A stretch of DNA of 64,000 nt from positions 34,632 to 98,631 of IMG/VR virus record IMGVR_UViG_3300013101_000005; one strand, 5' to 3'. This DNA comes from a virus. The notes under the pieces were generated by a model that did not search any database, was not told where the DNA came from, and saw nothing but the letters and a program-made list of their open reading frames with translations. Made by a program: the position numbers and the translations under genes. The stretch's first letter is position 1, and every line of letters begins with the position of its first letter. Shown here piece after piece: positions 1 through 64,000 of the stretch.

Positions 1-57
1 GCAGATTATTTTGAAATTACTGAATGTGCTGATCTAACTTTTATAAAGGTGAAATAA
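1..57 (+). CDS. 3' end of a gene truncated by the window edge
   Basis: Frame 1 is open (ADYFEITECADLTFIKVK) to TAA at 55-57, which overlaps the ATG of the next gene. Confidence 0.5.
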   Translation, partial: ADYFEITECADLTFIKVK

Positions 58-737
58 TGGATAGATTATTTATAACTACAAAAGATCGTCCAACTGAACT
101 TGCTATTTTATGTAAGTCTTTATTACATAGTGATATGAGAAAATTTATCAAAGAAGTAATTTTCTTGGATGATAACTCTGAAGAGATAATGGAAATACAA
201 AGAATTTATACAGCCTTTATGTATACTCTTTTACCACAAGGTATTAAGTGTAGGTTACTAGAAGCAAAAGATGGAAGAGAAGGAATTAATGCCAGTTGGG
301 ATAGAATAAAACATTATCCATCTAACCACATTTGGGGATTAAATGGGGATATGATGGTTTTTGAAAACTATTTTGAAAGATGTTTAAGTATCTTAACTTT
401 TGGAATTGAAAAGTATGGCATGGGCTCTTCTTTGTTAGTTTCTGGGTTTAATACGCCAATGCATCCAGTAGAACTTACCCATTATGAACAGAAGTGTGTT
501 AAAGCACCAAGTGTAGGAGGCTGTGCTTTTGTTATACGACATATGGATGTTGTGTTGTTCCTAGAGGCTTTAGGAAAACCTACAATGAACAGGGGATTTG
601 ATTTGCATCTTGGTGAAGTTTTTGATTGTATTTTAACAGCAAATCCCTCAGTTAGCCAGCATATAGGTATTTTAACAGGATTAAACCAATTGCAATTATC
701 AGGGTTTCCCGGTGCTTTTGCAAGAGTAAGAGGATAG
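57..737 (+). CDS. Glycosyltransferase, GT-A fold (GT2-like)
   Basis: N-terminal FITTKDRP..L..L..SL, IFLDDNS, a DxD-like LNGD motif and C-terminal PSVSQHIG match GT2-type motifs. Confidence 0.7.
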   Translation: MDRLFITTKDRPTELAILCKSLLHSDMRKFIKEVIFLDDNSEEIMEIQRIYTAFMYTLLPQGIKCRLLEAKDGREGINASWDRIKHYPSNHIWGLNGDMMVFENYFERCLSILTFGIEKYGMGSSLLVSGFNTPMHPVELTHYEQKCVKAPSVGGCAFVIRHMDVVLFLEALGKPTMNRGFDLHLGEVFDCILTANPSVSQHIGILTGLNQLQLSGFPGAFARVRG

Positions 738-738
738 A

Positions 739-987
739 ATGACTGAAGATGAAAATAAAAACTTTTGGGAAGAAGAAAAATCTGAAGTTGATTTACTAAA
801 GTTAGGATCAGCGTATCCACCCGTTAGGGTTTACTTAACAGCAATAGAGATTGCAAGGCTGAACTCATTAGAAGCGGTTGTGAAATCTATTATTTTGTCA
901 GATGGTAAAGAACTTGATTTGGAAATATTCTTGGAAACAGATAGAAATAAGTTTGCGAAAGATTTAAGAGAGGCACTTGATGAATAA
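739..987 (+). CDS. Hypothetical acidic protein
   Basis: ORF with an AGAGGA SD, tightly coupled to its neighbours. Confidence 0.6.
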   Translation: MTEDENKNFWEEEKSEVDLLKLGSAYPPVRVYLTAIEIARLNSLEAVVKSIILSDGKELDLEIFLETDRNKFAKDLREALDE

Positions 988-1588
988 GTTAAAAATAGCG
1001 GTAGATATGGATGAAGTTATTGTAGATTTAATCGGTCATTGGGAGATGATTTATAGGATAAAGGCTAATATTCCTGACATTGAGGAAATTATAGTAGACC
1101 AGTGGGATGTGGCAGAGTCTTTTACTCGCCTCCCAAAAAGAGAAATATATGCTATGTTGGACATACCGGGAATGTTTGCTCATTGCCAACCTATACCGGG
1201 GGCGATAGATGGGCTACTTTACCTTGAGGAAGATGATCGGTTTGATGTTCATATAGTTACCGTTGCTAAGGCTAGAACAGCATACAGCGAAAAAATAGAA
1301 TGGGTTGAACAACACCTTGGCTCTTTTTTAAAAAATAAAACTATCGGGTTGTGCTCTTTTGAAACTAAAGCAGAATTAGCCTGTAATTATGATGTTATGA
1401 TAGAAGACAATCATATGACTCTATCAAAAATAGATCCCAAATGTGGATGTCATAGAATACTTTTTAAACAACCACATAACTACATGGCTGTGTATCCTAA
1501 AGATTTTGATGATGCTGTTGTTGGTTGGGATGATTTAATTAGAAAGTTGCTGATACTATGGGAAAATCGACAACAAAACATGAGTTAG
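980..1588 (+). CDS. 5'(3')-deoxyribonucleotidase, NT5C-like HAD hydrolase
   Basis: HAD motif I IAVDMDEVIVD, PIPGA, IVT, K..WVEQH and C-terminal DVMIEDN. Confidence 0.85.
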   Translation: MNKLKIAVDMDEVIVDLIGHWEMIYRIKANIPDIEEIIVDQWDVAESFTRLPKREIYAMLDIPGMFAHCQPIPGAIDGLLYLEEDDRFDVHIVTVAKARTAYSEKIEWVEQHLGSFLKNKTIGLCSFETKAELACNYDVMIEDNHMTLSKIDPKCGCHRILFKQPHNYMAVYPKDFDDAVVGWDDLIRKLLILWENRQQNMS

Positions 1589-1920
1589 TTAGGTCTGTTT
1601 TTTATGAGCAAGATAAGTCAGATCCAGAAAGAATACAAAAATATATTCTAGAAGATGTTTTTGATATATTTGTAGAAAATATAAAAGATGCTTTGGTTAG
1701 TGGTGAATATGTATATCTTCGTGGCTTTGGTACTTTTGCCCCGATTAGGGAGAACTTAAGAAGAAGAACAAGGTATGTGCCTGGACCTGATAAAATAGTA
1801 GACACTATTGTTTTAAATCATCATAGGATTTTTAAACCGTCAAGAGAGTTGATTCGTAAAGTAAATGTAGGAGCAAGTGATGTATTCCAAAGATATTTTG
1901 ACAATAGTAACGATTCCTAA
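1558..1920 (+). CDS. HU/IHF-like DNA-binding protein
   Basis: VYLRGFGTF, R..P arm and FKPSREL signature. Confidence 0.8.
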   Translation: MGKSTTKHELVRSVFYEQDKSDPERIQKYILEDVFDIFVENIKDALVSGEYVYLRGFGTFAPIRENLRRRTRYVPGPDKIVDTIVLNHHRIFKPSRELIRKVNVGASDVFQRYFDNSNDS

Positions 1921-2581
1921 TTATGTTAGTTTCTCTAAGAGAACATTCTTAATTAAGATGTACAAAAATGTATTTGGTAATAACATTATATATGTTATAG
2001 AAAACATGACAAATACTTTGTCTGCTTATTTGAAAGAAGAGTTGGGACTGAGTATAAAATACTTTGCAAAGGGTCTTAACATGGACCCAAGATTAAATAT
2101 AGGTGTTTTTAAATGTTCAAACAAATTTATAAGTGATGTTTATACAGATTTGTGTGATAATAATAAATATGACTTTTATTGTTGTGTAGATCCCGGTGTT
2201 CTTGTATTTGAATATCCAATGTCAAAGTTTTTAAAGATACCGTTTGATACCTTTTTAGGGGTAAGATTTATAGGTACAAAAGATGCACAGTATTTAAATA
2301 TTAAGAAAGAACGCATGAATCTTGAATTAGACCTATTATATAAAGATTTAGGCAAAAATATAGAAAACGACTTTTGTTCTTTTTCTAATAAAAAGTACAG
2401 TAAAGAGGATTATGGTGTTTTATTATGTAGAAGATCCTTTTTACTTAATACAGGATTATTTGCTCATGCACTACAGAATGACTTTGTTCATACTGTAATA
2501 GATTCAGTTTATGTAAGTGATTTTGATATAGAGTATTCGCATGATCTTTATACATTTAAGTTAGGTAAGGAGGACAGATGA
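1880..2581 (+). CDS. Hypothetical protein, possibly a divergent GT-A glycosyltransferase
   Basis: ORF with a GGAG SD; YDFYCCVDPGVLV resembles the GT-A strand before a DxD-like motif. Weak. Confidence 0.4.
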   Translation: MYSKDILTIVTIPNYVSFSKRTFLIKMYKNVFGNNIIYVIENMTNTLSAYLKEELGLSIKYFAKGLNMDPRLNIGVFKCSNKFISDVYTDLCDNNKYDFYCCVDPGVLVFEYPMSKFLKIPFDTFLGVRFIGTKDAQYLNIKKERMNLELDLLYKDLGKNIENDFCSFSNKKYSKEDYGVLLCRRSFLLNTGLFAHALQNDFVHTVIDSVYVSDFDIEYSHDLYTFKLGKEDR

Positions 2582-3150
2582 CACCAGGAATATTCAAGTT
2601 TATAACTGGTCCAATGTTTTGTGGTAAAACTGAGGAATTGATAAGAATAGCAACAAGGTACACAATTGCAAATAAACGAGTTCTAATCTGCAATCCAAAA
2701 AGGGATAAAAGATTTGGATCAGGCGTTATTTGTTCACATAATGAAAAAGCGTTACAATCACATGAGATTTCTACTATTCAAGATGTATTTCCAAAAATAC
2801 ATAATTACAAACCAGGAATAGATGGTATCTTTATAGATGAAATACAATTTGTAAAAGATCTAAATATAAAAGATATACGAAATATAACAGAAGGTTGGGG
2901 TATAGATTTATATGTTGCAGGGCTTACTCTAGATTCTTTTAGAGAACCCTTTCCAGAGATTTTGAATATACTACCTTTTGCAGATATATTACATTTAGAA
3001 TCTGTTTGTGATTTTTGTGGTAGTTTTTCTGCTAGGTATACCTATCGTAAGGATGTTGGGCATAAGGAACAACTTTTTGTTGGTGGTAAAGAATCTTATT
3101 GTGCAATATGTTCTAATTGTTTAAATAAAAAAGAGAGCCCTTATGACTAA
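2578..3150 (+). CDS. tdk: Thymidine kinase
   Basis: GPMFCGKTEEL P-loop, IDEIQF, AGL.LD, CDFC..CSNC zinc ligands and VGGKESY. Confidence 0.95.
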   Translation: MTPGIFKFITGPMFCGKTEELIRIATRYTIANKRVLICNPKRDKRFGSGVICSHNEKALQSHEISTIQDVFPKIHNYKPGIDGIFIDEIQFVKDLNIKDIRNITEGWGIDLYVAGLTLDSFREPFPEILNILPFADILHLESVCDFCGSFSARYTYRKDVGHKEQLFVGGKESYCAICSNCLNKKESPYD

Positions 3151-3490
3151 AAAGAAACAAAACAAACCAAAAATTCGTGGTGCAAAACTTGCATCACCAC
3201 CAGCAGACTCATTACTAACACCTATAAATATAGAAATAAATGGTTATGTTTATACTTGTTACGGTAATAGTAGAGTAGAGAGTATTGTTGATTCTGTAGA
3301 ATCACACATAGACAATGACAGAGAATTTAAGGATAATATAACAGTCATTCAGAATGGTTATATAAATGAAGTTGTTTATGCACCAGCAGTTCTGTGTATG
3401 TTAGGTTATTTTGATAAAGGGGACCTTTATAACATTCTAATTGGACAAACAGCAGAGGAGTTCTTAGATGGAAGTGAAGAGCAAGAATAA
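3143..3490 (+). CDS. Hypothetical protein
   Basis: ORF coupled within the operon. Confidence 0.6.
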   Translation: MTKKKQNKPKIRGAKLASPPADSLLTPINIEINGYVYTCYGNSRVESIVDSVESHIDNDREFKDNITVIQNGYINEVVYAPAVLCMLGYFDKGDLYNILIGQTAEEFLDGSEEQE

Positions 3491-4037
3491 AACTGATTTG
3501 TTTTTTACAGATGCTATAGGAACCTTTTCTGTTCTTAATGATACTGTGTTTCTACCAAAGATATCAGCATTTAATAAACTGTCTTCTTTAAAAGAAGCAG
3601 AAGAAAAATTAGCTGTTCTTAGCACAGTAGCCTTCTATGGGAAAACCTTATTGACACATGGTACTATTTATAATAGAGAATACTTGTTTTTTTATTCGCA
3701 CTCTGGAAACTTTGAAAGTAGTAGAATATTAAATAATAAAATTGATAGTCTTTCATTCTTTTCTCATCAGGGGTTTAGGTTAATAGTCTTACTAGCACGA
3801 GAATTGCAACCTATGCTAAGATCTAAAAGTTCAATTAAAACCTTTTTTAATAAAGATCATATGAAAGATAGAAAACCTAGAATGGCTGTTATATTTGAAT
3901 CAGAGAAATTAAAAAAAGGGATAACTGCTGCCTCATTTGATGTAAATGATGTCTTTGATGAAACAGAAGTTGTTTTCTTTTTAGGAGAAGATATTAGAGA
4001 AGTTAGGAACAAAGAGGGGACTCTTTTATTATGTTAG
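3468..4037 (+). CDS. Hypothetical protein
   Basis: ORF with a GAGGAG SD. Confidence 0.6.
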   Translation: MEVKSKNKTDLFFTDAIGTFSVLNDTVFLPKISAFNKLSSLKEAEEKLAVLSTVAFYGKTLLTHGTIYNREYLFFYSHSGNFESSRILNNKIDSLSFFSHQGFRLIVLLARELQPMLRSKSSIKTFFNKDHMKDRKPRMAVIFESEKLKKGITAASFDVNDVFDETEVVFFLGEDIREVRNKEGTLLLC

Positions 4038-4315
4038 ATTTTTGCATAGTAAACATGGGTGATTATAATTTTAGATGTGTTCTGTCTGAAGAAACATACT
4101 TTGATTTTAGTGTGTCACAACTTGAACTTTTTGGTTACGATTACTTTTTTTCACACATGCAAAGAGGAGTTGGTGGTGCTTTATATGAAGTAGAAACAGG
4201 AAGATCAATAGGGGATGTAGTTTCAATTAGATATTTAAAACCTAAGGATGAAATTTGGGTTTTGGTTAGAAATGGTATACGTGGAGAATTGTATGCCAAA
4301 CATCTTGGAGGATAA
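4031..4315 (+). CDS. Hypothetical protein
   Basis: ORF with a GAGGGA SD. Confidence 0.55.
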   Translation: MLDFCIVNMGDYNFRCVLSEETYFDFSVSQLELFGYDYFFSHMQRGVGGALYEVETGRSIGDVVSIRYLKPKDEIWVLVRNGIRGELYAKHLGG

Positions 4316-4316
4316 T

Positions 4317-4490
4317 ATGTTAGAGGTTACCATGTGGGAAAATATATTTGCTTTTTTCATCAAATTTAGTTTTATATCTTTAGTATCTTACGGTTGGATT
4401 AGAGGAATATTGGTCAATGTTATAAACAACATATATGGCGGTAAACTTGCTATAGAACAATCAAAACAAATAAAGAAAGAAAGTACTTAA
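4317..4490 (+). CDS. Small membrane protein
   Basis: GGAGG upstream of the ATG at 4317; one hydrophobic segment. Confidence 0.55.
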   Translation: MLEVTMWENIFAFFIKFSFISLVSYGWIRGILVNVINNIYGGKLAIEQSKQIKKEST

Positions 4491-4817
4491 ATGGCAAAAC
4501 GAGGAGAACATAAAAGAACGAGTAAGAAAGACAGCGAACTTTCACCAATGGGTAGGTGGAGAAGAAAGTATAAAGATAAATATCAGAAATGGCGCAAAAA
4601 ATATAAGCAAACAAATAAGTCAAACTCAAGGAATAAGGCAAGACGAATACTTATGAAGAGTGGCAGAGCTAAGGTTTGTACAAAGTGTGGTATTCGTCCT
4701 GAGTCTCGTAGGTTAGAGGTACATCATAAGAATGGTAAACCGTTGGATAACAGACTGTCCAATCTCGAATGGAGATGTTCAAAATGTAATCCACGAGGAA
4801 GGGCCGCAAGTAAATGA
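4491..4817 (+). CDS. HNH endonuclease-like protein
   Basis: Basic N-terminus, then CTKC...LEVHHKNG..LDNRLSNL..RCSKCN. Confidence 0.85.
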   Translation: MAKRGEHKRTSKKDSELSPMGRWRRKYKDKYQKWRKKYKQTNKSNSRNKARRILMKSGRAKVCTKCGIRPESRRLEVHHKNGKPLDNRLSNLEWRCSKCNPRGRAASK

Positions 4818-5611
4818 CTCCCAAAGAAGTAGAATTTAAAGATATTCTTAGGAAATTAGGCAGAAGTGATAATACAATAAAAGCGTATGTTAGGGACTTA
4901 TCCCTTCTTTTTAAGAAGCACGATGAAATAAATAATAAAACTATACAAGATATGATATTTACAATGTCAGATAACGGTATAAAGCCTTCTACGGTTCGTA
5001 GATTTATTTCCTCTGTAAAGACTTATTGCTCAATTTTTGAGATTGAAATAAATTTTGCTAAAATATCAAAACCTAAGTTGGTACAACGGGAGTCTTCTTA
5101 TATAACTGATACTGTTTTTACAAATGGTATTGGAACAATACTTGCAGAACATAATACAACACAACAAGACAGGGAGTTTAAAAGTTTAGTATTTAACTTC
5201 CTATACAAAACAGGGATGCGTGTTTCTGAATTATTAAATCTAACGTTGGACAATTATAATACTGAAACACATTTCATACAAATTATTGGCAAGGGAAACA
5301 AAGAAAGAAAAATTCCAATTCATGACACATTAGTATACGCTTTTGATCTGGCTTGGTTTTTTTCTAGACTAGGTAGTGTTCATTATAATACTGTATTATA
5401 CTGGACTAAAAAGTATTTTGGAAAAGAGTACTCACCACATAGTTTTAGGCATGGGTTTACAACAAAGTTGGTGAAAAAGGGGACTAGTGAGCGTGCTGTT
5501 CAATCTGTTTTAGGACACGCTTCCTTTGTTACAACCCTAAGGTACTTTCACTTAAACGAGGACGAAATTAGGAAAGAAGTAATTTCTGCATTGGAGGAAG
5601 AAAATGATTAA
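4814..5611 (+). CDS. Tyrosine recombinase, XerC/D-like
   Basis: SAM-like N-terminus (NTIKAY..DL), TGMRVSEL, GKGNKER, HSFRH, LGH and catalytic Tyr in TTLRY. Confidence 0.92.
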   Translation: MTPKEVEFKDILRKLGRSDNTIKAYVRDLSLLFKKHDEINNKTIQDMIFTMSDNGIKPSTVRRFISSVKTYCSIFEIEINFAKISKPKLVQRESSYITDTVFTNGIGTILAEHNTTQQDREFKSLVFNFLYKTGMRVSELLNLTLDNYNTETHFIQIIGKGNKERKIPIHDTLVYAFDLAWFFSRLGSVHYNTVLYWTKKYFGKEYSPHSFRHGFTTKLVKKGTSERAVQSVLGHASFVTTLRYFHLNEDEIRKEVISALEEEND

Positions 5612-6023
5612 CAAAGTAATTTTACAGGGCAGACTTGGTGAGGATGCAGCTTGTGAAAATATTGATCAACCAGTTAAATTTTCTATTGCTACTTGGGAAA
5701 GCTATAGAGATGAAGATGAAGAGTCTGGGTGGAAGACTACCACAACGTGGCATCGTATTACGCTGTGGGGGAAGCCTGAACACAGGAAGTCTACTGCTGA
5801 TAGATTGAAAAAGGGTATGCTTGTATATCTAGAAGGAAAGATTAAGACGAGTAAGTGGACCAACAACGAAGGTGAAGAGCGTAGAAGTAATGATGTTACT
5901 GCACAGTTTGTTAAGGTAGTTCCTGTTGGTAAGGAACAAAAAGAACAAAGTAATGTTTCTGTTGCAAAACCTACGCCTTCTCCTGCTGTTGCTGAAGAAG
6001 AACCTGACGACCTACCTTTTTAG
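5604..6023 (+). CDS. ssb: Single-stranded DNA-binding protein
   Basis: INKVILQGRLG, WHRI, KGMLVYLEGKI and acidic tail DDLPF. Confidence 0.95.
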   Translation: MINKVILQGRLGEDAACENIDQPVKFSIATWESYRDEDEESGWKTTTTWHRITLWGKPEHRKSTADRLKKGMLVYLEGKIKTSKWTNNEGEERRSNDVTAQFVKVVPVGKEQKEQSNVSVAKPTPSPAVAEEEPDDLPF

Positions 6024-6031
6024 GAGTGTAA

Positions 6032-6742
6032 GTGTATTACGTATATAAAACAACAAACCTAAAGAATGGCAAGGTTTACATTGGAATTACGGGTAGGGAT
6101 CTGGATGGTGGGGATCCCTACCTTGGATCTGGTAAACATTTACTTAGTTCTATTAAAAAGTATGGTAAAAAGAGGTTTACCAGAGAAATACTATTAAGAC
6201 ACGAAGATCTTGAATTGGTTGCTTTTGTTGAGGAAGAGCTGGTTGATGAAGAGTTTGTTGCTAGAAAAGATACTTATAATATTGTTATTGGTGGGGGGTA
6301 TCCCCCTGTGCATAAAGGGGAAGCCCATCCTCTTTTTGGGGTAGGCCATTCAGAGGAATCTAAGAAAAAAATGTCAGATAATAGTCCAGACATGTCAGGA
6401 AAGAATAATCCAAGATATGGTTGCAAACTTTCAGAAGAAACGAAAAAAAAGATGGTAGAAAATCGTATTGCTCCATCAGGCAAAGACCATTATATGTATG
6501 GACGGACAGGAAATAAAAATCATTTTTATGGGGGGCACCATACAGAAGAGACTAAAAAGGCTCTTTCTGAGGCAAGGCGAGGGGAGAAGAACCCTATGTT
6601 TGGTACAAAAAGTCCAAATGCAAAACGTATTGAGATTGATGGTATAAAATATGAAACACAACAAGAAGCTGCTGATGCTTTAGGAGTGGAAAGGCACACC
6701 ATTTGGAGATGGAAAAAACAAGGGAAGCACAACATAAAATGA
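6032..6742 (+). CDS. Free-standing GIY-YIG homing endonuclease with NUMOD3 repeats and C-terminal HTH
   Basis: YVYKTTN..NGKVYIG, YLGSG, repeated HSEESKKKMS / HTEETKK and G..NP.YG units; GTG start after AGGAG. Confidence 0.9.
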   Translation: MYYVYKTTNLKNGKVYIGITGRDLDGGDPYLGSGKHLLSSIKKYGKKRFTREILLRHEDLELVAFVEEELVDEEFVARKDTYNIVIGGGYPPVHKGEAHPLFGVGHSEESKKKMSDNSPDMSGKNNPRYGCKLSEETKKKMVENRIAPSGKDHYMYGRTGNKNHFYGGHHTEETKKALSEARRGEKNPMFGTKSPNAKRIEIDGIKYETQQEAADALGVERHTIWRWKKQGKHNIK

Positions 6743-7656
6743 CAAAACTAACCAAAAACATAGTTACGGCATCTGGCCTTGGTGACCTCTTTGTGCTTTT
6801 GTCGAGATTGGATGATTTTTTTCTAAAAAATACTGAATATGACAAAATTAAATATTGGTCGTGGATCCACCACCCGGAACTTGCCAGAGAATTAGTCAGT
6901 CATTCAGAACACGATGTAAGTATTTTTTCAGTAGAAGATATGACAAATTATCTAAAAGAGATAATACCGAAAGAGCACTTAGAAAAGGCATCAGAACTTT
7001 TTATACATCAAAAAGTCTCTGGTATTGGTGTAGATAAATACATGGAATTTATTTCTAGGTTCTTCCCTAACATCGAACAATGTGTGTGGCTACCTGTATA
7101 CAAAAAGTATAAAACCACATATCCTTTTCAGTTGGATGTACCTATACCTAAACGAGAAAAAGAATATATACTTGTCCACCCCTTTTCTACTACAGTTAAA
7201 ACAGAAAAGGCTGAAAGAACTTGGTCAACAGTGCGGTGGGGCAGAACAATAAAAATGATAAGTTCCTACTGTTCAAATGAAGACATTATTCTTATTGGTT
7301 CTTACAAAGATAAGATTGAGGGGCCTAGGGACTTCCCTTCTAAACGTGTTATTGATTTAAGGGGGAAGACCTCTATTACAGAAACTATAGGGCTTATAAA
7401 TGGGGCTAAGGCTGTTATAGGTATAAACTCTTGGCCAGCATTGATGGCCTATTGGAATAATACTCCTACATATGTACAATGGTTTGTACAACAACAGTTC
7501 TTGGATACACATGTCCCAAAGCCTGTTGATAAAATGAACCATGTAGTTTTTGAGTTTCCTCTTAAATCTGGGCCGCAGAATGAGGGGGCACACCCTACAG
7601 TAGATGCGGCATGGGTTAATATAAGGAAGGTACTTGATGCAACAGTTACTATTTGA
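6739..7656 (+). CDS. Glycosyltransferase family 9-like (GT-B, heptosyltransferase-like)
   Basis: SGLGD, ILVHPFS..RTW...W, DLRGKTSI.ETI.LI..A..VIGINS; ATGA overlap with the upstream stop. Confidence 0.8.
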   Translation: MTKLTKNIVTASGLGDLFVLLSRLDDFFLKNTEYDKIKYWSWIHHPELARELVSHSEHDVSIFSVEDMTNYLKEIIPKEHLEKASELFIHQKVSGIGVDKYMEFISRFFPNIEQCVWLPVYKKYKTTYPFQLDVPIPKREKEYILVHPFSTTVKTEKAERTWSTVRWGRTIKMISSYCSNEDIILIGSYKDKIEGPRDFPSKRVIDLRGKTSITETIGLINGAKAVIGINSWPALMAYWNNTPTYVQWFVQQQFLDTHVPKPVDKMNHVVFEFPLKSGPQNEGAHPTVDAAWVNIRKVLDATVTI

Positions 7657-9565
7657 AAATATAAATAGTAAAGAACTGTGGTTTCATAAAGAGGGGTGTA
7701 GATATCATATTATAGATACAGAAGCGAAATTGTCTAGAATGTGTGATATCTTAATGTCTTGTAAGTTAATATCTCTGGACATAGAAACAACTGGGCTTGA
7801 TATAGGAACATCTGAGATACTCGGTATTTCCTTTTGTCCAGAAGTTGGCCTTGCTTTTTATGTACCGTTAGCACACTATGGGGATGGTAATATAAGCAAA
7901 GAAATGTTCATTTCTTATTTGGCTTCCTTGTTGGAAAGTAAACCAATATGTGGGCATAATCTTAAATTTGATTATAAGTTTATTAATAAAAAATTAGGTA
8001 TAAAAATAAATTGTGTTCATGATACTTTTATTATTTCAAAACTTCTTGATGAATTTGATTCATGCAAACTAAAATACTTAGGGGAAGTGTTATTTAATTA
8101 TACAGTGGTTGAACTAGCTGAATTAATGAAGCCATATAATTTAAAAGTGAATGAAGGAGATATGCTGAAGGCAAGTGAGATGTATGAATATGCTTGTCAA
8201 GATGTTGATTTAACTTTACGATTATTTAAATTCTTTTGGTTAGAGATGGAATGGCGACCGGATTTTATATATGAACTTGAAATAGATTTAATATATTCTA
8301 TTGCTGCAATGGAAACACGTGGTGTAAAAGTTGATTATGCTTTCCTTAAAGAGCTAAGAACAGAGTACCAAGATAAAATAGATGTACTTGGGGATAAAAT
8401 AAAAGGTATTCTTGAAGTACGAAAAGATTTTAATTTAGAATCAAACCAAAAGTTTGGGGAAGCTGTTGTACATAAGTTCCCTTGGATGAAAACAAAATTA
8501 GTATATACACAAAAACAGGGTATTGCTAAGATGGATGAAGAACATGTTAAACGATATATTGTTAGGTTCGATGAGTATTTACCTTCTAATGATTTATCTG
8601 ATGATCAAAATCTTTTTAGATATTTTAAAGAACGTAAATCAATGCTTAATTTGGTTGTTAAGTATCTGACTTCTTGGATTACTCGTATTGAAACAAATAA
8701 GTCTACCACAATATATACTAACTTTAATTCTCTTGGGACAGATACTGGTAGAATGTCATCAAATGATCCAAATATGCAAAACATAGCACCAAAAATAAGA
8801 CATGCAATAATACCAAGAGAGGGGTACTACTTTATCTCTATGGATTATGACCAAGTTGAATATAGGATACTTGCTGGTATGGCAAACCTTGAGCACCTAA
8901 TTGTAGAAATGAACAAAGGTGATGCTGATGTGCATAAAATTGCGGCAAGTCTATTATTTAAAATTGGTATAGAAGATGTAACAAAGGATCTAAGAACTAG
9001 AGCAAAAACACTTAACTTTGGTTTAATTTATGAAATGGGAATACCGAAACTCGCAGTTGCTCTTAGTATATCAGAGGCAGAAGCTGAAGAACTAAAAGAG
9101 CTATATGTAGAAAGATTCCTAAAAAAGACTCCTTGGTTTAAAGATGTAAAGAAATTTGCAAAAAAGAATGGGTATGTTTTGACATCTTTTGGTAGGAAGA
9201 GAAGAATAGATAATCTTACTTTTCCATATAACCCATACCAAACTGATGAGGAACGTAGAGAAATTCGTGGTCTTATGGCGGCGGGGTATAGAAAGGCAGT
9301 TAATACACCAATACAGGGTACTTCTGCTGACATAACTAAAATAGGGCTTAATACGGTTCATAGTTTTTTACAAAAAGGATCTTACGACATACATCCTATA
9401 TTAGTTATCCATGATGATTTTGTGTTTGAAGTAAACAACAAATATCCTCCAGAGGATATAATCCCAAAATTAAAAGATTGTCTTGAGATGCTATTTAAAG
9501 ATAAGGTAAAACTAACTGTTGATAATAATGTATCAACAATTTCGTGGGGAGCAATAAAAGGATAA
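7637..9565 (+). CDS. polA: Family A DNA polymerase (3'-5' exonuclease plus polymerase, no 5'-3' exonuclease)
   Basis: ExoI DIET, ExoII HNLKFD, ExoIII YACQD, TGRMSS..PNMQN, motif A DYDQVEYR, motif B RAKTLNFGLIY, NTPIQG and motif C HDD. Confidence 0.95.
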   Translation: MQQLLFENINSKELWFHKEGCRYHIIDTEAKLSRMCDILMSCKLISLDIETTGLDIGTSEILGISFCPEVGLAFYVPLAHYGDGNISKEMFISYLASLLESKPICGHNLKFDYKFINKKLGIKINCVHDTFIISKLLDEFDSCKLKYLGEVLFNYTVVELAELMKPYNLKVNEGDMLKASEMYEYACQDVDLTLRLFKFFWLEMEWRPDFIYELEIDLIYSIAAMETRGVKVDYAFLKELRTEYQDKIDVLGDKIKGILEVRKDFNLESNQKFGEAVVHKFPWMKTKLVYTQKQGIAKMDEEHVKRYIVRFDEYLPSNDLSDDQNLFRYFKERKSMLNLVVKYLTSWITRIETNKSTTIYTNFNSLGTDTGRMSSNDPNMQNIAPKIRHAIIPREGYYFISMDYDQVEYRILAGMANLEHLIVEMNKGDADVHKIAASLLFKIGIEDVTKDLRTRAKTLNFGLIYEMGIPKLAVALSISEAEAEELKELYVERFLKKTPWFKDVKKFAKKNGYVLTSFGRKRRIDNLTFPYNPYQTDEERREIRGLMAAGYRKAVNTPIQGTSADITKIGLNTVHSFLQKGSYDIHPILVIHDDFVFEVNNKYPPEDIIPKLKDCLEMLFKDKVKLTVDNNVSTISWGAIKG

Positions 9566-10008
9566 TGGTAGCACATAAACAAATAGAAGAATTATTAAAA
9601 GTTAGTGGATTAAATAAGAAAAAGGCAGATTTACTTCTTGGCCAGATTATTGCTAATATATGTTTTAGCTTTATGAAAGAAGTGTCTGAGTATATCTATA
9701 AGGAAAGGGCAACAAGACAAGCAGAATATAATTCGTATTGTGATAGCATTTTTACTGAAATAGCTATTAGCATAAAAAATGCTCATAAGTGTGGAACTTT
9801 TGAGGAGTTTCATAGTAAGATTATGAGCCCAATTTATAGTGTACGTGTTATAGTTAATAATTTAGCAGATAAGTATGATTTTATACAAAATAATTGTGAT
9901 GATCTTGAACTTTTAATAAATTTAAAAGAAGAAAGTGAACAAATTTATAAAAAGTTCTTCAAAAGAGCACCACGGAAACGGAAGGTTAAGGCGCATGGGA
10001 ACAAATAA
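9565..10008 (+). CDS. Hypothetical protein
   Basis: The ATG overlaps the polA stop codon. Confidence 0.6.
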   Translation: MVAHKQIEELLKVSGLNKKKADLLLGQIIANICFSFMKEVSEYIYKERATRQAEYNSYCDSIFTEIAISIKNAHKCGTFEEFHSKIMSPIYSVRVIVNNLADKYDFIQNNCDDLELLINLKEESEQIYKKFFKRAPRKRKVKAHGNK

Positions 10009-10345
10009 ACAAGATAGAGATGTTAGGCTGAAGAAGGAAATCGTTCAAATGATGGGTGAGCGAGATGAGAGTATCCGTCAAGCCTTTGAACAATTTGATC
10101 AAAAAGTTGGTCAAGGTTTCCAAGGGGTGGAATACAAACTTTCTATCGTAATATCGGCATTAAACTTGCTTGGTATTAATGAAGAAAAGTTACAAGAAAT
10201 TGCAAAGGGTATTCAAGCAAAAATGGGGGGTGAACAAAATGAACAAAACCAAGGTGGACCTACTCCTACAGAGAGCATCGAAGATCCTAATGAATCAGAG
10301 GAACAACCTCCAAGCAACGAAGGAGGGGACGAGCATTTTGGATGA
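9995..10345 (+). CDS. Hypothetical protein with coiled coil and acidic disordered tail
   Basis: ORF coupled within the operon. Confidence 0.6.
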   Translation: MGTNKQDRDVRLKKEIVQMMGERDESIRQAFEQFDQKVGQGFQGVEYKLSIVISALNLLGINEEKLQEIAKGIQAKMGGEQNEQNQGGPTPTESIEDPNESEEQPPSNEGGDEHFG

Positions 10346-10535
10346 GATAGACGACCTTCTTAGTGGATTATCCGCTTTTAATGATGATGTTATTAATGAA
10401 TCATTAAGCGAGAACTTCCCAGAAGATAGTATTATGTCTGATCTAGATGCTTCTGGTCTTTGTGTCTTACTTATTAATAAGAAAGACAATTTTGATGGTC
10501 GTGAAAGTACATGGTTTGATATGGAGAGTGTGTAA
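10338..10535 (+). CDS. Small acidic hypothetical protein
   Basis: TTG start downstream of AGGAGG; the stop overlaps the next ATG. Confidence 0.5.
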   Translation: MDEIDDLLSGLSAFNDDVINESLSENFPEDSIMSDLDASGLCVLLINKKDNFDGRESTWFDMESV

Positions 10536-11194
10536 TGAATATTTTGATAGGAGTTGCAGGGAAACCACGTAGTGGTAAGGATTCAATAGGAGTTCATTTA
10601 GAGGAGCATCATGGATTTTTCAGGTATGCTTTTGCTGATTATTTAAAATGGATTGCTGTTGAATATTTTGGATTTAGTAAAGAAGAGTTATGGGGAGAAA
10701 AGACAGAAGAATCTAGAAAATTCTTACAAGAATTAGGAAGATTCTGTACAGATATTGATACAAATTTCTTTGTTTCAAAAGTAGTTAAAAAGATTAAAGT
10801 AGATTATGAAAAGTGTAAACGGGATGGTATTCCTTTTTCTGCTGTCATAACAGATGTACGTAGAGAAGATGAGTTAAAACTATTTGACAGGAATAGTACA
10901 TTCTTTTTGACTTATGATGAAATAATGAATTCAGGGATTAGTATGAAAAATGCTTTTGACAAAATAGTTCTTGTAAAAGTAGAAAGACCTTTAGAAATTA
11001 TTTTACAAGAGGAGCCAGGACTTGAGGAGAATATGAAACATCCTGTTGAACAATTAACTAATAACTACGATAAATGGGATTATTTAATTTCTAATAATGA
11101 GGGAATGGATGTCCTTAAGTCTCATGTTGATCGTTTAGTGTTAGACTTAAAAGAGGATTCTAATAATGATCTTAATAAAAGGGAAGTTGTATGA
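10535..11194 (+). CDS. Deoxynucleoside monophosphate kinase
   Basis: GVAGKPRSGKDS P-loop, AFAD.LK, R..LQELG, ITDVR..DE and HPVE. Confidence 0.9.
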   Translation: MNILIGVAGKPRSGKDSIGVHLEEHHGFFRYAFADYLKWIAVEYFGFSKEELWGEKTEESRKFLQELGRFCTDIDTNFFVSKVVKKIKVDYEKCKRDGIPFSAVITDVRREDELKLFDRNSTFFLTYDEIMNSGISMKNAFDKIVLVKVERPLEIILQEEPGLEENMKHPVEQLTNNYDKWDYLISNNEGMDVLKSHVDRLVLDLKEDSNNDLNKREVV

Positions 11195-11726
11195 TAATGT
11201 AGATGAGGCTATTCTATATTTTGAACCAACAATTAGACAATTAACAAATATGTTCTTAGGTATGCATCCTGAAAAGGATGATTGTAGGCAAGAACTTCGT
11301 ATAAAAATATGGAATTTATATAATAATAAGGAAAGAGAATTTAATAGTGGCTATGTAACAAGGAGACTTAGGTGGGACACTATTAATTTTATAAATAGAA
11401 ACACAGGGTATAATTGGTATAAAACATTCAAGTCATTAGATACTATGAAAGAAACAGAGAAAGATTTATTATTTAGCTCTCTTGAAAATAAAGGGAATAT
11501 AACAAAGGATGATGAATTAGAAATAGAGAGCATGATAATAAAAGCAAAAAAACATCTTTTACCAAGACAGTATGAAGCCTTAACTTTATTTCTTAGTGGG
11601 GCATCTACAGAAATGATAAGAGAGTTTCTTGGAACTCGTAGTAGAAATATGACAAAATATTATCTTCTGTTAGCTGAGGCATTTGCAATATTACGAGAGG
11701 TAGTGCATGACACAGTTGAAGGTTAA
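11166..11726 (+). CDS. Phage sigma-70/ECF-like RNA polymerase sigma factor
   Basis: Region 2-like DDCRQELRIKIW...GYV.RRLR..TINF and region 4-like LLPRQYEAL.LFLSG.ST.MIRE.LG. Confidence 0.7.
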   Translation: MILIKGKLYDNVDEAILYFEPTIRQLTNMFLGMHPEKDDCRQELRIKIWNLYNNKEREFNSGYVTRRLRWDTINFINRNTGYNWYKTFKSLDTMKETEKDLLFSSLENKGNITKDDELEIESMIIKAKKHLLPRQYEALTLFLSGASTEMIREFLGTRSRNMTKYYLLLAEAFAILREVVHDTVEG

Positions 11727-12624
11727 AGAGGCTCCTCTATATAATGTTAAAAAAGAGGATGTCATAAAATTTTATCATTTTGTATACGCCTTTATCCTTG
11801 ATTTAAAAAGGAGAAAAGGGGACAGAGTAACGCATCGTCATCGTGCGGCAGTTAAAGAGCCAGGGTGGGCTGCTGCTGAGATCATTTATTTAGCTCTATA
11901 TGGCTATACAAAAAAGACAAAATTTTCAAAGAAAACACAATATCTAAAATGGAAAAGTGCCCCGAAGTCTTTTGAGAAACGTGTAATTTATTTACTAGGT
12001 ACAGAGGGTATAAAGTATGTTAAAGAAAAAGAAAAAGAACTTTTGAATATAAGGGAAGAAAGAGGTGTGCAAGGCATAGCCCCGGTAAGCACCATATCGT
12101 ATGAACTACGAACAGGGGACGAAGAAGTACAAATAAGAATGCAACGGTATATTGAAGATTTTGATTTACACTCTGCTGTTGATATAGATGTGCTTAAAAA
12201 CCTTGTTCAAACACAGATACTTATTGAAAGTGCTCACAAAAATTTGTCAAAGGGTGAGGGTACCTCTTTTGACTTAAAATCATTAGCTTCACAATTAAAA
12301 GATTACGCTTTATTACTTGGTCTTTCTAAAAAGGATAGATTAGATTTTGGGGCAGAACGTAAAAAAGGTAGCATTGCAGAACTAGCTACAGTATATGAAC
12401 AAACATTACAGGAATATCCTGAGATAAAGCATGATTTTCTAATGGATGAATTAAACATGCTTCTTGATAAACACGAACGTCTAAATGAGGACGGGGAGAG
12501 AGAGATAGCTTCTAAGTCTTTCAGAATTATTTCTGGTGGGTTTACTATAGAAGAGGCTCTTTCTATGACAGGTAGAAAAAGAAAGAATGCAAAATCAAGC
12601 AAAAACCGTTCATCTAACACGTAA
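11707..12624 (+). CDS. Hypothetical protein, candidate terminase small subunit
   Basis: Lies immediately upstream of and overlaps TerL; helical C-terminal half with LLLGLSKKDR. Confidence 0.45.
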   Translation: MTQLKVKEAPLYNVKKEDVIKFYHFVYAFILDLKRRKGDRVTHRHRAAVKEPGWAAAEIIYLALYGYTKKTKFSKKTQYLKWKSAPKSFEKRVIYLLGTEGIKYVKEKEKELLNIREERGVQGIAPVSTISYELRTGDEEVQIRMQRYIEDFDLHSAVDIDVLKNLVQTQILIESAHKNLSKGEGTSFDLKSLASQLKDYALLLGLSKKDRLDFGAERKKGSIAELATVYEQTLQEYPEIKHDFLMDELNMLLDKHERLNEDGEREIASKSFRIISGGFTIEEALSMTGRKRKNAKSSKNRSSNT

Positions 12625-14488
12625 AGAAAAATTATATGGATTGAAAATGGTTCACTTTTACAGAAGGCATCCAGTGCTTGCTGTACGTGACCTATTAGGC
12701 TTGCCTGTTAGTGCCCCCCACTTTAGAATAGCATTAAGAGCCGCTTGGTTTTGTGACCACTCTATCCTTCTGCTTTCCCGTGGTATGATGAAGTCTACTA
12801 TCAATGCTATTATCTCTATTCTTAAATCTATATTATACCCAAACAGAACACAACTTGTTCTTGGTCCACAGTTCCGTCAAGGTCGGATGATTTTTGAAGA
12901 CGCTGGAATAGAAAAAGTACTTAGTGATCGTATGGGGATGCAAATACACCGACGAGGATTTGCCAACCAATCCTGTAATACTCCAAAAAAAGTAATTAAT
13001 AAGGGTACAAATGATATATGGAGAGTTAAGTTTAAAAACGGATCACAGATTGTTACTGGTCCACTTGGTAAAAAAGGAAGTTCTCTTCTAGGATTACGTG
13101 CAAATGATATTAGACTTGATGAAATGCGTGATTTTACAAAGTACCAAGTAACAAAAGTAATTCATCCTTTTGCAAATGTTCTTGCAGATCCCTTCAGTAA
13201 TGCAGCAGAACACGAAGATTTTGAGGGCAATACTTTTATGTATGGTGGTACAATCAGGTATACAGACGATTACTATTATGAAATTATAGAAGAATTCAAA
13301 AAGAAGATGGAAGTTGACACAGACTTAAAAAAATATGGATTTTGCCCAAGGTTAAACAGGGGCAAGTACTGTGTGGTTGAATTTAATTATGAAGATGCTT
13401 TTAGTTTGGCACAAGGAACTAAACGTCCTAAACAATATACAGTAGATATTGTGGATGAATTAACTAAGAACAGAAAAATTCATTTCCACTTTAGAATAAA
13501 TATAGAAGAAATAGAGTCTGCAAAGTTTTCTGATACTGTAAATATAGAGGATTGGTTAGCTGAAAACAAGAATAGACCTATAAAACTAGGTAGTAAAGAG
13601 TTTCCATACTTATTACTACAATCTATATCAGATTTAATTGAATTTGACAACCCTGATATGGTTAATTCTGATCTATTATTCCCTGAATATTTGAGTGAAG
13701 CAAAGAACTTTTCTCGTAGTGGTGACTTTGTTGCACCGTTGGAGCCCCTTATGGATTGCCCTTTAGAGACAGTTATGGGGGTAGATGTGGCTACAGAGAG
13801 TGATAAATTTGCAATTGTAATAATTAGACCAGGCACAACACAGGGTAATTTATTTGATAATATTGTGTATGCCTTTGCAAAATCACACATGAGTTACTCA
13901 GATATGCGAAATAAATTGTATGAGTGTATAGATTTGTACAATATTGTGTTATTTCATATGGACAAACGTGGTGGTGGAACTGCCCTACGGGATATGTTAC
14001 GGGAACCTGAGGATGAAGCGAGGCCATCCCTTGTTGATGAGGCCACTGATCCTAAGGCTATTTTGCACCCTAATAGGGTCAATATGCTCCGTATGGTCAA
14101 TGCTACGGCTGAATATAATACAACAAGCGTTAATACAATTAAAGCACGAATGCAATCAAAAAAGTTGTTAATACCAAGAATTGTTAGTATTCACCCAGAT
14201 CCTTTAGTAAGTGAAATTTACAACGATTTACTAGCATTACGTAGTCAATTTGGTAAAATCAAATCTAAACCTATTGGTGGAGGATGGAAAAAGTACTATG
14301 TCCCAGAGACAAAATCTACAGACGAGTCTCTAGAACGAGGTTATAAAGATCTTTTTAGTGCTTCATTATATGCAATGAACGCTATTTTGGAGCATACTGG
14401 GATTAAGGACCTTATTGATAAAAAGAAGAGATTTGATAATATTCCGTTGCCACATTATATAAATGTTGCGCCAATTGTTAGGAGGTAA
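12587..14488 (+). CDS. terL: Terminase large subunit
   Basis: FYRRHP, Walker A variant SRGMMKS, GLRANDIRLDE Walker B, nuclease MGVDVA, MDKRGGG and KDLFSA. Confidence 0.92.
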   Translation: MQNQAKTVHLTRKEKLYGLKMVHFYRRHPVLAVRDLLGLPVSAPHFRIALRAAWFCDHSILLLSRGMMKSTINAIISILKSILYPNRTQLVLGPQFRQGRMIFEDAGIEKVLSDRMGMQIHRRGFANQSCNTPKKVINKGTNDIWRVKFKNGSQIVTGPLGKKGSSLLGLRANDIRLDEMRDFTKYQVTKVIHPFANVLADPFSNAAEHEDFEGNTFMYGGTIRYTDDYYYEIIEEFKKKMEVDTDLKKYGFCPRLNRGKYCVVEFNYEDAFSLAQGTKRPKQYTVDIVDELTKNRKIHFHFRINIEEIESAKFSDTVNIEDWLAENKNRPIKLGSKEFPYLLLQSISDLIEFDNPDMVNSDLLFPEYLSEAKNFSRSGDFVAPLEPLMDCPLETVMGVDVATESDKFAIVIIRPGTTQGNLFDNIVYAFAKSHMSYSDMRNKLYECIDLYNIVLFHMDKRGGGTALRDMLREPEDEARPSLVDEATDPKAILHPNRVNMLRMVNATAEYNTTSVNTIKARMQSKKLLIPRIVSIHPDPLVSEIYNDLLALRSQFGKIKSKPIGGGWKKYYVPETKSTDESLERGYKDLFSASLYAMNAILEHTGIKDLIDKKKRFDNIPLPHYINVAPIVRR

Positions 14489-14492
14489 CAAA

Positions 14493-15014
14493 GTGGGCGA
14501 ACCTACTATTATTACAGAAGTTATGTTGACAGATAATTCGGTTGTTGATTCTTCACGGACATCACATGCTGCATCTGCAACTACATATTGGTTATCAAGG
14601 AATTTGCCGACAACAGGCAAATCAACGTTAGATTCCACTATTGGAGGCTATAACTGCGAAGTTGCAAAGTATTACTTTGAGGGTCATGGTAGTGGTAATT
14701 ATGTTACAAATTTTAAATTTTACTTAGCTGATAGGAATGCTGTAGCACAAGATATGACTTTTTGTACATATGCTACAGATACATTTACAGAGCCAAGTAC
14801 CATTAGTGAGTCTGATATCTATAATTTTGTTGGGGATTGGGAAGAAGCAGAGTATGCCATCCCTTCCTCTTCAAATTTAGGTACAGATGCCACATTTGCA
14901 TCTAATGATGATCCTACATGGACACAGCTTATCTATTTTGCTGCTGTTGTAGAATCTGGGGCGACTACAGGGACTTCCTCTTGGGTTAACAAGTTGCTGT
15001 ATCAATACACTTAG
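14493..15014 (+). CDS. Beta-rich Ser/Thr-rich hypothetical protein, probably virion-associated
   Basis: GTG start after GGAGG; composition resembles virion accessory proteins. Confidence 0.55.
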   Translation: MGEPTIITEVMLTDNSVVDSSRTSHAASATTYWLSRNLPTTGKSTLDSTIGGYNCEVAKYYFEGHGSGNYVTNFKFYLADRNAVAQDMTFCTYATDTFTEPSTISESDIYNFVGDWEEAEYAIPSSSNLGTDATFASNDDPTWTQLIYFAAVVESGATTGTSSWVNKLLYQYT

Positions 15015-15022
15015 GAGAGGTT

Positions 15023-15481
15023 ATGCTAAACTGGAATGCTTTTGGGACACATGAAGGAGGACAATTTGCCCTTCTGGATACAGATGATTGGGGAAAAGAT
15101 GTTGTAAATGGTGTTGGTATTGACAGTATTTCTCATTTTGAATTAATTAATGAAGATCAAAAAGTAATGCTTTTTGTTAGAAAAGGTGTTATACATATAG
15201 GGGAAGATAACTCTCTTAAATTGGGTATAAATTTAGGTGGTTATATGTACACCCTTTATGATAGTTGTGTTTTCTCATTAGAGGATATTGCTCCATTTAC
15301 TACAGCAGTATACACAAGTTCTACTAATAAAAGTGAAGATCTTGGTAAACATTTAATGTTAAAGTATAAAGTTACAGCAATTATGGATAAACTTGAAAAG
15401 AAGAAAATTAAACTTGATACCCCAATAGAAAAAACTTTTTTATTGCATTTAGATAAATATGGGTATCTATCTATCTGTTAG
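15023..15481 (+). CDS. Hypothetical protein
   Basis: AGGAGAGG SD. Confidence 0.6.
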   Translation: MLNWNAFGTHEGGQFALLDTDDWGKDVVNGVGIDSISHFELINEDQKVMLFVRKGVIHIGEDNSLKLGINLGGYMYTLYDSCVFSLEDIAPFTTAVYTSSTNKSEDLGKHLMLKYKVTAIMDKLEKKKIKLDTPIEKTFLLHLDKYGYLSIC

Positions 15482-15489
15482 GAGATATT

Positions 15490-15777
15490 ATGGGTTCTGA
15501 ACAATTACTTATAGGTAATATTGCTATTGCTTCTATTATTATAAAGACTATTATTTCTGGGTTTAAACAAATCTTTCCGTTTAAGCCTTTATATGCTCAA
15601 ATAGCAGTAATGGCTTTGGGTGTGGGGACCGCATTTGTAATAAATGCTACCTTGTTAGAAATAGCAGATCCAACCCCGCTTGCTGTCGTTTTACAAAAGA
15701 CGCTTGCTGGTCTTTTTATTGGTGCTACTTCTATGGGTGTCCATGAAACCACAAAGGCAATGACAAAAAATGCGTAA
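15490..15777 (+). CDS. Holin-like membrane protein
   Basis: 95 aa with about three hydrophobic segments and a G.FIGA.S.GVHE-type C-terminal motif. Confidence 0.65.
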   Translation: MGSEQLLIGNIAIASIIIKTIISGFKQIFPFKPLYAQIAVMALGVGTAFVINATLLEIADPTPLAVVLQKTLAGLFIGATSMGVHETTKAMTKNA

Positions 15778-18013
15778 AAATGAAGCTCCTCTGGAATTTC
15801 CTGAAATTGAACCACTAAAAACCTTAGCAGACTATAGTTCTTTATCTGATGAAGATTTATCTTTACGGCAAGCAACAGTAACAAAATATTTGGTTACCTT
15901 TGCTATAAATTATAGTAGGCGAGTTAAGACTAGTACTGATTACCTATTAAAAGAGGTTAATGAGTACAAAGACATAGCGAATTATCGCTATGATAGTAAG
16001 GCGGCGAAAGAGAAGGAAGTACAACTTTCCAGAAAGTTGATAGAGGCAGATGAATTGTGTGGTACTGTTCTTGATAGAATGGTATCTTTTTGTATTACTC
16101 CTGGTAATATAGAAAATGTAAAAAACAAAGAGTTGTTAGTTCTTCTTAATAGATGGAAGGACTATGTGGGGAATTTGGAGAGTGAAAAAAATAATAAATC
16201 AAATGTCTTAGTTGCAAAACCCATGGGTATTGGTATATTATTTGAACAGGTGTTAGAACGATTATTTGTTGATGGTGACGCTTTTGTTTCTGAAGTGTGG
16301 GCTGAGGATGTTGTAATAGACGGCGAACAAAAAACGTTACCTTACAAATTTAATATATATGATACATTACTAATAGAATATGATGAACAATCTTTTATTG
16401 CTAATGGTCAAGAAAAAGTATATGTAAATTTAGATTTAGCTACAACTGATTATTACAAAAAGAAAGGGACACAAGTTCCACTTTTTAAAGAAAATTCAAT
16501 GCCCTTTACAACACACCTAAAACTACGACCAAAGACATTTAGTTTCTGGGGTACATCTTTCTTTAAGAGGGCCTTTCATCCTGTTGCAGCTAAAAAAAGA
16601 ATAGAAGCACTAGAAGTTAATACTATAGAAGGATTAATAAACAGGCTGACTATTTTAAAGGCAGGTAAACTTGATTCTGAATCTGAGTCTGGTATAATAG
16701 CACCACATAGGTTGGCTATTTTAGAACGTCTTATTGCTCAACCAAAAGTTAATAATATGTTGTTATGGCCTGGGGACGATATCTCTGTATTAGATATTGG
16801 TCCTGATGCTGGTTTATTAACTTATGAGAAAAAATATACGGAAGCAAATGAGCAAGTGTTGGCTGCTTTAGGCTTCCCTAGAGTTCTCGTAGATGGTGAG
16901 AATACCACTACTGAGAACTGGCACAAATTTCTTGGTGTGATTTCATATATAGATAAAGTAAGGAATAATTATATAATTCCTTGGATTAATTCTGTATTAA
17001 GAAAAATAGCTGTTAAGAATGGGTATGAAGATGAATACCCAAGGTTCTCTTTTTCTAGAGTTAAACTACATGATCTACAACAAATGCTTAATTCTGTTAA
17101 GGTATTTTATGACCGTGGCCTTATGTCTGAGTTGTCTGCTGTTACTAGTGGTGATCTTGATTATGAGCTAGAACGAGCTAGGCGTGAGGTTGAAGTTGAA
17201 GAAGGAATGATTAGTCAATTCGGTGGTCCTCAAGCATTACCATTTAGTAAAAATACTCCTGATGGTTCTGAAAAGGAGGGGACCACTAGCCCAGACAAAG
17301 ACATTGAAAAACCAGAAGCAAAGGAAGCTAAAGTAGCTGCTTCCATAAATGATGTGGATAGAGAAGCCCTTATTGAGGTATTTGAAGATTATATCTTTGC
17401 TTTACATGATTTATATACTGAAAAATTAGTACAAGCAATAAAACTAGGGTTCTATAATACAATAGACTTTGTTATAAATACTTATGGGGCGCATCTTAAA
17501 AAGACAACAGAAGAGCAGATGAAGATATTATTCAATCAAGAAGTATATGGATTTCATGTAGAAAATGATTTCTTAGTTGCTGCTATTGATTGGATTGATA
17601 CTTTCTATGATGGTTATATTGATGAGATTTCTATTGAAATTAAAAATGTTGTAAAAAATAATGAGGGGAGAGTGGCAGTATTACCAGACCTAATAGCTGG
17701 TATTATGGCTGCGCTAAAAACAAAAAGGTTAAGATTATATAGTTCATCAGTTTATAATAAAGCGAAGTCAGCAGGGGAATTAACACAATTAAGGGCTTCG
17801 GGAACGAAGAACATGCAATGGAAATCAGCACTATCTGAACGAACATGCGAGTGGTGTGGTGAGATGCACAACCAAGTACTTACCTTGGACAACTTCTTTG
17901 CTAGTTTCCCTCCGCATCCAGACTGTGAGTGCTGGGGCGTTGGTACTGCTTTAGAACTATCTGAAAATTCGCCCGAAAAAGATAGAAATAATTGGAGCAA
18001 AGTAGCAACCTAA
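15770..18013 (+). CDS. Portal protein fused to a C-terminal MuF/gpF-like head morphogenesis domain
   Basis: Position after TerL; portal-like motifs (LFVDGDAF, HLK..P..F..WG, VLAALGFP); C-terminal W.S....RTCEWC...H...PPHPDCEC. Confidence 0.8.
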   Translation: MRKNEAPLEFPEIEPLKTLADYSSLSDEDLSLRQATVTKYLVTFAINYSRRVKTSTDYLLKEVNEYKDIANYRYDSKAAKEKEVQLSRKLIEADELCGTVLDRMVSFCITPGNIENVKNKELLVLLNRWKDYVGNLESEKNNKSNVLVAKPMGIGILFEQVLERLFVDGDAFVSEVWAEDVVIDGEQKTLPYKFNIYDTLLIEYDEQSFIANGQEKVYVNLDLATTDYYKKKGTQVPLFKENSMPFTTHLKLRPKTFSFWGTSFFKRAFHPVAAKKRIEALEVNTIEGLINRLTILKAGKLDSESESGIIAPHRLAILERLIAQPKVNNMLLWPGDDISVLDIGPDAGLLTYEKKYTEANEQVLAALGFPRVLVDGENTTTENWHKFLGVISYIDKVRNNYIIPWINSVLRKIAVKNGYEDEYPRFSFSRVKLHDLQQMLNSVKVFYDRGLMSELSAVTSGDLDYELERARREVEVEEGMISQFGGPQALPFSKNTPDGSEKEGTTSPDKDIEKPEAKEAKVAASINDVDREALIEVFEDYIFALHDLYTEKLVQAIKLGFYNTIDFVINTYGAHLKKTTEEQMKILFNQEVYGFHVENDFLVAAIDWIDTFYDGYIDEISIEIKNVVKNNEGRVAVLPDLIAGIMAALKTKRLRLYSSSVYNKAKSAGELTQLRASGTKNMQWKSALSERTCEWCGEMHNQVLTLDNFFASFPPHPDCECWGVGTALELSENSPEKDRNNWSKVAT

Positions 18014-18028
18014 TAGGAGAGTCTAACA

Positions 18029-18214
18029 ATGGAACAGACCACAACCGAACTTTTAATAAAGCTGTTGGTGGAATTCGGCCTACCAACCTCTTTATGTTTT
18101 TACTTGTTAATATCATTTGAAAAGAAAATTGATAGAATTATTTCTTTAGTTGATAGGTTGACAGGAATTATTCTTAAAATGTCGGATATTGATAGGAGTG
18201 ATTTAGATGCCTAA
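18029..18214 (+). CDS. Small membrane protein, YvrJ/BhlA-like holin-type
   Basis: EFGLP..LCFYLLI.FEKKIDRI: one TM segment followed by a coiled coil. Confidence 0.6.
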   Translation: MEQTTTELLIKLLVEFGLPTSLCFYLLISFEKKIDRIISLVDRLTGIILKMSDIDRSDLDA

Positions 18215-18785
18215 TTTTTTTATAGAAAATCCTGAATCAATTATATTCACAGTAGTATTTTTGGCAATGTTTATATACGGAATAAACAAGAATATTGTAT
18301 ACTCAACTAAAGTATCTGAATTAGCAAAAAAGTTAAATCTATTAGCTCCAGATTCTTTAGACGAATACGCCGATGTTCATACAAATCTTGATTTTGCTTC
18401 TGCTGATCCAAACTACGGTATATTATCCTTAGTAGCTGATAAGTACCACAAGGGTTATGATTTTATTATTATTGACCAACCAAAAGCAGGATCACAAGTT
18501 CCTTTACATAGGCATAAAAGGTCTAATGAACTATTTTATGTTCTTAAAGGAAAAATCCGTATATATATATGTGATAAAAAAGCCACAGTTGCTGATTGTT
18601 TAGAAGGATGTGAAAAGGCCACAGAACTATCTGTTGGTGATTGGTTATTTGTTGAAGCAAAAAGAGAGCATTGTATTGAAGTAATAAAACCCACAAAATA
18701 TATTGTTATAGCAAAACCCCAACTATTCTCAAGGATTGGTAAATTATATGAATTCTTATTCAAGAAAGAAAACAAACAAGCATAG
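18207..18785 (+). CDS. Cupin-domain protein with N-terminal TM segment
   Basis: PLHRH...NELFYVLKG and GD.LFVEA.REH cupin metal motifs. Confidence 0.8.
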   Translation: MPNFFIENPESIIFTVVFLAMFIYGINKNIVYSTKVSELAKKLNLLAPDSLDEYADVHTNLDFASADPNYGILSLVADKYHKGYDFIIIDQPKAGSQVPLHRHKRSNELFYVLKGKIRIYICDKKATVADCLEGCEKATELSVGDWLFVEAKREHCIEVIKPTKYIVIAKPQLFSRIGKLYEFLFKKENKQA

Positions 18786-20574
18786 GTCTAATGGACTTAT
18801 TAATAAGGATGAGATTACTGCCGGATTGAGAAAGTCGGTTATTTCTGTGTTGTCAAACACGGACAACTTTGATCATCTTGTTGGTGATCCTGTGTTGATT
18901 TCTGACATAGCAGACGCTGTGTTCGCTTCTATTTATAAAAAGAACGGGAGGCTGTTCGCTGTGCGTAAGGGTGACACTTTTGATAGTATGATTGAAAGTA
19001 TCATGTTTAACACAGAAAAAGTATGCCAAGTAAAAGAAACTAAGAAGCAAATTCTTAAGGCTGCTGAAGTTATTGTATCAGAAACTGTTAATACTGTAGC
19101 TTTGGAAGTTCTTAGTGCCAGCGTAACCGATAAACTTGATTCTAATATTAGTAAAGAATTAGACTTTTTTGAAAGTAAATTTAAGAATGAAGTAGACAGA
19201 TTGGTATATGCTGGCTCAAACATGAGCCTTAAAAATTTGCCAGCAAGGAAAGATTTGTTGTATTTAGATCTTATCTTAGTTGCTGAAGGCACAAATGCCA
19301 ATAAAGATACTATACTGGCAGAAGAACTACAAGAGAGATACCTTACTCTTATTGGTATGCCCTTAGTTGAAGAACACGAACCACAAGCTATACGTGGTGT
19401 TTTCTTTGATTCAAAATTAGTAAGAATTAAGCCAGGAAAAGAAAAGGGATCTGTAAAGATTGTTGCAAAAGGTGGAAGATTAGCTGTTAGAGCAAAGGCT
19501 TATGTCTATAAAAATAGATTCCCAAGGGAAGCCTATTTACTTAAAGATCGCCAAGAAAAGGGGCTATTACGGTATTCTGTGGAGTTAGCATTTAGTCTTT
19601 CTGAGTGCGGTGTTTGCGGAAAAACCTTTAAGGCTTCTGAAACATATTGTGAGCATTTACTGTTAAGGCATAGTGTAAATGATCCAATGTTTAGTAGAAT
19701 AGTACGTGATATTTACTTTATCGGTGGGGCATATACAATAAACCCGGCTGAAAAACTAGCTGTTTCATTAGAAGTTACTGATCCAATTGACGAGAAACCA
19801 TCAAAAAGTAACAAAACAGGTGCTTCTTGTGTTAATACTATAGACGATACTGGCAAGGTCGTTGACAAGAGATTAGATTCTCATGAAACCACAGATAAAA
19901 ATAATGCTGATGGGGATAATAAATCCTCAAACCCAGATGGAGGACAGCAAATGCTATATAATTATAACTCTGTTGAAGACCTTCTAGCAAGTAAAGAAGT
20001 CGGTGCCTTAGTTGAGTCACAGGTTTCTAATATACTTGATGAGGAACGGGAGAGTTTTGAAGCCTCTCTTACCGAACTAGAAGATACTCAAAAAGGTTAT
20101 AAAACACAGATTGAAGAGCTAAAGGCTTCCTTGGTTGAAAAACAGGCCGAGCTAGACAAAGCAAAAGAGACTCTTTCTGCTATGGAAGTAGAGAAAAAGA
20201 TTTCGGATGCTATTTTAGACCTTCAAAATGCTGGTTATACCTTTGACTCAGACGAGGAAATTAAAGCCTTCTCTGATCAAATTAAAGAAATGTCTCCGGA
20301 TCAGGCTTCCTTTATCATTGATATGATGAAGAAAACTATTACAGCTACTGAGGATCCTGTTAAGGAATCCAAGGAAACTGAAGATGATCCAACCACAGAT
20401 CTTGATGAAGGATCTACAAAAGCTTCTGATGAATCGAACGAGGAATCGAACGATGAGTCTATTGAAGCCTCACAGCAAGCAGATCTGAATGCATCTGCGG
20501 ATGATAACCAAACTCTTCTATCCATTCGTAAGGATTGGGACAAACGTGTTAACACGTTGAAAGAACTGTCCTAA
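18748..20574 (+). CDS. Prohead maturation protease fused to scaffold protein
   Basis: Lies between portal and capsid genes; N.NKD...EEL...LIGMP..EEH, YSVE, CGVC...CEH zinc insert and NPAE; acidic coiled-coil C-terminus. Start is uncertain (18736 TTG or 18748 ATG). Confidence 0.8.
   Translation: MNSYSRKKTNKHRSNGLINKDEITAGLRKSVISVLSNTDNFDHLVGDPVLISDIADAVFASIYKKNGRLFAVRKGDTFDSMIESIMFNTEKVCQVKETKKQILKAAEVIVSETVNTVALEVLSASVTDKLDSNISKELDFFESKFKNEVDRLVYAGSNMSLKNLPARKDLLYLDLILVAEGTNANKDTILAEELQERYLTLIGMPLVEEHEPQAIRGVFFDSKLVRIKPGKEKGSVKIVAKGGRLAVRAKAYVYKNRFPREAYLLKDRQEKGLLRYSVELAFSLSECGVCGKTFKASETYCEHLLLRHSVNDPMFSRIVRDIYFIGGAYTINPAEKLAVSLEVTDPIDEKPSKSNKTGASCVNTIDDTGKVVDKRLDSHETTDKNNADGDNKSSNPDGGQQMLYNYNSVEDLLASKEVGALVESQVSNILDEERESFEASLTELEDTQKGYKTQIEELKASLVEKQAELDKAKETLSAMEVEKKISDAILDLQNAGYTFDSDEEIKAFSDQIKEMSPDQASFIIDMMKKTITATEDPVKESKETEDDPTTDLDEGSTKASDESNEESNDESIEASQQADLNASADDNQTLLSIRKDWDKRVNTLKELS
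19951..20574 (+). CDS. Nested in-frame scaffold protein
   Basis: GGAGG at 19939-19943 lies 7 nt before an in-frame ATG at 19951, right after a disordered linker. Confidence 0.7.
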   Translation: MLYNYNSVEDLLASKEVGALVESQVSNILDEERESFEASLTELEDTQKGYKTQIEELKASLVEKQAELDKAKETLSAMEVEKKISDAILDLQNAGYTFDSDEEIKAFSDQIKEMSPDQASFIIDMMKKTITATEDPVKESKETEDDPTTDLDEGSTKASDESNEESNDESIEASQQADLNASADDNQTLLSIRKDWDKRVNTLKELS

Positions 20575-20600
20575 AGTACAGATAGTTGATTGGAGGATTC

Positions 20601-21155
20601 ATGAATAAGACAAGCGTATCACATGCTCCTAGTTATGCCCACCAAGGGGAGTTTCTTGCTTCTGGTTTGGTCTATAATTTTGCTGCGTGTGTAGAAGATA
20701 CTTTCGACTTCACTTCTGGTGAAGGCGTTGAGTACTTACATAACGTCCATTATCTAAAGCAAGTTGCGACTTCTGCTATAGCTCAGGACGGGACTGTAAT
20801 GATGTATATGGGCTATAAGTGGCCCACCGAAGATGATTACTATGAACGTAATGGTCTTTATGCTGATAGAATTGTTGACGGTGAGGGTATTATCGGATTG
20901 CAGATGATGCCTGGTGTTCGTATTCAAGAATACGTTGGCACTGATTATACCGTTGGTGGTCCTGAGGCTTCCGATGTCAAGTTGGGGGCGTTAGCTCCTA
21001 TTGATTGGTCTGCTGTTGCTTACGGGACTGTCCTGTATCTAACGGATAAGGGCCAATTTACTACTGCTACCACAAATAAAATCGTTCGTGCTCAATTTAT
21101 TGAGATGAAGGGTATGTGGGTTATGCTAGAAATGATACAGCCTTACCAACCGTAA
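20601..21155 (+). CDS. Capsid decoration/cement protein (putative)
   Basis: GGAGG SD; lies between scaffold and major capsid genes; G..LYL...G.FT motif. Confidence 0.6.
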   Translation: MNKTSVSHAPSYAHQGEFLASGLVYNFAACVEDTFDFTSGEGVEYLHNVHYLKQVATSAIAQDGTVMMYMGYKWPTEDDYYERNGLYADRIVDGEGIIGLQMMPGVRIQEYVGTDYTVGGPEASDVKLGALAPIDWSAVAYGTVLYLTDKGQFTTATTNKIVRAQFIEMKGMWVMLEMIQPYQP

Positions 21156-21184
21156 TCAAGGCTTTATTTTAAGGAGGCTACATA

Positions 21185-22156
21185 GTGGCTGATACATTAA
21201 TTTCAAGAGAGCTTTCTCAAGCTCTTGGCCTTGAAGCCAAGGACAAGGAGCTTTTGGTAATGCTACAGTCGATTGATTGGCGTGACCCTGCTTCTGAGTC
21301 TGATAGATACATGTTCGCTAAAGAAATTGTACGTCAGGCAGAAGATCTGGTTCAGTTAGTTGACCCGACTCCTCTTATGTTAAACCAAACTTCATATGAT
21401 CCTAGTGTTACAAACATTAAGTTCACTGATGTTGTTGGTTTTGAAGCTAAAGCCGTTACCGCTGGTGGACACAAAGAGGCCATCCGTGTTGACAACGAGA
21501 TCGTTAGTATGCCTATTCCTAGGCGTTACGATCATGTGACCATTGAAATTCTCAAAGAAGACCTTGAACTTGGTACCTATGGTTCCATTGCTGGTCTACG
21601 AGAAGGAATTGCTGATGCACTCCTGCGTAAGAAAATCAATGCTGTCTGGGCGGCTTGTAACGATGCTATTACATCTGCGGATCTCACAGGGCAATCTACT
21701 GGAAATGATAATTATATATCTCTTCCCGGTGGGGCTCTTACTGAAGATGCCGTTGATTATGCTATTGACAAGATGGATGCGGAAGGTGGCGGGGTCTATT
21801 CGATTCTTGGTCATCCTTCCAAACTTAATCCTATCTCTAAGTTCGCTACGTTCCAATCCATTATGCCTGAGCGTCTTAAGTTAGACTACTGGCGTACTGG
21901 TTTTATTGGTCTTTATCGTGGTGCTAACTTAGTTAAGATTCCTGCTGTTGTTGACAAGAAATACAACATTGCACCTACGGACGCATACTCTGTGTTTGTT
22001 CTTGGTGCTGGTCTGGGTGAGATCGCCCAGATTAGAGGTATGACCGCATCAACTTGGGACGATCCTGCAAGAGATGTACAGTTCATCTCGGCGCAGCATA
22101 AATATGTTGTGCTTACGTGGCAACCTAAGGGTGGATTCCGTATCCGCCTGTTCTAA
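21185..22156 (+). CDS. Major capsid protein, HK97 fold
   Basis: Position, size (323 aa), AAGGAGG SD, C-ending codon bias suggesting high expression, G.IG.YRG..LV motif and a downstream hairpin. Confidence 0.85.
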   Translation: MADTLISRELSQALGLEAKDKELLVMLQSIDWRDPASESDRYMFAKEIVRQAEDLVQLVDPTPLMLNQTSYDPSVTNIKFTDVVGFEAKAVTAGGHKEAIRVDNEIVSMPIPRRYDHVTIEILKEDLELGTYGSIAGLREGIADALLRKKINAVWAACNDAITSADLTGQSTGNDNYISLPGGALTEDAVDYAIDKMDAEGGGVYSILGHPSKLNPISKFATFQSIMPERLKLDYWRTGFIGLYRGANLVKIPAVVDKKYNIAPTDAYSVFVLGAGLGEIAQIRGMTASTWDDPARDVQFISAQHKYVVLTWQPKGGFRIRLF

Positions 22157-22170
22157 CGGTTGTGAAAGTT

Positions 22171-22193
22171 TAGGGGGGCCTAGTGCCCCCCTA
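22171..22193 (+). promoter_or_regulatory. GC-rich stem-loop after the capsid gene (mRNA stabiliser or weak terminator)
   Basis: TAGGGGGGC-CTAGT-GCCCCCCTA perfect 9-bp stem; no U-tract follows. Confidence 0.7.
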
Positions 22194-22213
22194 TAACAGG
22201 TTAGGAGAATTTT

Positions 22214-22822
22214 ATGGAGAAGAGAGGCATAGTTGTAAACGATCCCCGAAGTGTTGTTCTAGTTGTTAATAATTCTGGTGGTACTATTTGTTTACCAAGG
22301 GAACACAATAAAGATATTATTTTTCATCCAGGCGAACTTGCCCAGATAGAGTGGGCAGAATTTGTTAGGTTTAAGAATATTCCACATTTTGGTAGGTTCT
22401 TAAAACTAAGTGATTCAGTTGTAATATCTGATGGAAAAGTAAAAATTAGAAATGTAGTTGGAAGTATTTCCAATGACGAATTAGTAGACCTTTTACCTCA
22501 AGGCGTTTCTGTAATAAAAGAATTTACTTTGACCCTAAATGCGGCAGAACGGCATATTTTACATAGTTTTCTTGAGCAAAGGGCTAAACTTGGTATTGAA
22601 ACAGAAAAATGTGAAGAAGTTATTGAATTTATTGAAAAAGAATTTCCAGAAGAAGAACTTGTTTCAAAAGAAAAAGAAGAAACAGTTGAGCCACAAGAAG
22701 CTGCACCTAAGAAAACAAGGAAAAAGAAAACAAAAATCTCTATAAAGGGCGATAAAAAACTTGTTGAAAATGAGGAGCATCTTTCTGTGAATGTTATAGA
22801 CATTGATGGGGATTCTGACTAA
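22214..22822 (+). CDS. Hypothetical head-region protein
   Basis: AGGAG SD; follows the major capsid gene. Confidence 0.65.
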   Translation: MEKRGIVVNDPRSVVLVVNNSGGTICLPREHNKDIIFHPGELAQIEWAEFVRFKNIPHFGRFLKLSDSVVISDGKVKIRNVVGSISNDELVDLLPQGVSVIKEFTLTLNAAERHILHSFLEQRAKLGIETEKCEEVIEFIEKEFPEEELVSKEKEETVEPQEAAPKKTRKKKTKISIKGDKKLVENEEHLSVNVIDIDGDSD

Positions 22823-22843
22823 TTCTTAACAAGAATTAAACTG

Positions 22844-22881
22844 AACTCCCGATCCTTTTGTTTAGGTTATCGGGAGTTTTT
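22844..22881 (+). terminator. Probable rho-independent terminator
   Basis: AACTCCCGAT...ATCGGGAGTT inverted repeat ending in a T run. A second hairpin, AATTCTT-AAC-AAGAATT, lies at 22821-22837. Confidence 0.7.
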
Positions 22882-22899
22882 AAATATGAGGAAAGAAAC

Positions 22900-23361
22900 A
22901 TGGCCCCAAATTTACCAATAGAATTTACCGATGAAGTTAGGCTCGAAATAATAGCTGAAGATACCTATTTAGATGAAGAAATATGGACGTTTGCTAGAAA
23001 AACTGCACAACGAATAAATCCATTAATTCAAGGTGATGCTTTTGTTGAGGATGGTACATCTGTGTGGGATTATACTATATCTGGTAGTGCCCAAATAAAT
23101 GATCCAGCCTATTGGGAAATAGTAAAGTGGGGAACAGTTCACCTTATGTTAAAACATTATATGCATAAAATGATTGCAGAAGGTGTTGGAATTTCCGTTG
23201 GCCTTGGGTCTGAACGTATAGATACCAAGAGTTTATTATTAACTGTTAAAGAATTGGTAAAAGATGCTGGGAAAACTTTAAAGGAAAAAATATTAGCCTA
23301 TAATCTCGTAACTGTCCAAGGATATGTTGTTGACTTATATATAAGTGAAGAAGTATGGTAA
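22900..23361 (+). CDS. Head-tail adaptor (putative)
   Basis: Position, size and helical character; GAGGA upstream of the ATG at 22900. Confidence 0.55.
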   Translation: MAPNLPIEFTDEVRLEIIAEDTYLDEEIWTFARKTAQRINPLIQGDAFVEDGTSVWDYTISGSAQINDPAYWEIVKWGTVHLMLKHYMHKMIAEGVGISVGLGSERIDTKSLLLTVKELVKDAGKTLKEKILAYNLVTVQGYVVDLYISEEVW

Positions 23362-23816
23362 CTTATAACAAGTATATGAATATATTGCGAAAGCAATTTA
23401 TACCATTAAAAACCTTTGGTGTACAGTTGCCTCCTATTAAGGAGGACTGTACTTGTGTTGTAAATTATTCCTTGTCATTGATGAACTCTCCTGCCGAGTA
23501 CTGTGCAGCTTGCGATAACCGGGGATATATAGAAACTCCTGTAGTTTTTGACATTACAGGCTCTCTTGTTGATTTTGCGTCTGATTCAAATTCATATGCC
23601 AATGCTTTAATTATATCAGAAGCTGGTGATTTTGATTATCAACGATATGTAATTCATGCTGATCTTGAAGATTGTAAAGTAGAGGATTACGATTACCAGA
23701 ATTGTTTTGACTTGGCAAAATTTGTAACAATAGATGTGGAAGACTACAAGATAGAAACCATAGATAAATCTACACTACTGGGTCAGATACGGGTTATAGT
23801 TTCAAGATCGAATTAA
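23355..23816 (+). CDS. Head closure/stopper protein (putative) with CxC..CxxC insert
   Basis: Position; CTC...CAACDNRGY; beta-rich C-terminus TIDVEDYKI. Confidence 0.55.
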   Translation: MVTYNKYMNILRKQFIPLKTFGVQLPPIKEDCTCVVNYSLSLMNSPAEYCAACDNRGYIETPVVFDITGSLVDFASDSNSYANALIISEAGDFDYQRYVIHADLEDCKVEDYDYQNCFDLAKFVTIDVEDYKIETIDKSTLLGQIRVIVSRSN

Positions 23817-23843
23817 AGGTACTAAGGGAAAGGACAAGAAGAA

Positions 23844-24074
23844 ATGGATTCTAATAACAAAAAGATAATTGTGGGAAGTATAGATAAAGAACTTAATAAC
23901 GAAACAAGTAGAACTATCAGAAAAGTAATGGAAATACTAGAAAGATACACTAATTATGAAACACTAGATGCTGATAGAAAAGCTATTGTTCGGGATACAG
24001 TTCTAAACCAAATAAATAGACTAGTTAGAGTTGCAAAGCATAAACAGACCTTAACTTTTTCAAACGAGAAGTAA
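23844..24074 (+). CDS. Hypothetical protein
   Basis: ORF within the neck cluster. Confidence 0.6.
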   Translation: MDSNNKKIIVGSIDKELNNETSRTIRKVMEILERYTNYETLDADRKAIVRDTVLNQINRLVRVAKHKQTLTFSNEK

Positions 24075-24075
24075 T

Positions 24076-24852
24076 ATGGCTATAAGCGGTTCTTTTATTA
24101 ATAAACCTGGTGCTATGGATAAGGCACGTGCTGCTTTAAATAAATCTGGTCTAATTTTCTATTTTTCAGTTAGTTCATTAGATATAGAAAATGAGTTAAG
24201 AAAATTTAATAATGCTCTTGCATCTGATTTACTTAAAGAATTAAAAGCAAAGAAACCTGCAAAAGTAATACAAAAGAAATCAGAAGCTAGGTTACTTGGA
24301 AGAGTTTCTGCAAGTTCACAAAGAATTATGTCTATAATGGCAGCTATGAAGAGAAATACAAGATATACTACCTATAGTGGTCGTGAGACAAAACATGTAG
24401 GTAAGGCAAGAAATATTAGAATGCAAATGTTTGATATTAAAGAATTAGATAAAAAGACTAATCTTAATAAATTAGATAAGTACTTTCCACAAAAACATAT
24501 TGCGCCTCTTCATGATAATCCAATGCGAAACTTAAGTTCGGCAGCTTATAAATATAGAGGTATGGTAAAATTCTCTTTGTGGAGAATGTTTGAGTACAAA
24601 ACAAAAGGCTCATATCGTATTCCTTTAAGAGCAGAAGGCCCACTTCATTTTACAGTAGACAGTGATGGTCATAGTACTTGGAAAGTCCAGCGTACTGTAA
24701 ACTGGACTACACGTGGAGGCGGCATTGCTAGATCTGCTTATTTTATGTTAGATGATAGTAGAAAAATGTATAAAAGAGATCAAGGTGTTTTTGCAAGAGC
24801 AATTGGGTATGGTGTCCAAAAAATTATCAAAAACAAGACGAGGTTTAGATAA
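24076..24852 (+). CDS. Basic neck/tail completion protein (putative)
   Basis: Position; highly basic, with W.MFEY.T-type motif. Confidence 0.5.
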   Translation: MAISGSFINKPGAMDKARAALNKSGLIFYFSVSSLDIENELRKFNNALASDLLKELKAKKPAKVIQKKSEARLLGRVSASSQRIMSIMAAMKRNTRYTTYSGRETKHVGKARNIRMQMFDIKELDKKTNLNKLDKYFPQKHIAPLHDNPMRNLSSAAYKYRGMVKFSLWRMFEYKTKGSYRIPLRAEGPLHFTVDSDGHSTWKVQRTVNWTTRGGGIARSAYFMLDDSRKMYKRDQGVFARAIGYGVQKIIKNKTRFR

Positions 24853-25415
24853 TGCAACTTTTTGATGCCAGTACCTTAGGTATAGATATTTTGTGTGAAC
24901 TATCTGTTGGTTGGTTTTTTACTGATTTATTAGATAGTTCCGGATTTCACATAATTTACAGGCCAGATGGAACTACTCCTGTAAATTTCATAAATGGATT
25001 TGCTTGGTTGGATGATCTGGAACGTAAGGATGTAGTAACACGTGCAGATTTTACCGATTACAGGCATCAAATACCCTTGCCAGTGGTATCGTATGATTTT
25101 GTAAGTGATTATGCTGAAAGTATAGAATTAGGTAGTAAAACAAAAAAGAAGACGTATAACCTCTCCTTTATAATTGGGGCAGAAAATAAAGCGCAAGCTG
25201 TTAATTTAGCTAATTTTGTATCTACAACACTGAATGAGAGAGAAGTGCCTATATTAAACTATAATGTGGACGCAAAACCCAAAATTGGTGTTATTTACTT
25301 TGAAGACATAATTACTACTAGACTTTTTGATGTGTTTTCCAAAACAGATCTTGCCAAAAAGTTCTCATTGACCATATCAAGTGATGCGGTTGCTGAGTTT
25401 AACAATAATTTTTAA
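24852..25415 (+). CDS. Tail terminator protein (putative)
   Basis: LPVVSYD...IELGS motif; directly upstream of the tail tube gene. Confidence 0.6.
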   Translation: MQLFDASTLGIDILCELSVGWFFTDLLDSSGFHIIYRPDGTTPVNFINGFAWLDDLERKDVVTRADFTDYRHQIPLPVVSYDFVSDYAESIELGSKTKKKTYNLSFIIGAENKAQAVNLANFVSTTLNEREVPILNYNVDAKPKIGVIYFEDIITTRLFDVFSKTDLAKKFSLTISSDAVAEFNNNF

Positions 25416-25442
25416 TAAGAAATTCTCGTAAGGAGGATTAAA

Positions 25443-26753
25443 GTGAGCAAACCTAATGAAATAAGACATCCGCAAGCAGCTTTGCTTGCAGAAGAATATG
25501 TCTGTCAAAGAGTTCAATCTCTCGGGTATACCGCAGATTTGAATTCCGAAGAGGTTCACCAGCTTACAGATGCTAATGTGGTTGAGGTCGTTGATTCAGA
25601 TCCTACGGTTTCTCTCTCAATTGACATCAATGAGTTTGGTTCAATTAATATATATAATCAATTAGCAGGATTTACTGCTTTTCCTACTAGCTTTGATACT
25701 GCTGATGCAAAATATGGGTTTACAGAAGCTACACTTGATAATACAAACCATCGTGATGGTACTATTTCCCATGTTGACTTTGGTGAAATAGGTACTGATT
25801 TCATGGTTCATGTCAAGGAAACCTCAGATGGGACTACTACTAGAGCCTTGTGGTTTAGTAATTGTTTCATTGATAGTCTCTCTGGTACATATCAGGTTGA
25901 TGGTTTCGCTTCAGAATCTGTTTCAATGTCTGGTTCTGCCCAACGGTGGTTCTTAAATGCATGGGCAGGGGCAACTATTGGTTATAGTGAATGGCTTGGT
26001 GTTGGTGGTGTTGATCACTCTATGTCAGATCTAGGTTCTGATGGTTCTGTTTTATATCTTACTGAAGACGGTATTATATTATCAGATAGTCTCTACACTG
26101 TTGCAGCCGCCCAATTTGTACAAGCTGGGGGACATGATTTCCCTGAAGACAGTAGATTCCGTTATATCTATGTTCCTAGTACAGTAGTTTTCCCAACTAT
26201 TCCTCAAGACACTGGTACTCTTATCGGTGGAGTGAAAGAAGGGGAAATTGAGTTGATAATGTGGGATTCTGATTTAAAAGCGGAACCCGGCATTGGTGTT
26301 GACGGTGCTGCTGATATTCAGGCACTTCGGGTACAGTCTATTGATTATGAAATCTCTTTTGATAGAGAAGATTTGAAACAACTGTATACTGGTACTTACT
26401 ATAAGGGCTTGAATACTATTACTGTTACAGCTAGTCTAAATGTCCTTGATTCTGATCTTCAAATGTGGGCTTTAGCTACTGGAAACACTAATAACTATAC
26501 TAATGATATAGTTAATACCATGTCCTTAGCTGATTTTCAATCTATGAGTACTCTTGATGCTCGTATTGATGTCTTTAATACTAAAGACTATTTACTACAT
26601 GCTGGAGATACTCTATTGAAATCCATTACCCTTATTGGGGGCAAGGTTACATCTGTTGGAGATTCCAGAGATGTTCCTGGTCGTGGTAGTCAAACGTTTG
26701 AAGTTCAATTTACTAATGCTCATTTCACTGGAACTGGGCTTGTCGGTAGGTAA
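25443..26753 (+). CDS. Major tail (tube) protein with internal duplication
   Basis: AAGGAGG SD with GTG start; position before the chaperones and tape measure gene; two RVQS-containing halves. Confidence 0.8.
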   Translation: MSKPNEIRHPQAALLAEEYVCQRVQSLGYTADLNSEEVHQLTDANVVEVVDSDPTVSLSIDINEFGSINIYNQLAGFTAFPTSFDTADAKYGFTEATLDNTNHRDGTISHVDFGEIGTDFMVHVKETSDGTTTRALWFSNCFIDSLSGTYQVDGFASESVSMSGSAQRWFLNAWAGATIGYSEWLGVGGVDHSMSDLGSDGSVLYLTEDGIILSDSLYTVAAAQFVQAGGHDFPEDSRFRYIYVPSTVVFPTIPQDTGTLIGGVKEGEIELIMWDSDLKAEPGIGVDGAADIQALRVQSIDYEISFDREDLKQLYTGTYYKGLNTITVTASLNVLDSDLQMWALATGNTNNYTNDIVNTMSLADFQSMSTLDARIDVFNTKDYLLHAGDTLLKSITLIGGKVTSVGDSRDVPGRGSQTFEVQFTNAHFTGTGLVGR

Positions 26754-26767
26754 GTTTAATTAAAATT

Positions 26768-26842
26768 ATCTGGGTCAGTTGAGTAATTGACTGACTCAGA
26801 TATTAATAAGGTGTAGTAATACACAGGTATGTAGGTAACTAC
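26768..26842 (+). promoter_or_regulatory. Structured intergenic RNA element with three GUAA-tetraloop hairpins
   Basis: Hairpins at 26768-26801, 26811-26824 and 26831-26842, each closed by GTAA. Confidence 0.6.
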
Positions 26843-26854
26843 TTGGAGGATGAT

Positions 26855-27541
26855 ATGACTAAGAAAGTAGAAGAAACTGTTGTTGAGGAAGTTGTTGTTG
26901 AAGAAGAAGAAAAAAAAGAGACTAAAGAAGACTCAGAATTATTTACTGTAATAGCTTCCGGAGAGAAAACTATTACATATACAAAAGAACCCCATGGGTT
27001 TGATCTTGTTGTAAAATTCAAACTACCAACAATGAGTCAAAAAAGTACTGCTGACATGTTATATGCTAAAAAGTATAACAAACTCCTACAAGATGATGAC
27101 CATCTAACAACCTCACAACTATTAGAAACAGCAAGACGGCGTAAAACTTGGACCGAAGAAGACGAAATTCGTGTTACTAAAGTAGACGCTGATATTATAG
27201 ATACTAAAGAGTTAGTACAAGATGAGAAAAATAAAAAGAAAAAGGAAAGTTTAGAGGCTGAATTAGCAGAATTTAGGGAAGAGAAATTTAGGTTGGCACT
27301 AAAAGTTGGACAGATTACAGGGACTTCCATTGAAGTTCTTTCTGAACAAGAAAGAACCAGTTACATGTTAATTAATTGTTTATATGTTATTGATGCGTCT
27401 GGGGAGTCTGCTTTAATGTATCCTACTAGATCCGCTTTGGACGAAGAGCAAGATCTAAAAAGACTAGAAACTGTGTTGCTTGAAGCAAAGAGTTTCTGGT
27501 CTGGTGAAGGCTTATCGGATTTTTTGCACTTAGGCGATTAG
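26855..27541 (+). CDS. Tail assembly chaperone (gpG-like)
   Basis: Lies between tube and tape measure genes; GGAGG SD; slippery site near the 3' end. Confidence 0.75.
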   Translation: MTKKVEETVVEEVVVEEEEKKETKEDSELFTVIASGEKTITYTKEPHGFDLVVKFKLPTMSQKSTADMLYAKKYNKLLQDDDHLTTSQLLETARRRKTWTEEDEIRVTKVDADIIDTKELVQDEKNKKKKESLEAELAEFREEKFRLALKVGQITGTSIEVLSEQERTSYMLINCLYVIDASGESALMYPTRSALDEEQDLKRLETVLLEAKSFWSGEGLSDFLHLGD

Positions 27542-27843
27542 CTAGAAATTCTTTTGTGCAACTAAGATGGAGAGAGAGTTCACGAAGTGGACTTCCTATG
27601 TTCCCTATACAACATGCTTCAGATCTTTCTTACGTCCAGTTGTGGCTCCTGCATTGGGTACAGGTATACGACTGGGCGTTTTCTTTATCAGACAGAGAGA
27701 AACCATCAGACAGCGTTTTAGATGATGATGAAAGTTTTGATGATTGGTATAGATACTATGCCGCACAAAAGATGAGAGACTCTAGACAAGGTACTGCTAA
27801 TCGTAGTAGTAGTAAATCCCACGATAACGTTATAACCTTTTAA
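27520..27843 (+). CDS. -1 frameshift extension of the tail chaperone (gpT-like)
   Basis: The -1 frame is open from heptamer T TTT TTG (27520-27526) to TAA at 27843; no clear SD for the GTG at 27556. Confidence 0.75.
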   Translation, partial: FFALRRLARNSFVQLRWRESSRSGLPMFPIQHASDLSYVQLWLLHWVQVYDWAFSLSDREKPSDSVLDDDESFDDWYRYYAAQKMRDSRQGTANRSSSKSHDNVITF

Positions 27844-27854
27844 CGGAGATTAAA

Positions 27855-30800
27855 ATGGCCCAAAGTTCAGACACAGCACGCTTTGTAATTACTGGTGAAT
27901 TTAGAAGCGGAGAAATGATAAAGCAATTTGAGGCTTCTATTGGTCAGATGTCTAAAATGGCAAGTGCAAAACTTGGTAAAGTAGGCAAAGAGGTAAGTGC
28001 TTCCGTAGAGAGTGGAATGGTTAAAGGAGCCGAAGCTGCTGGCGGTAAGATGGCTAAAGGAATGCAGAAGGTAAAAACAGAAGCTAAGGGTGCTGGTAAG
28101 AATATTGATGATATGGGCAACAAGATGGATAAGGTTAATGCAGACATATTTACTGCGGTAAAACGTGTCTTATTGTGGGGTACTGCTTCAAGGTTAATCT
28201 ATAACACTTATGGCAAAATAGCTGATGCTGTAAAAGATGTTGTAGAGTTAAATAGAATTCTTGTAAACATTGAAAAAATTCGTCCTGCTGGACTAGATGT
28301 AGATATTATAAGCGAAGATATTTTAGCTAAAGCTAAAAAGTATGGTGTTGCTTTTGCTGAAATTGGCGAAACTCAAAGAACATTCTTCCAGCAAGGTTTT
28401 AAAACAGCGGAAGTTATCAAATTAACAGAGTCACAGTTGTTAGCTGTTACTGCTGCTGGGTTAACCGCTGGTGAAGCCATGGAACTACTTGTTAGTTCTA
28501 TGACTGTTTTTAATATTTCTGCTCAACGTTCCATTACTATTGTTGATAAATTACAAAATGTCCAAGCTAACTATGCGGTGTCTACTCAAGATCTTGCTTC
28601 TGCTATGCGAAGGGTTGGTCCTGTCGCTCAAGAACTTGGTGGAGATATTGATCACTTAATTGGACTTATAACTACACTAAAAGAGTCTACTCGTAAATCT
28701 GGTGAATTTATTGGTACTGCTCTTACTACAATCTTTTCTCGTACTATAACAAGTGTTGGTGCAAGTCAATTACGTAGAATTGGTGTAGATATTAATGAGA
28801 CAGCACAGATATTACGTCCTATAAAAGATATTTTTGATGAAGTAGGCAGAGCATGGGCAAACCTTACTGATCAAGAAAGGATTAGTACTGCGTTTGCTCT
28901 TGGTGCTAGACGTAGATATCCCCAAGTTATTGCTTTGTTTGAAGATTATGCAAAAGCATTAGAAGTGGCGGCTCTTTCAACAAACTCCTTTGGTGCTGCT
29001 CTTATAGCACAGCAAAAAGAAGTGCAATCAGTATCTAGGCAGATGTCTATTGCTACTGAATCAGCTAAACAAGCTGGTATTGCTTTTGTTAAGGCTTTCT
29101 CTTTTTCTGGTAGTATTGAATCAGATTTTAAAAAAATAGCAAAAGCTATACAAGATTTTAATAATTTTGTAAAAAAATCAGCTAGACCTCTAGCAAATAT
29201 GGCTAAATCTCTGGCCTTTTTTGGTACCGTTGCTATTTTAAATGTAAGTCTAGGGGTGTTAGCAAAGAGGATAAGTTGGGTAGGGGTTAGGGCTTTGTTT
29301 GTGGCACCTGCTCTTACTGCCATGTCTGCACAAATGACAATAGCAAGTAGATCCGCTTTTATCTTAGGGAAAGCCATAAATCTTATTGGAGGATTCCTCC
29401 CTTCTATTGTAATTGCAACGATTGCCTTTACAGCACTTGAATACAAAATTAACCGAAATAATAATGCAATTGGGGATTTAAGCGAAGGGTTCCGTGGATT
29501 TTCTGAAGAATCTGAAAGTGTAAAAAGAACTTTAAATGAATATCTTAGTATAGTAAAACAATTTACTCAGGTAGAAGGCCCAAAATCTTTGGTTGATTTT
29601 CTTGGTGCTGATTTTAAAGGAGGTAAAGATAGTATACTTGGTTATATGAAAGCAATAGAAGGAGTTGGGGAAGATTTAGAGGGGGCTAATTTTGAGAAGT
29701 TTAAACAAGCTATACTTGCTGTTCGTGGTCCTACTGCTTCTGTTGAAGAAGCCTTTTATGATCTTTCTCAAGTTATAGGATTTCTTCAAGCTACTAGTTC
29801 TGGATTCAGAAAAGAATTAGAAGAAATGTCTACTCAAGCTAATACCTCTCGTAATATTATTACAGACCTTGCGGTGAGTTTAGCCTCTTTGTTTACAGAA
29901 GGGTCAAGATTCTCATCTGAGGATTTCTTAACAGAAGCCTTTGGTAAAGGAACCCTTGATAATATAGATAAAAGAATACAAGATATTGCAAATGAAATAT
30001 CTAAAGCTGAAAATTCATTTCCTAAAATGTTGTACACAACAGTAGATGAAAGATCAGATTTTGCTGCTTTTCAAGATAGAGTATTTGATGAATTAGAAAA
30101 AGAGTTACTTGCTGGTAATGGAAAATTTGCAGAATTAGCAAGGGAAGGTGGGATTCATGGCACTCTGTTTTTAGATGCATACTTCGCCTCCTTAAGGGAA
30201 TCTATAAATGACTCTCAAGTGGAAGATCAACTTTCACTTTTACAAAGTATCCCTTTCTTTTTACCCCTGCTAATAAAAATAAAAAAACCAACAAAGGAAG
30301 AGTTAAATAAGGCATTTAAAGAAGGAGTTGAAGCTCTATCACCAGAAAACATTGAAAAGTTCTATTTAGACGAATATGGTAAGAAAGCAATAAATCTTCA
30401 AGACTTTATTATACAAACCGGAGATACTGCTGTTCTTGGTTCTATGGCTAAAGATTTAGCAGAGGCATATGATGTTGAATTACCCACTATATTTAAAAGA
30501 TTAGAAGATAGATCAAATAAATTTGGTGGGACTTTATTACAATTACAATTAAAAGTCAGAGCCCTATCTGGTAGTGCTGGTTTCTTAGCAGAAAACATGA
30601 CAACTACTTTTAAGAATTTTGTATTACATACACAAGATTCTGTAAAATTAGCAGAAAGTCTTAAACTTGCTGGTTCCTCCTCTTTATATCTAGGGGGGGC
30701 ATTAGCAAAATTAGACTTTAAAGCAGTTGGATCCCGCCTAAAAGCCTCATTAACTCAATTAGCAAAAGTTGATACTCTTGATGAACAAATAAAATCTTGG

Positions 30801-33800
30801 GAAAGAACAAGAGATGCTTATGAAGAATATTTAGTAGTATTAGAGAAAGATCCAAAGACAACGGGATTAAAAATTCAAGCAGCTATTAAAGAATCTGACA
30901 GATTAAGTCAGAAAATTGCTGATCTTACTGTTGAGCAGGAATTCCTTGCGACACAAACAGAAGAACTAAATAAAACAATTGAAAAAGAAGCGGCAGCTTA
31001 TAAGAACCTGTTTACTTATTTACAGAACATAGAAAATGCTTATGGGATACAAAAAATACAGATACAAGCAAATACTGCTGCTAGAAAAAAAGAAATAAAG
31101 GCAATGGAGCAATACCAACGTGCTCTAAACAAAATAGCAATACAAACAGAAAAATTAGATGTAGGGGGCTCTTTCGCTGAGGATCTTGCCTTAACTGTAA
31201 AGGGCATTACAAAAGATTATCAAGAACAAGCCAAAGCAATTCTTCAAAATATAGCTTTAGATGAGAACAGAACACGTAGTTTAAAAGATACCTTAAAGGG
31301 GTATCATGAGGCTCTTGGGGCAAATAATGCCTTTTTGTTGATATCTAAAAGAATCCTTGGTGTAGATCTTTCTGTAAATAAAACTTATCAAGATGCAGAC
31401 CGTCTACTAAATAATACAAATATTAAAAGAACAGTACAGTACACACATACCTTACGGTTACTTGATTTAAATGAAAAAAATGCAAAATCGCTTGCTAAAT
31501 CAAACAATAATTTAGATCAACAAAAGGCTATTCAAAAAGCAAACCTTGCTGTAATAAACTCAGTAGTTAGTGCAATTGAAGATGCGGCAAAAATTTCCAT
31601 AGAGTTTTCTAGAAATATTGCAGAAGTATCTGCAAGTTTTGCAAGATTAGATAGTGGTGGTAGTTTTGCAAAAGAGCTAAGAATTGAACAAGCATTAATA
31701 AGAAGAGAAACTGAACTAACAACAAAAGAAATAGATGCTCAAATAGCAAAGATAAAGCAAGCAGTTCTCTTAAAACAAAACGAATTAGGTCTAGCTAATG
31801 ATCTACTAAAATCTGATTTCGGTAGAACTGCTACTGTAAAACAGTTGCAACAAGCCTTTGAAGAAATGGACTTAGTACAAAAAGATGGGCTTAATGCAAT
31901 ACAATTACAAGCTGCTGGTCAGTTAGAGGGGTTAGCTGCACAGATAAAAAATCTTAAAGCTACCGAAGACAACCAACTTGCCCTTTCTGAATTAAACAAT
32001 CTTCTTGCAATATCCAACTCATTACATGAAGCAAATTTAGCTTCTATAGATAATTACGCTTCTGGTATCCAAGCCTCAATTGCAGCAACAAGAGAATTTA
32101 ATAGTGAGTCTGCTCAAATTCTTAAAAATTTCCAATTACTTAATAAAGCTGGGGAATTTGGTAGACAATTAAAAGTTGAACTTGGTGGAATAACTAAAGA
32201 ATACAAAATACAAAAAGAAGCAATTGCAGCTACTATTGAATTAACAAAAATAAGATTAAAGAAACAACAGGAAACCGCTGGGTTTTATGACGATGTATTA
32301 CTAGCTGAATTGTCTACTAAAGGTCTTTTAGAAGAGCAATTAAATATTAGAACAGACATTGGTGATGTACAAAAATCCCAACTAAACTCAATTGCTATTG
32401 CTGGTCAACAAGAGCTAGAATCCCTACAAATTCAGAGTAAGCAACTAGACAAACAAAAAGAATATGATTCAGAACTTGAACGGATGAATACTCTTTTAAA
32501 ATTAGCGGCTCGAACTCAATCTGATATTAATGATCTTGCCGCAGGATATGCTAATGCCTTCGGTGATGTTATAAAGAATATTGGTGAAATAATAAATGAG
32601 CGTGGTAGTTTAAGAACAATCCTACAGCCCTTTGCTGATGCCTATATAACAAGTGTCACAAAGAGGCTGTCTACTTCTCTACAAACCTATTTTGATGATG
32701 TATTGGAATCTTCTGTTGGTGGTCAACTAAAAGAACTAGAAGACCAGCTAAAGAAGAAATCAGAGGCAGAACCATACGATCTTGGCGGCGATATCATCCA
32801 ACGTAAGTTGATTGATGGTGCTATTGTTACTGGGAATATTATTAGTGCAAAGATTAAGGAAGCTGTTAGTAATATAATACTAACTCAAGGTGAAGTTGTA
32901 CAAGTAAAGGTAGAAATACCAGAGATTCCCCAGTTAAAACTGGAAGTTCCTGTTTTACCTGCACTTAAAATAGAGGCTCCTGATATCCCTCCTCTATCTT
33001 TTTCTATTCCAGAATTACCTAAACTGGAAATTGAAATTCCTGTTCTTCCTGTTTTAAAGGTGGATCTCCCAGAGATACCACAACTTACTTTTGCTATTCC
33101 TGTCTTTCCTAAATTGCAAGTGGAGGTACCGGACTTACCTGCTCTACAAGTGGACATGCCAAACATACCTCCATTAACAATAGAAATACCAGACTTCCCT
33201 AAATTACAAGTGGAAATACCAGACTTACCTACCTTGTCTGTAGCAATCCCTGATATTCCTTCTGTAACAGTAGAGGTCCCTAGAATACCTCAACTGGATT
33301 TAGTGGTCCCAGATTTACCTACATTAAAGGTGGATGTTCCTGTTGTACCTGATCTAGTTATTCCTGAATTAGAAGAATTTGGTATACGTGTTTTTGAAGT
33401 ACCTACTATAGATGTTAAAATTCCAGAAATACCTCAGGTAACAGTAGCTGTACCAGAATTTCCACAATTAACAATAGCAGTTCCTGAGTTACCTAAGGTT
33501 CTTGTGGATATTCCTAACATACCTCCTGTAGTTGTACCGGACATACCTCCATTAAATATAGTTGTGCCTGACTTACCTACTCTGACTGTTGATGCACCAA
33601 AACTATATAAAATAGCTGTGGAGATCCCCTCGATACCCCAGTTAAAACTATTAGTTCCAGAATTACCTACATTAAGTATTAAAGTTCCTATAATACCTGA
33701 ATTAGAGGCCCCTGTAATACCTCAGTTACAATTAGAGGTTCCTGAGTTACCCAAGGTTGTTGTAGATATTCCTAATATACCTCCTGTTGTGGTACCAGTG

Positions 33801-35915
33801 ATCCCGCCGTTAACAATAACGGTTCCTGTACTACCTACATTAACTGTGGATATACCTAATATTCCACAACTGGAACTTCCTAGGATTCCACAATTACAAC
33901 TGAAAGTACCAGAATTACCTACATTAAGTATTAAAGTTCCTCTAATACCAGAACTGGTAGCCCCTGTAATACCTCAGTTGGAGTTAAAAGTTCCAGAGTT
34001 ACCTAAGGTTGTCGTGGACATTCCTAATATTCCTCCTGTAGTTGTACCGGACATACCTCCGTTAAATATAGTTGTTCCTGCTTTACCTACATTAGCTGTA
34101 GCACTTCCTGATATACCTACAGTAACTGTGGAGATCCCTACAATTCCACAGTTACAACTACAAGTTCCAGACTTGCCTACATTAAGTATTAAAGTTCCTG
34201 TAATACCAGAACTGGTAGCCCCTGTAATACCTCAGTTACAATTAAAAGTTCCTGAATTACCTAAAGTTGTCGTAGATATCCCTAATATTCCTACTGTAGT
34301 TGTGCCGGATATTCCACCACTAACAATAATTGTTCCTGAACTTCCTACTTTAGTTGTGCCAATACCGGAAATACCTCAAGTAACTATGGTAGTGCCTGTA
34401 ATACCCCCCATGGAAATTGTTGTACCGGAATTACCAACAGTAGTGTTTTCTGTTCCTGATATACCAGAACTATCTATTGCTGTACCTTATATTCCTGAAA
34501 GTATAAAATTAGATGCCCTAGAAGCGGCACAATTAATATCAGCTACTTTGCTTTCTGGTGCGCAAGTTATATATACAAAAATAGCTGAAGCTATAAAAAC
34601 AGCAACTTCCATTACTATTGCTGTTCAAGATTCTGTAAAGTTAGATGCTTTTGAAGCTCAAATACTATTATTAGATGCCCACAGACAAGGTGCTGAAATA
34701 ATGAAAGCAAAAATTATTGAAGCAGTACAATTCTTTACTTTAAATGCTGGTGAAGGTGGGGAAGAAGTTAGTGTAGATACTAATGGTGTACAACAAGCCA
34801 TAACGCAGGGTGCTATAACTGGAGCAAATGCTATTGGCATTAGTACAAATGAAGCGGCAGATAAAATTTCTACCACAAATTTTGGTATTCCTGATACTAT
34901 AACTTTAGATGCTGCTAATGCTAAGTTACAGCTTATAGAAGGGCACACCATTGGTGCTGAGATTGCAAAAATTAAACTTATTGAAGCATTCTCTTCTTTT
35001 AAAATAGCAGACACAGCAATACCAGATTCAAAAGAAGACTCACCAGACCTTTCACAAGAAGCTAGAGTGGCTACTACTACTCTTGTAGAAGATCAAGATT
35101 TTGGTAAATTCACTATAGAACAGGATCAGAAGTCTTTAGCTTATATAAATAATGTATCTGCTAAAATTTTAGATGCTCATACACAAGGTGCTCAGATTCT
35201 TTATAATAAAATAGTAGAAGCTCATACTACTTTTGCTCCTGGTACGGGACAACAAGCCTTACCACAAGTGGCAACAGTAGGTGGAACTACAGACACTTTT
35301 AATACAACTCCTATAACAGATGGTTTAACAGGAGTAACAACTGGGGTAGGACTATTAAATGTTAGTCAGCAAGAACAAACCGAAGAAACAGAATTAACTA
35401 CTGAAGAAATGGCAAAGCAAGTAAATAAACAACGCTTGACTATTTCTGCAATTCAAGGTCTTGGCGTTATCATGGGGAACCTTGTTGGTGGTGGTGGGAT
35501 TGGTTCTGGAATAGGAGCCTCTATTGGTGGTATTGCTGGTTCTTTCTTAGGACCTGTTGGTGGAGCAGTTGGCTCAGTTGTCGGTGGGATACTTGGTGGA
35601 TTATTTGATAGTGCTCCTGAAGTAGAGGAACCAGAGCCTTTCCCTTCAACTATATATGAAGCTAATTCAGATGCTCTTGCTAAGAATACAGAAGCTCTAA
35701 TAAGAAATTCTCAAAACTTCGACTTCATGAAAAAATTATTAAATGCTCCTGCTAACTTTATTCAACCTGCTTTTGCTGATGTTGGTGGAGGAGCAAACAT
35801 AACTGTTCAAATAAATGCTCCTGTGGGCAATGAGAATGCCGTAGGTAAGGCTGTGTACGATGCTGTTTCAAAGGTGTACTCTAATGATTATAGACGTATT
35901 GGGAGGCGTGGATAA
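27855..35915 (+). CDS. Tape measure protein, 2686 aa (TP901-type core, helical repeats, proline-repeat insert, Gly-zipper C-terminus)
   Basis: Follows the chaperones; core motif STQDLASAM..VG..A...G....G.FIGTAL.TIFSR; Ala/Leu-rich coiled coils. Confidence 0.92.
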   Translation: MAQSSDTARFVITGEFRSGEMIKQFEASIGQMSKMASAKLGKVGKEVSASVESGMVKGAEAAGGKMAKGMQKVKTEAKGAGKNIDDMGNKMDKVNADIFTAVKRVLLWGTASRLIYNTYGKIADAVKDVVELNRILVNIEKIRPAGLDVDIISEDILAKAKKYGVAFAEIGETQRTFFQQGFKTAEVIKLTESQLLAVTAAGLTAGEAMELLVSSMTVFNISAQRSITIVDKLQNVQANYAVSTQDLASAMRRVGPVAQELGGDIDHLIGLITTLKESTRKSGEFIGTALTTIFSRTITSVGASQLRRIGVDINETAQILRPIKDIFDEVGRAWANLTDQERISTAFALGARRRYPQVIALFEDYAKALEVAALSTNSFGAALIAQQKEVQSVSRQMSIATESAKQAGIAFVKAFSFSGSIESDFKKIAKAIQDFNNFVKKSARPLANMAKSLAFFGTVAILNVSLGVLAKRISWVGVRALFVAPALTAMSAQMTIASRSAFILGKAINLIGGFLPSIVIATIAFTALEYKINRNNNAIGDLSEGFRGFSEESESVKRTLNEYLSIVKQFTQVEGPKSLVDFLGADFKGGKDSILGYMKAIEGVGEDLEGANFEKFKQAILAVRGPTASVEEAFYDLSQVIGFLQATSSGFRKELEEMSTQANTSRNIITDLAVSLASLFTEGSRFSSEDFLTEAFGKGTLDNIDKRIQDIANEISKAENSFPKMLYTTVDERSDFAAFQDRVFDELEKELLAGNGKFAELAREGGIHGTLFLDAYFASLRESINDSQVEDQLSLLQSIPFFLPLLIKIKKPTKEELNKAFKEGVEALSPENIEKFYLDEYGKKAINLQDFIIQTGDTAVLGSMAKDLAEAYDVELPTIFKRLEDRSNKFGGTLLQLQLKVRALSGSAGFLAENMTTTFKNFVLHTQDSVKLAESLKLAGSSSLYLGGALAKLDFKAVGSRLKASLTQLAKVDTLDEQIKSWERTRDAYEEYLVVLEKDPKTTGLKIQAAIKESDRLSQKIADLTVEQEFLATQTEELNKTIEKEAAAYKNLFTYLQNIENAYGIQKIQIQANTAARKKEIKAMEQYQRALNKIAIQTEKLDVGGSFAEDLALTVKGITKDYQEQAKAILQNIALDENRTRSLKDTLKGYHEALGANNAFLLISKRILGVDLSVNKTYQDADRLLNNTNIKRTVQYTHTLRLLDLNEKNAKSLAKSNNNLDQQKAIQKANLAVINSVVSAIEDAAKISIEFSRNIAEVSASFARLDSGGSFAKELRIEQALIRRETELTTKEIDAQIAKIKQAVLLKQNELGLANDLLKSDFGRTATVKQLQQAFEEMDLVQKDGLNAIQLQAAGQLEGLAAQIKNLKATEDNQLALSELNNLLAISNSLHEANLASIDNYASGIQASIAATREFNSESAQILKNFQLLNKAGEFGRQLKVELGGITKEYKIQKEAIAATIELTKIRLKKQQETAGFYDDVLLAELSTKGLLEEQLNIRTDIGDVQKSQLNSIAIAGQQELESLQIQSKQLDKQKEYDSELERMNTLLKLAARTQSDINDLAAGYANAFGDVIKNIGEIINERGSLRTILQPFADAYITSVTKRLSTSLQTYFDDVLESSVGGQLKELEDQLKKKSEAEPYDLGGDIIQRKLIDGAIVTGNIISAKIKEAVSNIILTQGEVVQVKVEIPEIPQLKLEVPVLPALKIEAPDIPPLSFSIPELPKLEIEIPVLPVLKVDLPEIPQLTFAIPVFPKLQVEVPDLPALQVDMPNIPPLTIEIPDFPKLQVEIPDLPTLSVAIPDIPSVTVEVPRIPQLDLVVPDLPTLKVDVPVVPDLVIPELEEFGIRVFEVPTIDVKIPEIPQVTVAVPEFPQLTIAVPELPKVLVDIPNIPPVVVPDIPPLNIVVPDLPTLTVDAPKLYKIAVEIPSIPQLKLLVPELPTLSIKVPIIPELEAPVIPQLQLEVPELPKVVVDIPNIPPVVVPVIPPLTITVPVLPTLTVDIPNIPQLELPRIPQLQLKVPELPTLSIKVPLIPELVAPVIPQLELKVPELPKVVVDIPNIPPVVVPDIPPLNIVVPALPTLAVALPDIPTVTVEIPTIPQLQLQVPDLPTLSIKVPVIPELVAPVIPQLQLKVPELPKVVVDIPNIPTVVVPDIPPLTIIVPELPTLVVPIPEIPQVTMVVPVIPPMEIVVPELPTVVFSVPDIPELSIAVPYIPESIKLDALEAAQLISATLLSGAQVIYTKIAEAIKTATSITIAVQDSVKLDAFEAQILLLDAHRQGAEIMKAKIIEAVQFFTLNAGEGGEEVSVDTNGVQQAITQGAITGANAIGISTNEAADKISTTNFGIPDTITLDAANAKLQLIEGHTIGAEIAKIKLIEAFSSFKIADTAIPDSKEDSPDLSQEARVATTTLVEDQDFGKFTIEQDQKSLAYINNVSAKILDAHTQGAQILYNKIVEAHTTFAPGTGQQALPQVATVGGTTDTFNTTPITDGLTGVTTGVGLLNVSQQEQTEETELTTEEMAKQVNKQRLTISAIQGLGVIMGNLVGGGGIGSGIGASIGGIAGSFLGPVGGAVGSVVGGILGGLFDSAPEVEEPEPFPSTIYEANSDALAKNTEALIRNSQNFDFMKKLLNAPANFIQPAFADVGGGANITVQINAPVGNENAVGKAVYDAVSKVYSNDYRRIGRRG
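32895..34499 (+). repeat. Coding repeat array of 8-10 aa P-x-(I/L)-P units with 84-86 aa higher-order repeats
   Basis: The anchor PELPKV recurs at 33483, 33741, 33993 and 34251 (spacings 258, 252, 258 nt), with nucleotide-level similarity. Confidence 0.95.
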
Positions 35916-37621
35916 TGTCCTGTGCTCGTATTTGGTGGGTTGATAATGTTAATGGCGATGATGCTAATGCTGGTACAACCTATGAATCAGCTTTCCAAAC
36001 ATTAAACCAAGGGCTTGGGGTAGCTAGTTATAATGGGGAGCCAGGAAATATTGTTAGAATTTGTTATACTGGGACTGATTATACCCCAAACCCTTCTAGG
36101 TCTACTATTGGTGATGGGGATAACTGGAGAGTTAGCGGTTGCGGTTGGGAAGATGGGGAATTCTCTACTATAGAAGGTTATGACCCAGATGGTGGAAACA
36201 AACGTCCTAAGCTATTAATTTCTGGTGGAGGGTCTGCCTCTTATGGAATTACTTTTACAAACCATAGTAATTATTGGTTAATTAAAGATCTTTGGTTTGA
36301 ATATGATGGCACAAATACAAGTTGGTCAACTGGGTGTATATATATTGCTAATACTATTGATGATAATGAAACTTATTTTAAAGTACGTGGTTGTATCTTT
36401 GATGGTCTTTTATCAACCAGTACTAATCAACACTCGGCAGGTCTTTATATTATTGGGGGAGGCAGGATACATGTTGATGCCCAATATAATTGGTTTAAAA
36501 ACTGTGCTTACCCAATACGTACTAGTACCTCACTACCACGGATAGTTGGATACAGAATAAAATATAATTTATTCTATGGTAATGATCGTAGTGGCTCTCA
36601 TTTATGGTACGTTAATGACACTACTAATTCAGATGTAATTGATTATACGTTCACTAACAATACTGTTATTTGTTTAGGATCTTCAAAATATACTGGGGCA
36701 GCCTCACAACTTAGCAACGGGGCTTATATAACAAGAGATAGAGATAATTTTGAAGTAATGAACAACTTTGTTTTTTGGACAAACTATTTTTTAAGAGGAA
36801 CTTCTGGTAGCTCAGCTTCTCCAACTATAACAGAGACTGTAGATTATAATACCTGGGGGAAATTGGGTGGGCCTGACCTTGGGTATAGTGGTATTTTTGA
36901 TGTTTGTGAAACAGATGGCTATCTTGCTGCTAATGATGTTGAGTTGGATAGTTTAAAAGATCAGGGGTCTGGAGAAGCCTTGTTTGGTGATGTAGACGCT
37001 ACAGATTTCTTCTGGCCAGAAACAGGATGGATGACTATTCCCGATATGCGACCAAGGAGTGCTTTCTATCAAGGGAATCCCTATGGTGAAAATGATTATC
37101 TTACGGCTCGTGGAGCTATCCAACTTTGGGCTAACCTTAGCCAAACAATCATAGGAACAAATCACCAAGCAATTATAGCCTCAGACACACAATCCGCATG
37201 GAATACAGATACTGAATTGGCCCAAGAGTTCTCTCATGGTAGATCCTTTAGTTTTGTATCAAGCTATACAGATTCAAGTGCTGTTATTTCAGAGTGGGGA
37301 GACAAAACAGATCAAGATACTAGTATAACTCAGTTAACAACTGTTGGGACTAAGGTAGGGTTTTGGGGTGGTGTGGGCGTTACATTAGACCCTGGGCACG
37401 ATCTTGTAGAGGTTTGGGCAACTACAGAGGGGTGGCTTGATGGACCATCAACTGATATAACTAGCCCACCAATAGCTGCAACTAAAGGAACATACAAATT
37501 CCAATGGAATATAGGAGCCTCTCCTCCTGCGGGAACATATACTATGCGCTTTAGATCAAAAGATATAATAACAGATGCTTGGTTAGATTGGCGAGTTGCA
37601 ACAACCTTCAGTAGACCATAG
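35915..37621 (+). CDS. Parallel beta-helix (pectin-lyase-like) virion protein, candidate depolymerase or spike
   Basis: WVDNVNGDDANAGT..SAFQTL cap motif and Asn-ladder repeats (YNLFYGN, TNNTVI, NNFVF, DYNTW). Confidence 0.7.
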   Translation: MSCARIWWVDNVNGDDANAGTTYESAFQTLNQGLGVASYNGEPGNIVRICYTGTDYTPNPSRSTIGDGDNWRVSGCGWEDGEFSTIEGYDPDGGNKRPKLLISGGGSASYGITFTNHSNYWLIKDLWFEYDGTNTSWSTGCIYIANTIDDNETYFKVRGCIFDGLLSTSTNQHSAGLYIIGGGRIHVDAQYNWFKNCAYPIRTSTSLPRIVGYRIKYNLFYGNDRSGSHLWYVNDTTNSDVIDYTFTNNTVICLGSSKYTGAASQLSNGAYITRDRDNFEVMNNFVFWTNYFLRGTSGSSASPTITETVDYNTWGKLGGPDLGYSGIFDVCETDGYLAANDVELDSLKDQGSGEALFGDVDATDFFWPETGWMTIPDMRPRSAFYQGNPYGENDYLTARGAIQLWANLSQTIIGTNHQAIIASDTQSAWNTDTELAQEFSHGRSFSFVSSYTDSSAVISEWGDKTDQDTSITQLTTVGTKVGFWGGVGVTLDPGHDLVEVWATTEGWLDGPSTDITSPPIAATKGTYKFQWNIGASPPAGTYTMRFRSKDIITDAWLDWRVATTFSRP

Positions 37622-37629
37622 AGGATAAA

Positions 37630-38652
37630 ATGGGTAAAAATAAAATACAAGTATTTTTGTTAGAGTGGGGCACAACAGATGCTTCAAATGCTGACATATC
37701 TATTGTACTTACAGATAATACAGCCCCTATTAATTTCTTTGAGGGGGCAGTTCCTGCTAATTTTGGTACTTTTTCTTATAGTATAGATGAAACAATATAT
37801 GATCAAACTTCTGGCGCAAACTTTTTTGATGCAACTATAAGCACACCAGTTGGATTTAAAAATGGGGATTCCTCCCCTATAGTAGATTTTACTACAAGCA
37901 TTATAACCTACGACTCAACAGGGCAAAAAGCCCTTTCAACAAATCATTACACAACACTATCACCAAACACAGATACCCTAGATACAAACCACATAGTAAC
38001 CTTAGATCGAACTGAGTTCTATACAAACGGTGCTGAGATCTTTTGGGAATCAAATACAACTACAGGGCTAACTGACGTAACCAACCCAGAATACATTTAC
38101 TCAAGCGATATGCGTTCTGAATATTGTGTTTTTCCAGATCAAACGCCGGCTGGAGATTATCTTAAAGTAAAGAGGGATACAAAGGCTTTGCATGAGGGTG
38201 TGGACGGTACTATTCGTATAGATACCACAATGTACACAGAGTCTTACGGTACTGATATGTCTGTATATATTAGTGAGAATGATACTAGTGTAGGAGTTTT
38301 ATTAGGCAGGCTTTCTGATATAACTTCTAGATACAACCTAACAAGAACAAGATTTAGAATACCAACAGATTTGATGCACACTATGAGTGATGCTTCCTTT
38401 GCGGGCATGACTATGAGCCTAACAAATGACCATACTACGGACTCTAGGTGGTTAATATATGACTCTGTATTTGAATACTCTCCTCTAACAAAAGGTGGGT
38501 TAGATACCACACATTCTTCCTTAGTAAATGATGCAACTACTCCCACTATCTGGCGTGATATCCAAACTACACACAAGGCAAGATTAAAAAAGGGAGCGTA
38601 TTACGTTATAGAATACTATACATTAGATGATTGGTGGGATTTTGATGTCTAA
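37630..38652 (+). CDS. Hypothetical tail-region protein, Thr/Asp-rich
   Basis: GAGGA SD; position. Confidence 0.6.
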   Translation: MGKNKIQVFLLEWGTTDASNADISIVLTDNTAPINFFEGAVPANFGTFSYSIDETIYDQTSGANFFDATISTPVGFKNGDSSPIVDFTTSIITYDSTGQKALSTNHYTTLSPNTDTLDTNHIVTLDRTEFYTNGAEIFWESNTTTGLTDVTNPEYIYSSDMRSEYCVFPDQTPAGDYLKVKRDTKALHEGVDGTIRIDTTMYTESYGTDMSVYISENDTSVGVLLGRLSDITSRYNLTRTRFRIPTDLMHTMSDASFAGMTMSLTNDHTTDSRWLIYDSVFEYSPLTKGGLDTTHSSLVNDATTPTIWRDIQTTHKARLKKGAYYVIEYYTLDDWWDFDV

Positions 38653-39112
38653 AATATTTACTATACCTAAGCAAAATAATATTGAGAATATTACACAATA
38701 TTTTGGGAGGTTCTTCCATTCTCCTTTGTATTTTAATACTCAACTCCCTTATTTTGGAATATTTGCATTTGAAGCAGTTAGTGGAGATAAATTAAACACT
38801 GTTGAAGAAAATCCTGATTATAGTAATGGTACTACCCTTACTACAGAATCAGATACAAATTCAAGGTATATATGTATTAAAACAGAAATAGGGGATATAC
38901 TAAATTTATATTCTCCTTCTGTAACCCCCAACTACTTTATTGATGGGGGGGATCAGTACAGGCTTGTACCTTGTATACAAGATTCTTCTGTTTTAATTCG
39001 TATATATTCAAGTACTGGAAGTACTTTTGATACTTGGAATCCTGGTTCTGGTAATCATCCTTTTAATGATGACCACATTTTTTATGTAACTTTTTATGGG
39101 AAAAGGGTGTAA
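38645..39112 (+). CDS. Hypothetical tail-region protein
   Basis: The ATG overlaps the end of the upstream gene. Confidence 0.6.
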   Translation: MSKIFTIPKQNNIENITQYFGRFFHSPLYFNTQLPYFGIFAFEAVSGDKLNTVEENPDYSNGTTLTTESDTNSRYICIKTEIGDILNLYSPSVTPNYFIDGGDQYRLVPCIQDSSVLIRIYSSTGSTFDTWNPGSGNHPFNDDHIFYVTFYGKRV

Positions 39113-39113
39113 A

Positions 39114-40076
39114 ATGGATATAAAAGCTTTAAGTAAAGATTTCAAGAACAAGGGTGGTTACAAAACTAAAATAACCAACAATCAAATTACTATTATAGAT
39201 TCTAATAGTGTTGTTAAAATGGAAACTCACATTAATAAAATTACAGATACTTTATTTCTTGGTTTATCCAGAGGGATGAGGATTCCTGCTATGTACACTG
39301 GAGAAGCTACATATAATAGTATTACTGATTCTTGGGATGTTAAAAATAATTTAAACAAAGGATCTAATTTTTTACAAAGTGCAGTAGTAAATAAATCTGG
39401 GGATCAAATATTATCAATGACTCTTACTTTTGATGGGGCCATCTTAAACCTATCAGATAGTACCCCTCTATACTTTGTGTATAATACATCTACTCTTGGT
39501 GATTATGAAAATGACTATGTGCTGTTTCCAAGAATTTCTGATATTGTAAATAATGTTGTAACAGTAGCAATGGAATCTAATAATGCGGGTACTTGGGGAT
39601 ACTATGAATCTTCTCTTAATGGAGAAGAGGGGCTTTCTGTTGGTATTGATTGTTTATTACAAAGTACTGGTGAGGGTGCTGATACTGCTTTTTATACTCC
39701 AGGAATTCCTGATTGGACTTATGACTCCGCAGAGGTTTGGCAGGATGCTATATATGTTAATGGTTATATTTACAACACTATTATAGAAACATCAGATCTT
39801 ATTGATTGGCCATGTAAAGCAAAAGGAAGAATTATAAAATGGAGTGGTGATTGTGTTTCTGGGTCTGCGTGGCCAGGAGCTACATATGCTTATTCTACAG
39901 AACAAACATATAGAACAGGAAAGCATATTCTTAAATTTCTTGGATTAGATGGAGGAAACTTATACAAGGTTTGGGTACAAATAGATTCAGAAATAGGACA
40001 GGATAATCTAGAATGGCAACTTGTAGATTGTTTCTATACAACAGCACAAGGTGAAGGTGACATACATAATGGATAG
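39114..40076 (+). CDS. Hypothetical tail-region protein
   Basis: Coupled ORF. Confidence 0.6.
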   Translation: MDIKALSKDFKNKGGYKTKITNNQITIIDSNSVVKMETHINKITDTLFLGLSRGMRIPAMYTGEATYNSITDSWDVKNNLNKGSNFLQSAVVNKSGDQILSMTLTFDGAILNLSDSTPLYFVYNTSTLGDYENDYVLFPRISDIVNNVVTVAMESNNAGTWGYYESSLNGEEGLSVGIDCLLQSTGEGADTAFYTPGIPDWTYDSAEVWQDAIYVNGYIYNTIIETSDLIDWPCKAKGRIIKWSGDCVSGSAWPGATYAYSTEQTYRTGKHILKFLGLDGGNLYKVWVQIDSEIGQDNLEWQLVDCFYTTAQGEGDIHNG

Positions 40077-40090
40077 AGGAGTTTTATATA

Positions 40091-40681
40091 ATGAAGATTA
40101 ATAATGATTTAACCAACACTTTTGGGTTTTTTGGGCATGGTGGCTTAGGTCCTGGGAATCACCTTCTTGAGGAATTTGTATCTTCTTTGGATTTTGGTAA
40201 AGTTGCTAATATTTTAAACAAAGTTAGTTGGATTGTTGCATATAATGAAGAATCAACAGAAAGTCATTTATCTACATTTTATGGTAGTATTTTATTTAGA
40301 GAAATAGACTCTACAATGTCTGCTTTACTTGATCAAACTTTTTCAACATTTGGATTAAACTTAGCTTATGATAATCAAGATGCCGTTACAGTACATGATA
40401 TTTTTAATCCAGCAACAAACACATTTAATGTCCCTCTTGATGAAGAATTATTAATAGGAGAAATTCCTCCATATTTTAGAATAGAAGCTATATTCGACTC
40501 CGCTTCTTTACACAAATATAGAGCTTCTTTTGTTGATTATTCTTTCCCTTATGTAAAGTTTGCTTTGTTTGATTGTGAGAGTGGTGCTGAATTTACTTCT
40601 ACAGAATATGCCGCTTTGAATGATTATGAGTTGAAATTCTTTATATTTGGTTATAGACCTGTAAATGTGGCGGTATTATAA
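40091..40681 (+). CDS. Hypothetical tail-region protein
   Basis: GAGGAG SD. Confidence 0.6.
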   Translation: MKINNDLTNTFGFFGHGGLGPGNHLLEEFVSSLDFGKVANILNKVSWIVAYNEESTESHLSTFYGSILFREIDSTMSALLDQTFSTFGLNLAYDNQDAVTVHDIFNPATNTFNVPLDEELLIGEIPPYFRIEAIFDSASLHKYRASFVDYSFPYVKFALFDCESGAEFTSTEYAALNDYELKFFIFGYRPVNVAVL

Positions 40682-41658
40682 TGTGGCATAATTTTACTTT
40701 TGTTGAAAATGATACCACACATCAGTTCAAATGGAATCCGACTTCAGTTAGATTTGGTACTAAAGAAAAAACAGTACTTACCCCACTAGACGGTCCTCCT
40801 ATAATTCATTATCAAGATACAACAGAAGTTCTTGGCCAGCTTATATGGGAGAATGTCCCTGTAAAATGGAGAACTCCTTACACAAGCATAGAGGGCTTGG
40901 TAGGTAAATCTGGTGTTATTTATACGAACAAAATGCCACAATTGGTTGGTGTAAAAAATCTAATGTTACATAGTCAACTAAAAAATATGCTCACTGGTAC
41001 TGATTATTGGAGGGTGGGGTGTCTTGGAACCTATCATGAAGACAGTAGTGTTCTAGGTCCGGATGGGATTCATTTAGCTTATTTAAATAAGAATGATTCT
41101 GGTTCTACAAATGCTGGTTGTTATGTACCAAGCACAATTCCAGCAATTATTTCAGAACACAATGTACTCTCATGTTATGTAAAATATGGTGGATCTGATG
41201 AAGTTGGTATAAATATATACCAAACCGGCAGGAGTCAATCTCATTCTGCTAGTTTTACTTTTTCTGGGGGAGGAAGTGTTTTAACTCCTTATAACACAAT
41301 TACAGTGAATAATGCTGGTGCAGAAGCTGTTCCATATACTGATGATTGGTTTAGAATTTGGTTATATTTAGATGGGCATAATGCATATGCTGGTGATGCT
41401 GTTGGTGAACTTTGCCAAATTTATTTATACCCAGCAAGTGGTTGGACTTCTTCTGAGGTAATAGGTACTTATATGACTGATGTACAACTAGAACAAGGTG
41501 TGTTAAAACCCACTTGGTTTGCACAAACACAAGGGGATTCTATTGTAGAACCATTACAAGTAGAATTCCTTAATATGCAAACAGAGTATACAAACTTACC
41601 GGGCGTAGTAAAACACAACATAATACTTAATTTTAAATTAATAGGTGGTTGGCTATAA
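40681..41658 (+). CDS. Dit-like tail protein with inserted carbohydrate-binding jelly-roll domain
   Basis: F.WNP...TPLDG...L.WENVP, then KNLMLHS...SCYVK...WFRIW...VQLEQG..PT. Confidence 0.55.
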   Translation: MWHNFTFVENDTTHQFKWNPTSVRFGTKEKTVLTPLDGPPIIHYQDTTEVLGQLIWENVPVKWRTPYTSIEGLVGKSGVIYTNKMPQLVGVKNLMLHSQLKNMLTGTDYWRVGCLGTYHEDSSVLGPDGIHLAYLNKNDSGSTNAGCYVPSTIPAIISEHNVLSCYVKYGGSDEVGINIYQTGRSQSHSASFTFSGGGSVLTPYNTITVNNAGAEAVPYTDDWFRIWLYLDGHNAYAGDAVGELCQIYLYPASGWTSSEVIGTYMTDVQLEQGVLKPTWFAQTQGDSIVEPLQVEFLNMQTEYTNLPGVVKHNIILNFKLIGGWL

Positions 41659-42647
41659 TGCGGTTACATTTTGGTTATCAAAATTTGATTGGTGATAGTG
41701 GTAAGGTTGCTGGTGGTGACAGCAATACTATGGCAATGATTAGTGGGACAGACCTCTATGGAACCACAGTTGCTCCTGATGGCTCTTCAACTGCTGAGGG
41801 ATATTCTAATGATACCGCTTTATCTTGGAGAGGAATTACTACTCAAACTAGATCTGATTTAGATGCCGGGGAAGATATTTATTTGTGGGGAGGGTACATA
41901 AAACCAACATCTGATGGAAGTATAAGACATATTATGTACGTAAATGGTGATAAGGCTTCAAATTGTTTTGGTTATAACATCTCTTTTCATGATGGTAGTG
42001 TATTTTCTGCTATAGATAATCCATGGATGACCTCTGATGATTGTTTAGATTATGGATATTTTTCCTTAAGAAATAATTGGATTTATGCTTATATGGTTTG
42101 TGATTATAGACATAAATCTGGTAGTGGTGTTGAATTTATACATTATGTAAATGCAAACCAAACGTCTTGGCAAGTAGATGAGGGAGCATATATGTGGGGG
42201 TTTACTTTAGAAAAAACCCAAGAACGTAGATTAAACGGGCCTCCTATTATTACAGGTGTAAATCTTATAGACCATACTGATTTTCCTGTTGTAGATTTTA
42301 CACAACTCCCATCAAATATAGAAGAAATAGAAAATGACATTTATGGTTATATTAAAAGCACTACAGGAGCCTTAATGAATCATAGTACTTTTGTAGATAA
42401 AAATTTAAAAACTATGATATGGGATAAAATAAATTATGTTAAAAATGGAAGAATGATTCATGGGCTAAGATCAGCATTAAGAGAAAATTTAGAACAGGAT
42501 TGTGTCTTATTTTATCCAAAGGGATTTAAAAGCAGAATAGATTGGGCGTATGTTCGTATAGTTGATTTTAGATTTGAATACACTGAAATTCCTAATGTTG
42601 CTATAGTAGAAGTAGATTATTATATAATTAATTCACAAAGGTACTAG
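41658..42647 (+). CDS. Second Dit-like tail protein with N-terminal carbohydrate-binding-like domain
   Basis: QNLIGDS..APDG...YIKP...NWIYAY...YMWGFTLE, then F.QLP...STTG...MIWDKI. Confidence 0.5.
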   Translation: MRLHFGYQNLIGDSGKVAGGDSNTMAMISGTDLYGTTVAPDGSSTAEGYSNDTALSWRGITTQTRSDLDAGEDIYLWGGYIKPTSDGSIRHIMYVNGDKASNCFGYNISFHDGSVFSAIDNPWMTSDDCLDYGYFSLRNNWIYAYMVCDYRHKSGSGVEFIHYVNANQTSWQVDEGAYMWGFTLEKTQERRLNGPPIITGVNLIDHTDFPVVDFTQLPSNIEEIENDIYGYIKSTTGALMNHSTFVDKNLKTMIWDKINYVKNGRMIHGLRSALRENLEQDCVLFYPKGFKSRIDWAYVRIVDFRFEYTEIPNVAIVEVDYYIINSQRY

Positions 42648-42655
42648 AGGTAAAA

Positions 42656-45600
42656 ATGAGTATTAAACACCACCAAGCAACAGTTTCCACAACTTTAAAA
42701 GAAGCTGGGGATAAAGTAGTCCAAAAACATGATTCTACTGTATCTGTTTATAGAACAAACTACTCTTTCCCTTCTAACGGAGCAGATTACTATGTGTTTA
42801 ATAGCTCCTTAGGTGGGGCTTCTGGCCCTTCCTTGGCTAGTCCTGATGACCCAAATATTGTTAGCTATGGAAATATAGGGAATCTCTTCATAGATTGGGA
42901 GGGCGGCGGTCCTGAGGCTTCGACCTCTTCTATATGGCAAACAATAATCCAAGGAATGGCTTGGGGGCTAAATGGTCCAGCAGCCCCTGTAGATGTTACA
43001 TTTAAACTTGTGTACAGTGGTGGAGTTATTTTAAGTACTGGTGCGTGGGGGTCATATGAAGACACCCCTTCTGGTAATTTGTCAACTGTTTTAATAGATG
43101 ATTGGGATCAAGACGGAACTTCTGTTGTTCAGACTAGAGTGGTTTCTCAAGAAGTAACTGGAGCAGGTTTTATAAATACAGGAGCTTTTGCTTTTAGATT
43201 ACGTTACTGGAATAGAAGTGATGCCCCACATCTAGTTTGTTTTATAAAGAGGGATGGTATAGATGATGATTTTGTTGTTATGGGGGCATCTACTTTATCC
43301 TCTGGTTATGTGCCTGTTAATGGAGAGACATATGCAGCAACAAAAACTGTTTTAGAAGATGTAGTATCTTGGAATATTGATAGAGCACATGATAATATTA
43401 CTACAGCAGATATTCTTTTATTTGTAGATGCAACCACATCCTCAAATGCATATGATCCTGAAACAGAATCCTTTGGTGATATACGTAAAGGGAACTATAT
43501 AGAAATAGAAGCTGGATATAATGGTGAACAAACAAAAAGATTTGTTGGTAATATATCTGGTAGTACTCAAATTTCTCGTGAAGCAGAGGGGGCATATGTA
43601 ACATTGCATTGTGAAAGTATCGAGGGATTTTTAATAGACTCAAAAAACTTTAATTATCCTAATAATGCAATGTATAGCTATGCTGAATACACAACAGATG
43701 CAAGTGCTTATTATGAACCAAATGGAATAAAGCGTCCAGTAGCCTTTGACCAATGGGGATTAACTAGAGCTATAAGGGCTGTTTCTCTTAATGCTGGTGT
43801 AGACGACTATTATTTAAATCAATATAGACAATTTTATGCAGAAAATGGTACAATAACAACATCAACAACAAAATTAATAAGAGATTTAAATATATTCATA
43901 TCACGAACTAACGTTCTGCCTGATATAAATGTTAATTTACCAGAACAAGAATATCTTTGGGTATACGATTTCGGACAAGACACAGCTTATGATATCATAA
44001 AAGATATATTATCAAAATATGGATACTATTTAAGTAGTCTTGGTGGTGGCGATTTTTGTGGTTCTTTTGAACTTATTGAAGTAGAGTCTCCTACAGATAT
44101 AATAACTAAAATAAACACAGGGCTATCAAGTAATTACGTAGAGGGAATCCCTACGGAATATGCTGAGGGGTTCCTTTCTACTAAAATGAAAGCAAGTACT
44201 TCTACTTTAGTTGTTAATTGGGCAGGGAGTGGTATGGCCCTGTTAATGGGAGTAGGCCCTTCTTTAGCTGATTCTATAGCTATAACATATAAAGTTAATG
44301 TGTCTGATGGAGATTGGACTAATGCTTATGGGTATACACATGATTTTACTACATACGCTACAAGATTTATTGATACAGAATATGTAAATAGTGATTACAA
44401 TATTTTTTCATATGAAAACATTAATGCTCCCTCAGGTGGTAACCCCTCAATATTCTCTATTATTTTTAGTATTGATGATGAGGGTAATCCAGTACCATTA
44501 CCATATGGTGACCATTTAATACGATTGTCTAAAACGGTAGCAGAGGAAGCTTTTTTTGAAGGTGTTTTGGGCTATGATTTTGGAGGGGATTCTTATAAAG
44601 AATATTCTACATATGATATAATTACAGCTTTTTCTGTAGAAAATAGTATTGCTGATATAAGGAATGATATAGTAGTTCTAGGTGCCCCAAGGGGTGGATT
44701 CTCTTTTGTAGCAGATGAGGATTCTATCGCAAATGTACAAGAAAAATATGTTACATCAAGAGCCGCAGATCCTAGATCTATTTATGACCCAACATATAAA
44801 TTCTATGTAGGACGTAGAAAACAATTTGTAATAGAAGATCCAACAATTGTTACACAAGAAAGAGCAGATTGGTTAGCTGTTCATGTATTAGAAAAGTATA
44901 GAACTACCTCTAATGTAGGAGCTATCTCTATCCCATGTGATCTTGGGTTACAAGTTTATGACCAAATAAATATAGAAGAAGTACAAACAGGTTCTATTGA
45001 CTCTGGCTCTGGGTTTTATGCAAATCAATTAGTTGAAACATACTCTAAAGAGGAATATTCCTTACAGATTTCCTATTTAAATCATTGGATTCCTCCATCA
45101 TTTAGAAGAAGGGAACAAATAACATTAAATGATATTAGAGATTATTTTAATAATAGCCCAATTGCCTTTGAGAGGCAAACAGTTCCAATATTAGATGTAA
45201 GAACAGGCTATGATCCTATGTCAGCAGAAGATGGTATATATATTGATTTTGAGTGGACATTACTGGTACCGGGTATTCATTCTCTTGAGTTATTTGATAC
45301 ACGTGGTGACCAAAGAATACCGTTATACCATGCTTCTGAAAACCCAAATGAGCTAGTGGCTGTCCCTTTCGTTGGTATATATGAGTACCCTGGTAAATAT
45401 AGAGCAAGGTGGGATGGGGTACATGAGGGGTATGATTTAAATAGTAAATTTGCAAATACAAATTATGCAGACGTATACTATACTCCAAGGGGGCATGGAT
45501 ACGGTGCTAGAGGGCAAGATACTGCTATTATAGATGAAGTTCATCCTATACAAATAGAAGACGGGGATTTTCGTGCTGCCAAAAGAGTATATTTTCCTTT

Positions 45601-47677
45601 ATACCCTGTAATAAAATTTCAACCAATATACCCAGAGCACAGTACTTTAAACAATGTATTAAATTTTGGGTCAGAAAGCGGTACTGGATATAGTGATGGT
45701 GTCCTTATTTCTCAAGGAGATAATTCTTCTTTTGATGTGCAACACTTTGATTTAGAAGAGAGACAAAAACTATATTGGAATTTTGATCAAGAACGGTTTG
45801 GGACAGCAACAGATCAAGCTAATTTTATGGCCCACACTTCTCATGCAACAGATGCAGCGTTTGCAGAAGATGTTGATAACGTATTTATCAGGGAACAAAG
45901 TAGAACAGAAGCATATCAATTAAATAATGACATAACGCATCGTGTAATGGCCTGTGACCCCAAAAGACCCTTTGCAGAACCAACAGATACTGCTGGGTAT
46001 GGTGGTATAAGAAGACGACCTGTTAATATGCCCATGATAGATGAAACTGTTGGGGTTAGAATGTTTGTTGATGGTGTTTATGATAAAGATAGACGGTATA
46101 ACATATGGACAGCTAACCTACATATAGATGTGTTAACCCATTATATAGATACTTGTACTTATAATATAACTCAATATAGGGCAAGGGATAGAGGGCAGGG
46201 GGGGATATTCACATATAATATTAATGAATCTGTTACAAGAAAATTTAATTACTTTTTTAGACAACCACTACATGATATTCCTTTAGTTAGTTTTAATTTA
46301 TCTAGACAAACAATACCTGTTAAATCTTGGACATTTTTACCAGGAATAGAAGATAGTACAACATCCACCTCCGTTATTTTTGAAACAGTATTAAAAGATC
46401 AAGAAATATCAATACAACAAGCTGCTTTTGATACTATAAATACAGATGCGGCTGGAATTTCTGGTGTTGGGGTCGGCTCTGTTTTTGCTATTCCTATAAA
46501 TAGAATGACAGGAACTTCCTTAGATGGTTTTAACTTTTTTAGAAATTCAGCAGTATCATATTCTATACTAGAAAGACTTCATTGGCAAGGTGATATGCCA
46601 TTATTTCTAAGAACTTCCTTTGTAAGAGATTGGGACCAAAGAGAATTCTGGGAATCTAATAGAGAGTGGGCTGGGGATTATATAGATAATATAACAGGGA
46701 ATACTTACTTGTATAGTTATACAGGAACTACCTATTATGATCGTAAAATTTATAATTCTATCGTTGTTTCTATTGAATATTTACTAATAGATAGACTTGG
46801 TAGGGGATATTATTCCAGTGCAAAAACAGACGAAGGTAGAGTCCTAGTAGGAAGAAGAAATGATATAGAATTTCATTCTGAATTGGGTAGAGAGTTGTGC
46901 AAGTATGTTAACAGGTGGGATCCTTATTTACCCTCTGCTTGTTACTTTGAAAGATCTCCATATTCATTTACACATACTGATTTTGGAGACAGTTATTTAA
47001 ATACTATTAGAAATCATGGTAATACAACATATACACCATATGATCCAGATTATGATGGATTAAATTTAACAACACAAATACACAGAGAAGTTCAAACAAA
47101 AACAACATCAGACGTTGTACAAGGTACCACGTTGTTCCCATTAGATTCTGTTGAAAGAGTAGTAAGACCTAGTATTATATCTTATCCTTGGTATGTATAT
47201 CCAGCGAATCTCCCTGATTTAAATACTAGTGAAAATGCTGATGGGGCTTTATTTGGATTTTTTGGTACACCAAATACCCATTTAAATTCAAAAGTATGGC
47301 ACGCTCATAGTGTCTCTGGTAATTTTCCAAGGGACCATACTAATGAACCAGTAGACCAAGTAGGGCCGTGGGGACTCCCTGTTTATATTTCAGGTGGTTT
47401 TACAAATAAAGTTTTATCAATAGTTAATCATTCTGGTAGATATGATGCTATATCTGAATTATCCCAATGCCCTATCTTAGGCTTGCCAAGGGATGGGCAC
47501 ACTTGGTCAAACTGGTATGTAAGAGAATGGAATAATTTAGGAGTACCAAACCCAACTCTAGATGATTCATATATAAGCGCAAGAAGTGGTTTGTACGCTT
47601 TACTAAAAAATGCACCAGTATTCACACTGGTTGGCGGCGGTAATTATACTTGTAATAATTTTACACTTAGTTTCTAA
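42656..47677 (+). CDS. Large tail tip/hub (Tal-like) protein, 1673 aa
   Basis: IEIEAGY...RFVGNI, DIRNDIVVLG, IEDP.I.T...A..LA and GLQVYDQI hub-type motifs; FlgD-Ig-like segment near 45235-45420. Confidence 0.7.
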   Translation: MSIKHHQATVSTTLKEAGDKVVQKHDSTVSVYRTNYSFPSNGADYYVFNSSLGGASGPSLASPDDPNIVSYGNIGNLFIDWEGGGPEASTSSIWQTIIQGMAWGLNGPAAPVDVTFKLVYSGGVILSTGAWGSYEDTPSGNLSTVLIDDWDQDGTSVVQTRVVSQEVTGAGFINTGAFAFRLRYWNRSDAPHLVCFIKRDGIDDDFVVMGASTLSSGYVPVNGETYAATKTVLEDVVSWNIDRAHDNITTADILLFVDATTSSNAYDPETESFGDIRKGNYIEIEAGYNGEQTKRFVGNISGSTQISREAEGAYVTLHCESIEGFLIDSKNFNYPNNAMYSYAEYTTDASAYYEPNGIKRPVAFDQWGLTRAIRAVSLNAGVDDYYLNQYRQFYAENGTITTSTTKLIRDLNIFISRTNVLPDINVNLPEQEYLWVYDFGQDTAYDIIKDILSKYGYYLSSLGGGDFCGSFELIEVESPTDIITKINTGLSSNYVEGIPTEYAEGFLSTKMKASTSTLVVNWAGSGMALLMGVGPSLADSIAITYKVNVSDGDWTNAYGYTHDFTTYATRFIDTEYVNSDYNIFSYENINAPSGGNPSIFSIIFSIDDEGNPVPLPYGDHLIRLSKTVAEEAFFEGVLGYDFGGDSYKEYSTYDIITAFSVENSIADIRNDIVVLGAPRGGFSFVADEDSIANVQEKYVTSRAADPRSIYDPTYKFYVGRRKQFVIEDPTIVTQERADWLAVHVLEKYRTTSNVGAISIPCDLGLQVYDQINIEEVQTGSIDSGSGFYANQLVETYSKEEYSLQISYLNHWIPPSFRRREQITLNDIRDYFNNSPIAFERQTVPILDVRTGYDPMSAEDGIYIDFEWTLLVPGIHSLELFDTRGDQRIPLYHASENPNELVAVPFVGIYEYPGKYRARWDGVHEGYDLNSKFANTNYADVYYTPRGHGYGARGQDTAIIDEVHPIQIEDGDFRAAKRVYFPLYPVIKFQPIYPEHSTLNNVLNFGSESGTGYSDGVLISQGDNSSFDVQHFDLEERQKLYWNFDQERFGTATDQANFMAHTSHATDAAFAEDVDNVFIREQSRTEAYQLNNDITHRVMACDPKRPFAEPTDTAGYGGIRRRPVNMPMIDETVGVRMFVDGVYDKDRRYNIWTANLHIDVLTHYIDTCTYNITQYRARDRGQGGIFTYNINESVTRKFNYFFRQPLHDIPLVSFNLSRQTIPVKSWTFLPGIEDSTTSTSVIFETVLKDQEISIQQAAFDTINTDAAGISGVGVGSVFAIPINRMTGTSLDGFNFFRNSAVSYSILERLHWQGDMPLFLRTSFVRDWDQREFWESNREWAGDYIDNITGNTYLYSYTGTTYYDRKIYNSIVVSIEYLLIDRLGRGYYSSAKTDEGRVLVGRRNDIEFHSELGRELCKYVNRWDPYLPSACYFERSPYSFTHTDFGDSYLNTIRNHGNTTYTPYDPDYDGLNLTTQIHREVQTKTTSDVVQGTTLFPLDSVERVVRPSIISYPWYVYPANLPDLNTSENADGALFGFFGTPNTHLNSKVWHAHSVSGNFPRDHTNEPVDQVGPWGLPVYISGGFTNKVLSIVNHSGRYDAISELSQCPILGLPRDGHTWSNWYVREWNNLGVPNPTLDDSYISARSGLYALLKNAPVFTLVGGGNYTCNNFTLSF

Positions 47678-47686
47678 GGGGTTAAT

Positions 47687-50600
47687 GTGAAAAAGACACA
47701 AAGGCAAGATGTTATAGATCAAATACGTGATTTATCAAAATCTCGTAAATCTGTATATATTAAGGATCTGAATATTCAAGGAATACATTTTGAAGAAACA
47801 ATACCAGATGACCAAGCAGAAGGCCAAGATAGTATTGTTAGGTGGAATAGAATAACTTATTATCAGGATAATTCTACACAACCATCAGAATCATTATTTG
47901 AAAACATAGACAACCTTATAAATCCTAATATAAATACAGATGATATAGTATCTTTATCTGGATTAAGTGATACAAATATAACATATCAAATAAACTCAAA
48001 ATACACCACAATTATAAAAACCCAAAAAACAATAACAGATACATTAACACTATCTGGTAAATGTTGGGCAACTCTATATATAAATAATACTTTAGTATTA
48101 ACGCATAAGTATGATCCTGAGATTGAAGGATCTATTACTACTGTTACTTCAATACCTATCCCTTTTCCTAGACAACAGGAAATAACAATTCAAATTTATG
48201 TGTATGGGCACCTGAATGATACTAATACTGAGACTATCTCTCTATCTGGTAGGGCCTTTAGTTTTATTGAATACAATAGACTAGAAACTGTTTTACCTCC
48301 GTTAAACCTTTTTGCTACAGATAACTTAATTAATACTGTAAAAGTATCTTGGGAACAACAACAAGGGACAATTGGACAAGGTGGTGGAGTTGAGGTTTGG
48401 GGGAAACAACAAGATATTGAGTCTGATTATGTGTTGTTAGGTAGAGTTCCTTACCCTTCAGAATTTTTTATGCATACAGAACAAATAGGAAGTTCTGGTC
48501 TTATATCCAATGCTACCTTACAGCGATATAATTTTTATGGTGACACAGAGCTTGGGGCAGCGGTACCGGATTCTGAATATACAGATGGGACAGGTCTTGT
48601 GGATTGGGGAGTAACTAATCCTGCATCAGGAGCAGGGCAATTCTATGTTAGTAATTCTAGTATACCTGGCCAAGAATATATGTTATCTTACAATGTTAAT
48701 TTAAAATATGATATACCATTTAATGAGGAAGTATCCTCAACACTAAGAGTACCAGCAGAGATAATAAATCTTAAATTACAAGATCCAATTCTATTTACGT
48801 ACAATAGTACATATACTCTAAAGGTTGATTCTGCTATAACACAACCAACCATACCCACAAGTGGACACATAGAGTGGGTTTGGGACTACGATCCAAATAT
48901 AACAGATGCCCAAGTCCAATGTATTGTTTACATAAGTGGTAGCCCTACTACTTTTACTGTAGATGCTGTAGAAGGTAGTTATATACATGAATTAACCTTT
49001 AGCCAAATTTATAATTATTATTTAGATCCATCATATATTGATGCTGAATTTAAAACAACAAATGCTTTAAGAAATTCTGATAGTGCAGATTCTGAGATCT
49101 ATTATCAAGGTACCAGTATACATTGTACTCATAGTGATCTAGCTTCTGGTGTTTTGGACTCTAAACCATTTACAGTTAAGCCTGATGAAGAACTTACTGT
49201 AGAAATATTAACTTCTGACGATTTTGGTGTATTTCAGCTAGGGGGGATTCTTTATACTCAGAAAGAAAATGGGGACCCTTCTGGTAATGTGCATTTAACA
49301 AATCTTAAAAAGACTAGACAAGGTACTTTATATAAGTATACAAAAACAATTAAGATCATAAACCCAGAAGCTAGAGTTGCCTTTCTTTCTTTGGGGATAA
49401 GTGCCCCAAACGAGAGTGGTTCTGGAGAAATAAAATTTCACCAAATTGATGTGCTAAAACTTGCAACAAAAAGCCTCCCAAGTGGAGCAGCTTATAGTTA
49501 CAAAATAAGAAATTACACAAGAACATATTCATTTTCTGAATTTACAGATCCGGTTGTTGGTTATGCTGCTAGAGAAATTTATTACTTAACATTAACTGCT
49601 GATACTGAGTATGTTTCTTCTTTTCAAAGTACTAAGATATATGCAAGGGCTACTTCCCCGTTGTCTTACATAGATGTTGAAACAGTTCCTCCTGATGGTG
49701 AGTATGTTATTCCTTTGCAAGAGGTAGGACATAGTTTAAACTTGGCTGATTATACTTTTGAATACAGACCTTTACTTAGTAATTGTGTTATTTTTGATAC
49801 ATTTGAAACAGATCGTGATTTACGAGAGAATCCTGATGCAAATGGTGGTCTAACCAATGGTTTTGAAACATACGAAAATTCCCCGGCAAGAATACCGGCT
49901 GTTTGGAGAATTGAAGGGCCAACTACACCCTATTTGTGGGCAGATAGTGTATATAAATTTTGGAATCCTGGTGATTCTGAATCTAATGCTTACAGCACTT
50001 TTATTCAATTCGATGACTATAACCGATATAAATACAAAGAGTATGATTTAACAAAAGTTTCTACATTTTATTCTGGTATTTTAGGGAATAGTGGTTATGG
50101 TGGGGCACATAACCAAAAAGATCCAAAAAATATGGATAAATTTAGCCTTGGTATGATACTTAGAATAGATGCCCATAGCCAAAATGTTGGAGAAAATAGT
50201 ATAATTACTAGATCTCCACAAATATACACATTACATGTGTACCCACACTCCACAAATGTAGTTAGGCTTGCCCTAGCTATCCGTGGTAATCAGTATAGCT
50301 GGCAAAATCCAGATAATGGTGATGTTGTTTTAATACATACTATGCCTGTAACAACAGATGCTGATACTTACTTTTATGTACACGCTTCTGCTGATTGTAA
50401 CGCACTAGATGACCCAACTAGAACTTACATGGCTGTGCATGAAGTATCCTTAGATACAGATGCTACAGTAGAAAATTTGTATTCTGACAATGTACTGATA
50501 AACAGTACTAGATCTGAATGGTGGAATTGGGAGGATGCTGATCAAGCCTTTTTGGGATTTTCGTCTGGTAGTGCTACTGGGGATTTTTGCACATTTACTG

Positions 50601-52855
50601 TAGATACTTTCTACCTTACTGCTAATATAATAGAAAAATCCATTATAGATACTATCATTTCTCCTTTAATATACGAAACAAGAAATCCATTTTACCCAAC
50701 ATATGGATACTCTACAGGAGAAGCATTTAGAGTAACAGCAGAGGCTCTTCCAATTACTGCTGCAATGGAGGATCAGAATGAAGGGGCAATCCCAGTAGAT
50801 ACAGATACGCTACGTGGAGAAATAACCTTAACTTCTGATTGGACAGAACCAGACGGTACTTGTTATATACTTAGAGAAGCATATACAATGTCTCAATTGG
50901 ATATAGATACTATATCGGATGAACAGCCTGGGCACACATATACAATAGTTAATAAAATTTATGCTGATATGACTTCCTTGTATGCTCCTGTAACTAATAT
51001 TAGATTTTCTAATGATAAAATAAACTGGAGTACTTGGAGAGGCTATGCAGGGAACATATTATACCCTTGGGATCTTATTCCTATATTTGGTGTCCCAACA
51101 GACACAGAAGAGGGGGGGGATAGGTACGTTTGGGCACAAACAGTAACTACAGTTGGTGTGTCTTCTGATTATGTATTAAAGGTCAACCATAAAGATCATA
51201 TTTTTTATAATCCTTTAGGTTCTGTTGGTGGCATAGAAAGTTGGAACTATGTGCCTGGTGTTGAGGGATGGAGTTTGTCTTTAAGTGGTGATGCTGAGTT
51301 TAATAATATATTTATTCGTGGTAGATCTGTGTTTGCTGGTAAAGTTATTGATAGCAAAAAAATGCGAGATCATAATATTGGTACACAACTAGGACCAGAA
51401 GGTTTTACAACAGATACAGATCAAGGTCCTAATACTATTTTTAAAAATATTACACATCTTACTTCTCCAGATGGTATTAATTATAATTCAGATATAGCAA
51501 TTGATCTAACCTCCAATCTACTATTTATACCTACTAGTCATGAGGGGAAACACCAATGTCAGTTTTATAAATTTAGTACCCATTTTCTTACTGGATACAG
51601 GGAAGTTGGACCAACCCACCCAAATTTAGATCCATATGCCCAAACACATATAGCTTTGTCTAAAGAATTTGTTTTTATTGCTGGTGGCCTAAAAATACGT
51701 AAGTATCATAAAGAACATATTACTAATAATTTTATTGATCATATTGCTGAATATGATTTAAATAAAACTTGTCAAGGAATACATGCAGCATATTCTGCAA
51801 ATGGTGAATTTAGATTATATGTTTTAAAAGCGGATAGAATAGGGATTTCGGCACGAACTGTCCTTTGGAATGTTCTTGATGAAGACCTTCAAGTTCTAAG
51901 TTATGCTTCAACAACCTTTCAAAGTAACCTTAGCTATCCAACATTTATGTCTAAAAGTTGGGATTGTAATGGTAAATATTTAGTATTTACTGATTATGAA
52001 AACAAGATATTTTCATACCCCCTTGGGTTTGATGGGCTATTCCCTGATACAAATCTTGATTCATTTAGAAACACAACTATAACTGGTGTTGTTGATCTTG
52101 GTTCTGTATTTAATGTTCATAAATGGTTAATGTCAAATAATCTTTCGCCTATATATGACTTTGCTACATATCATCTAACATACCATATAAATAAAATTTC
52201 AGGCATACGTATATTTAAAGACTCTTACCTTTTTTATACCACATACGGTACTTATAAATATAACCAATTTACTGGTCCAAATTACTTTCTTGAATTTATG
52301 TATAATGCTATAGGCACAGCGGAATGTGTTAGAGCAGAAGAAGGCACTGGTGTTACTTCTATATTATATATGTGTAATTTTCCTTCTCCTGAATATGGTC
52401 AAACGCAAACAGTAGGGCCGCATACCCCTCCTATTTTTACAGTAGCCCGCCCACAACTTAATGCTACTCAGGCTCAACTTTACAGTACTGGTATTAATAT
52501 GCAATTCAATACCTACAATAATTTTGCACCTTATGTGGACAATTATAATAGTCTTAATGGTGGTGGCGTAATTGATGGTGCTTTTGGGTTCACTTCCCCT
52601 ATGATTGTTGGGGATAAGCTGCATATAGCACATTGTAGTTCAACAATGGATGAGCCTTCCTCTTCTGTATATGTTTTTGATTTTGATGGTAGATCGTTGT
52701 CATTTAATAACCCAAGTGTTATTACATCATATTCCGATTTTCAAATGTGCTCTATGGTTTATGATGGAAAAAGCCACTATAAACTAATGGCTAAACACTA
52801 CAATTTAGGTGGTGGTAATTGGTTAAATAATCAGTTATATGTTGTAAAACATTAA
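47687..52855 (+). CDS. Central tail fibre / host-specificity protein, 1722 aa
   Basis: FN3-like PPLNLFAT..VKVSW...YSYKIR, and gpJ-type SWNYVPGVEGWSL..GDAEFNNIFIRG. Confidence 0.7.
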   Translation: MKKTQRQDVIDQIRDLSKSRKSVYIKDLNIQGIHFEETIPDDQAEGQDSIVRWNRITYYQDNSTQPSESLFENIDNLINPNINTDDIVSLSGLSDTNITYQINSKYTTIIKTQKTITDTLTLSGKCWATLYINNTLVLTHKYDPEIEGSITTVTSIPIPFPRQQEITIQIYVYGHLNDTNTETISLSGRAFSFIEYNRLETVLPPLNLFATDNLINTVKVSWEQQQGTIGQGGGVEVWGKQQDIESDYVLLGRVPYPSEFFMHTEQIGSSGLISNATLQRYNFYGDTELGAAVPDSEYTDGTGLVDWGVTNPASGAGQFYVSNSSIPGQEYMLSYNVNLKYDIPFNEEVSSTLRVPAEIINLKLQDPILFTYNSTYTLKVDSAITQPTIPTSGHIEWVWDYDPNITDAQVQCIVYISGSPTTFTVDAVEGSYIHELTFSQIYNYYLDPSYIDAEFKTTNALRNSDSADSEIYYQGTSIHCTHSDLASGVLDSKPFTVKPDEELTVEILTSDDFGVFQLGGILYTQKENGDPSGNVHLTNLKKTRQGTLYKYTKTIKIINPEARVAFLSLGISAPNESGSGEIKFHQIDVLKLATKSLPSGAAYSYKIRNYTRTYSFSEFTDPVVGYAAREIYYLTLTADTEYVSSFQSTKIYARATSPLSYIDVETVPPDGEYVIPLQEVGHSLNLADYTFEYRPLLSNCVIFDTFETDRDLRENPDANGGLTNGFETYENSPARIPAVWRIEGPTTPYLWADSVYKFWNPGDSESNAYSTFIQFDDYNRYKYKEYDLTKVSTFYSGILGNSGYGGAHNQKDPKNMDKFSLGMILRIDAHSQNVGENSIITRSPQIYTLHVYPHSTNVVRLALAIRGNQYSWQNPDNGDVVLIHTMPVTTDADTYFYVHASADCNALDDPTRTYMAVHEVSLDTDATVENLYSDNVLINSTRSEWWNWEDADQAFLGFSSGSATGDFCTFTVDTFYLTANIIEKSIIDTIISPLIYETRNPFYPTYGYSTGEAFRVTAEALPITAAMEDQNEGAIPVDTDTLRGEITLTSDWTEPDGTCYILREAYTMSQLDIDTISDEQPGHTYTIVNKIYADMTSLYAPVTNIRFSNDKINWSTWRGYAGNILYPWDLIPIFGVPTDTEEGGDRYVWAQTVTTVGVSSDYVLKVNHKDHIFYNPLGSVGGIESWNYVPGVEGWSLSLSGDAEFNNIFIRGRSVFAGKVIDSKKMRDHNIGTQLGPEGFTTDTDQGPNTIFKNITHLTSPDGINYNSDIAIDLTSNLLFIPTSHEGKHQCQFYKFSTHFLTGYREVGPTHPNLDPYAQTHIALSKEFVFIAGGLKIRKYHKEHITNNFIDHIAEYDLNKTCQGIHAAYSANGEFRLYVLKADRIGISARTVLWNVLDEDLQVLSYASTTFQSNLSYPTFMSKSWDCNGKYLVFTDYENKIFSYPLGFDGLFPDTNLDSFRNTTITGVVDLGSVFNVHKWLMSNNLSPIYDFATYHLTYHINKISGIRIFKDSYLFYTTYGTYKYNQFTGPNYFLEFMYNAIGTAECVRAEEGTGVTSILYMCNFPSPEYGQTQTVGPHTPPIFTVARPQLNATQAQLYSTGINMQFNTYNNFAPYVDNYNSLNGGGVIDGAFGFTSPMIVGDKLHIAHCSSTMDEPSSSVYVFDFDGRSLSFNNPSVITSYSDFQMCSMVYDGKSHYKLMAKHYNLGGGNWLNNQLYVVKH

Positions 52856-53262
52856 ACAAGAAACAACTTTTCTGTCCCTTTAATATTGGTATATTTTTTG
52901 ATTGTGTCTTCTGTTCCACCTTTACGGTCTTCAGCTACACAAGCAATCAAATAATCAGACCACTCAGCAATAATTCCATTTCTCTGGAACCCAGCACTTC
53001 TGCCCTTCCTAGCCCATTCCGCAGGGAATTCTAGGTAGGGCAGTTGGTGTATAAAGCATATACGTTTAGCAAAGGAATCTGCACCTGTCATACAACCACC
53101 AGAGCAGATAATAGTTTCCCCCTTGATCCACAACTTCTTAATTTGGTCATACACCAATTCTTCATCATCAAAGGAGGTCCTTGTTCTTGTGCCTACTACT
53201 CCGATGATCCTCCACTGGTTTCTATCCATTGCTACCTTCCAATCTTCCGTAATCCCATACAT
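52852..53262 (-). CDS. SLOG-superfamily protein (YspA/DUF2493-like)
   Basis: IGVVGTR, SGGC.TGADSFA, AGFQRN..IA, GGTEDTI. Confidence 0.85.
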   Translation of the reverse strand: MYGITEDWKVAMDRNQWRIIGVVGTRTRTSFDDEELVYDQIKKLWIKGETIICSGGCMTGADSFAKRICFIHQLPYLEFPAEWARKGRSAGFQRNGIIAEWSDYLIACVAEDRKGGTEDTIKKYTNIKGTEKLFLV

Positions 53263-53273
53263 AATACATCTCC

Positions 53274-53903
53274 CTAAAAGTCTAAATCATCAAACACAAC
53301 TGGTATCTTTTTTTTAAAACTTTCAAGCATTGAAAGGGCAAGCACTCTTATTTGGGGGTGGGCATTTGTTGAACATCTCATTGTAAAGAAATGATGCCAT
53401 TGTCTGAGATTATACGTTATGACAATTTCTGTTTTAAGTTCTGTTGGTAGAACTCCTCTTGCCTCTTGGGGTGTCCATCCTAAATCTAATAACTTAAAAT
53501 AATACATTTCTGCATCTTTCATAGCTGCTTTCCATATTAAAATAGCCTCTTTACTTTTTTGTAAAAGATGCTCTGGAAATATTACAGTTATTTCTTTATC
53601 AAATTTTTCTTTACAGTAATTACAATATCTTGTGCTTTCCTGTGAGTATGCCGCTATTCTATGTCTAACTATCTCATGTGAAATACCCCTATCACAAACA
53701 ACACGTACTGTAACAGAAGCGTGTTCCAAAACAGAGTGGTGCTTATACTGATGGCATATCATATTTACAAAACGGATAGCACTATCTTCAGATATTTTAT
53801 CTTCGGATTTATAACAAGTCCGTCCTGCCTTCTCTACCTTTTTTAAGAGATCTAACCCATCAAATTCTTCCTCAAAATCCCAACCAGTAGTCACACATCT
53901 CAT
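53274..53903 (-). CDS. thyX: FAD-dependent thymidylate synthase
   Basis: GRTCY, HHSVLEH, SHEIVRHR.AAYSQESTRY, ARGVLP, NLRQW, AHPQIR. Confidence 0.97.
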   Translation of the reverse strand: MRCVTTGWDFEEEFDGLDLLKKVEKAGRTCYKSEDKISEDSAIRFVNMICHQYKHHSVLEHASVTVRVVCDRGISHEIVRHRIAAYSQESTRYCNYCKEKFDKEITVIFPEHLLQKSKEAILIWKAAMKDAEMYYFKLLDLGWTPQEARGVLPTELKTEIVITYNLRQWHHFFTMRCSTNAHPQIRVLALSMLESFKKKIPVVFDDLDF

Positions 53904-53912
53904 AATATTCTC

Positions 53913-54665
53913 CTATTTAATTCTGTAAACAAACCCCAAGTTCATGCCCTCTTCTGTAAAGACAGGCCCTGCTGTAACACGCTTGTAGCCAACCATAGTA
54001 CTAATTCCTACACTACTTCCCCCAAAAGCCCCCACATCGAAGTGCATATCCTCCCAGAATCGCTGGTACCACGGCCTAGTTTCTGGATCGTACCGAAGTT
54101 GCCACTGTGTTACAACAACTCCGGGGTTATTTGGGAACCTTATGGTGCCTATTCTATAGTCTGTTTTGTTCTCCCTAGCTAGGTAGATTTCCATTGTTAG
54201 GGGGTCTTGTTTGATTACGTAGCTGTAATCTCCTGTAGGGTGTACCAAGGATAGATCAAGTATATATCCATTCTTGTGATCCTTGACCCTATACGTAATC
54301 TCTTTATTATCTGGCATAACAATAATTTCAGCAACTCCTTCACTCTCTAAGGAATCCACCTGTACTGTTAATAAGGCAACCTCATCCACTTTAGCTTTAA
54401 AGTTTTTCTGTAATCTATTGATTACATCTCGTTGTTCTTCTGATAAACTTTCAGCATCATCTAGATCTTGTTCAAGAATTCCTAAACTGTATATGTATTC
54501 CCCTATTTTCTCGTCTTGTGTTGTTATTACTTGCTCTGTTCTTTCTCTAAATTTTCTTAAACGAGTCTCCATTTTACCCATTTTATGCCCATAGTATAGA
54601 TTAAAACAAATACCAACAACCAAACCTACCATAAGCATCAAGGCTATCTCTTTTATATTCTTCAT
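53913..54665 (-). CDS. Membrane-anchored coiled-coil protein, spanin-like candidate
   Basis: N-terminal TM segment, ~90-aa coiled coil and C-terminal Gly-rich amphipathic beta strands; GAGG SD before the ATG at 54665. Confidence 0.5.
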   Translation of the reverse strand: MKNIKEIALMLMVGLVVGICFNLYYGHKMGKMETRLRKFRERTEQVITTQDEKIGEYIYSLGILEQDLDDAESLSEEQRDVINRLQKNFKAKVDEVALLTVQVDSLESEGVAEIIVMPDNKEITYRVKDHKNGYILDLSLVHPTGDYSYVIKQDPLTMEIYLARENKTDYRIGTIRFPNNPGVVVTQWQLRYDPETRPWYQRFWEDMHFDVGAFGGSSVGISTMVGYKRVTAGPVFTEEGMNLGFVYRIK

Positions 54666-55777
54666 TAGTATACCTCTTTGGGCTTCCATTGTAGGGTATC
54701 CCAGTACTCAAGTTTGCAATCTACATGAGTAAGGATGTCCCTTTTATTATAAATCTTAGCTCCTGTGTCTAAAACACCGTGTACTGTAAATTTTCCAATA
54801 GGTTTTTTAATAAAGCATTCTGACATTTCTACTGCTTTTATAATTGCTTTATCATTATATATGATTTCTAATCGCTTCCTTGTTTGGTCTATTTGGGAAT
54901 CATTTAGTATAAATTTATCATAAAAGTGATTAGCTCCCTTAGACCCTCCCTCTTCATAGAAGGTCCCTTTGCGTACAAAACAAGTAGATATAATACCCTT
55001 ATCTTGCTCATCAGGCCACACCCCATTGTTGTCCCATTTTCTAGCAAACCAAACTAGATTTTGTTTCTTTACAAAGTGAAGTTTCTTGTGGTTTTCTGAA
55101 ACAAACTCATCCCCAAATTTTATAAAAGTATTTGGCTCTTTACCTAGGCGCACTAACCACCCATTGTGATGAGTCATCCTGTTAAAAAAGTCCACTTCAT
55201 ACCCTGTTACAAGTAACAACTCATCAAATGGCCCTGTTGTAATTGCGGCCTCTCTTTTTATACAGGCACCACGAAGATACACATCATCTGCATAGAACAT
55301 TTTTACAATCTTAGGAGCAGGCTTTCCCATAGCGGCTCTATCTGATAAGGATACTGCACCGATTAAGTCAGGATTGTGCGCTGTTTTGAATAGCCAAGAA
55401 TAATATTGTAACAAATTCTTATCTAAAATAGTATCACTATCATTTAGGAATACTAAGTAATCTGCTGGGCCATCTAAAGCAGCATCAAGCCCATAATTAC
55501 ATGCTCTAGATGGTGTCGCATTATTACATCTTCCTTTTATATAGAAGTATTTTATGTTAGTTAGTTTGTCTAGGAATTCGGACCTAAATGTGGCATTCCT
55601 TAAATAGTTTGCTTTAGTACCTACAACCATGAAATATACAATTATTTCTTCTATATCTGTATTTTCCTTTGATAACTTATTTATTCTGTCTAAATTAAAT
55701 TTTAGTGTCTCTTTATCAGAACCACAAGTTATAATAAAGGCGATTGATTTCATCCTAGCTTTCTTTACAGTTTGCAT
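54665..55777 (-). CDS. Glycosyltransferase, GT-A fold (GT2-like)
   Basis: SRACNYG, DYLVFLNDSD, GACIKRE...GPFDE...GYEVDF..R and F.RKW. Confidence 0.75.
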   Translation of the reverse strand: MQTVKKARMKSIAFIITCGSDKETLKFNLDRINKLSKENTDIEEIIVYFMVVGTKANYLRNATFRSEFLDKLTNIKYFYIKGRCNNATPSRACNYGLDAALDGPADYLVFLNDSDTILDKNLLQYYSWLFKTAHNPDLIGAVSLSDRAAMGKPAPKIVKMFYADDVYLRGACIKREAAITTGPFDELLLVTGYEVDFFNRMTHHNGWLVRLGKEPNTFIKFGDEFVSENHKKLHFVKKQNLVWFARKWDNNGVWPDEQDKGIISTCFVRKGTFYEEGGSKGANHFYDKFILNDSQIDQTRKRLEIIYNDKAIIKAVEMSECFIKKPIGKFTVHGVLDTGAKIYNKRDILTHVDCKLEYWDTLQWKPKEVY

Positions 55778-56994
55778 TTGAATTCCCTTTCCACAGGTAG
55801 TTCCCCATTCTTCTGAATCTCTAATAATTTCATAAATGATTCTTCAATTTCATCTATAGTAACAGATTCCATAACACGACAGAATTTGTCCCGTCCATAC
55901 TGTGGGAACATATTTTTTGAGGTACAAAGGTCATAAGGTAGCCCATCTTGGTCCCCCGGCTTCGTATGGTAGGCACAGGGGGCACTAGGACAGACATTCT
56001 GGTGCTGTAGGCTGATGTTGTTTTGATTGTACACTGTTCTCCACTCTGCCTTGAATGGGCCATAGATAGTAACGCTAGGAACGCCCAGTGCAGCAGCTAG
56101 GTGGGCTAGGGACGAATCTATGCCCACGAGCCCAGCAGATAGGGCTAGGACAGCCGCAGACTCCCTGTAGGCTGTCACACCAGCTAGATTTATATAGTCT
56201 AGTGTGGCCCCACCACCAATAACGTGTTTCATTGCCATTCCTACCTCATGTTCTATCAAATTACGGTAGTTTGGGTGTGTTAGTATAACAATCTTGTACC
56301 CTGTGCGTTGCTGGAGCCTATACATAGCAGCTACTAGCTTTTCATAGGGGTAATCCCTCAATAAGCTGGAACTCTTCCACTGGAAGCAAATATAAGGGGA
56401 CTGATAGATATTAAATCCTGTGGCAGACCGTACTTTGTTCTTTGCGGCGTTAATTTCGCCTGTTTGTAGGTAATAACGTGGTCTTTTTAGTTCTAAAGGC
56501 ATATCAAATATACCTAAATTGAAAGAAAAAGCATCAATTGCACAAAATTGATCCTCCCCCTTAAAATTCTCAATAGTTCCTTCAAAAATACCAACATAAT
56601 CATGTTTCTTTACAAAATCCAACCTAATTGGTAGGGAGAAACTTGAAGCTATTTTATCAATATTAGGGTTGTTCCTCCACACATCCTTAAATCTTTCACT
56701 TGTAGCTACAGACACCTTACATGTCGGGTATTTCCTTTTAAAATATTCTACAATAGGAGTAATAAAAAGCAGATCCCCAAAACCACCAGTTCTCCATATA
56801 GCTATTTTTTTCTTGTCAAGATTCTGTCCCATGTATGGCTTATAGTGTGGTTCAAATATTTCAAATCTTTGTACTGCACCTTTATGCCTTTTTGCTAGTT
56901 GTTGAGCAATAGGATCAGACATAATGTAAGCTGTTTTTGCTTTCATTTTTATCTCACCAAATTCCTCATCCACACCTAACTGCAATATCTTCAT
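55765..56994 (-). CDS. Glycosyltransferase family 9 (heptosyltransferase-like)
   Basis: RTGGFGDLLFITP, NPNID, RDYP, NLAG, GIDSSLAHLAAALGVPSVTIYGP and C..APC. Confidence 0.9.
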   Translation of the reverse strand: MKILQLGVDEEFGEIKMKAKTAYIMSDPIAQQLAKRHKGAVQRFEIFEPHYKPYMGQNLDKKKIAIWRTGGFGDLLFITPIVEYFKRKYPTCKVSVATSERFKDVWRNNPNIDKIASSFSLPIRLDFVKKHDYVGIFEGTIENFKGEDQFCAIDAFSFNLGIFDMPLELKRPRYYLQTGEINAAKNKVRSATGFNIYQSPYICFQWKSSSLLRDYPYEKLVAAMYRLQQRTGYKIVILTHPNYRNLIEHEVGMAMKHVIGGGATLDYINLAGVTAYRESAAVLALSAGLVGIDSSLAHLAAALGVPSVTIYGPFKAEWRTVYNQNNISLQHQNVCPSAPCAYHTKPGDQDGLPYDLCTSKNMFPQYGRDKFCRVMESVTIDEIEESFMKLLEIQKNGELPVEREFKCKL

Positions 56995-58073
56995 TTATTC
57001 CTCCACTCATTCAGTATTTTAACTGATTCCTTAAATTTTATGTCAAAGAAGTCATTACAAAAACTTATAACATCTCCCCCCCTACCACAGCCCCAACAAT
57101 AAAAAGAGTTGTTTTTTGTGTATATAGTAAATGATGCAACAGAATCATTATGATCTTTAAAAGGGCACTCAGTTTTTAATAAGTTATCCACCTTAATCCA
57201 CTTTATTTTTGGTATAAGACTATCCAAAAAATCTGCTATTGGTACATCTTTTACAGTCTTTACTTCTTTAGAGGTACAAGACCCTCTTTCTCTATTTATT
57301 TTTGTTTTTATTGATTTTGGTTTTATATTAACCATTGCTGTAAGTGTTTTATTAAAATCAGATGGGTCATTACCATCAAGAAAGAAATCGTTTGCATCAT
57401 TATACTTACCCAAGTTCGACCTGAATAGTCTCATGCTTGGATACTCTTTTTTTATGAAAGAGGCCATTTGATTTGTAGCTTTGTCCCCCGGATCATCATT
57501 GTCAAAGCATAAAACAACAGTGTCAAACCACTCAAAATGCTTAAACATACTTTCTCTTATGTTATTAACTCCCATAATACCCATGGCAGGGAATCCCTTT
57601 TGTTGTAATATTATTGTATCAAATTGACCTTCAGCAATTACAACGTATTCCCCAAGTTCCTTATACTTTGTGTAACTATATCTATTACCTACCAATTCGG
57701 CACCAAAGAAATCCAATAAGGGCCTTTGTGGTAGGTTTATGTATTTCATTTTGCTTTTGTCATATTTTCTGCTGGATAAATTTACTACTAAGCCTTCAGA
57801 ATTCCTAATAGGAATAACCACAGAATTATAGAATATTTCTTGAGGCTCTCCATTAAAACGCATCAGCCCACTAGCCTCCAACTCTTCATTGGAGTACCCA
57901 CATTCTTTAGTCATAATCCTATGGAAATCCCCACGATTTCCTGTAGCTCCAAGAGAGAAAAAGCTGGCGGTTTTGCCTTGAATTCCTCTTCCTTTTAAAT
58001 ATTCCTGAGCTACAAAATCTGCTCTTAACAAAGAACTAAATACAATAGCAGCATCTTTTAAAATACTAGACAT
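56991..58073 (-). CDS. dnaG: DnaG-type primase with C-terminal CHC2 zinc finger
   Basis: YLKGRGI, VVIPI, KYINLP, EGQFD, FDNDDPG, DAND, then CPFKDH.D...SF...FYCWGCGRGGDVI; AGGAG SD before the ATG at 58073. Confidence 0.9.
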   Translation of the reverse strand: MSSILKDAAIVFSSLLRADFVAQEYLKGRGIQGKTASFFSLGATGNRGDFHRIMTKECGYSNEELEASGLMRFNGEPQEIFYNSVVIPIRNSEGLVVNLSSRKYDKSKMKYINLPQRPLLDFFGAELVGNRYSYTKYKELGEYVVIAEGQFDTIILQQKGFPAMGIMGVNNIRESMFKHFEWFDTVVLCFDNDDPGDKATNQMASFIKKEYPSMRLFRSNLGKYNDANDFFLDGNDPSDFNKTLTAMVNIKPKSIKTKINRERGSCTSKEVKTVKDVPIADFLDSLIPKIKWIKVDNLLKTECPFKDHNDSVASFTIYTKNNSFYCWGCGRGGDVISFCNDFFDIKFKESVKILNEWRNK

Positions 58074-58081
58074 AACCACTC

Positions 58082-59938
58082 CTATGTAACTTCGCATTGC
58101 CCAGCATGGCAGGCAAGTTCACCTTTCAAATCTGTATTATCCTCTTCCTCTTTTATCTTTGTAAAGTCAACACTTATCATTGACTTGAGTAACTTATTAT
58201 AAATGTACGGGCTACAAGACTCAAATGGGGGTTGCTGATATGTTCCTCCGTCAAAGGGGAGTAGGCTTATTCCGTTAAAGTTCTTTCTGTTTGTCCATAA
58301 CCAATCTTTAACAATATCCCATTCTCCATCTTTAACAGATACGGTGGCTGATACATTATTTGTGTTTGGACCATCTACATGACCAGCAACCACCCATTTA
58401 TTAAAGAAAGTACTAATACGATCCAATAGTTCTATCATTTTTTCATCTCTTGTGATAGCATTCACTGGGGCTTTTTGTGGAATAGAAAGCACCGCAGTAT
58501 CGTGTGGTCGGAAGAAATCATCTTCTATTAAATCTGAATTCTTCTTATTTAAGTACTTATACATGTTCTCTTCTTTATTCAACCGGATTCGTCTTATGTA
58601 ATATTGTGAATGCCACGCATGAATACCAGAAGAACACCCTAACACAATACTAGAGGTTCCCGCTGGTTTGATCGTTGTAACTCTCTTTGCAGGATTTATG
58701 CCAATAAGTTCTGCAACACGTTTATTTTCTTCAATAGCTAGTTTTGCTCCTTCTTCTAAATCAATGTTTTCTAGTTTATTAGAAGCTATTCCAGTTAGAG
58801 ATACACCAATTAGAGCGTCCCTTTCTGTTGCCTCTTTCCAGATTTCACGTAAATAATGGAAATCTGTATAAGAGGCTTGTAAGGTTCCTAAAAAAGCGGC
58901 TGATTTGACTCTTTCATTGAGGTCTTCTTGTGTTGTTATTGTTGATGCATTTATTTCACTTAAGTTGCAGAAAGAATAAGGTTTCAATCCTATCTCACCA
59001 CAAGGATTAGATAGCATATCTTTATCATTAGTAAAATAAATTCCTGGTTCTCCCCACCTAGAAGCCTTTAGAAATTGAAAGGCTTTCTCAAAGTTTTCTT
59101 TTTTAACACGTGATCTAACAAATACAACAGAATTGTTTGCTCTACCTCTTTGTGGATTAATCTCCCACCAATTCCCTGTTTTAGAAGCAAACATTTCATC
59201 ATCCCTAAGGGAGAAGAAAGCAATCATAGCGGCTCGTCTTATCCCACCAGACAAGACAGCATCTGCAATATGACATAGAATATCGTGACACTGTACTGTA
59301 GTTAGGTTACCTGACTCTTTGGCTGTTTCAAGTATCCCTTTTATCTTAACCATGCATTCCTTTAGTGGTTGTGGCCCCGGTGCCTTACCTCCACTAGTTA
59401 CCAATCGTTCCCCTTTAGATCTAATATCAGAGTAGTCAAATTTAATCTTATGCCCACCAAAGAAATAAGACTTCATTAAAATCTTTATAGCATCTGCCCA
59501 ACCTTCAATAGAATCCCCAATCAAATATCGTTTTGTCTTCTTTGGGTGCGGCCCAACTATTTCAGGTAATTTACTAACATGATGCATTTGTACTGAATAA
59601 CCAACCCCAGTTCCTCCCAACAACAAAAACATTGTTTCATTAAATGCTTCCCACGAATCAATAGGGATGTAAGCACAATTATTAATTCTTGCTGGGTTGA
59701 TCTCAATTGGTTTACCTCCAAATTGTAAAGATCTCATACTTGGTAATACTTCTTTGTTGTACACAAGTTTGTATGCGGCATTTATTTCTTTTTTTAATTC
59801 AGGAAATTTTCGTGTGTGCATTTCCTTGTTACGGGTTACTACTTCCGTCCATGATTCCCTTCGTTGCTTCTCTGGTATATACTTTGCATATTTCATATAG
59901 ATAATAAGTTCTGATAAAATCTTAGATGCTGTCTCCAT
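58082..59938 (-). CDS. nrdJ: Class II (adenosylcobalamin-dependent) ribonucleotide reductase, monomeric RTPR type
   Basis: PSMRSL, NNC, GTGVG, SGGIRRAA, EPG, NPCGEI, FCNL, TTIKPAGT and C-terminal CHAGQC; no beta-subunit gene is adjacent. Confidence 0.9.
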   Translation of the reverse strand: METASKILSELIIYMKYAKYIPEKQRRESWTEVVTRNKEMHTRKFPELKKEINAAYKLVYNKEVLPSMRSLQFGGKPIEINPARINNCAYIPIDSWEAFNETMFLLLGGTGVGYSVQMHHVSKLPEIVGPHPKKTKRYLIGDSIEGWADAIKILMKSYFFGGHKIKFDYSDIRSKGERLVTSGGKAPGPQPLKECMVKIKGILETAKESGNLTTVQCHDILCHIADAVLSGGIRRAAMIAFFSLRDDEMFASKTGNWWEINPQRGRANNSVVFVRSRVKKENFEKAFQFLKASRWGEPGIYFTNDKDMLSNPCGEIGLKPYSFCNLSEINASTITTQEDLNERVKSAAFLGTLQASYTDFHYLREIWKEATERDALIGVSLTGIASNKLENIDLEEGAKLAIEENKRVAELIGINPAKRVTTIKPAGTSSIVLGCSSGIHAWHSQYYIRRIRLNKEENMYKYLNKKNSDLIEDDFFRPHDTAVLSIPQKAPVNAITRDEKMIELLDRISTFFNKWVVAGHVDGPNTNNVSATVSVKDGEWDIVKDWLWTNRKNFNGISLLPFDGGTYQQPPFESCSPYIYNKLLKSMISVDFTKIKEEEDNTDLKGELACHAGQCEVT

Positions 59939-60299
59939 TTGATCTCCTTTTGAGTTCTCTGCTTATAAAGTTTGTAATGAGTTCCATCCATTCTTGGCTG
60001 GTAGCCAGCATATATATCTGCTTAGACCCTAGTTTACGCTCGTAGTGTAGCCACACATCTAAATTTTCTTTTTTAGCTTCCTCCAGAGTGTCTAATGCCC
60101 TGTAATAAAGCCCAGATTTAGGATACGTTTTCCTTGTTTTTAGTTCAACCAATGTTGAATATGAAACAGGCAATACTATATCCCCCGGTCTTGGTTCCCC
60201 AGCATCATTACTATTAATACGTCCACTACCCATATTTCTTGATGTCCCCATCCATTTTGCTATTTCTAATTCAAACTTTTTCCAAATTGTGTTTGACAT
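59922..60299 (-). CDS. PD-(D/E)xK nuclease, Holliday junction resolvase-like
   Basis: WKKFE.EIA..MG..R..GSG...GDIV...VELK. Confidence 0.7.
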   Translation of the reverse strand: MSNTIWKKFELEIAKWMGTSRNMGSGRINSNDAGEPRPGDIVLPVSYSTLVELKTRKTYPKSGLYYRALDTLEEAKKENLDVWLHYERKLGSKQIYMLATSQEWMELITNFISRELKRRSNGDSI

Positions 60300-60818
60300 A
60301 CCTATGCGCCTTTCCATGACATGTAGAACATAACCAAGTAACCATTAACCAACTGTCTTTTTTGTAACTAGAATGATGTGCATGTATAAATCCAACTATA
60401 CCACACACAGGACATACATTAGGTCTTGTTAGTTTTCCTGTTTTTAAAGCGTATTCTACCTTTCTTCTTGCTTTAAATTTATTGGAGTTTGCTTTGTAAG
60501 CACGCAATCTTTTTTCTCTATTTTTAGCTCTACTACTCTCTAATGTTTCCTTATAACGTTTACATGCCATAGAATTAATTCTTTTTCTATGTTTTCTATT
60601 ATACTCTTTATGCTTAATAATAAGTTCATCCTTATTTTTAATATAATATGCTTGGGCATACTCTGTTATTTTTTCTTTATTATTTTTTCTGTATTTAGTA
60701 TTACTTTTTGCTTGGCAAAGTCTACAATAGCTTCTATGCCCATCTTTACGCTGACTTTGTTTATTAAATTCTGTAAATAATTTAAAGAAACCACAACAAT
60801 TACATTTTTCCCTTCCAT
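60271..60818 (-). pseudogene. Zinc-finger/HNH-like endonuclease with a 1-nt frameshift just after the start codon
   Basis: An SD-preceded ATG at 60818 is out of frame with an open frame encoding KCNCCG..K.FTEF.K...KDG..SYCRLC ... CPVCG...HAHH.SY...WLC.TCH. Confidence 0.65.
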
Positions 60819-60819
60819 A

Positions 60820-61461
60820 TTAACACTCCGGACATTCTATAAAGTCTTTAAGCACTAATTTAGCCCAACTCTCCAGTTCAACTTCTTCTGAATTTAAAAA
60901 AGAACCAAAATCTTTACGATTAACTTCTAATATATCTGCTATTTCAGTTTTACTTAAAATTTGTTCTTTTAATTTAGGAGTTATATTTAAATCTAACAAA
61001 AACAAAATACCTGTATGTACCTTACCAACTTCATTAGACTTGTCTTCAATTAGAGTAAAAAATTCAATATCTTTTGCATCTACTATAACACCAGTTTCCT
61101 CTTCCATCTCTCTAATTAGCCCATTAAACACCACAGGAGGCACTTTAGAGTTTTTTGTTTGTACCCAATCACTTGCATACTCCTTATCCCAATCCTCAGG
61201 ATCAATATGCCCACCAAAAATCATAGTAAAAAGTCCAGCTAGTCTCTGTTCCGTGTGTTTAGATTTTCTTTGGTACACAAGAATACTTTGCTTCTCTTTG
61301 TCTCTGATAACAAAAGAGGGGATGATCTGCTGAAAGTCAGGACGAGTTTCCATCCTAGTACGTTCAGCAAAGAATCCTCTGTCTTCTATAGTAGCAAAGG
61401 TATCTTCAATGGTGTCGGCTTTACCCATCTCGTCTGTTCTAACTACATAAATTGTTTTCAT
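60820..61461 (-). CDS. Nudix-family phosphoesterase
   Basis: QQIIP..VI, EQRL.G....GGHI, REMEEETG and VGKVH.G. Confidence 0.85.
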   Translation of the reverse strand: MKTIYVVRTDEMGKADTIEDTFATIEDRGFFAERTRMETRPDFQQIIPSFVIRDKEKQSILVYQRKSKHTEQRLAGLFTMIFGGHIDPEDWDKEYASDWVQTKNSKVPPVVFNGLIREMEEETGVIVDAKDIEFFTLIEDKSNEVGKVHTGILFLLDLNITPKLKEQILSKTEIADILEVNRKDFGSFLNSEEVELESWAKLVLKDFIECPEC

Positions 61462-61470
61462 AGCACTCTC

Positions 61471-62841
61471 CTAGAATGGCATAGTTTCATCTTCTTCTTC
61501 TTCTGGTTTAGAGGAAGCCCTCTGCCCCTTCTTGAACTCTATTTCTGAAATCTCTTCAAAAGTTTGAATAGTCTTGTGGTTTAACATAAAGAAATCTCCA
61601 ATAGCTCCTTCACGTTGTTTTGCCAGTAGCCCTTTTGTCTTTGATTGAACTTTATTTTTCCTCTCTTGATTTGTTGAATACAATAATAAAACAGTATCGG
61701 CATTTTGTTCAATTTCTCCAGAATCCCTGAGGTCATGTAGTGCTGGTTCCCTGCCTTCCATCAAGTGTCTACGGGATAGCTGTGAAATTAAAATAAGGGG
61801 TATATTTAATCTGGTAGCCTCTTGTTTAAATAGTCTGGAAATAGAGGCTACTTCATCATTTCTATTACCAGTGCTGGCAGGGTTTCTAATTAGTTGTAGA
61901 TAATCAATCATAATAAGATCAAGTTTATGTTTGTAGTGCGCTTTTCTGATGGAGGTAATTATATCAAAGACATCTGCAGATTGATTATCTTCAAAAAACA
62001 TGGTACTACTTTTTATTAGGTTTGCCGCAGATTGTAGTCTTTGAATATCTACTTCATTAATTATACCACGCTCTAGTTTAAAACTATCCACCTTAGACCT
62101 TTCAAGCAAGATACGTTCCACCAAACTTTCCTTAATCATTTCCAATGAATAGACAAAAACTTTTTTAGTTTTTTCTACGGCGGCATATGAACAAAGGTTT
62201 AGGGATAATTCTGTTTTACCAGTAGAGGTAGGGGCGGCGATTACAATTAATTCGCCACCAGAAAGCCCACCACGCTTAAGTAGGCTATTCAGGGCCGGAT
62301 AGGGGGTTTCAACCACATTGTCTTTTGTGTATTCTTTGCCGTCCAACACGTGTTGATGAATATCTAAATGTCTGTCAACAACTCTGTCTACAATTTCAGA
62401 GATAGAAAATATAGATGTACTACGTAACTGTTCCATACCATCTAGATCCACACGTAGTTTATGTAAGATATCGGAGGGGACTATGGTATCTGGGTCACCA
62501 CTAAGACGTTGTTTTAAAGAGGTAGCTGTCTTAGCTAAACTTCTAGCTATTAGCCCCTCCTCCAATATCTTATAGAATGTATCAAAGAACTCATAAGACT
62601 TATCCCGCAGTTTCAGATCAGAAATTGCACGTTGCTCGTTGTTGTTGTTTGATAGTGTAGAGATTTCTATTGGCTTGTTTTCTAATATGTTAATTCTAAT
62701 ATTAGCAACAAGTTTTTTATGAAAGGGGTCATGGAAAAGGTCAGGTCTTACCTTATCAGCATGTTCTATAACCATTTCTGGTGTATTTAGAAAAATTGAA
62801 AGTAAGTCCTTTTCAGCCTCTAGGTTTACCCCATTAATCAT
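61471..62841 (-). CDS. dnaB: Replicative DNA helicase
   Basis: AAPTSTGKT, SLEM, IDYLQL, SQLSR, LRDSGEIEQNAD, KQREG and acidic tail ETMPF. Confidence 0.95.
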   Translation of the reverse strand: MINGVNLEAEKDLLSIFLNTPEMVIEHADKVRPDLFHDPFHKKLVANIRINILENKPIEISTLSNNNNEQRAISDLKLRDKSYEFFDTFYKILEEGLIARSLAKTATSLKQRLSGDPDTIVPSDILHKLRVDLDGMEQLRSTSIFSISEIVDRVVDRHLDIHQHVLDGKEYTKDNVVETPYPALNSLLKRGGLSGGELIVIAAPTSTGKTELSLNLCSYAAVEKTKKVFVYSLEMIKESLVERILLERSKVDSFKLERGIINEVDIQRLQSAANLIKSSTMFFEDNQSADVFDIITSIRKAHYKHKLDLIMIDYLQLIRNPASTGNRNDEVASISRLFKQEATRLNIPLILISQLSRRHLMEGREPALHDLRDSGEIEQNADTVLLLYSTNQERKNKVQSKTKGLLAKQREGAIGDFFMLNHKTIQTFEEISEIEFKKGQRASSKPEEEEDETMPF

Positions 62842-63142
62842 CTAATGCTTCCTTTATTAATTTATCCATTAAGTCCTTAGCAACTTCTGTACCTTTTTCG
62901 TCTGAATGTATTATTTTAGTTAAAGAAGATAAATAAAGGATTGTTATTTTTGAGGATATATCATTAACAACCTTTGGCTGATACCCATCTTTTTCAAGAT
63001 GGGATATCGCCTTGCTTATATTATCTGCCCCATCCCTTTTTATAATACTAAAAAGGAGTCCTGTTGTTTTTTTAGAAGGGTTTATCCACTTGTTCCTCAG
63101 CAACCGGAACTTGATCTTTCCCATCTTTACTCTTAGACTCAT
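62834..63142 (-). CDS. Hypothetical protein upstream of the helicase
   Basis: AGGTG SD; overlaps both neighbours. Confidence 0.55.
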   Translation of the reverse strand: MSLRVKMGKIKFRLLRNKWINPSKKTTGLLFSIIKRDGADNISKAISHLEKDGYQPKVVNDISSKITILYLSSLTKIIHSDEKGTEVAKDLMDKLIKEALDD

Positions 63143-63872
63143 TTTTCACCTTTTTAGTTTTTGTGGGTTTGGCAGTAGTTTCTTTTCCTTTTAATAAACT
63201 ATCTAACTCTTTATTTATTAATTCAATATCAGCTTCTGTTAGGTTATGTATACCATCATATGTTTTTTCTACTACAGAACAAACAAAACGCATTAACACA
63301 TTATCATTAACTGTTTCTAGCCCATGCACTTCCATTAATACTTCTGAAATTCTATCAACTACCTTCTGCAATTTGTACTTAAATCCACGTAACTGTTCAT
63401 GAATACTCCCCTTGTATGCAGAATCTCCTAACCCAAAATATGAAAAGATCTTTTTCATTGCATCTGTTTGGGCACCTTTTAATGTGTCTCCTAAACTATT
63501 ATTTAGGAATTGACATCCACCAAAACTTTCTTTAACTGCTAAAATATCACCATCAGGATTTCTAATAGTAATTTTCATTCTAACACAAACAGACTCTTTT
63601 GATCCCTTTTTACCCTTATATTCAGTTTCAACAATATCCCTAATATAAGGGACAGATCTTCCTTCTGAATCATACCCAATTGTTAATAGGTCTTGTTCCC
63701 AATTACATCCAAAATTAAATAGTACTGAATTCAATCTATCAATTAAATACGCAATATTATACCCCTGTGCCTTGTCTCCAAAGTCCTTTGTTTGAACAGC
63801 ATCTACTGGAATCGGTTGTTTGAGTTCGTTGTAAATGTCATTCCATAGATCTTTCTTTTTTTCTACTGCCAT
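63072..63872 (-). CDS. Rad52/Rad22-family (Sak-like) single-strand annealing protein
   Basis: L..P.P...VQ.K...GY...YLIDRLN.V...W and GD.LKGA.TDAMKK..SYFGLG..AY. Confidence 0.8.
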   Translation of the reverse strand: MAVEKKKDLWNDIYNELKQPIPVDAVQTKDFGDKAQGYNIAYLIDRLNSVLFNFGCNWEQDLLTIGYDSEGRSVPYIRDIVETEYKGKKGSKESVCVRMKITIRNPDGDILAVKESFGGCQFLNNSLGDTLKGAQTDAMKKIFSYFGLGDSAYKGSIHEQLRGFKYKLQKVVDRISEVLMEVHGLETVNDNVLMRFVCSVVEKTYDGIHNLTEADIELINKELDSLLKGKETTAKPTKTKKVKNESKSKDGKDQVPVAEEQVDKPF

Positions 63873-64000
63873 TTTGTACCTCTGTTCTTTTGACGTATTG
63901 TAATAACACGGATTGACTTAAAATTGTTTCAGCGGGTTTTTCCCTGAAATGCTCTTCATCTATCGTCATATATACCGAAAAAAGGAAGCAAGTAACGTGC
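63839..64000 (-). CDS. 3' end of a gene truncated by the window edge
   Basis: The frame is open from the edge for 53 codons to TGA and overlaps the start of the annealase gene. Confidence 0.45.

Follow-up and report, generated by a model that had tools for sequence, protein, structure and literature searches.

The tape measure protein (TMP) encoded in the analysed window, a stretch of phage DNA of 64,000 nucleotides, carries a proline-rich array of about 526 residues, which accounts for 20% of the protein (P0001, Table 1). The array is built from hydrophobic PxxP decamers and occupies an insertion site whose length varies widely among related TMPs. Repeat-expanded TMPs are already known; the novelty of P0001 is the non-helical hydrophobic PxxP decamer as the repeated unit, and the lengthening of a ruler protein by such proline decamers is rare, uncharacterised and non-helical.

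Table 1. Features of the tape measure gene and its neighbours, in window coordinates.
Feature	Position	Strand	Details
Tail tube protein, 436 aa, double-domain T5 pb6 / P74-26 type	25443..26753	+	predicted with AF2 and Foldseek
Putative tail assembly chaperone pair	26843..27843	+	by position and frame arrangement only
Tape measure protein gene (P0001)	27855..35915	+	2686 aa; PF10145 and PHROG TMP matches
PF10145 PhageMin_Tail domain	28329..28892	+	aa 159-346, E 1.4e-26
Hydrophobic segment, N-terminal third	29190..29444	+	aa ~446-530; inferred from reading the translation
Helical unit directly preceding the array	32784..32885	+	aa 1644-1677; kept in all relatives (family alignment)
Proline-rich array	32916..34496	+	aa 1688-2214 (~526 aa); 52 PxxP units
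First 14 decamers, unbroken	32916..33335	+	aa 1688-1827
Four super-repeats (86, 84, 86, 86 aa)	33480..34505	+	TRF 258-nt period, 3.6 copies; alignment
Super-repeat 1	33480-33737	+	aa 1876-1961
Super-repeat 2	33738-33989	+	aa 1962-2045
Super-repeat 3	33990-34247	+	aa 2046-2131
Super-repeat 4, most diverged	34248-34505	+	aa 2132-2217
Four helix-plus-strand units past the array	34491..35234	+	aa 2213-2460; orthologs of the final P0127 TMP units
Gly-zipper hydrophobic segment	35448..35606	+	aa 2532-2584; kept in 8/8 relatives, invariant Gly columns (alignment)
Conserved C-terminal domain	35607..35912	+	aa 2585-2686; blastp 38-63% identity to 8/8 relatives, stretches reaching the C-terminus

Judged by its sequence matches, the product of this open reading frame is a tape measure protein of the PF10145 (TP901-type) family, in agreement with the initial annotation: besides the PF10145 domain, nine PHROG TMP families match the protein with E values down to 3e-59. 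The gene is placed between tube- and chaperone-like genes on one side and distal tail genes on the other, an order collinear with that of the syntenic phage L009. The AF2 model of the tube protein (alignment of 21 sequences, pLDDT 79.5, pTM 0.82) found the P74-26 tail tube 8ed0 (E 5.5e-9) and the T5 tail tip entry 7qg9 (3.1e-8) as best matches in Foldseek, with the T5 tail tube 9iny, T5 pb6 5ngj and the DT57C tail tube as further matches. Since a tube protein of the double-domain T5/P74-26 type adjoins the TMP, the phage is, on the strength of this model, a siphophage with a non-contractile tail. The chaperone candidates are an acidic 232-aa ORF (26843-27541), which has a 48% identical counterpart in L009, and a 95-aa ORF in a different frame (27556-27843).

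Proline-rich repeats had initially been annotated at 32895-34499 (aa 1681-2215); they are real, although the array proper is slightly shorter (Table 1). Its units comprise 41 decamers, 8 octamers and 3 irregular units of 28, 20 and 12 aa, and the consensus reads hydrophobic-P-(E/D)-(I/L)-P-x-L-x-(V/I/L)-x. The 41 decamer spacings observed compare with a mean of 0.62 and a maximum of 4 in 2000 shuffles of the same residues, and TRF reports a 30-nt period at 33104-33231. The array holds 118 prolines (21-24 per 100 aa inside versus 0-5 elsewhere in P0001). V, I, L, M and F together make up 45% of its residues, Gly only 0.2%, and its net charge is -38; its mean scaled hydropathy of 0.578 is the highest among the four parts of P0001 compared, the others ranging from 0.46 to 0.50. 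Two prolines in every ten residues rule out an alpha helix for the array, and its large share of hydrophobic residues, the near absence of Gly and the net charge argue that it is no floppy hydrophilic linker either.

Super-repeats of 86, 84 and 86 aa with synonymous divergence had also been described and were recovered here, together with a fourth, more diverged copy of 86 aa. In pairwise comparison the super-repeats are 65-82% identical in their DNA, with dS values of 0.5-1.0 and dN/dS ratios of 0.17-0.36. The PxxP frame is retained in 49 of the 52 units, the conserved prolines use all four Pro codons, and the hydrophobic positions are kept even where no DNA similarity remains. The array thus grew by hierarchical tandem duplication, of the decamer and then of the 84-86-aa block, and the super-repeat duplicates are, as judged from their codon divergence, old and under purifying selection. 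As a separate observation, the strong conservation of the pattern exceeds what a mere spacer requires and so speaks against a plain one.

An assembly artefact, in which the repeats were made or inflated by metagenome assembly, had been named by the initial annotation as a possible refutation, and the source record, an uncultured linear IMG/VR contig of 98,631 bp with a CheckV completeness of 71%, is of a kind in which this has to be considered. However, the longest exact DNA repeat within the array measures 37 nt, far from identical copies make up the super-repeats, the reading frame is open across the entire array as initially claimed, and codon usage is native (GC3 of 0.198 in the array versus 0.186 in the rest of the gene). 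These features make a foreign insert or an artefact unlikely, and as arrays of the same type occur in other TMPs from independent assemblies, we consider that an artefact can hardly explain the repeats.

That the array is an insertion, as had been proposed, is borne out by the comparison of homologs with and without it. The TMPs of the family range from 1562 to 3134 aa, that is, about two-fold, and the closest of them is 54% identical to P0001. None of the eight family relatives has the decamer array, nor does any of 105 other PF10145 TMPs. Six of the eight relatives hold 31-82 aa at the insertion site, and the other two (P0127 and P0128) about 1200 aa of 48-aa helix-plus-strand units. Hence, the feature that varies at this site is length and no particular fold, and the range of 31-1229 aa across the family indicates that this length is evolutionarily tunable. 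The tunable length put forward initially is thus supported for the site, but the array itself is not currently slippage-prone, given its short exact repeats. Downstream, the Gly-zipper and the C-terminal module, of which the array had been said to lie upstream, are conserved in the relatives, and aa 2213-2686 of P0001 share 48% identity with aa 2657-3134 of P0127 (blastp). From the family alignment, the site is a lineage-specific hot spot of length variation between the helical ruler core and the Gly-zipper/C-terminal module. For the two phages whose tail tube proteins were compared, the window phage and L009, these proteins share 63% identity, yet the TMP of L009 comprises 1585 aa. A search for related loci with the family alignment yielded two syntenic loci (L009 and L010), while the same search with P0001 alone gave no match; megablast of 24 kb against deposited phages likewise gave no match and thus no near-identical relative. 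With low confidence, the decamer may stem from the proline-containing strand of the 48-aa helix-plus-strand unit of the family: the last array unit leads directly into the strand of such a unit. The registers, however, lie one residue apart, and the ten residues compared are too few for a firm assignment.

The same decamer is present near the C-terminus of at least eight metagenomic TMPs of the P2, lambda and PF10145 types. These include P0010 (P2-type, 1512 aa), P0020 (lambda/TMP_3-type, 1181 aa) and the PF10145-like P0002, P0003, P0004 and P0033; P0067 (grouped with P0004), P0064 and the TMP-like P0005, P0007, P0009 and P0071 bear it as well, and none of the metagenomic decamer TMPs is characterised. 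Like in P0001, the decamer follows the pattern hydrophobic-P-(D/E/T)-(I/L)-P-x-L-x-(V/I/L)-x, and the arrays span 80-900 aa in the last 5-40% of the protein. Unlike in P0001, where the array precedes the Gly-rich hydrophobic segment, most of these arrays follow it, so that the position of the array relative to the membrane-active part is not fixed. Because the N-terminal TMP families and the GC contents are unrelated, the arrays are probably independent expansions. In P0010, the array stands in place of a short proline-containing linker of cultured relatives, and the decamer is absent in the cultured relatives examined. A new architecture, as claimed initially, is upheld among deposited phages and in the literature but not in metagenomes: tblastn with the array as query gave no match in 50,697 records of deposited phages, where the low-complexity filter of BLAST may hide such repeats, and a search of the literature on proline-rich or polyproline TMP segments returned nothing relevant. 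A DNA pattern of four perfect decamers matched 13 stretches in IMG/VR, none of them in a TMP (four come from another protein family, the others are wrong-frame simple repeats), and 43 stretches in 185,579 genomes, where no long TMP-like ORF contained one.

These comparisons bear on the idea that the array is harmless filler, left when a short linker with prolines was multiplied at a permissive site by replication slippage and unequal recombination. The site does accept 31 to 1229 aa of varied content, the P88_4B11 TMP has a short Pro/Val linker at an analogous site, and tandem repeats occur in 52% of IMG/VR TMPs (PMC13585406). Nevertheless, the low dN/dS of the old copies, the retention of the PxxP frame and of the hydrophobic positions beyond DNA similarity, and the occurrence of the same consensus in unrelated TMP families differing in GC content argue against mere tolerance, which we regard as improbable.

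Structure prediction gave no confident model of the array. AF2 on the single sequence of aa 1640-2298 reached a pLDDT of 38.6, and a predicted trimer of a 170-aa double super-repeat, for which the window's own repeats served as the alignment, scored 0.00 with a partner pLDDT below 50, which speaks neither for nor against a trimer. The ESM Atlas offered weak PPE-family look-alikes only (0.80, under the reliable range), the PDB sequence search with the array nothing meaningful, and Pfam no match in the array at E <= 0.1. Several candidate folds could be rejected. A pentapeptide-repeat beta-helix, marked by the pattern A(D/N)LXX, is not in accordance with the lack of a pentapeptide Pfam match at this threshold and of a confident AF2 solenoid, and a collagen-like triple helix needs Gly at every third residue, which the Gly content of the array does not provide. 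A disordered linker of the PEVK/TonB type is at odds with the hydrophobic composition and with a hydropathy well above the charge-hydropathy boundary of 0.439, a crude rule that leaves some room for disorder. The TonB spacer resembles the array in being proline-rich, non-helical and extended, and is regarded as a rigid spacer across the envelope; its units are charged (Glu-Pro)n and (Lys-Pro)n dipeptides, some 70 aa in all, whereas the array runs to 526 aa of hydrophobic decamers and belongs to a virion protein.

The length of the tail is determined by that of its TMP, and part of the variation among TMPs in length comes from tandem repeats (PMC13585406; PMC5099701). We give an even chance to the reading that the array works as a spacer, non-helical and with a hydrophobic face, through which the ruler gains length or reach close to the tail tip. 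Each chain would probably form short strand or PPII-like segments with a single hydrophobic face, and these faces would be buried where the three TMP chains meet inside the tube lumen. The spacer would add to the measured ruler length, and we propose that the tail would therefore be much longer than in relatives with TMPs of about 1.6 kaa. After ejection, the array may also let the C-terminal module, which would insert into the membrane, reach farther from the tube. By analogy to T5 pb2, whose C-terminus is trimeric within the tail tip and the first part to be expelled (bioRxiv 10.1101/2022.09.20.507954), the Gly-zipper/C-terminal module would be located in the tail tip and leave first.

The array might also not measure at all and instead serve ejection: compact near the tip at first, it would later stretch into a rod or lining across the cell wall or periplasm, or contact host envelope factors, either in front of the membrane-inserting Gly-zipper or behind it. 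The function of the HK97 TMP depends on the periplasmic chaperone/prolyl isomerase FkpA (cited in PMC5099701), which fits such a role. So do the location of the array in the distal TMP part beside Gly-rich hydrophobic segments, both in P0001 and in other decamer TMPs, its strict amphipathic pattern under purifying selection, and the expulsion of T5 pb2, which forms a channel (10.1101/2022.09.20.507954). On the other hand, sister TMPs carry ordinary helical repeats or nothing at the array site, which argues against a specific envelope-interaction function, and the stretches between prolines, with 2 to 6 residues, are too short for membrane-spanning beta strands. Hence, we rate this device as possible but rather unlikely.

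A segment needed for assembly only, for example a chaperone docking tract during tail assembly, or one removed by proteolysis in the way lambda gpH is trimmed to H*, appears very improbable to us. Some TMPs, including T5 pb2, are processed near the C-terminus (10.1101/2022.09.20.507954). The array, however, is internal and ends 475 aa before the C-terminus, so that its removal would take two cuts; moreover, no protease motif was found and the module downstream of the array is conserved.

A further reading, which we put forward only tentatively and hold to be doubtful, is that the decamer array represents a TMP module in its own right that arose by convergent evolution. A trimeric non-helical fibre of strand or PPII type would replace the coiled coil as ruler, with another length per residue, and would act after ejection as a rigid rod that carries the membrane-inserting end across the envelope; the decamer would also be found in a second, non-TMP virion protein family (L013, L015, L017, L023).

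Among known systems, P0001 resembles the repeat-expanded PF10145/TP901-1 TMPs, in which tandem duplication at an internal site alters the TMP length and tandem repeats act as length modules (Belcaid 2011, as cited in PMC13585406; Mahony 2016, PMC5099701). The repeats described there are helical, with aromatic-periodic units or A/G/S/T homorepeats, and hence differ from the PxxP decamers of P0001, and in the text of the TMP repeat survey the word proline does not occur. TMPs of the P88 type (Xuanwuvirus, Peduoviridae) share with P0001 a proline-rich segment towards the C-terminal end; in P88_4B11, in contrast, this segment is short, consists of Pro/Val/Ala and lacks the decamer pattern, and it belongs to a contractile-tail TMP of the P2 family. 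We thus rejected an assignment of the array to the P88-type Pro/Val spacers, also in view of the different TMP family and of the distance of the array from the C-terminus. The initially noted resemblance to periaxin and AHNAK, where hydrophobic residues likewise alternate after each Pro, can be measured (HMMER E 5.9e-9 for periaxin and 2e-7 for AHNAK). It stems from pattern and composition and not from homology: the match is confined to the repeat region, no domains are shared, and P0001 has a phage PF10145 domain in a phage gene context. Periaxin and AHNAK are eukaryotic cytoskeletal scaffolds that differ from the array in being lysine-rich with periods of 5 and 7 residues.

That the decamer recurs near the tip end of unrelated TMP families points to selection for a physical property and not to chance, and the decamer module could serve the tail-length engineering of phages or tailocins. 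The TMP is the textbook molecular ruler, and the figure of about 0.15 nm of tail per residue presumes a helical chain. At the site described here, one position exists in three natural states, without insert, with about 1200 aa of helical repeats or with 526 aa of proline decamers, and the tail lengths of these three variants would tell whether the ruler measures by the number of residues, by contour length or by the length of the folded chain.

P0001, the 2686-aa tape measure protein (TMP) encoded in the window, contains 21–24 prolines per 100 residues in aa 1701–2200 and only 0–5 everywhere else. The 118 prolines within aa 1689–2214 establish 52 PxxP units, namely 41 decamers, 8 octamers and 3 irregular units of 28, 20 and 12 aa, and the 41 decamer spacings compare with a mean of 0.62 and a maximum of 4 when these residues are shuffled 2000 times. 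The proline repeat segment described in the initial annotation is thus real. The decamer consensus is V/I (79%) at position 1, P (100%) at positions 2 and 5, E/D/V at position 3, I/L (92%) at position 4, L/V (96%) at position 7, a polar residue at position 8, V/I/L (89%) at position 9 and a polar or acidic residue at position 10, with position 6 being variable. Anchoring on a recurrent motif yields four super-repeats of 86, 84, 86 and 86 aa spanning aa 1876–2217, by which the three recognized initially are retained and a fourth, more diverged copy is added.

Since pairs of super-repeats share 65–82% DNA identity with a dS of 0.5–1.0 and a dN/dS of 0.17–0.36, the duplications are old and their sequence has been maintained by selection; an alternative reading regards the array as a merely tolerated expansion. 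It has also to be considered that the array might be an artefact. The longest exact DNA repeat within it is 37 nt, its GC3 of 0.198 matches that of the remainder of the TMP gene (0.186) and all four proline codons are used at the conserved prolines, features that speak against its being an assembly artefact or having entered recently from a foreign source.

Features of the tape measure gene, its surroundings and a second decamer protein (window positions unless stated otherwise)
Feature	Position	Strand	Basis
Tail tube protein, 436 aa, upstream of TMP gene	25443–26753		Predicted fold and Foldseek
232-aa acidic ORF, then 95-aa ORF in different frame, between tube and TMP genes	26843–27843
TMP ORF (P0001), 2686 aa	27855–35915	+	Translation
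Repeat, period 30 nt	33104–33231		Tandem Repeats Finder
Repeat, period 258 nt, 3.6 copies	33479–34389		Tandem Repeats Finder
Helix-plus-strand units of ~48 aa	34491–35234; P0127 aa ~1714–2656; P0128 aa ~1367–2540
Gly-zipper segment, 18 Gly in 40 aa	35448–35606
Two very large ORFs (1673 and 1722 aa), downstream of tail module	42656–52855
Non-TMP decamer protein	L013:2332–5640	+	Four-decamer DNA pattern

As noted initially, two prolines per ten residues preclude an alpha helix in the array. It is composed to 45% of V/I/L/M/F, contains almost no Gly, carries a net charge of -38 and has the highest mean scaled hydropathy (0.578) of the four P0001 parts compared. Because an extended chain of even period places positions 7, 9 and 1 on one face, each unit would present a hydrophobic stripe, which fits poorly with disordered, hydrophilic linkers such as those of TonB or PEVK type. 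This sequence pattern suggests buried contacts, most simply among three TMP chains filling a siphophage tube. No solved structure matches the array by sequence, and the single-sequence AF2 fold of aa 1640–2298 reached a pLDDT of only 38.6.

A search with the entire P0001 returned eight family relatives: P0127 (3134 aa; 54% identical over aa 1–1683 and 48% over aa 2213–2686 of P0001), P0128 (2785 aa) and P0129 to P0134 (1562–1601 aa). Neither these nor 105 further PF10145 TMPs returned contain a proline-dense segment. In the family alignment, the site matching P0001 residues 1670–2480 comprises 810 aa in P0001, 1229 aa in P0127 and 1213 aa in P0128, but only 31–82 aa in the six short relatives, which substantiates the earlier proposal that the array is an insert relative to homologues. 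The site in P0127 and P0128 consists of ~20 tandem units of ~48 aa, in each of which a short proline-containing strand (V-D-x-P-D-x-I-x-V-D) is followed by a helical segment (A-x-x-I-L-x-A-H-x-x-G-A-x-I-I). P0001 retains about five such units: one precedes the array, and the four that follow it are orthologs of the final four in P0127. The last array unit leads without a break into the strand of the first unit behind the array. At a syntenic IMG/VR locus (L009, 72.8-kb contig), the structural module is collinear with the window and the tube protein 63% identical, yet the TMP has 1585 aa. As the site in one lineage holds nothing, helical repeats or proline decamers, the evolving property there is, judged from these sequences, length. 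Tunability by repeat expansion therefore holds on an evolutionary time scale, but not in the sense of a rapidly slipping tract, because the exact repeats are too short. The Gly-zipper of P0001 is kept in all eight relatives with invariant Gly columns, and the C-terminal domain following it is 38–63% identical to theirs; both presumably make up the end of the TMP that is bound in the tip and inserts into the membrane.

The source record is a linear IMG/VR virus of 98,631 bp (CheckV completeness 71%), for which no near-DNA relative was found among deposited phages. The N-terminal part of P0001 matches PF10145 (E 1.4e-26, aa 159–346) and nine PHROG tape-measure families. The neighbouring structural genes gave no Pfam match and the phage family is otherwise unannotated. 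The tube protein model, folded from a 21-sequence alignment (pLDDT 79.5, pTM 0.82), is grouped by Foldseek with the double-domain tail tubes of P74-26, T5 and DT57C (E 5.5e-9 to 2.7e-5). Like T5 pb6 and the P74-26 TTP, it is of the fused double-domain type, by which its rings should be trimers of pseudo-sixfold symmetry; the phage therefore has a long non-contractile tail of T5-like trimeric rings. Tail assembly chaperone genes sit between tube and TMP genes, and the two ORFs found there are, by position and frames, a likely candidate for a chaperone pair produced via programmed frameshifting. The 1673- and 1722-aa ORFs, which have no Pfam match, may encode fibres or host-recognition proteins.

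Array matches at E <= 1e-3 numbered 122 in a region-restricted word search together with a full phmmer scan over 1.84 billion representative proteins. Many are unrelated eukaryotic and cell-surface proline repeats, including periaxin (5.9e-9) and AHNAK (2e-7), and a coherent group among them is made up of long phage proteins, from different TMP families, that carry this decamer towards the C-terminus. PHROG TMP families are matched by P0002, P0003, P0004/P0067, P0005, P0010, P0020, P0033 and P0064, while P0007, P0009 and P0071 are TMP-like on architecture only; by Pfam, the decamer-bearing TMPs carry PF10145 in five cases, TMP_3 in two and Tape_meas_lam_C in one. Position preferences coincide in P0001, P0002, P0003, P0009, P0010, P0012 and P0033, namely P (2 and 5), I/L (4), L (7) and V/I/L (9). 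The arrays of the decamer proteins are 80–900 aa long and lie within the last 5–40% of each protein. A Gly-rich hydrophobic segment precedes the array in most decamer proteins, but follows it in P0001.

The array is missing from the cultured relatives whose sequences were read. P0010 is a P2/gpT-type myophage TMP, 54% identical over aa 1–808 to Halomonas phage vB_HboP_4908, with an array of ~470–540 aa directly upstream of the conserved terminal domain. At this site, Halomonas 4908 (862 aa), phiCTX (905 aa) and P88_4B11 (936 aa) contain only a short proline-containing linker, which in P88_4B11 is a Pro/Val/Ala tract without the decamer. Likewise, the array of P0020, of a lambda-like family, is missing from Shewanella phage S0112 and Achromobacter phage Axy20. 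Unrelated host proteins of differing GC content make it probable that the arrays expanded independently.

When the array was compared by tblastn with 50,697 deposited phage records, no match resulted, although the low-complexity filter may hide repeats, and a DNA pattern of four perfect decamers hit no TMP, either in IMG/VR or among 185,579 species genomes. The same pattern retrieved a second, non-TMP protein family of uncultured viruses (L013, L015, L017 and L023) with 25–45 decamers (VVPDIPTEIT or IVPEIPNIEL), followed by Gly-Pro-Ala repeats and C-terminal P-S-x-I-x-L units. Its members have an N-terminal domain in common, and those in L013 and L015 are ~1100 aa long. This family has no PHROG match and may be a fibre or other virion protein using the same repeat. 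By its sequence distribution, the decamer module is rare, not unique, and recurs in about a dozen uncultured TMPs.

Tail length is set by TMP length, to which repeats contribute (PMC13585406, PMC5099701), and the C-terminus of T5 pb2 is a metastable trimer in the tip and the first part to be expelled (10.1101/2022.09.20.507954). We propose that the array, lying distally in the ruler, would act as a non-helical spacer that adds to the measured tail length and, after ejection, to reach. By arithmetic only, its 526 residues correspond to ~79 nm as a helix and ~163–179 nm as PPII or beta strand, and at 0.15 nm per residue P0001 corresponds to ~403 nm compared with ~238 nm for the 1585-aa relative. 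In beta-fibre folds, each residue adds far less length than in a helix. Alternatively, the role of the array might lie in spanning the envelope during ejection, or it might be a processed segment. TMP length variation built from repeats is already known; an array of hydrophobic PxxP decamers as its repeat material is not described in the literature searched. Besides being a recurrent module, the array is of value mainly as a natural experiment in length measurement by the ruler.
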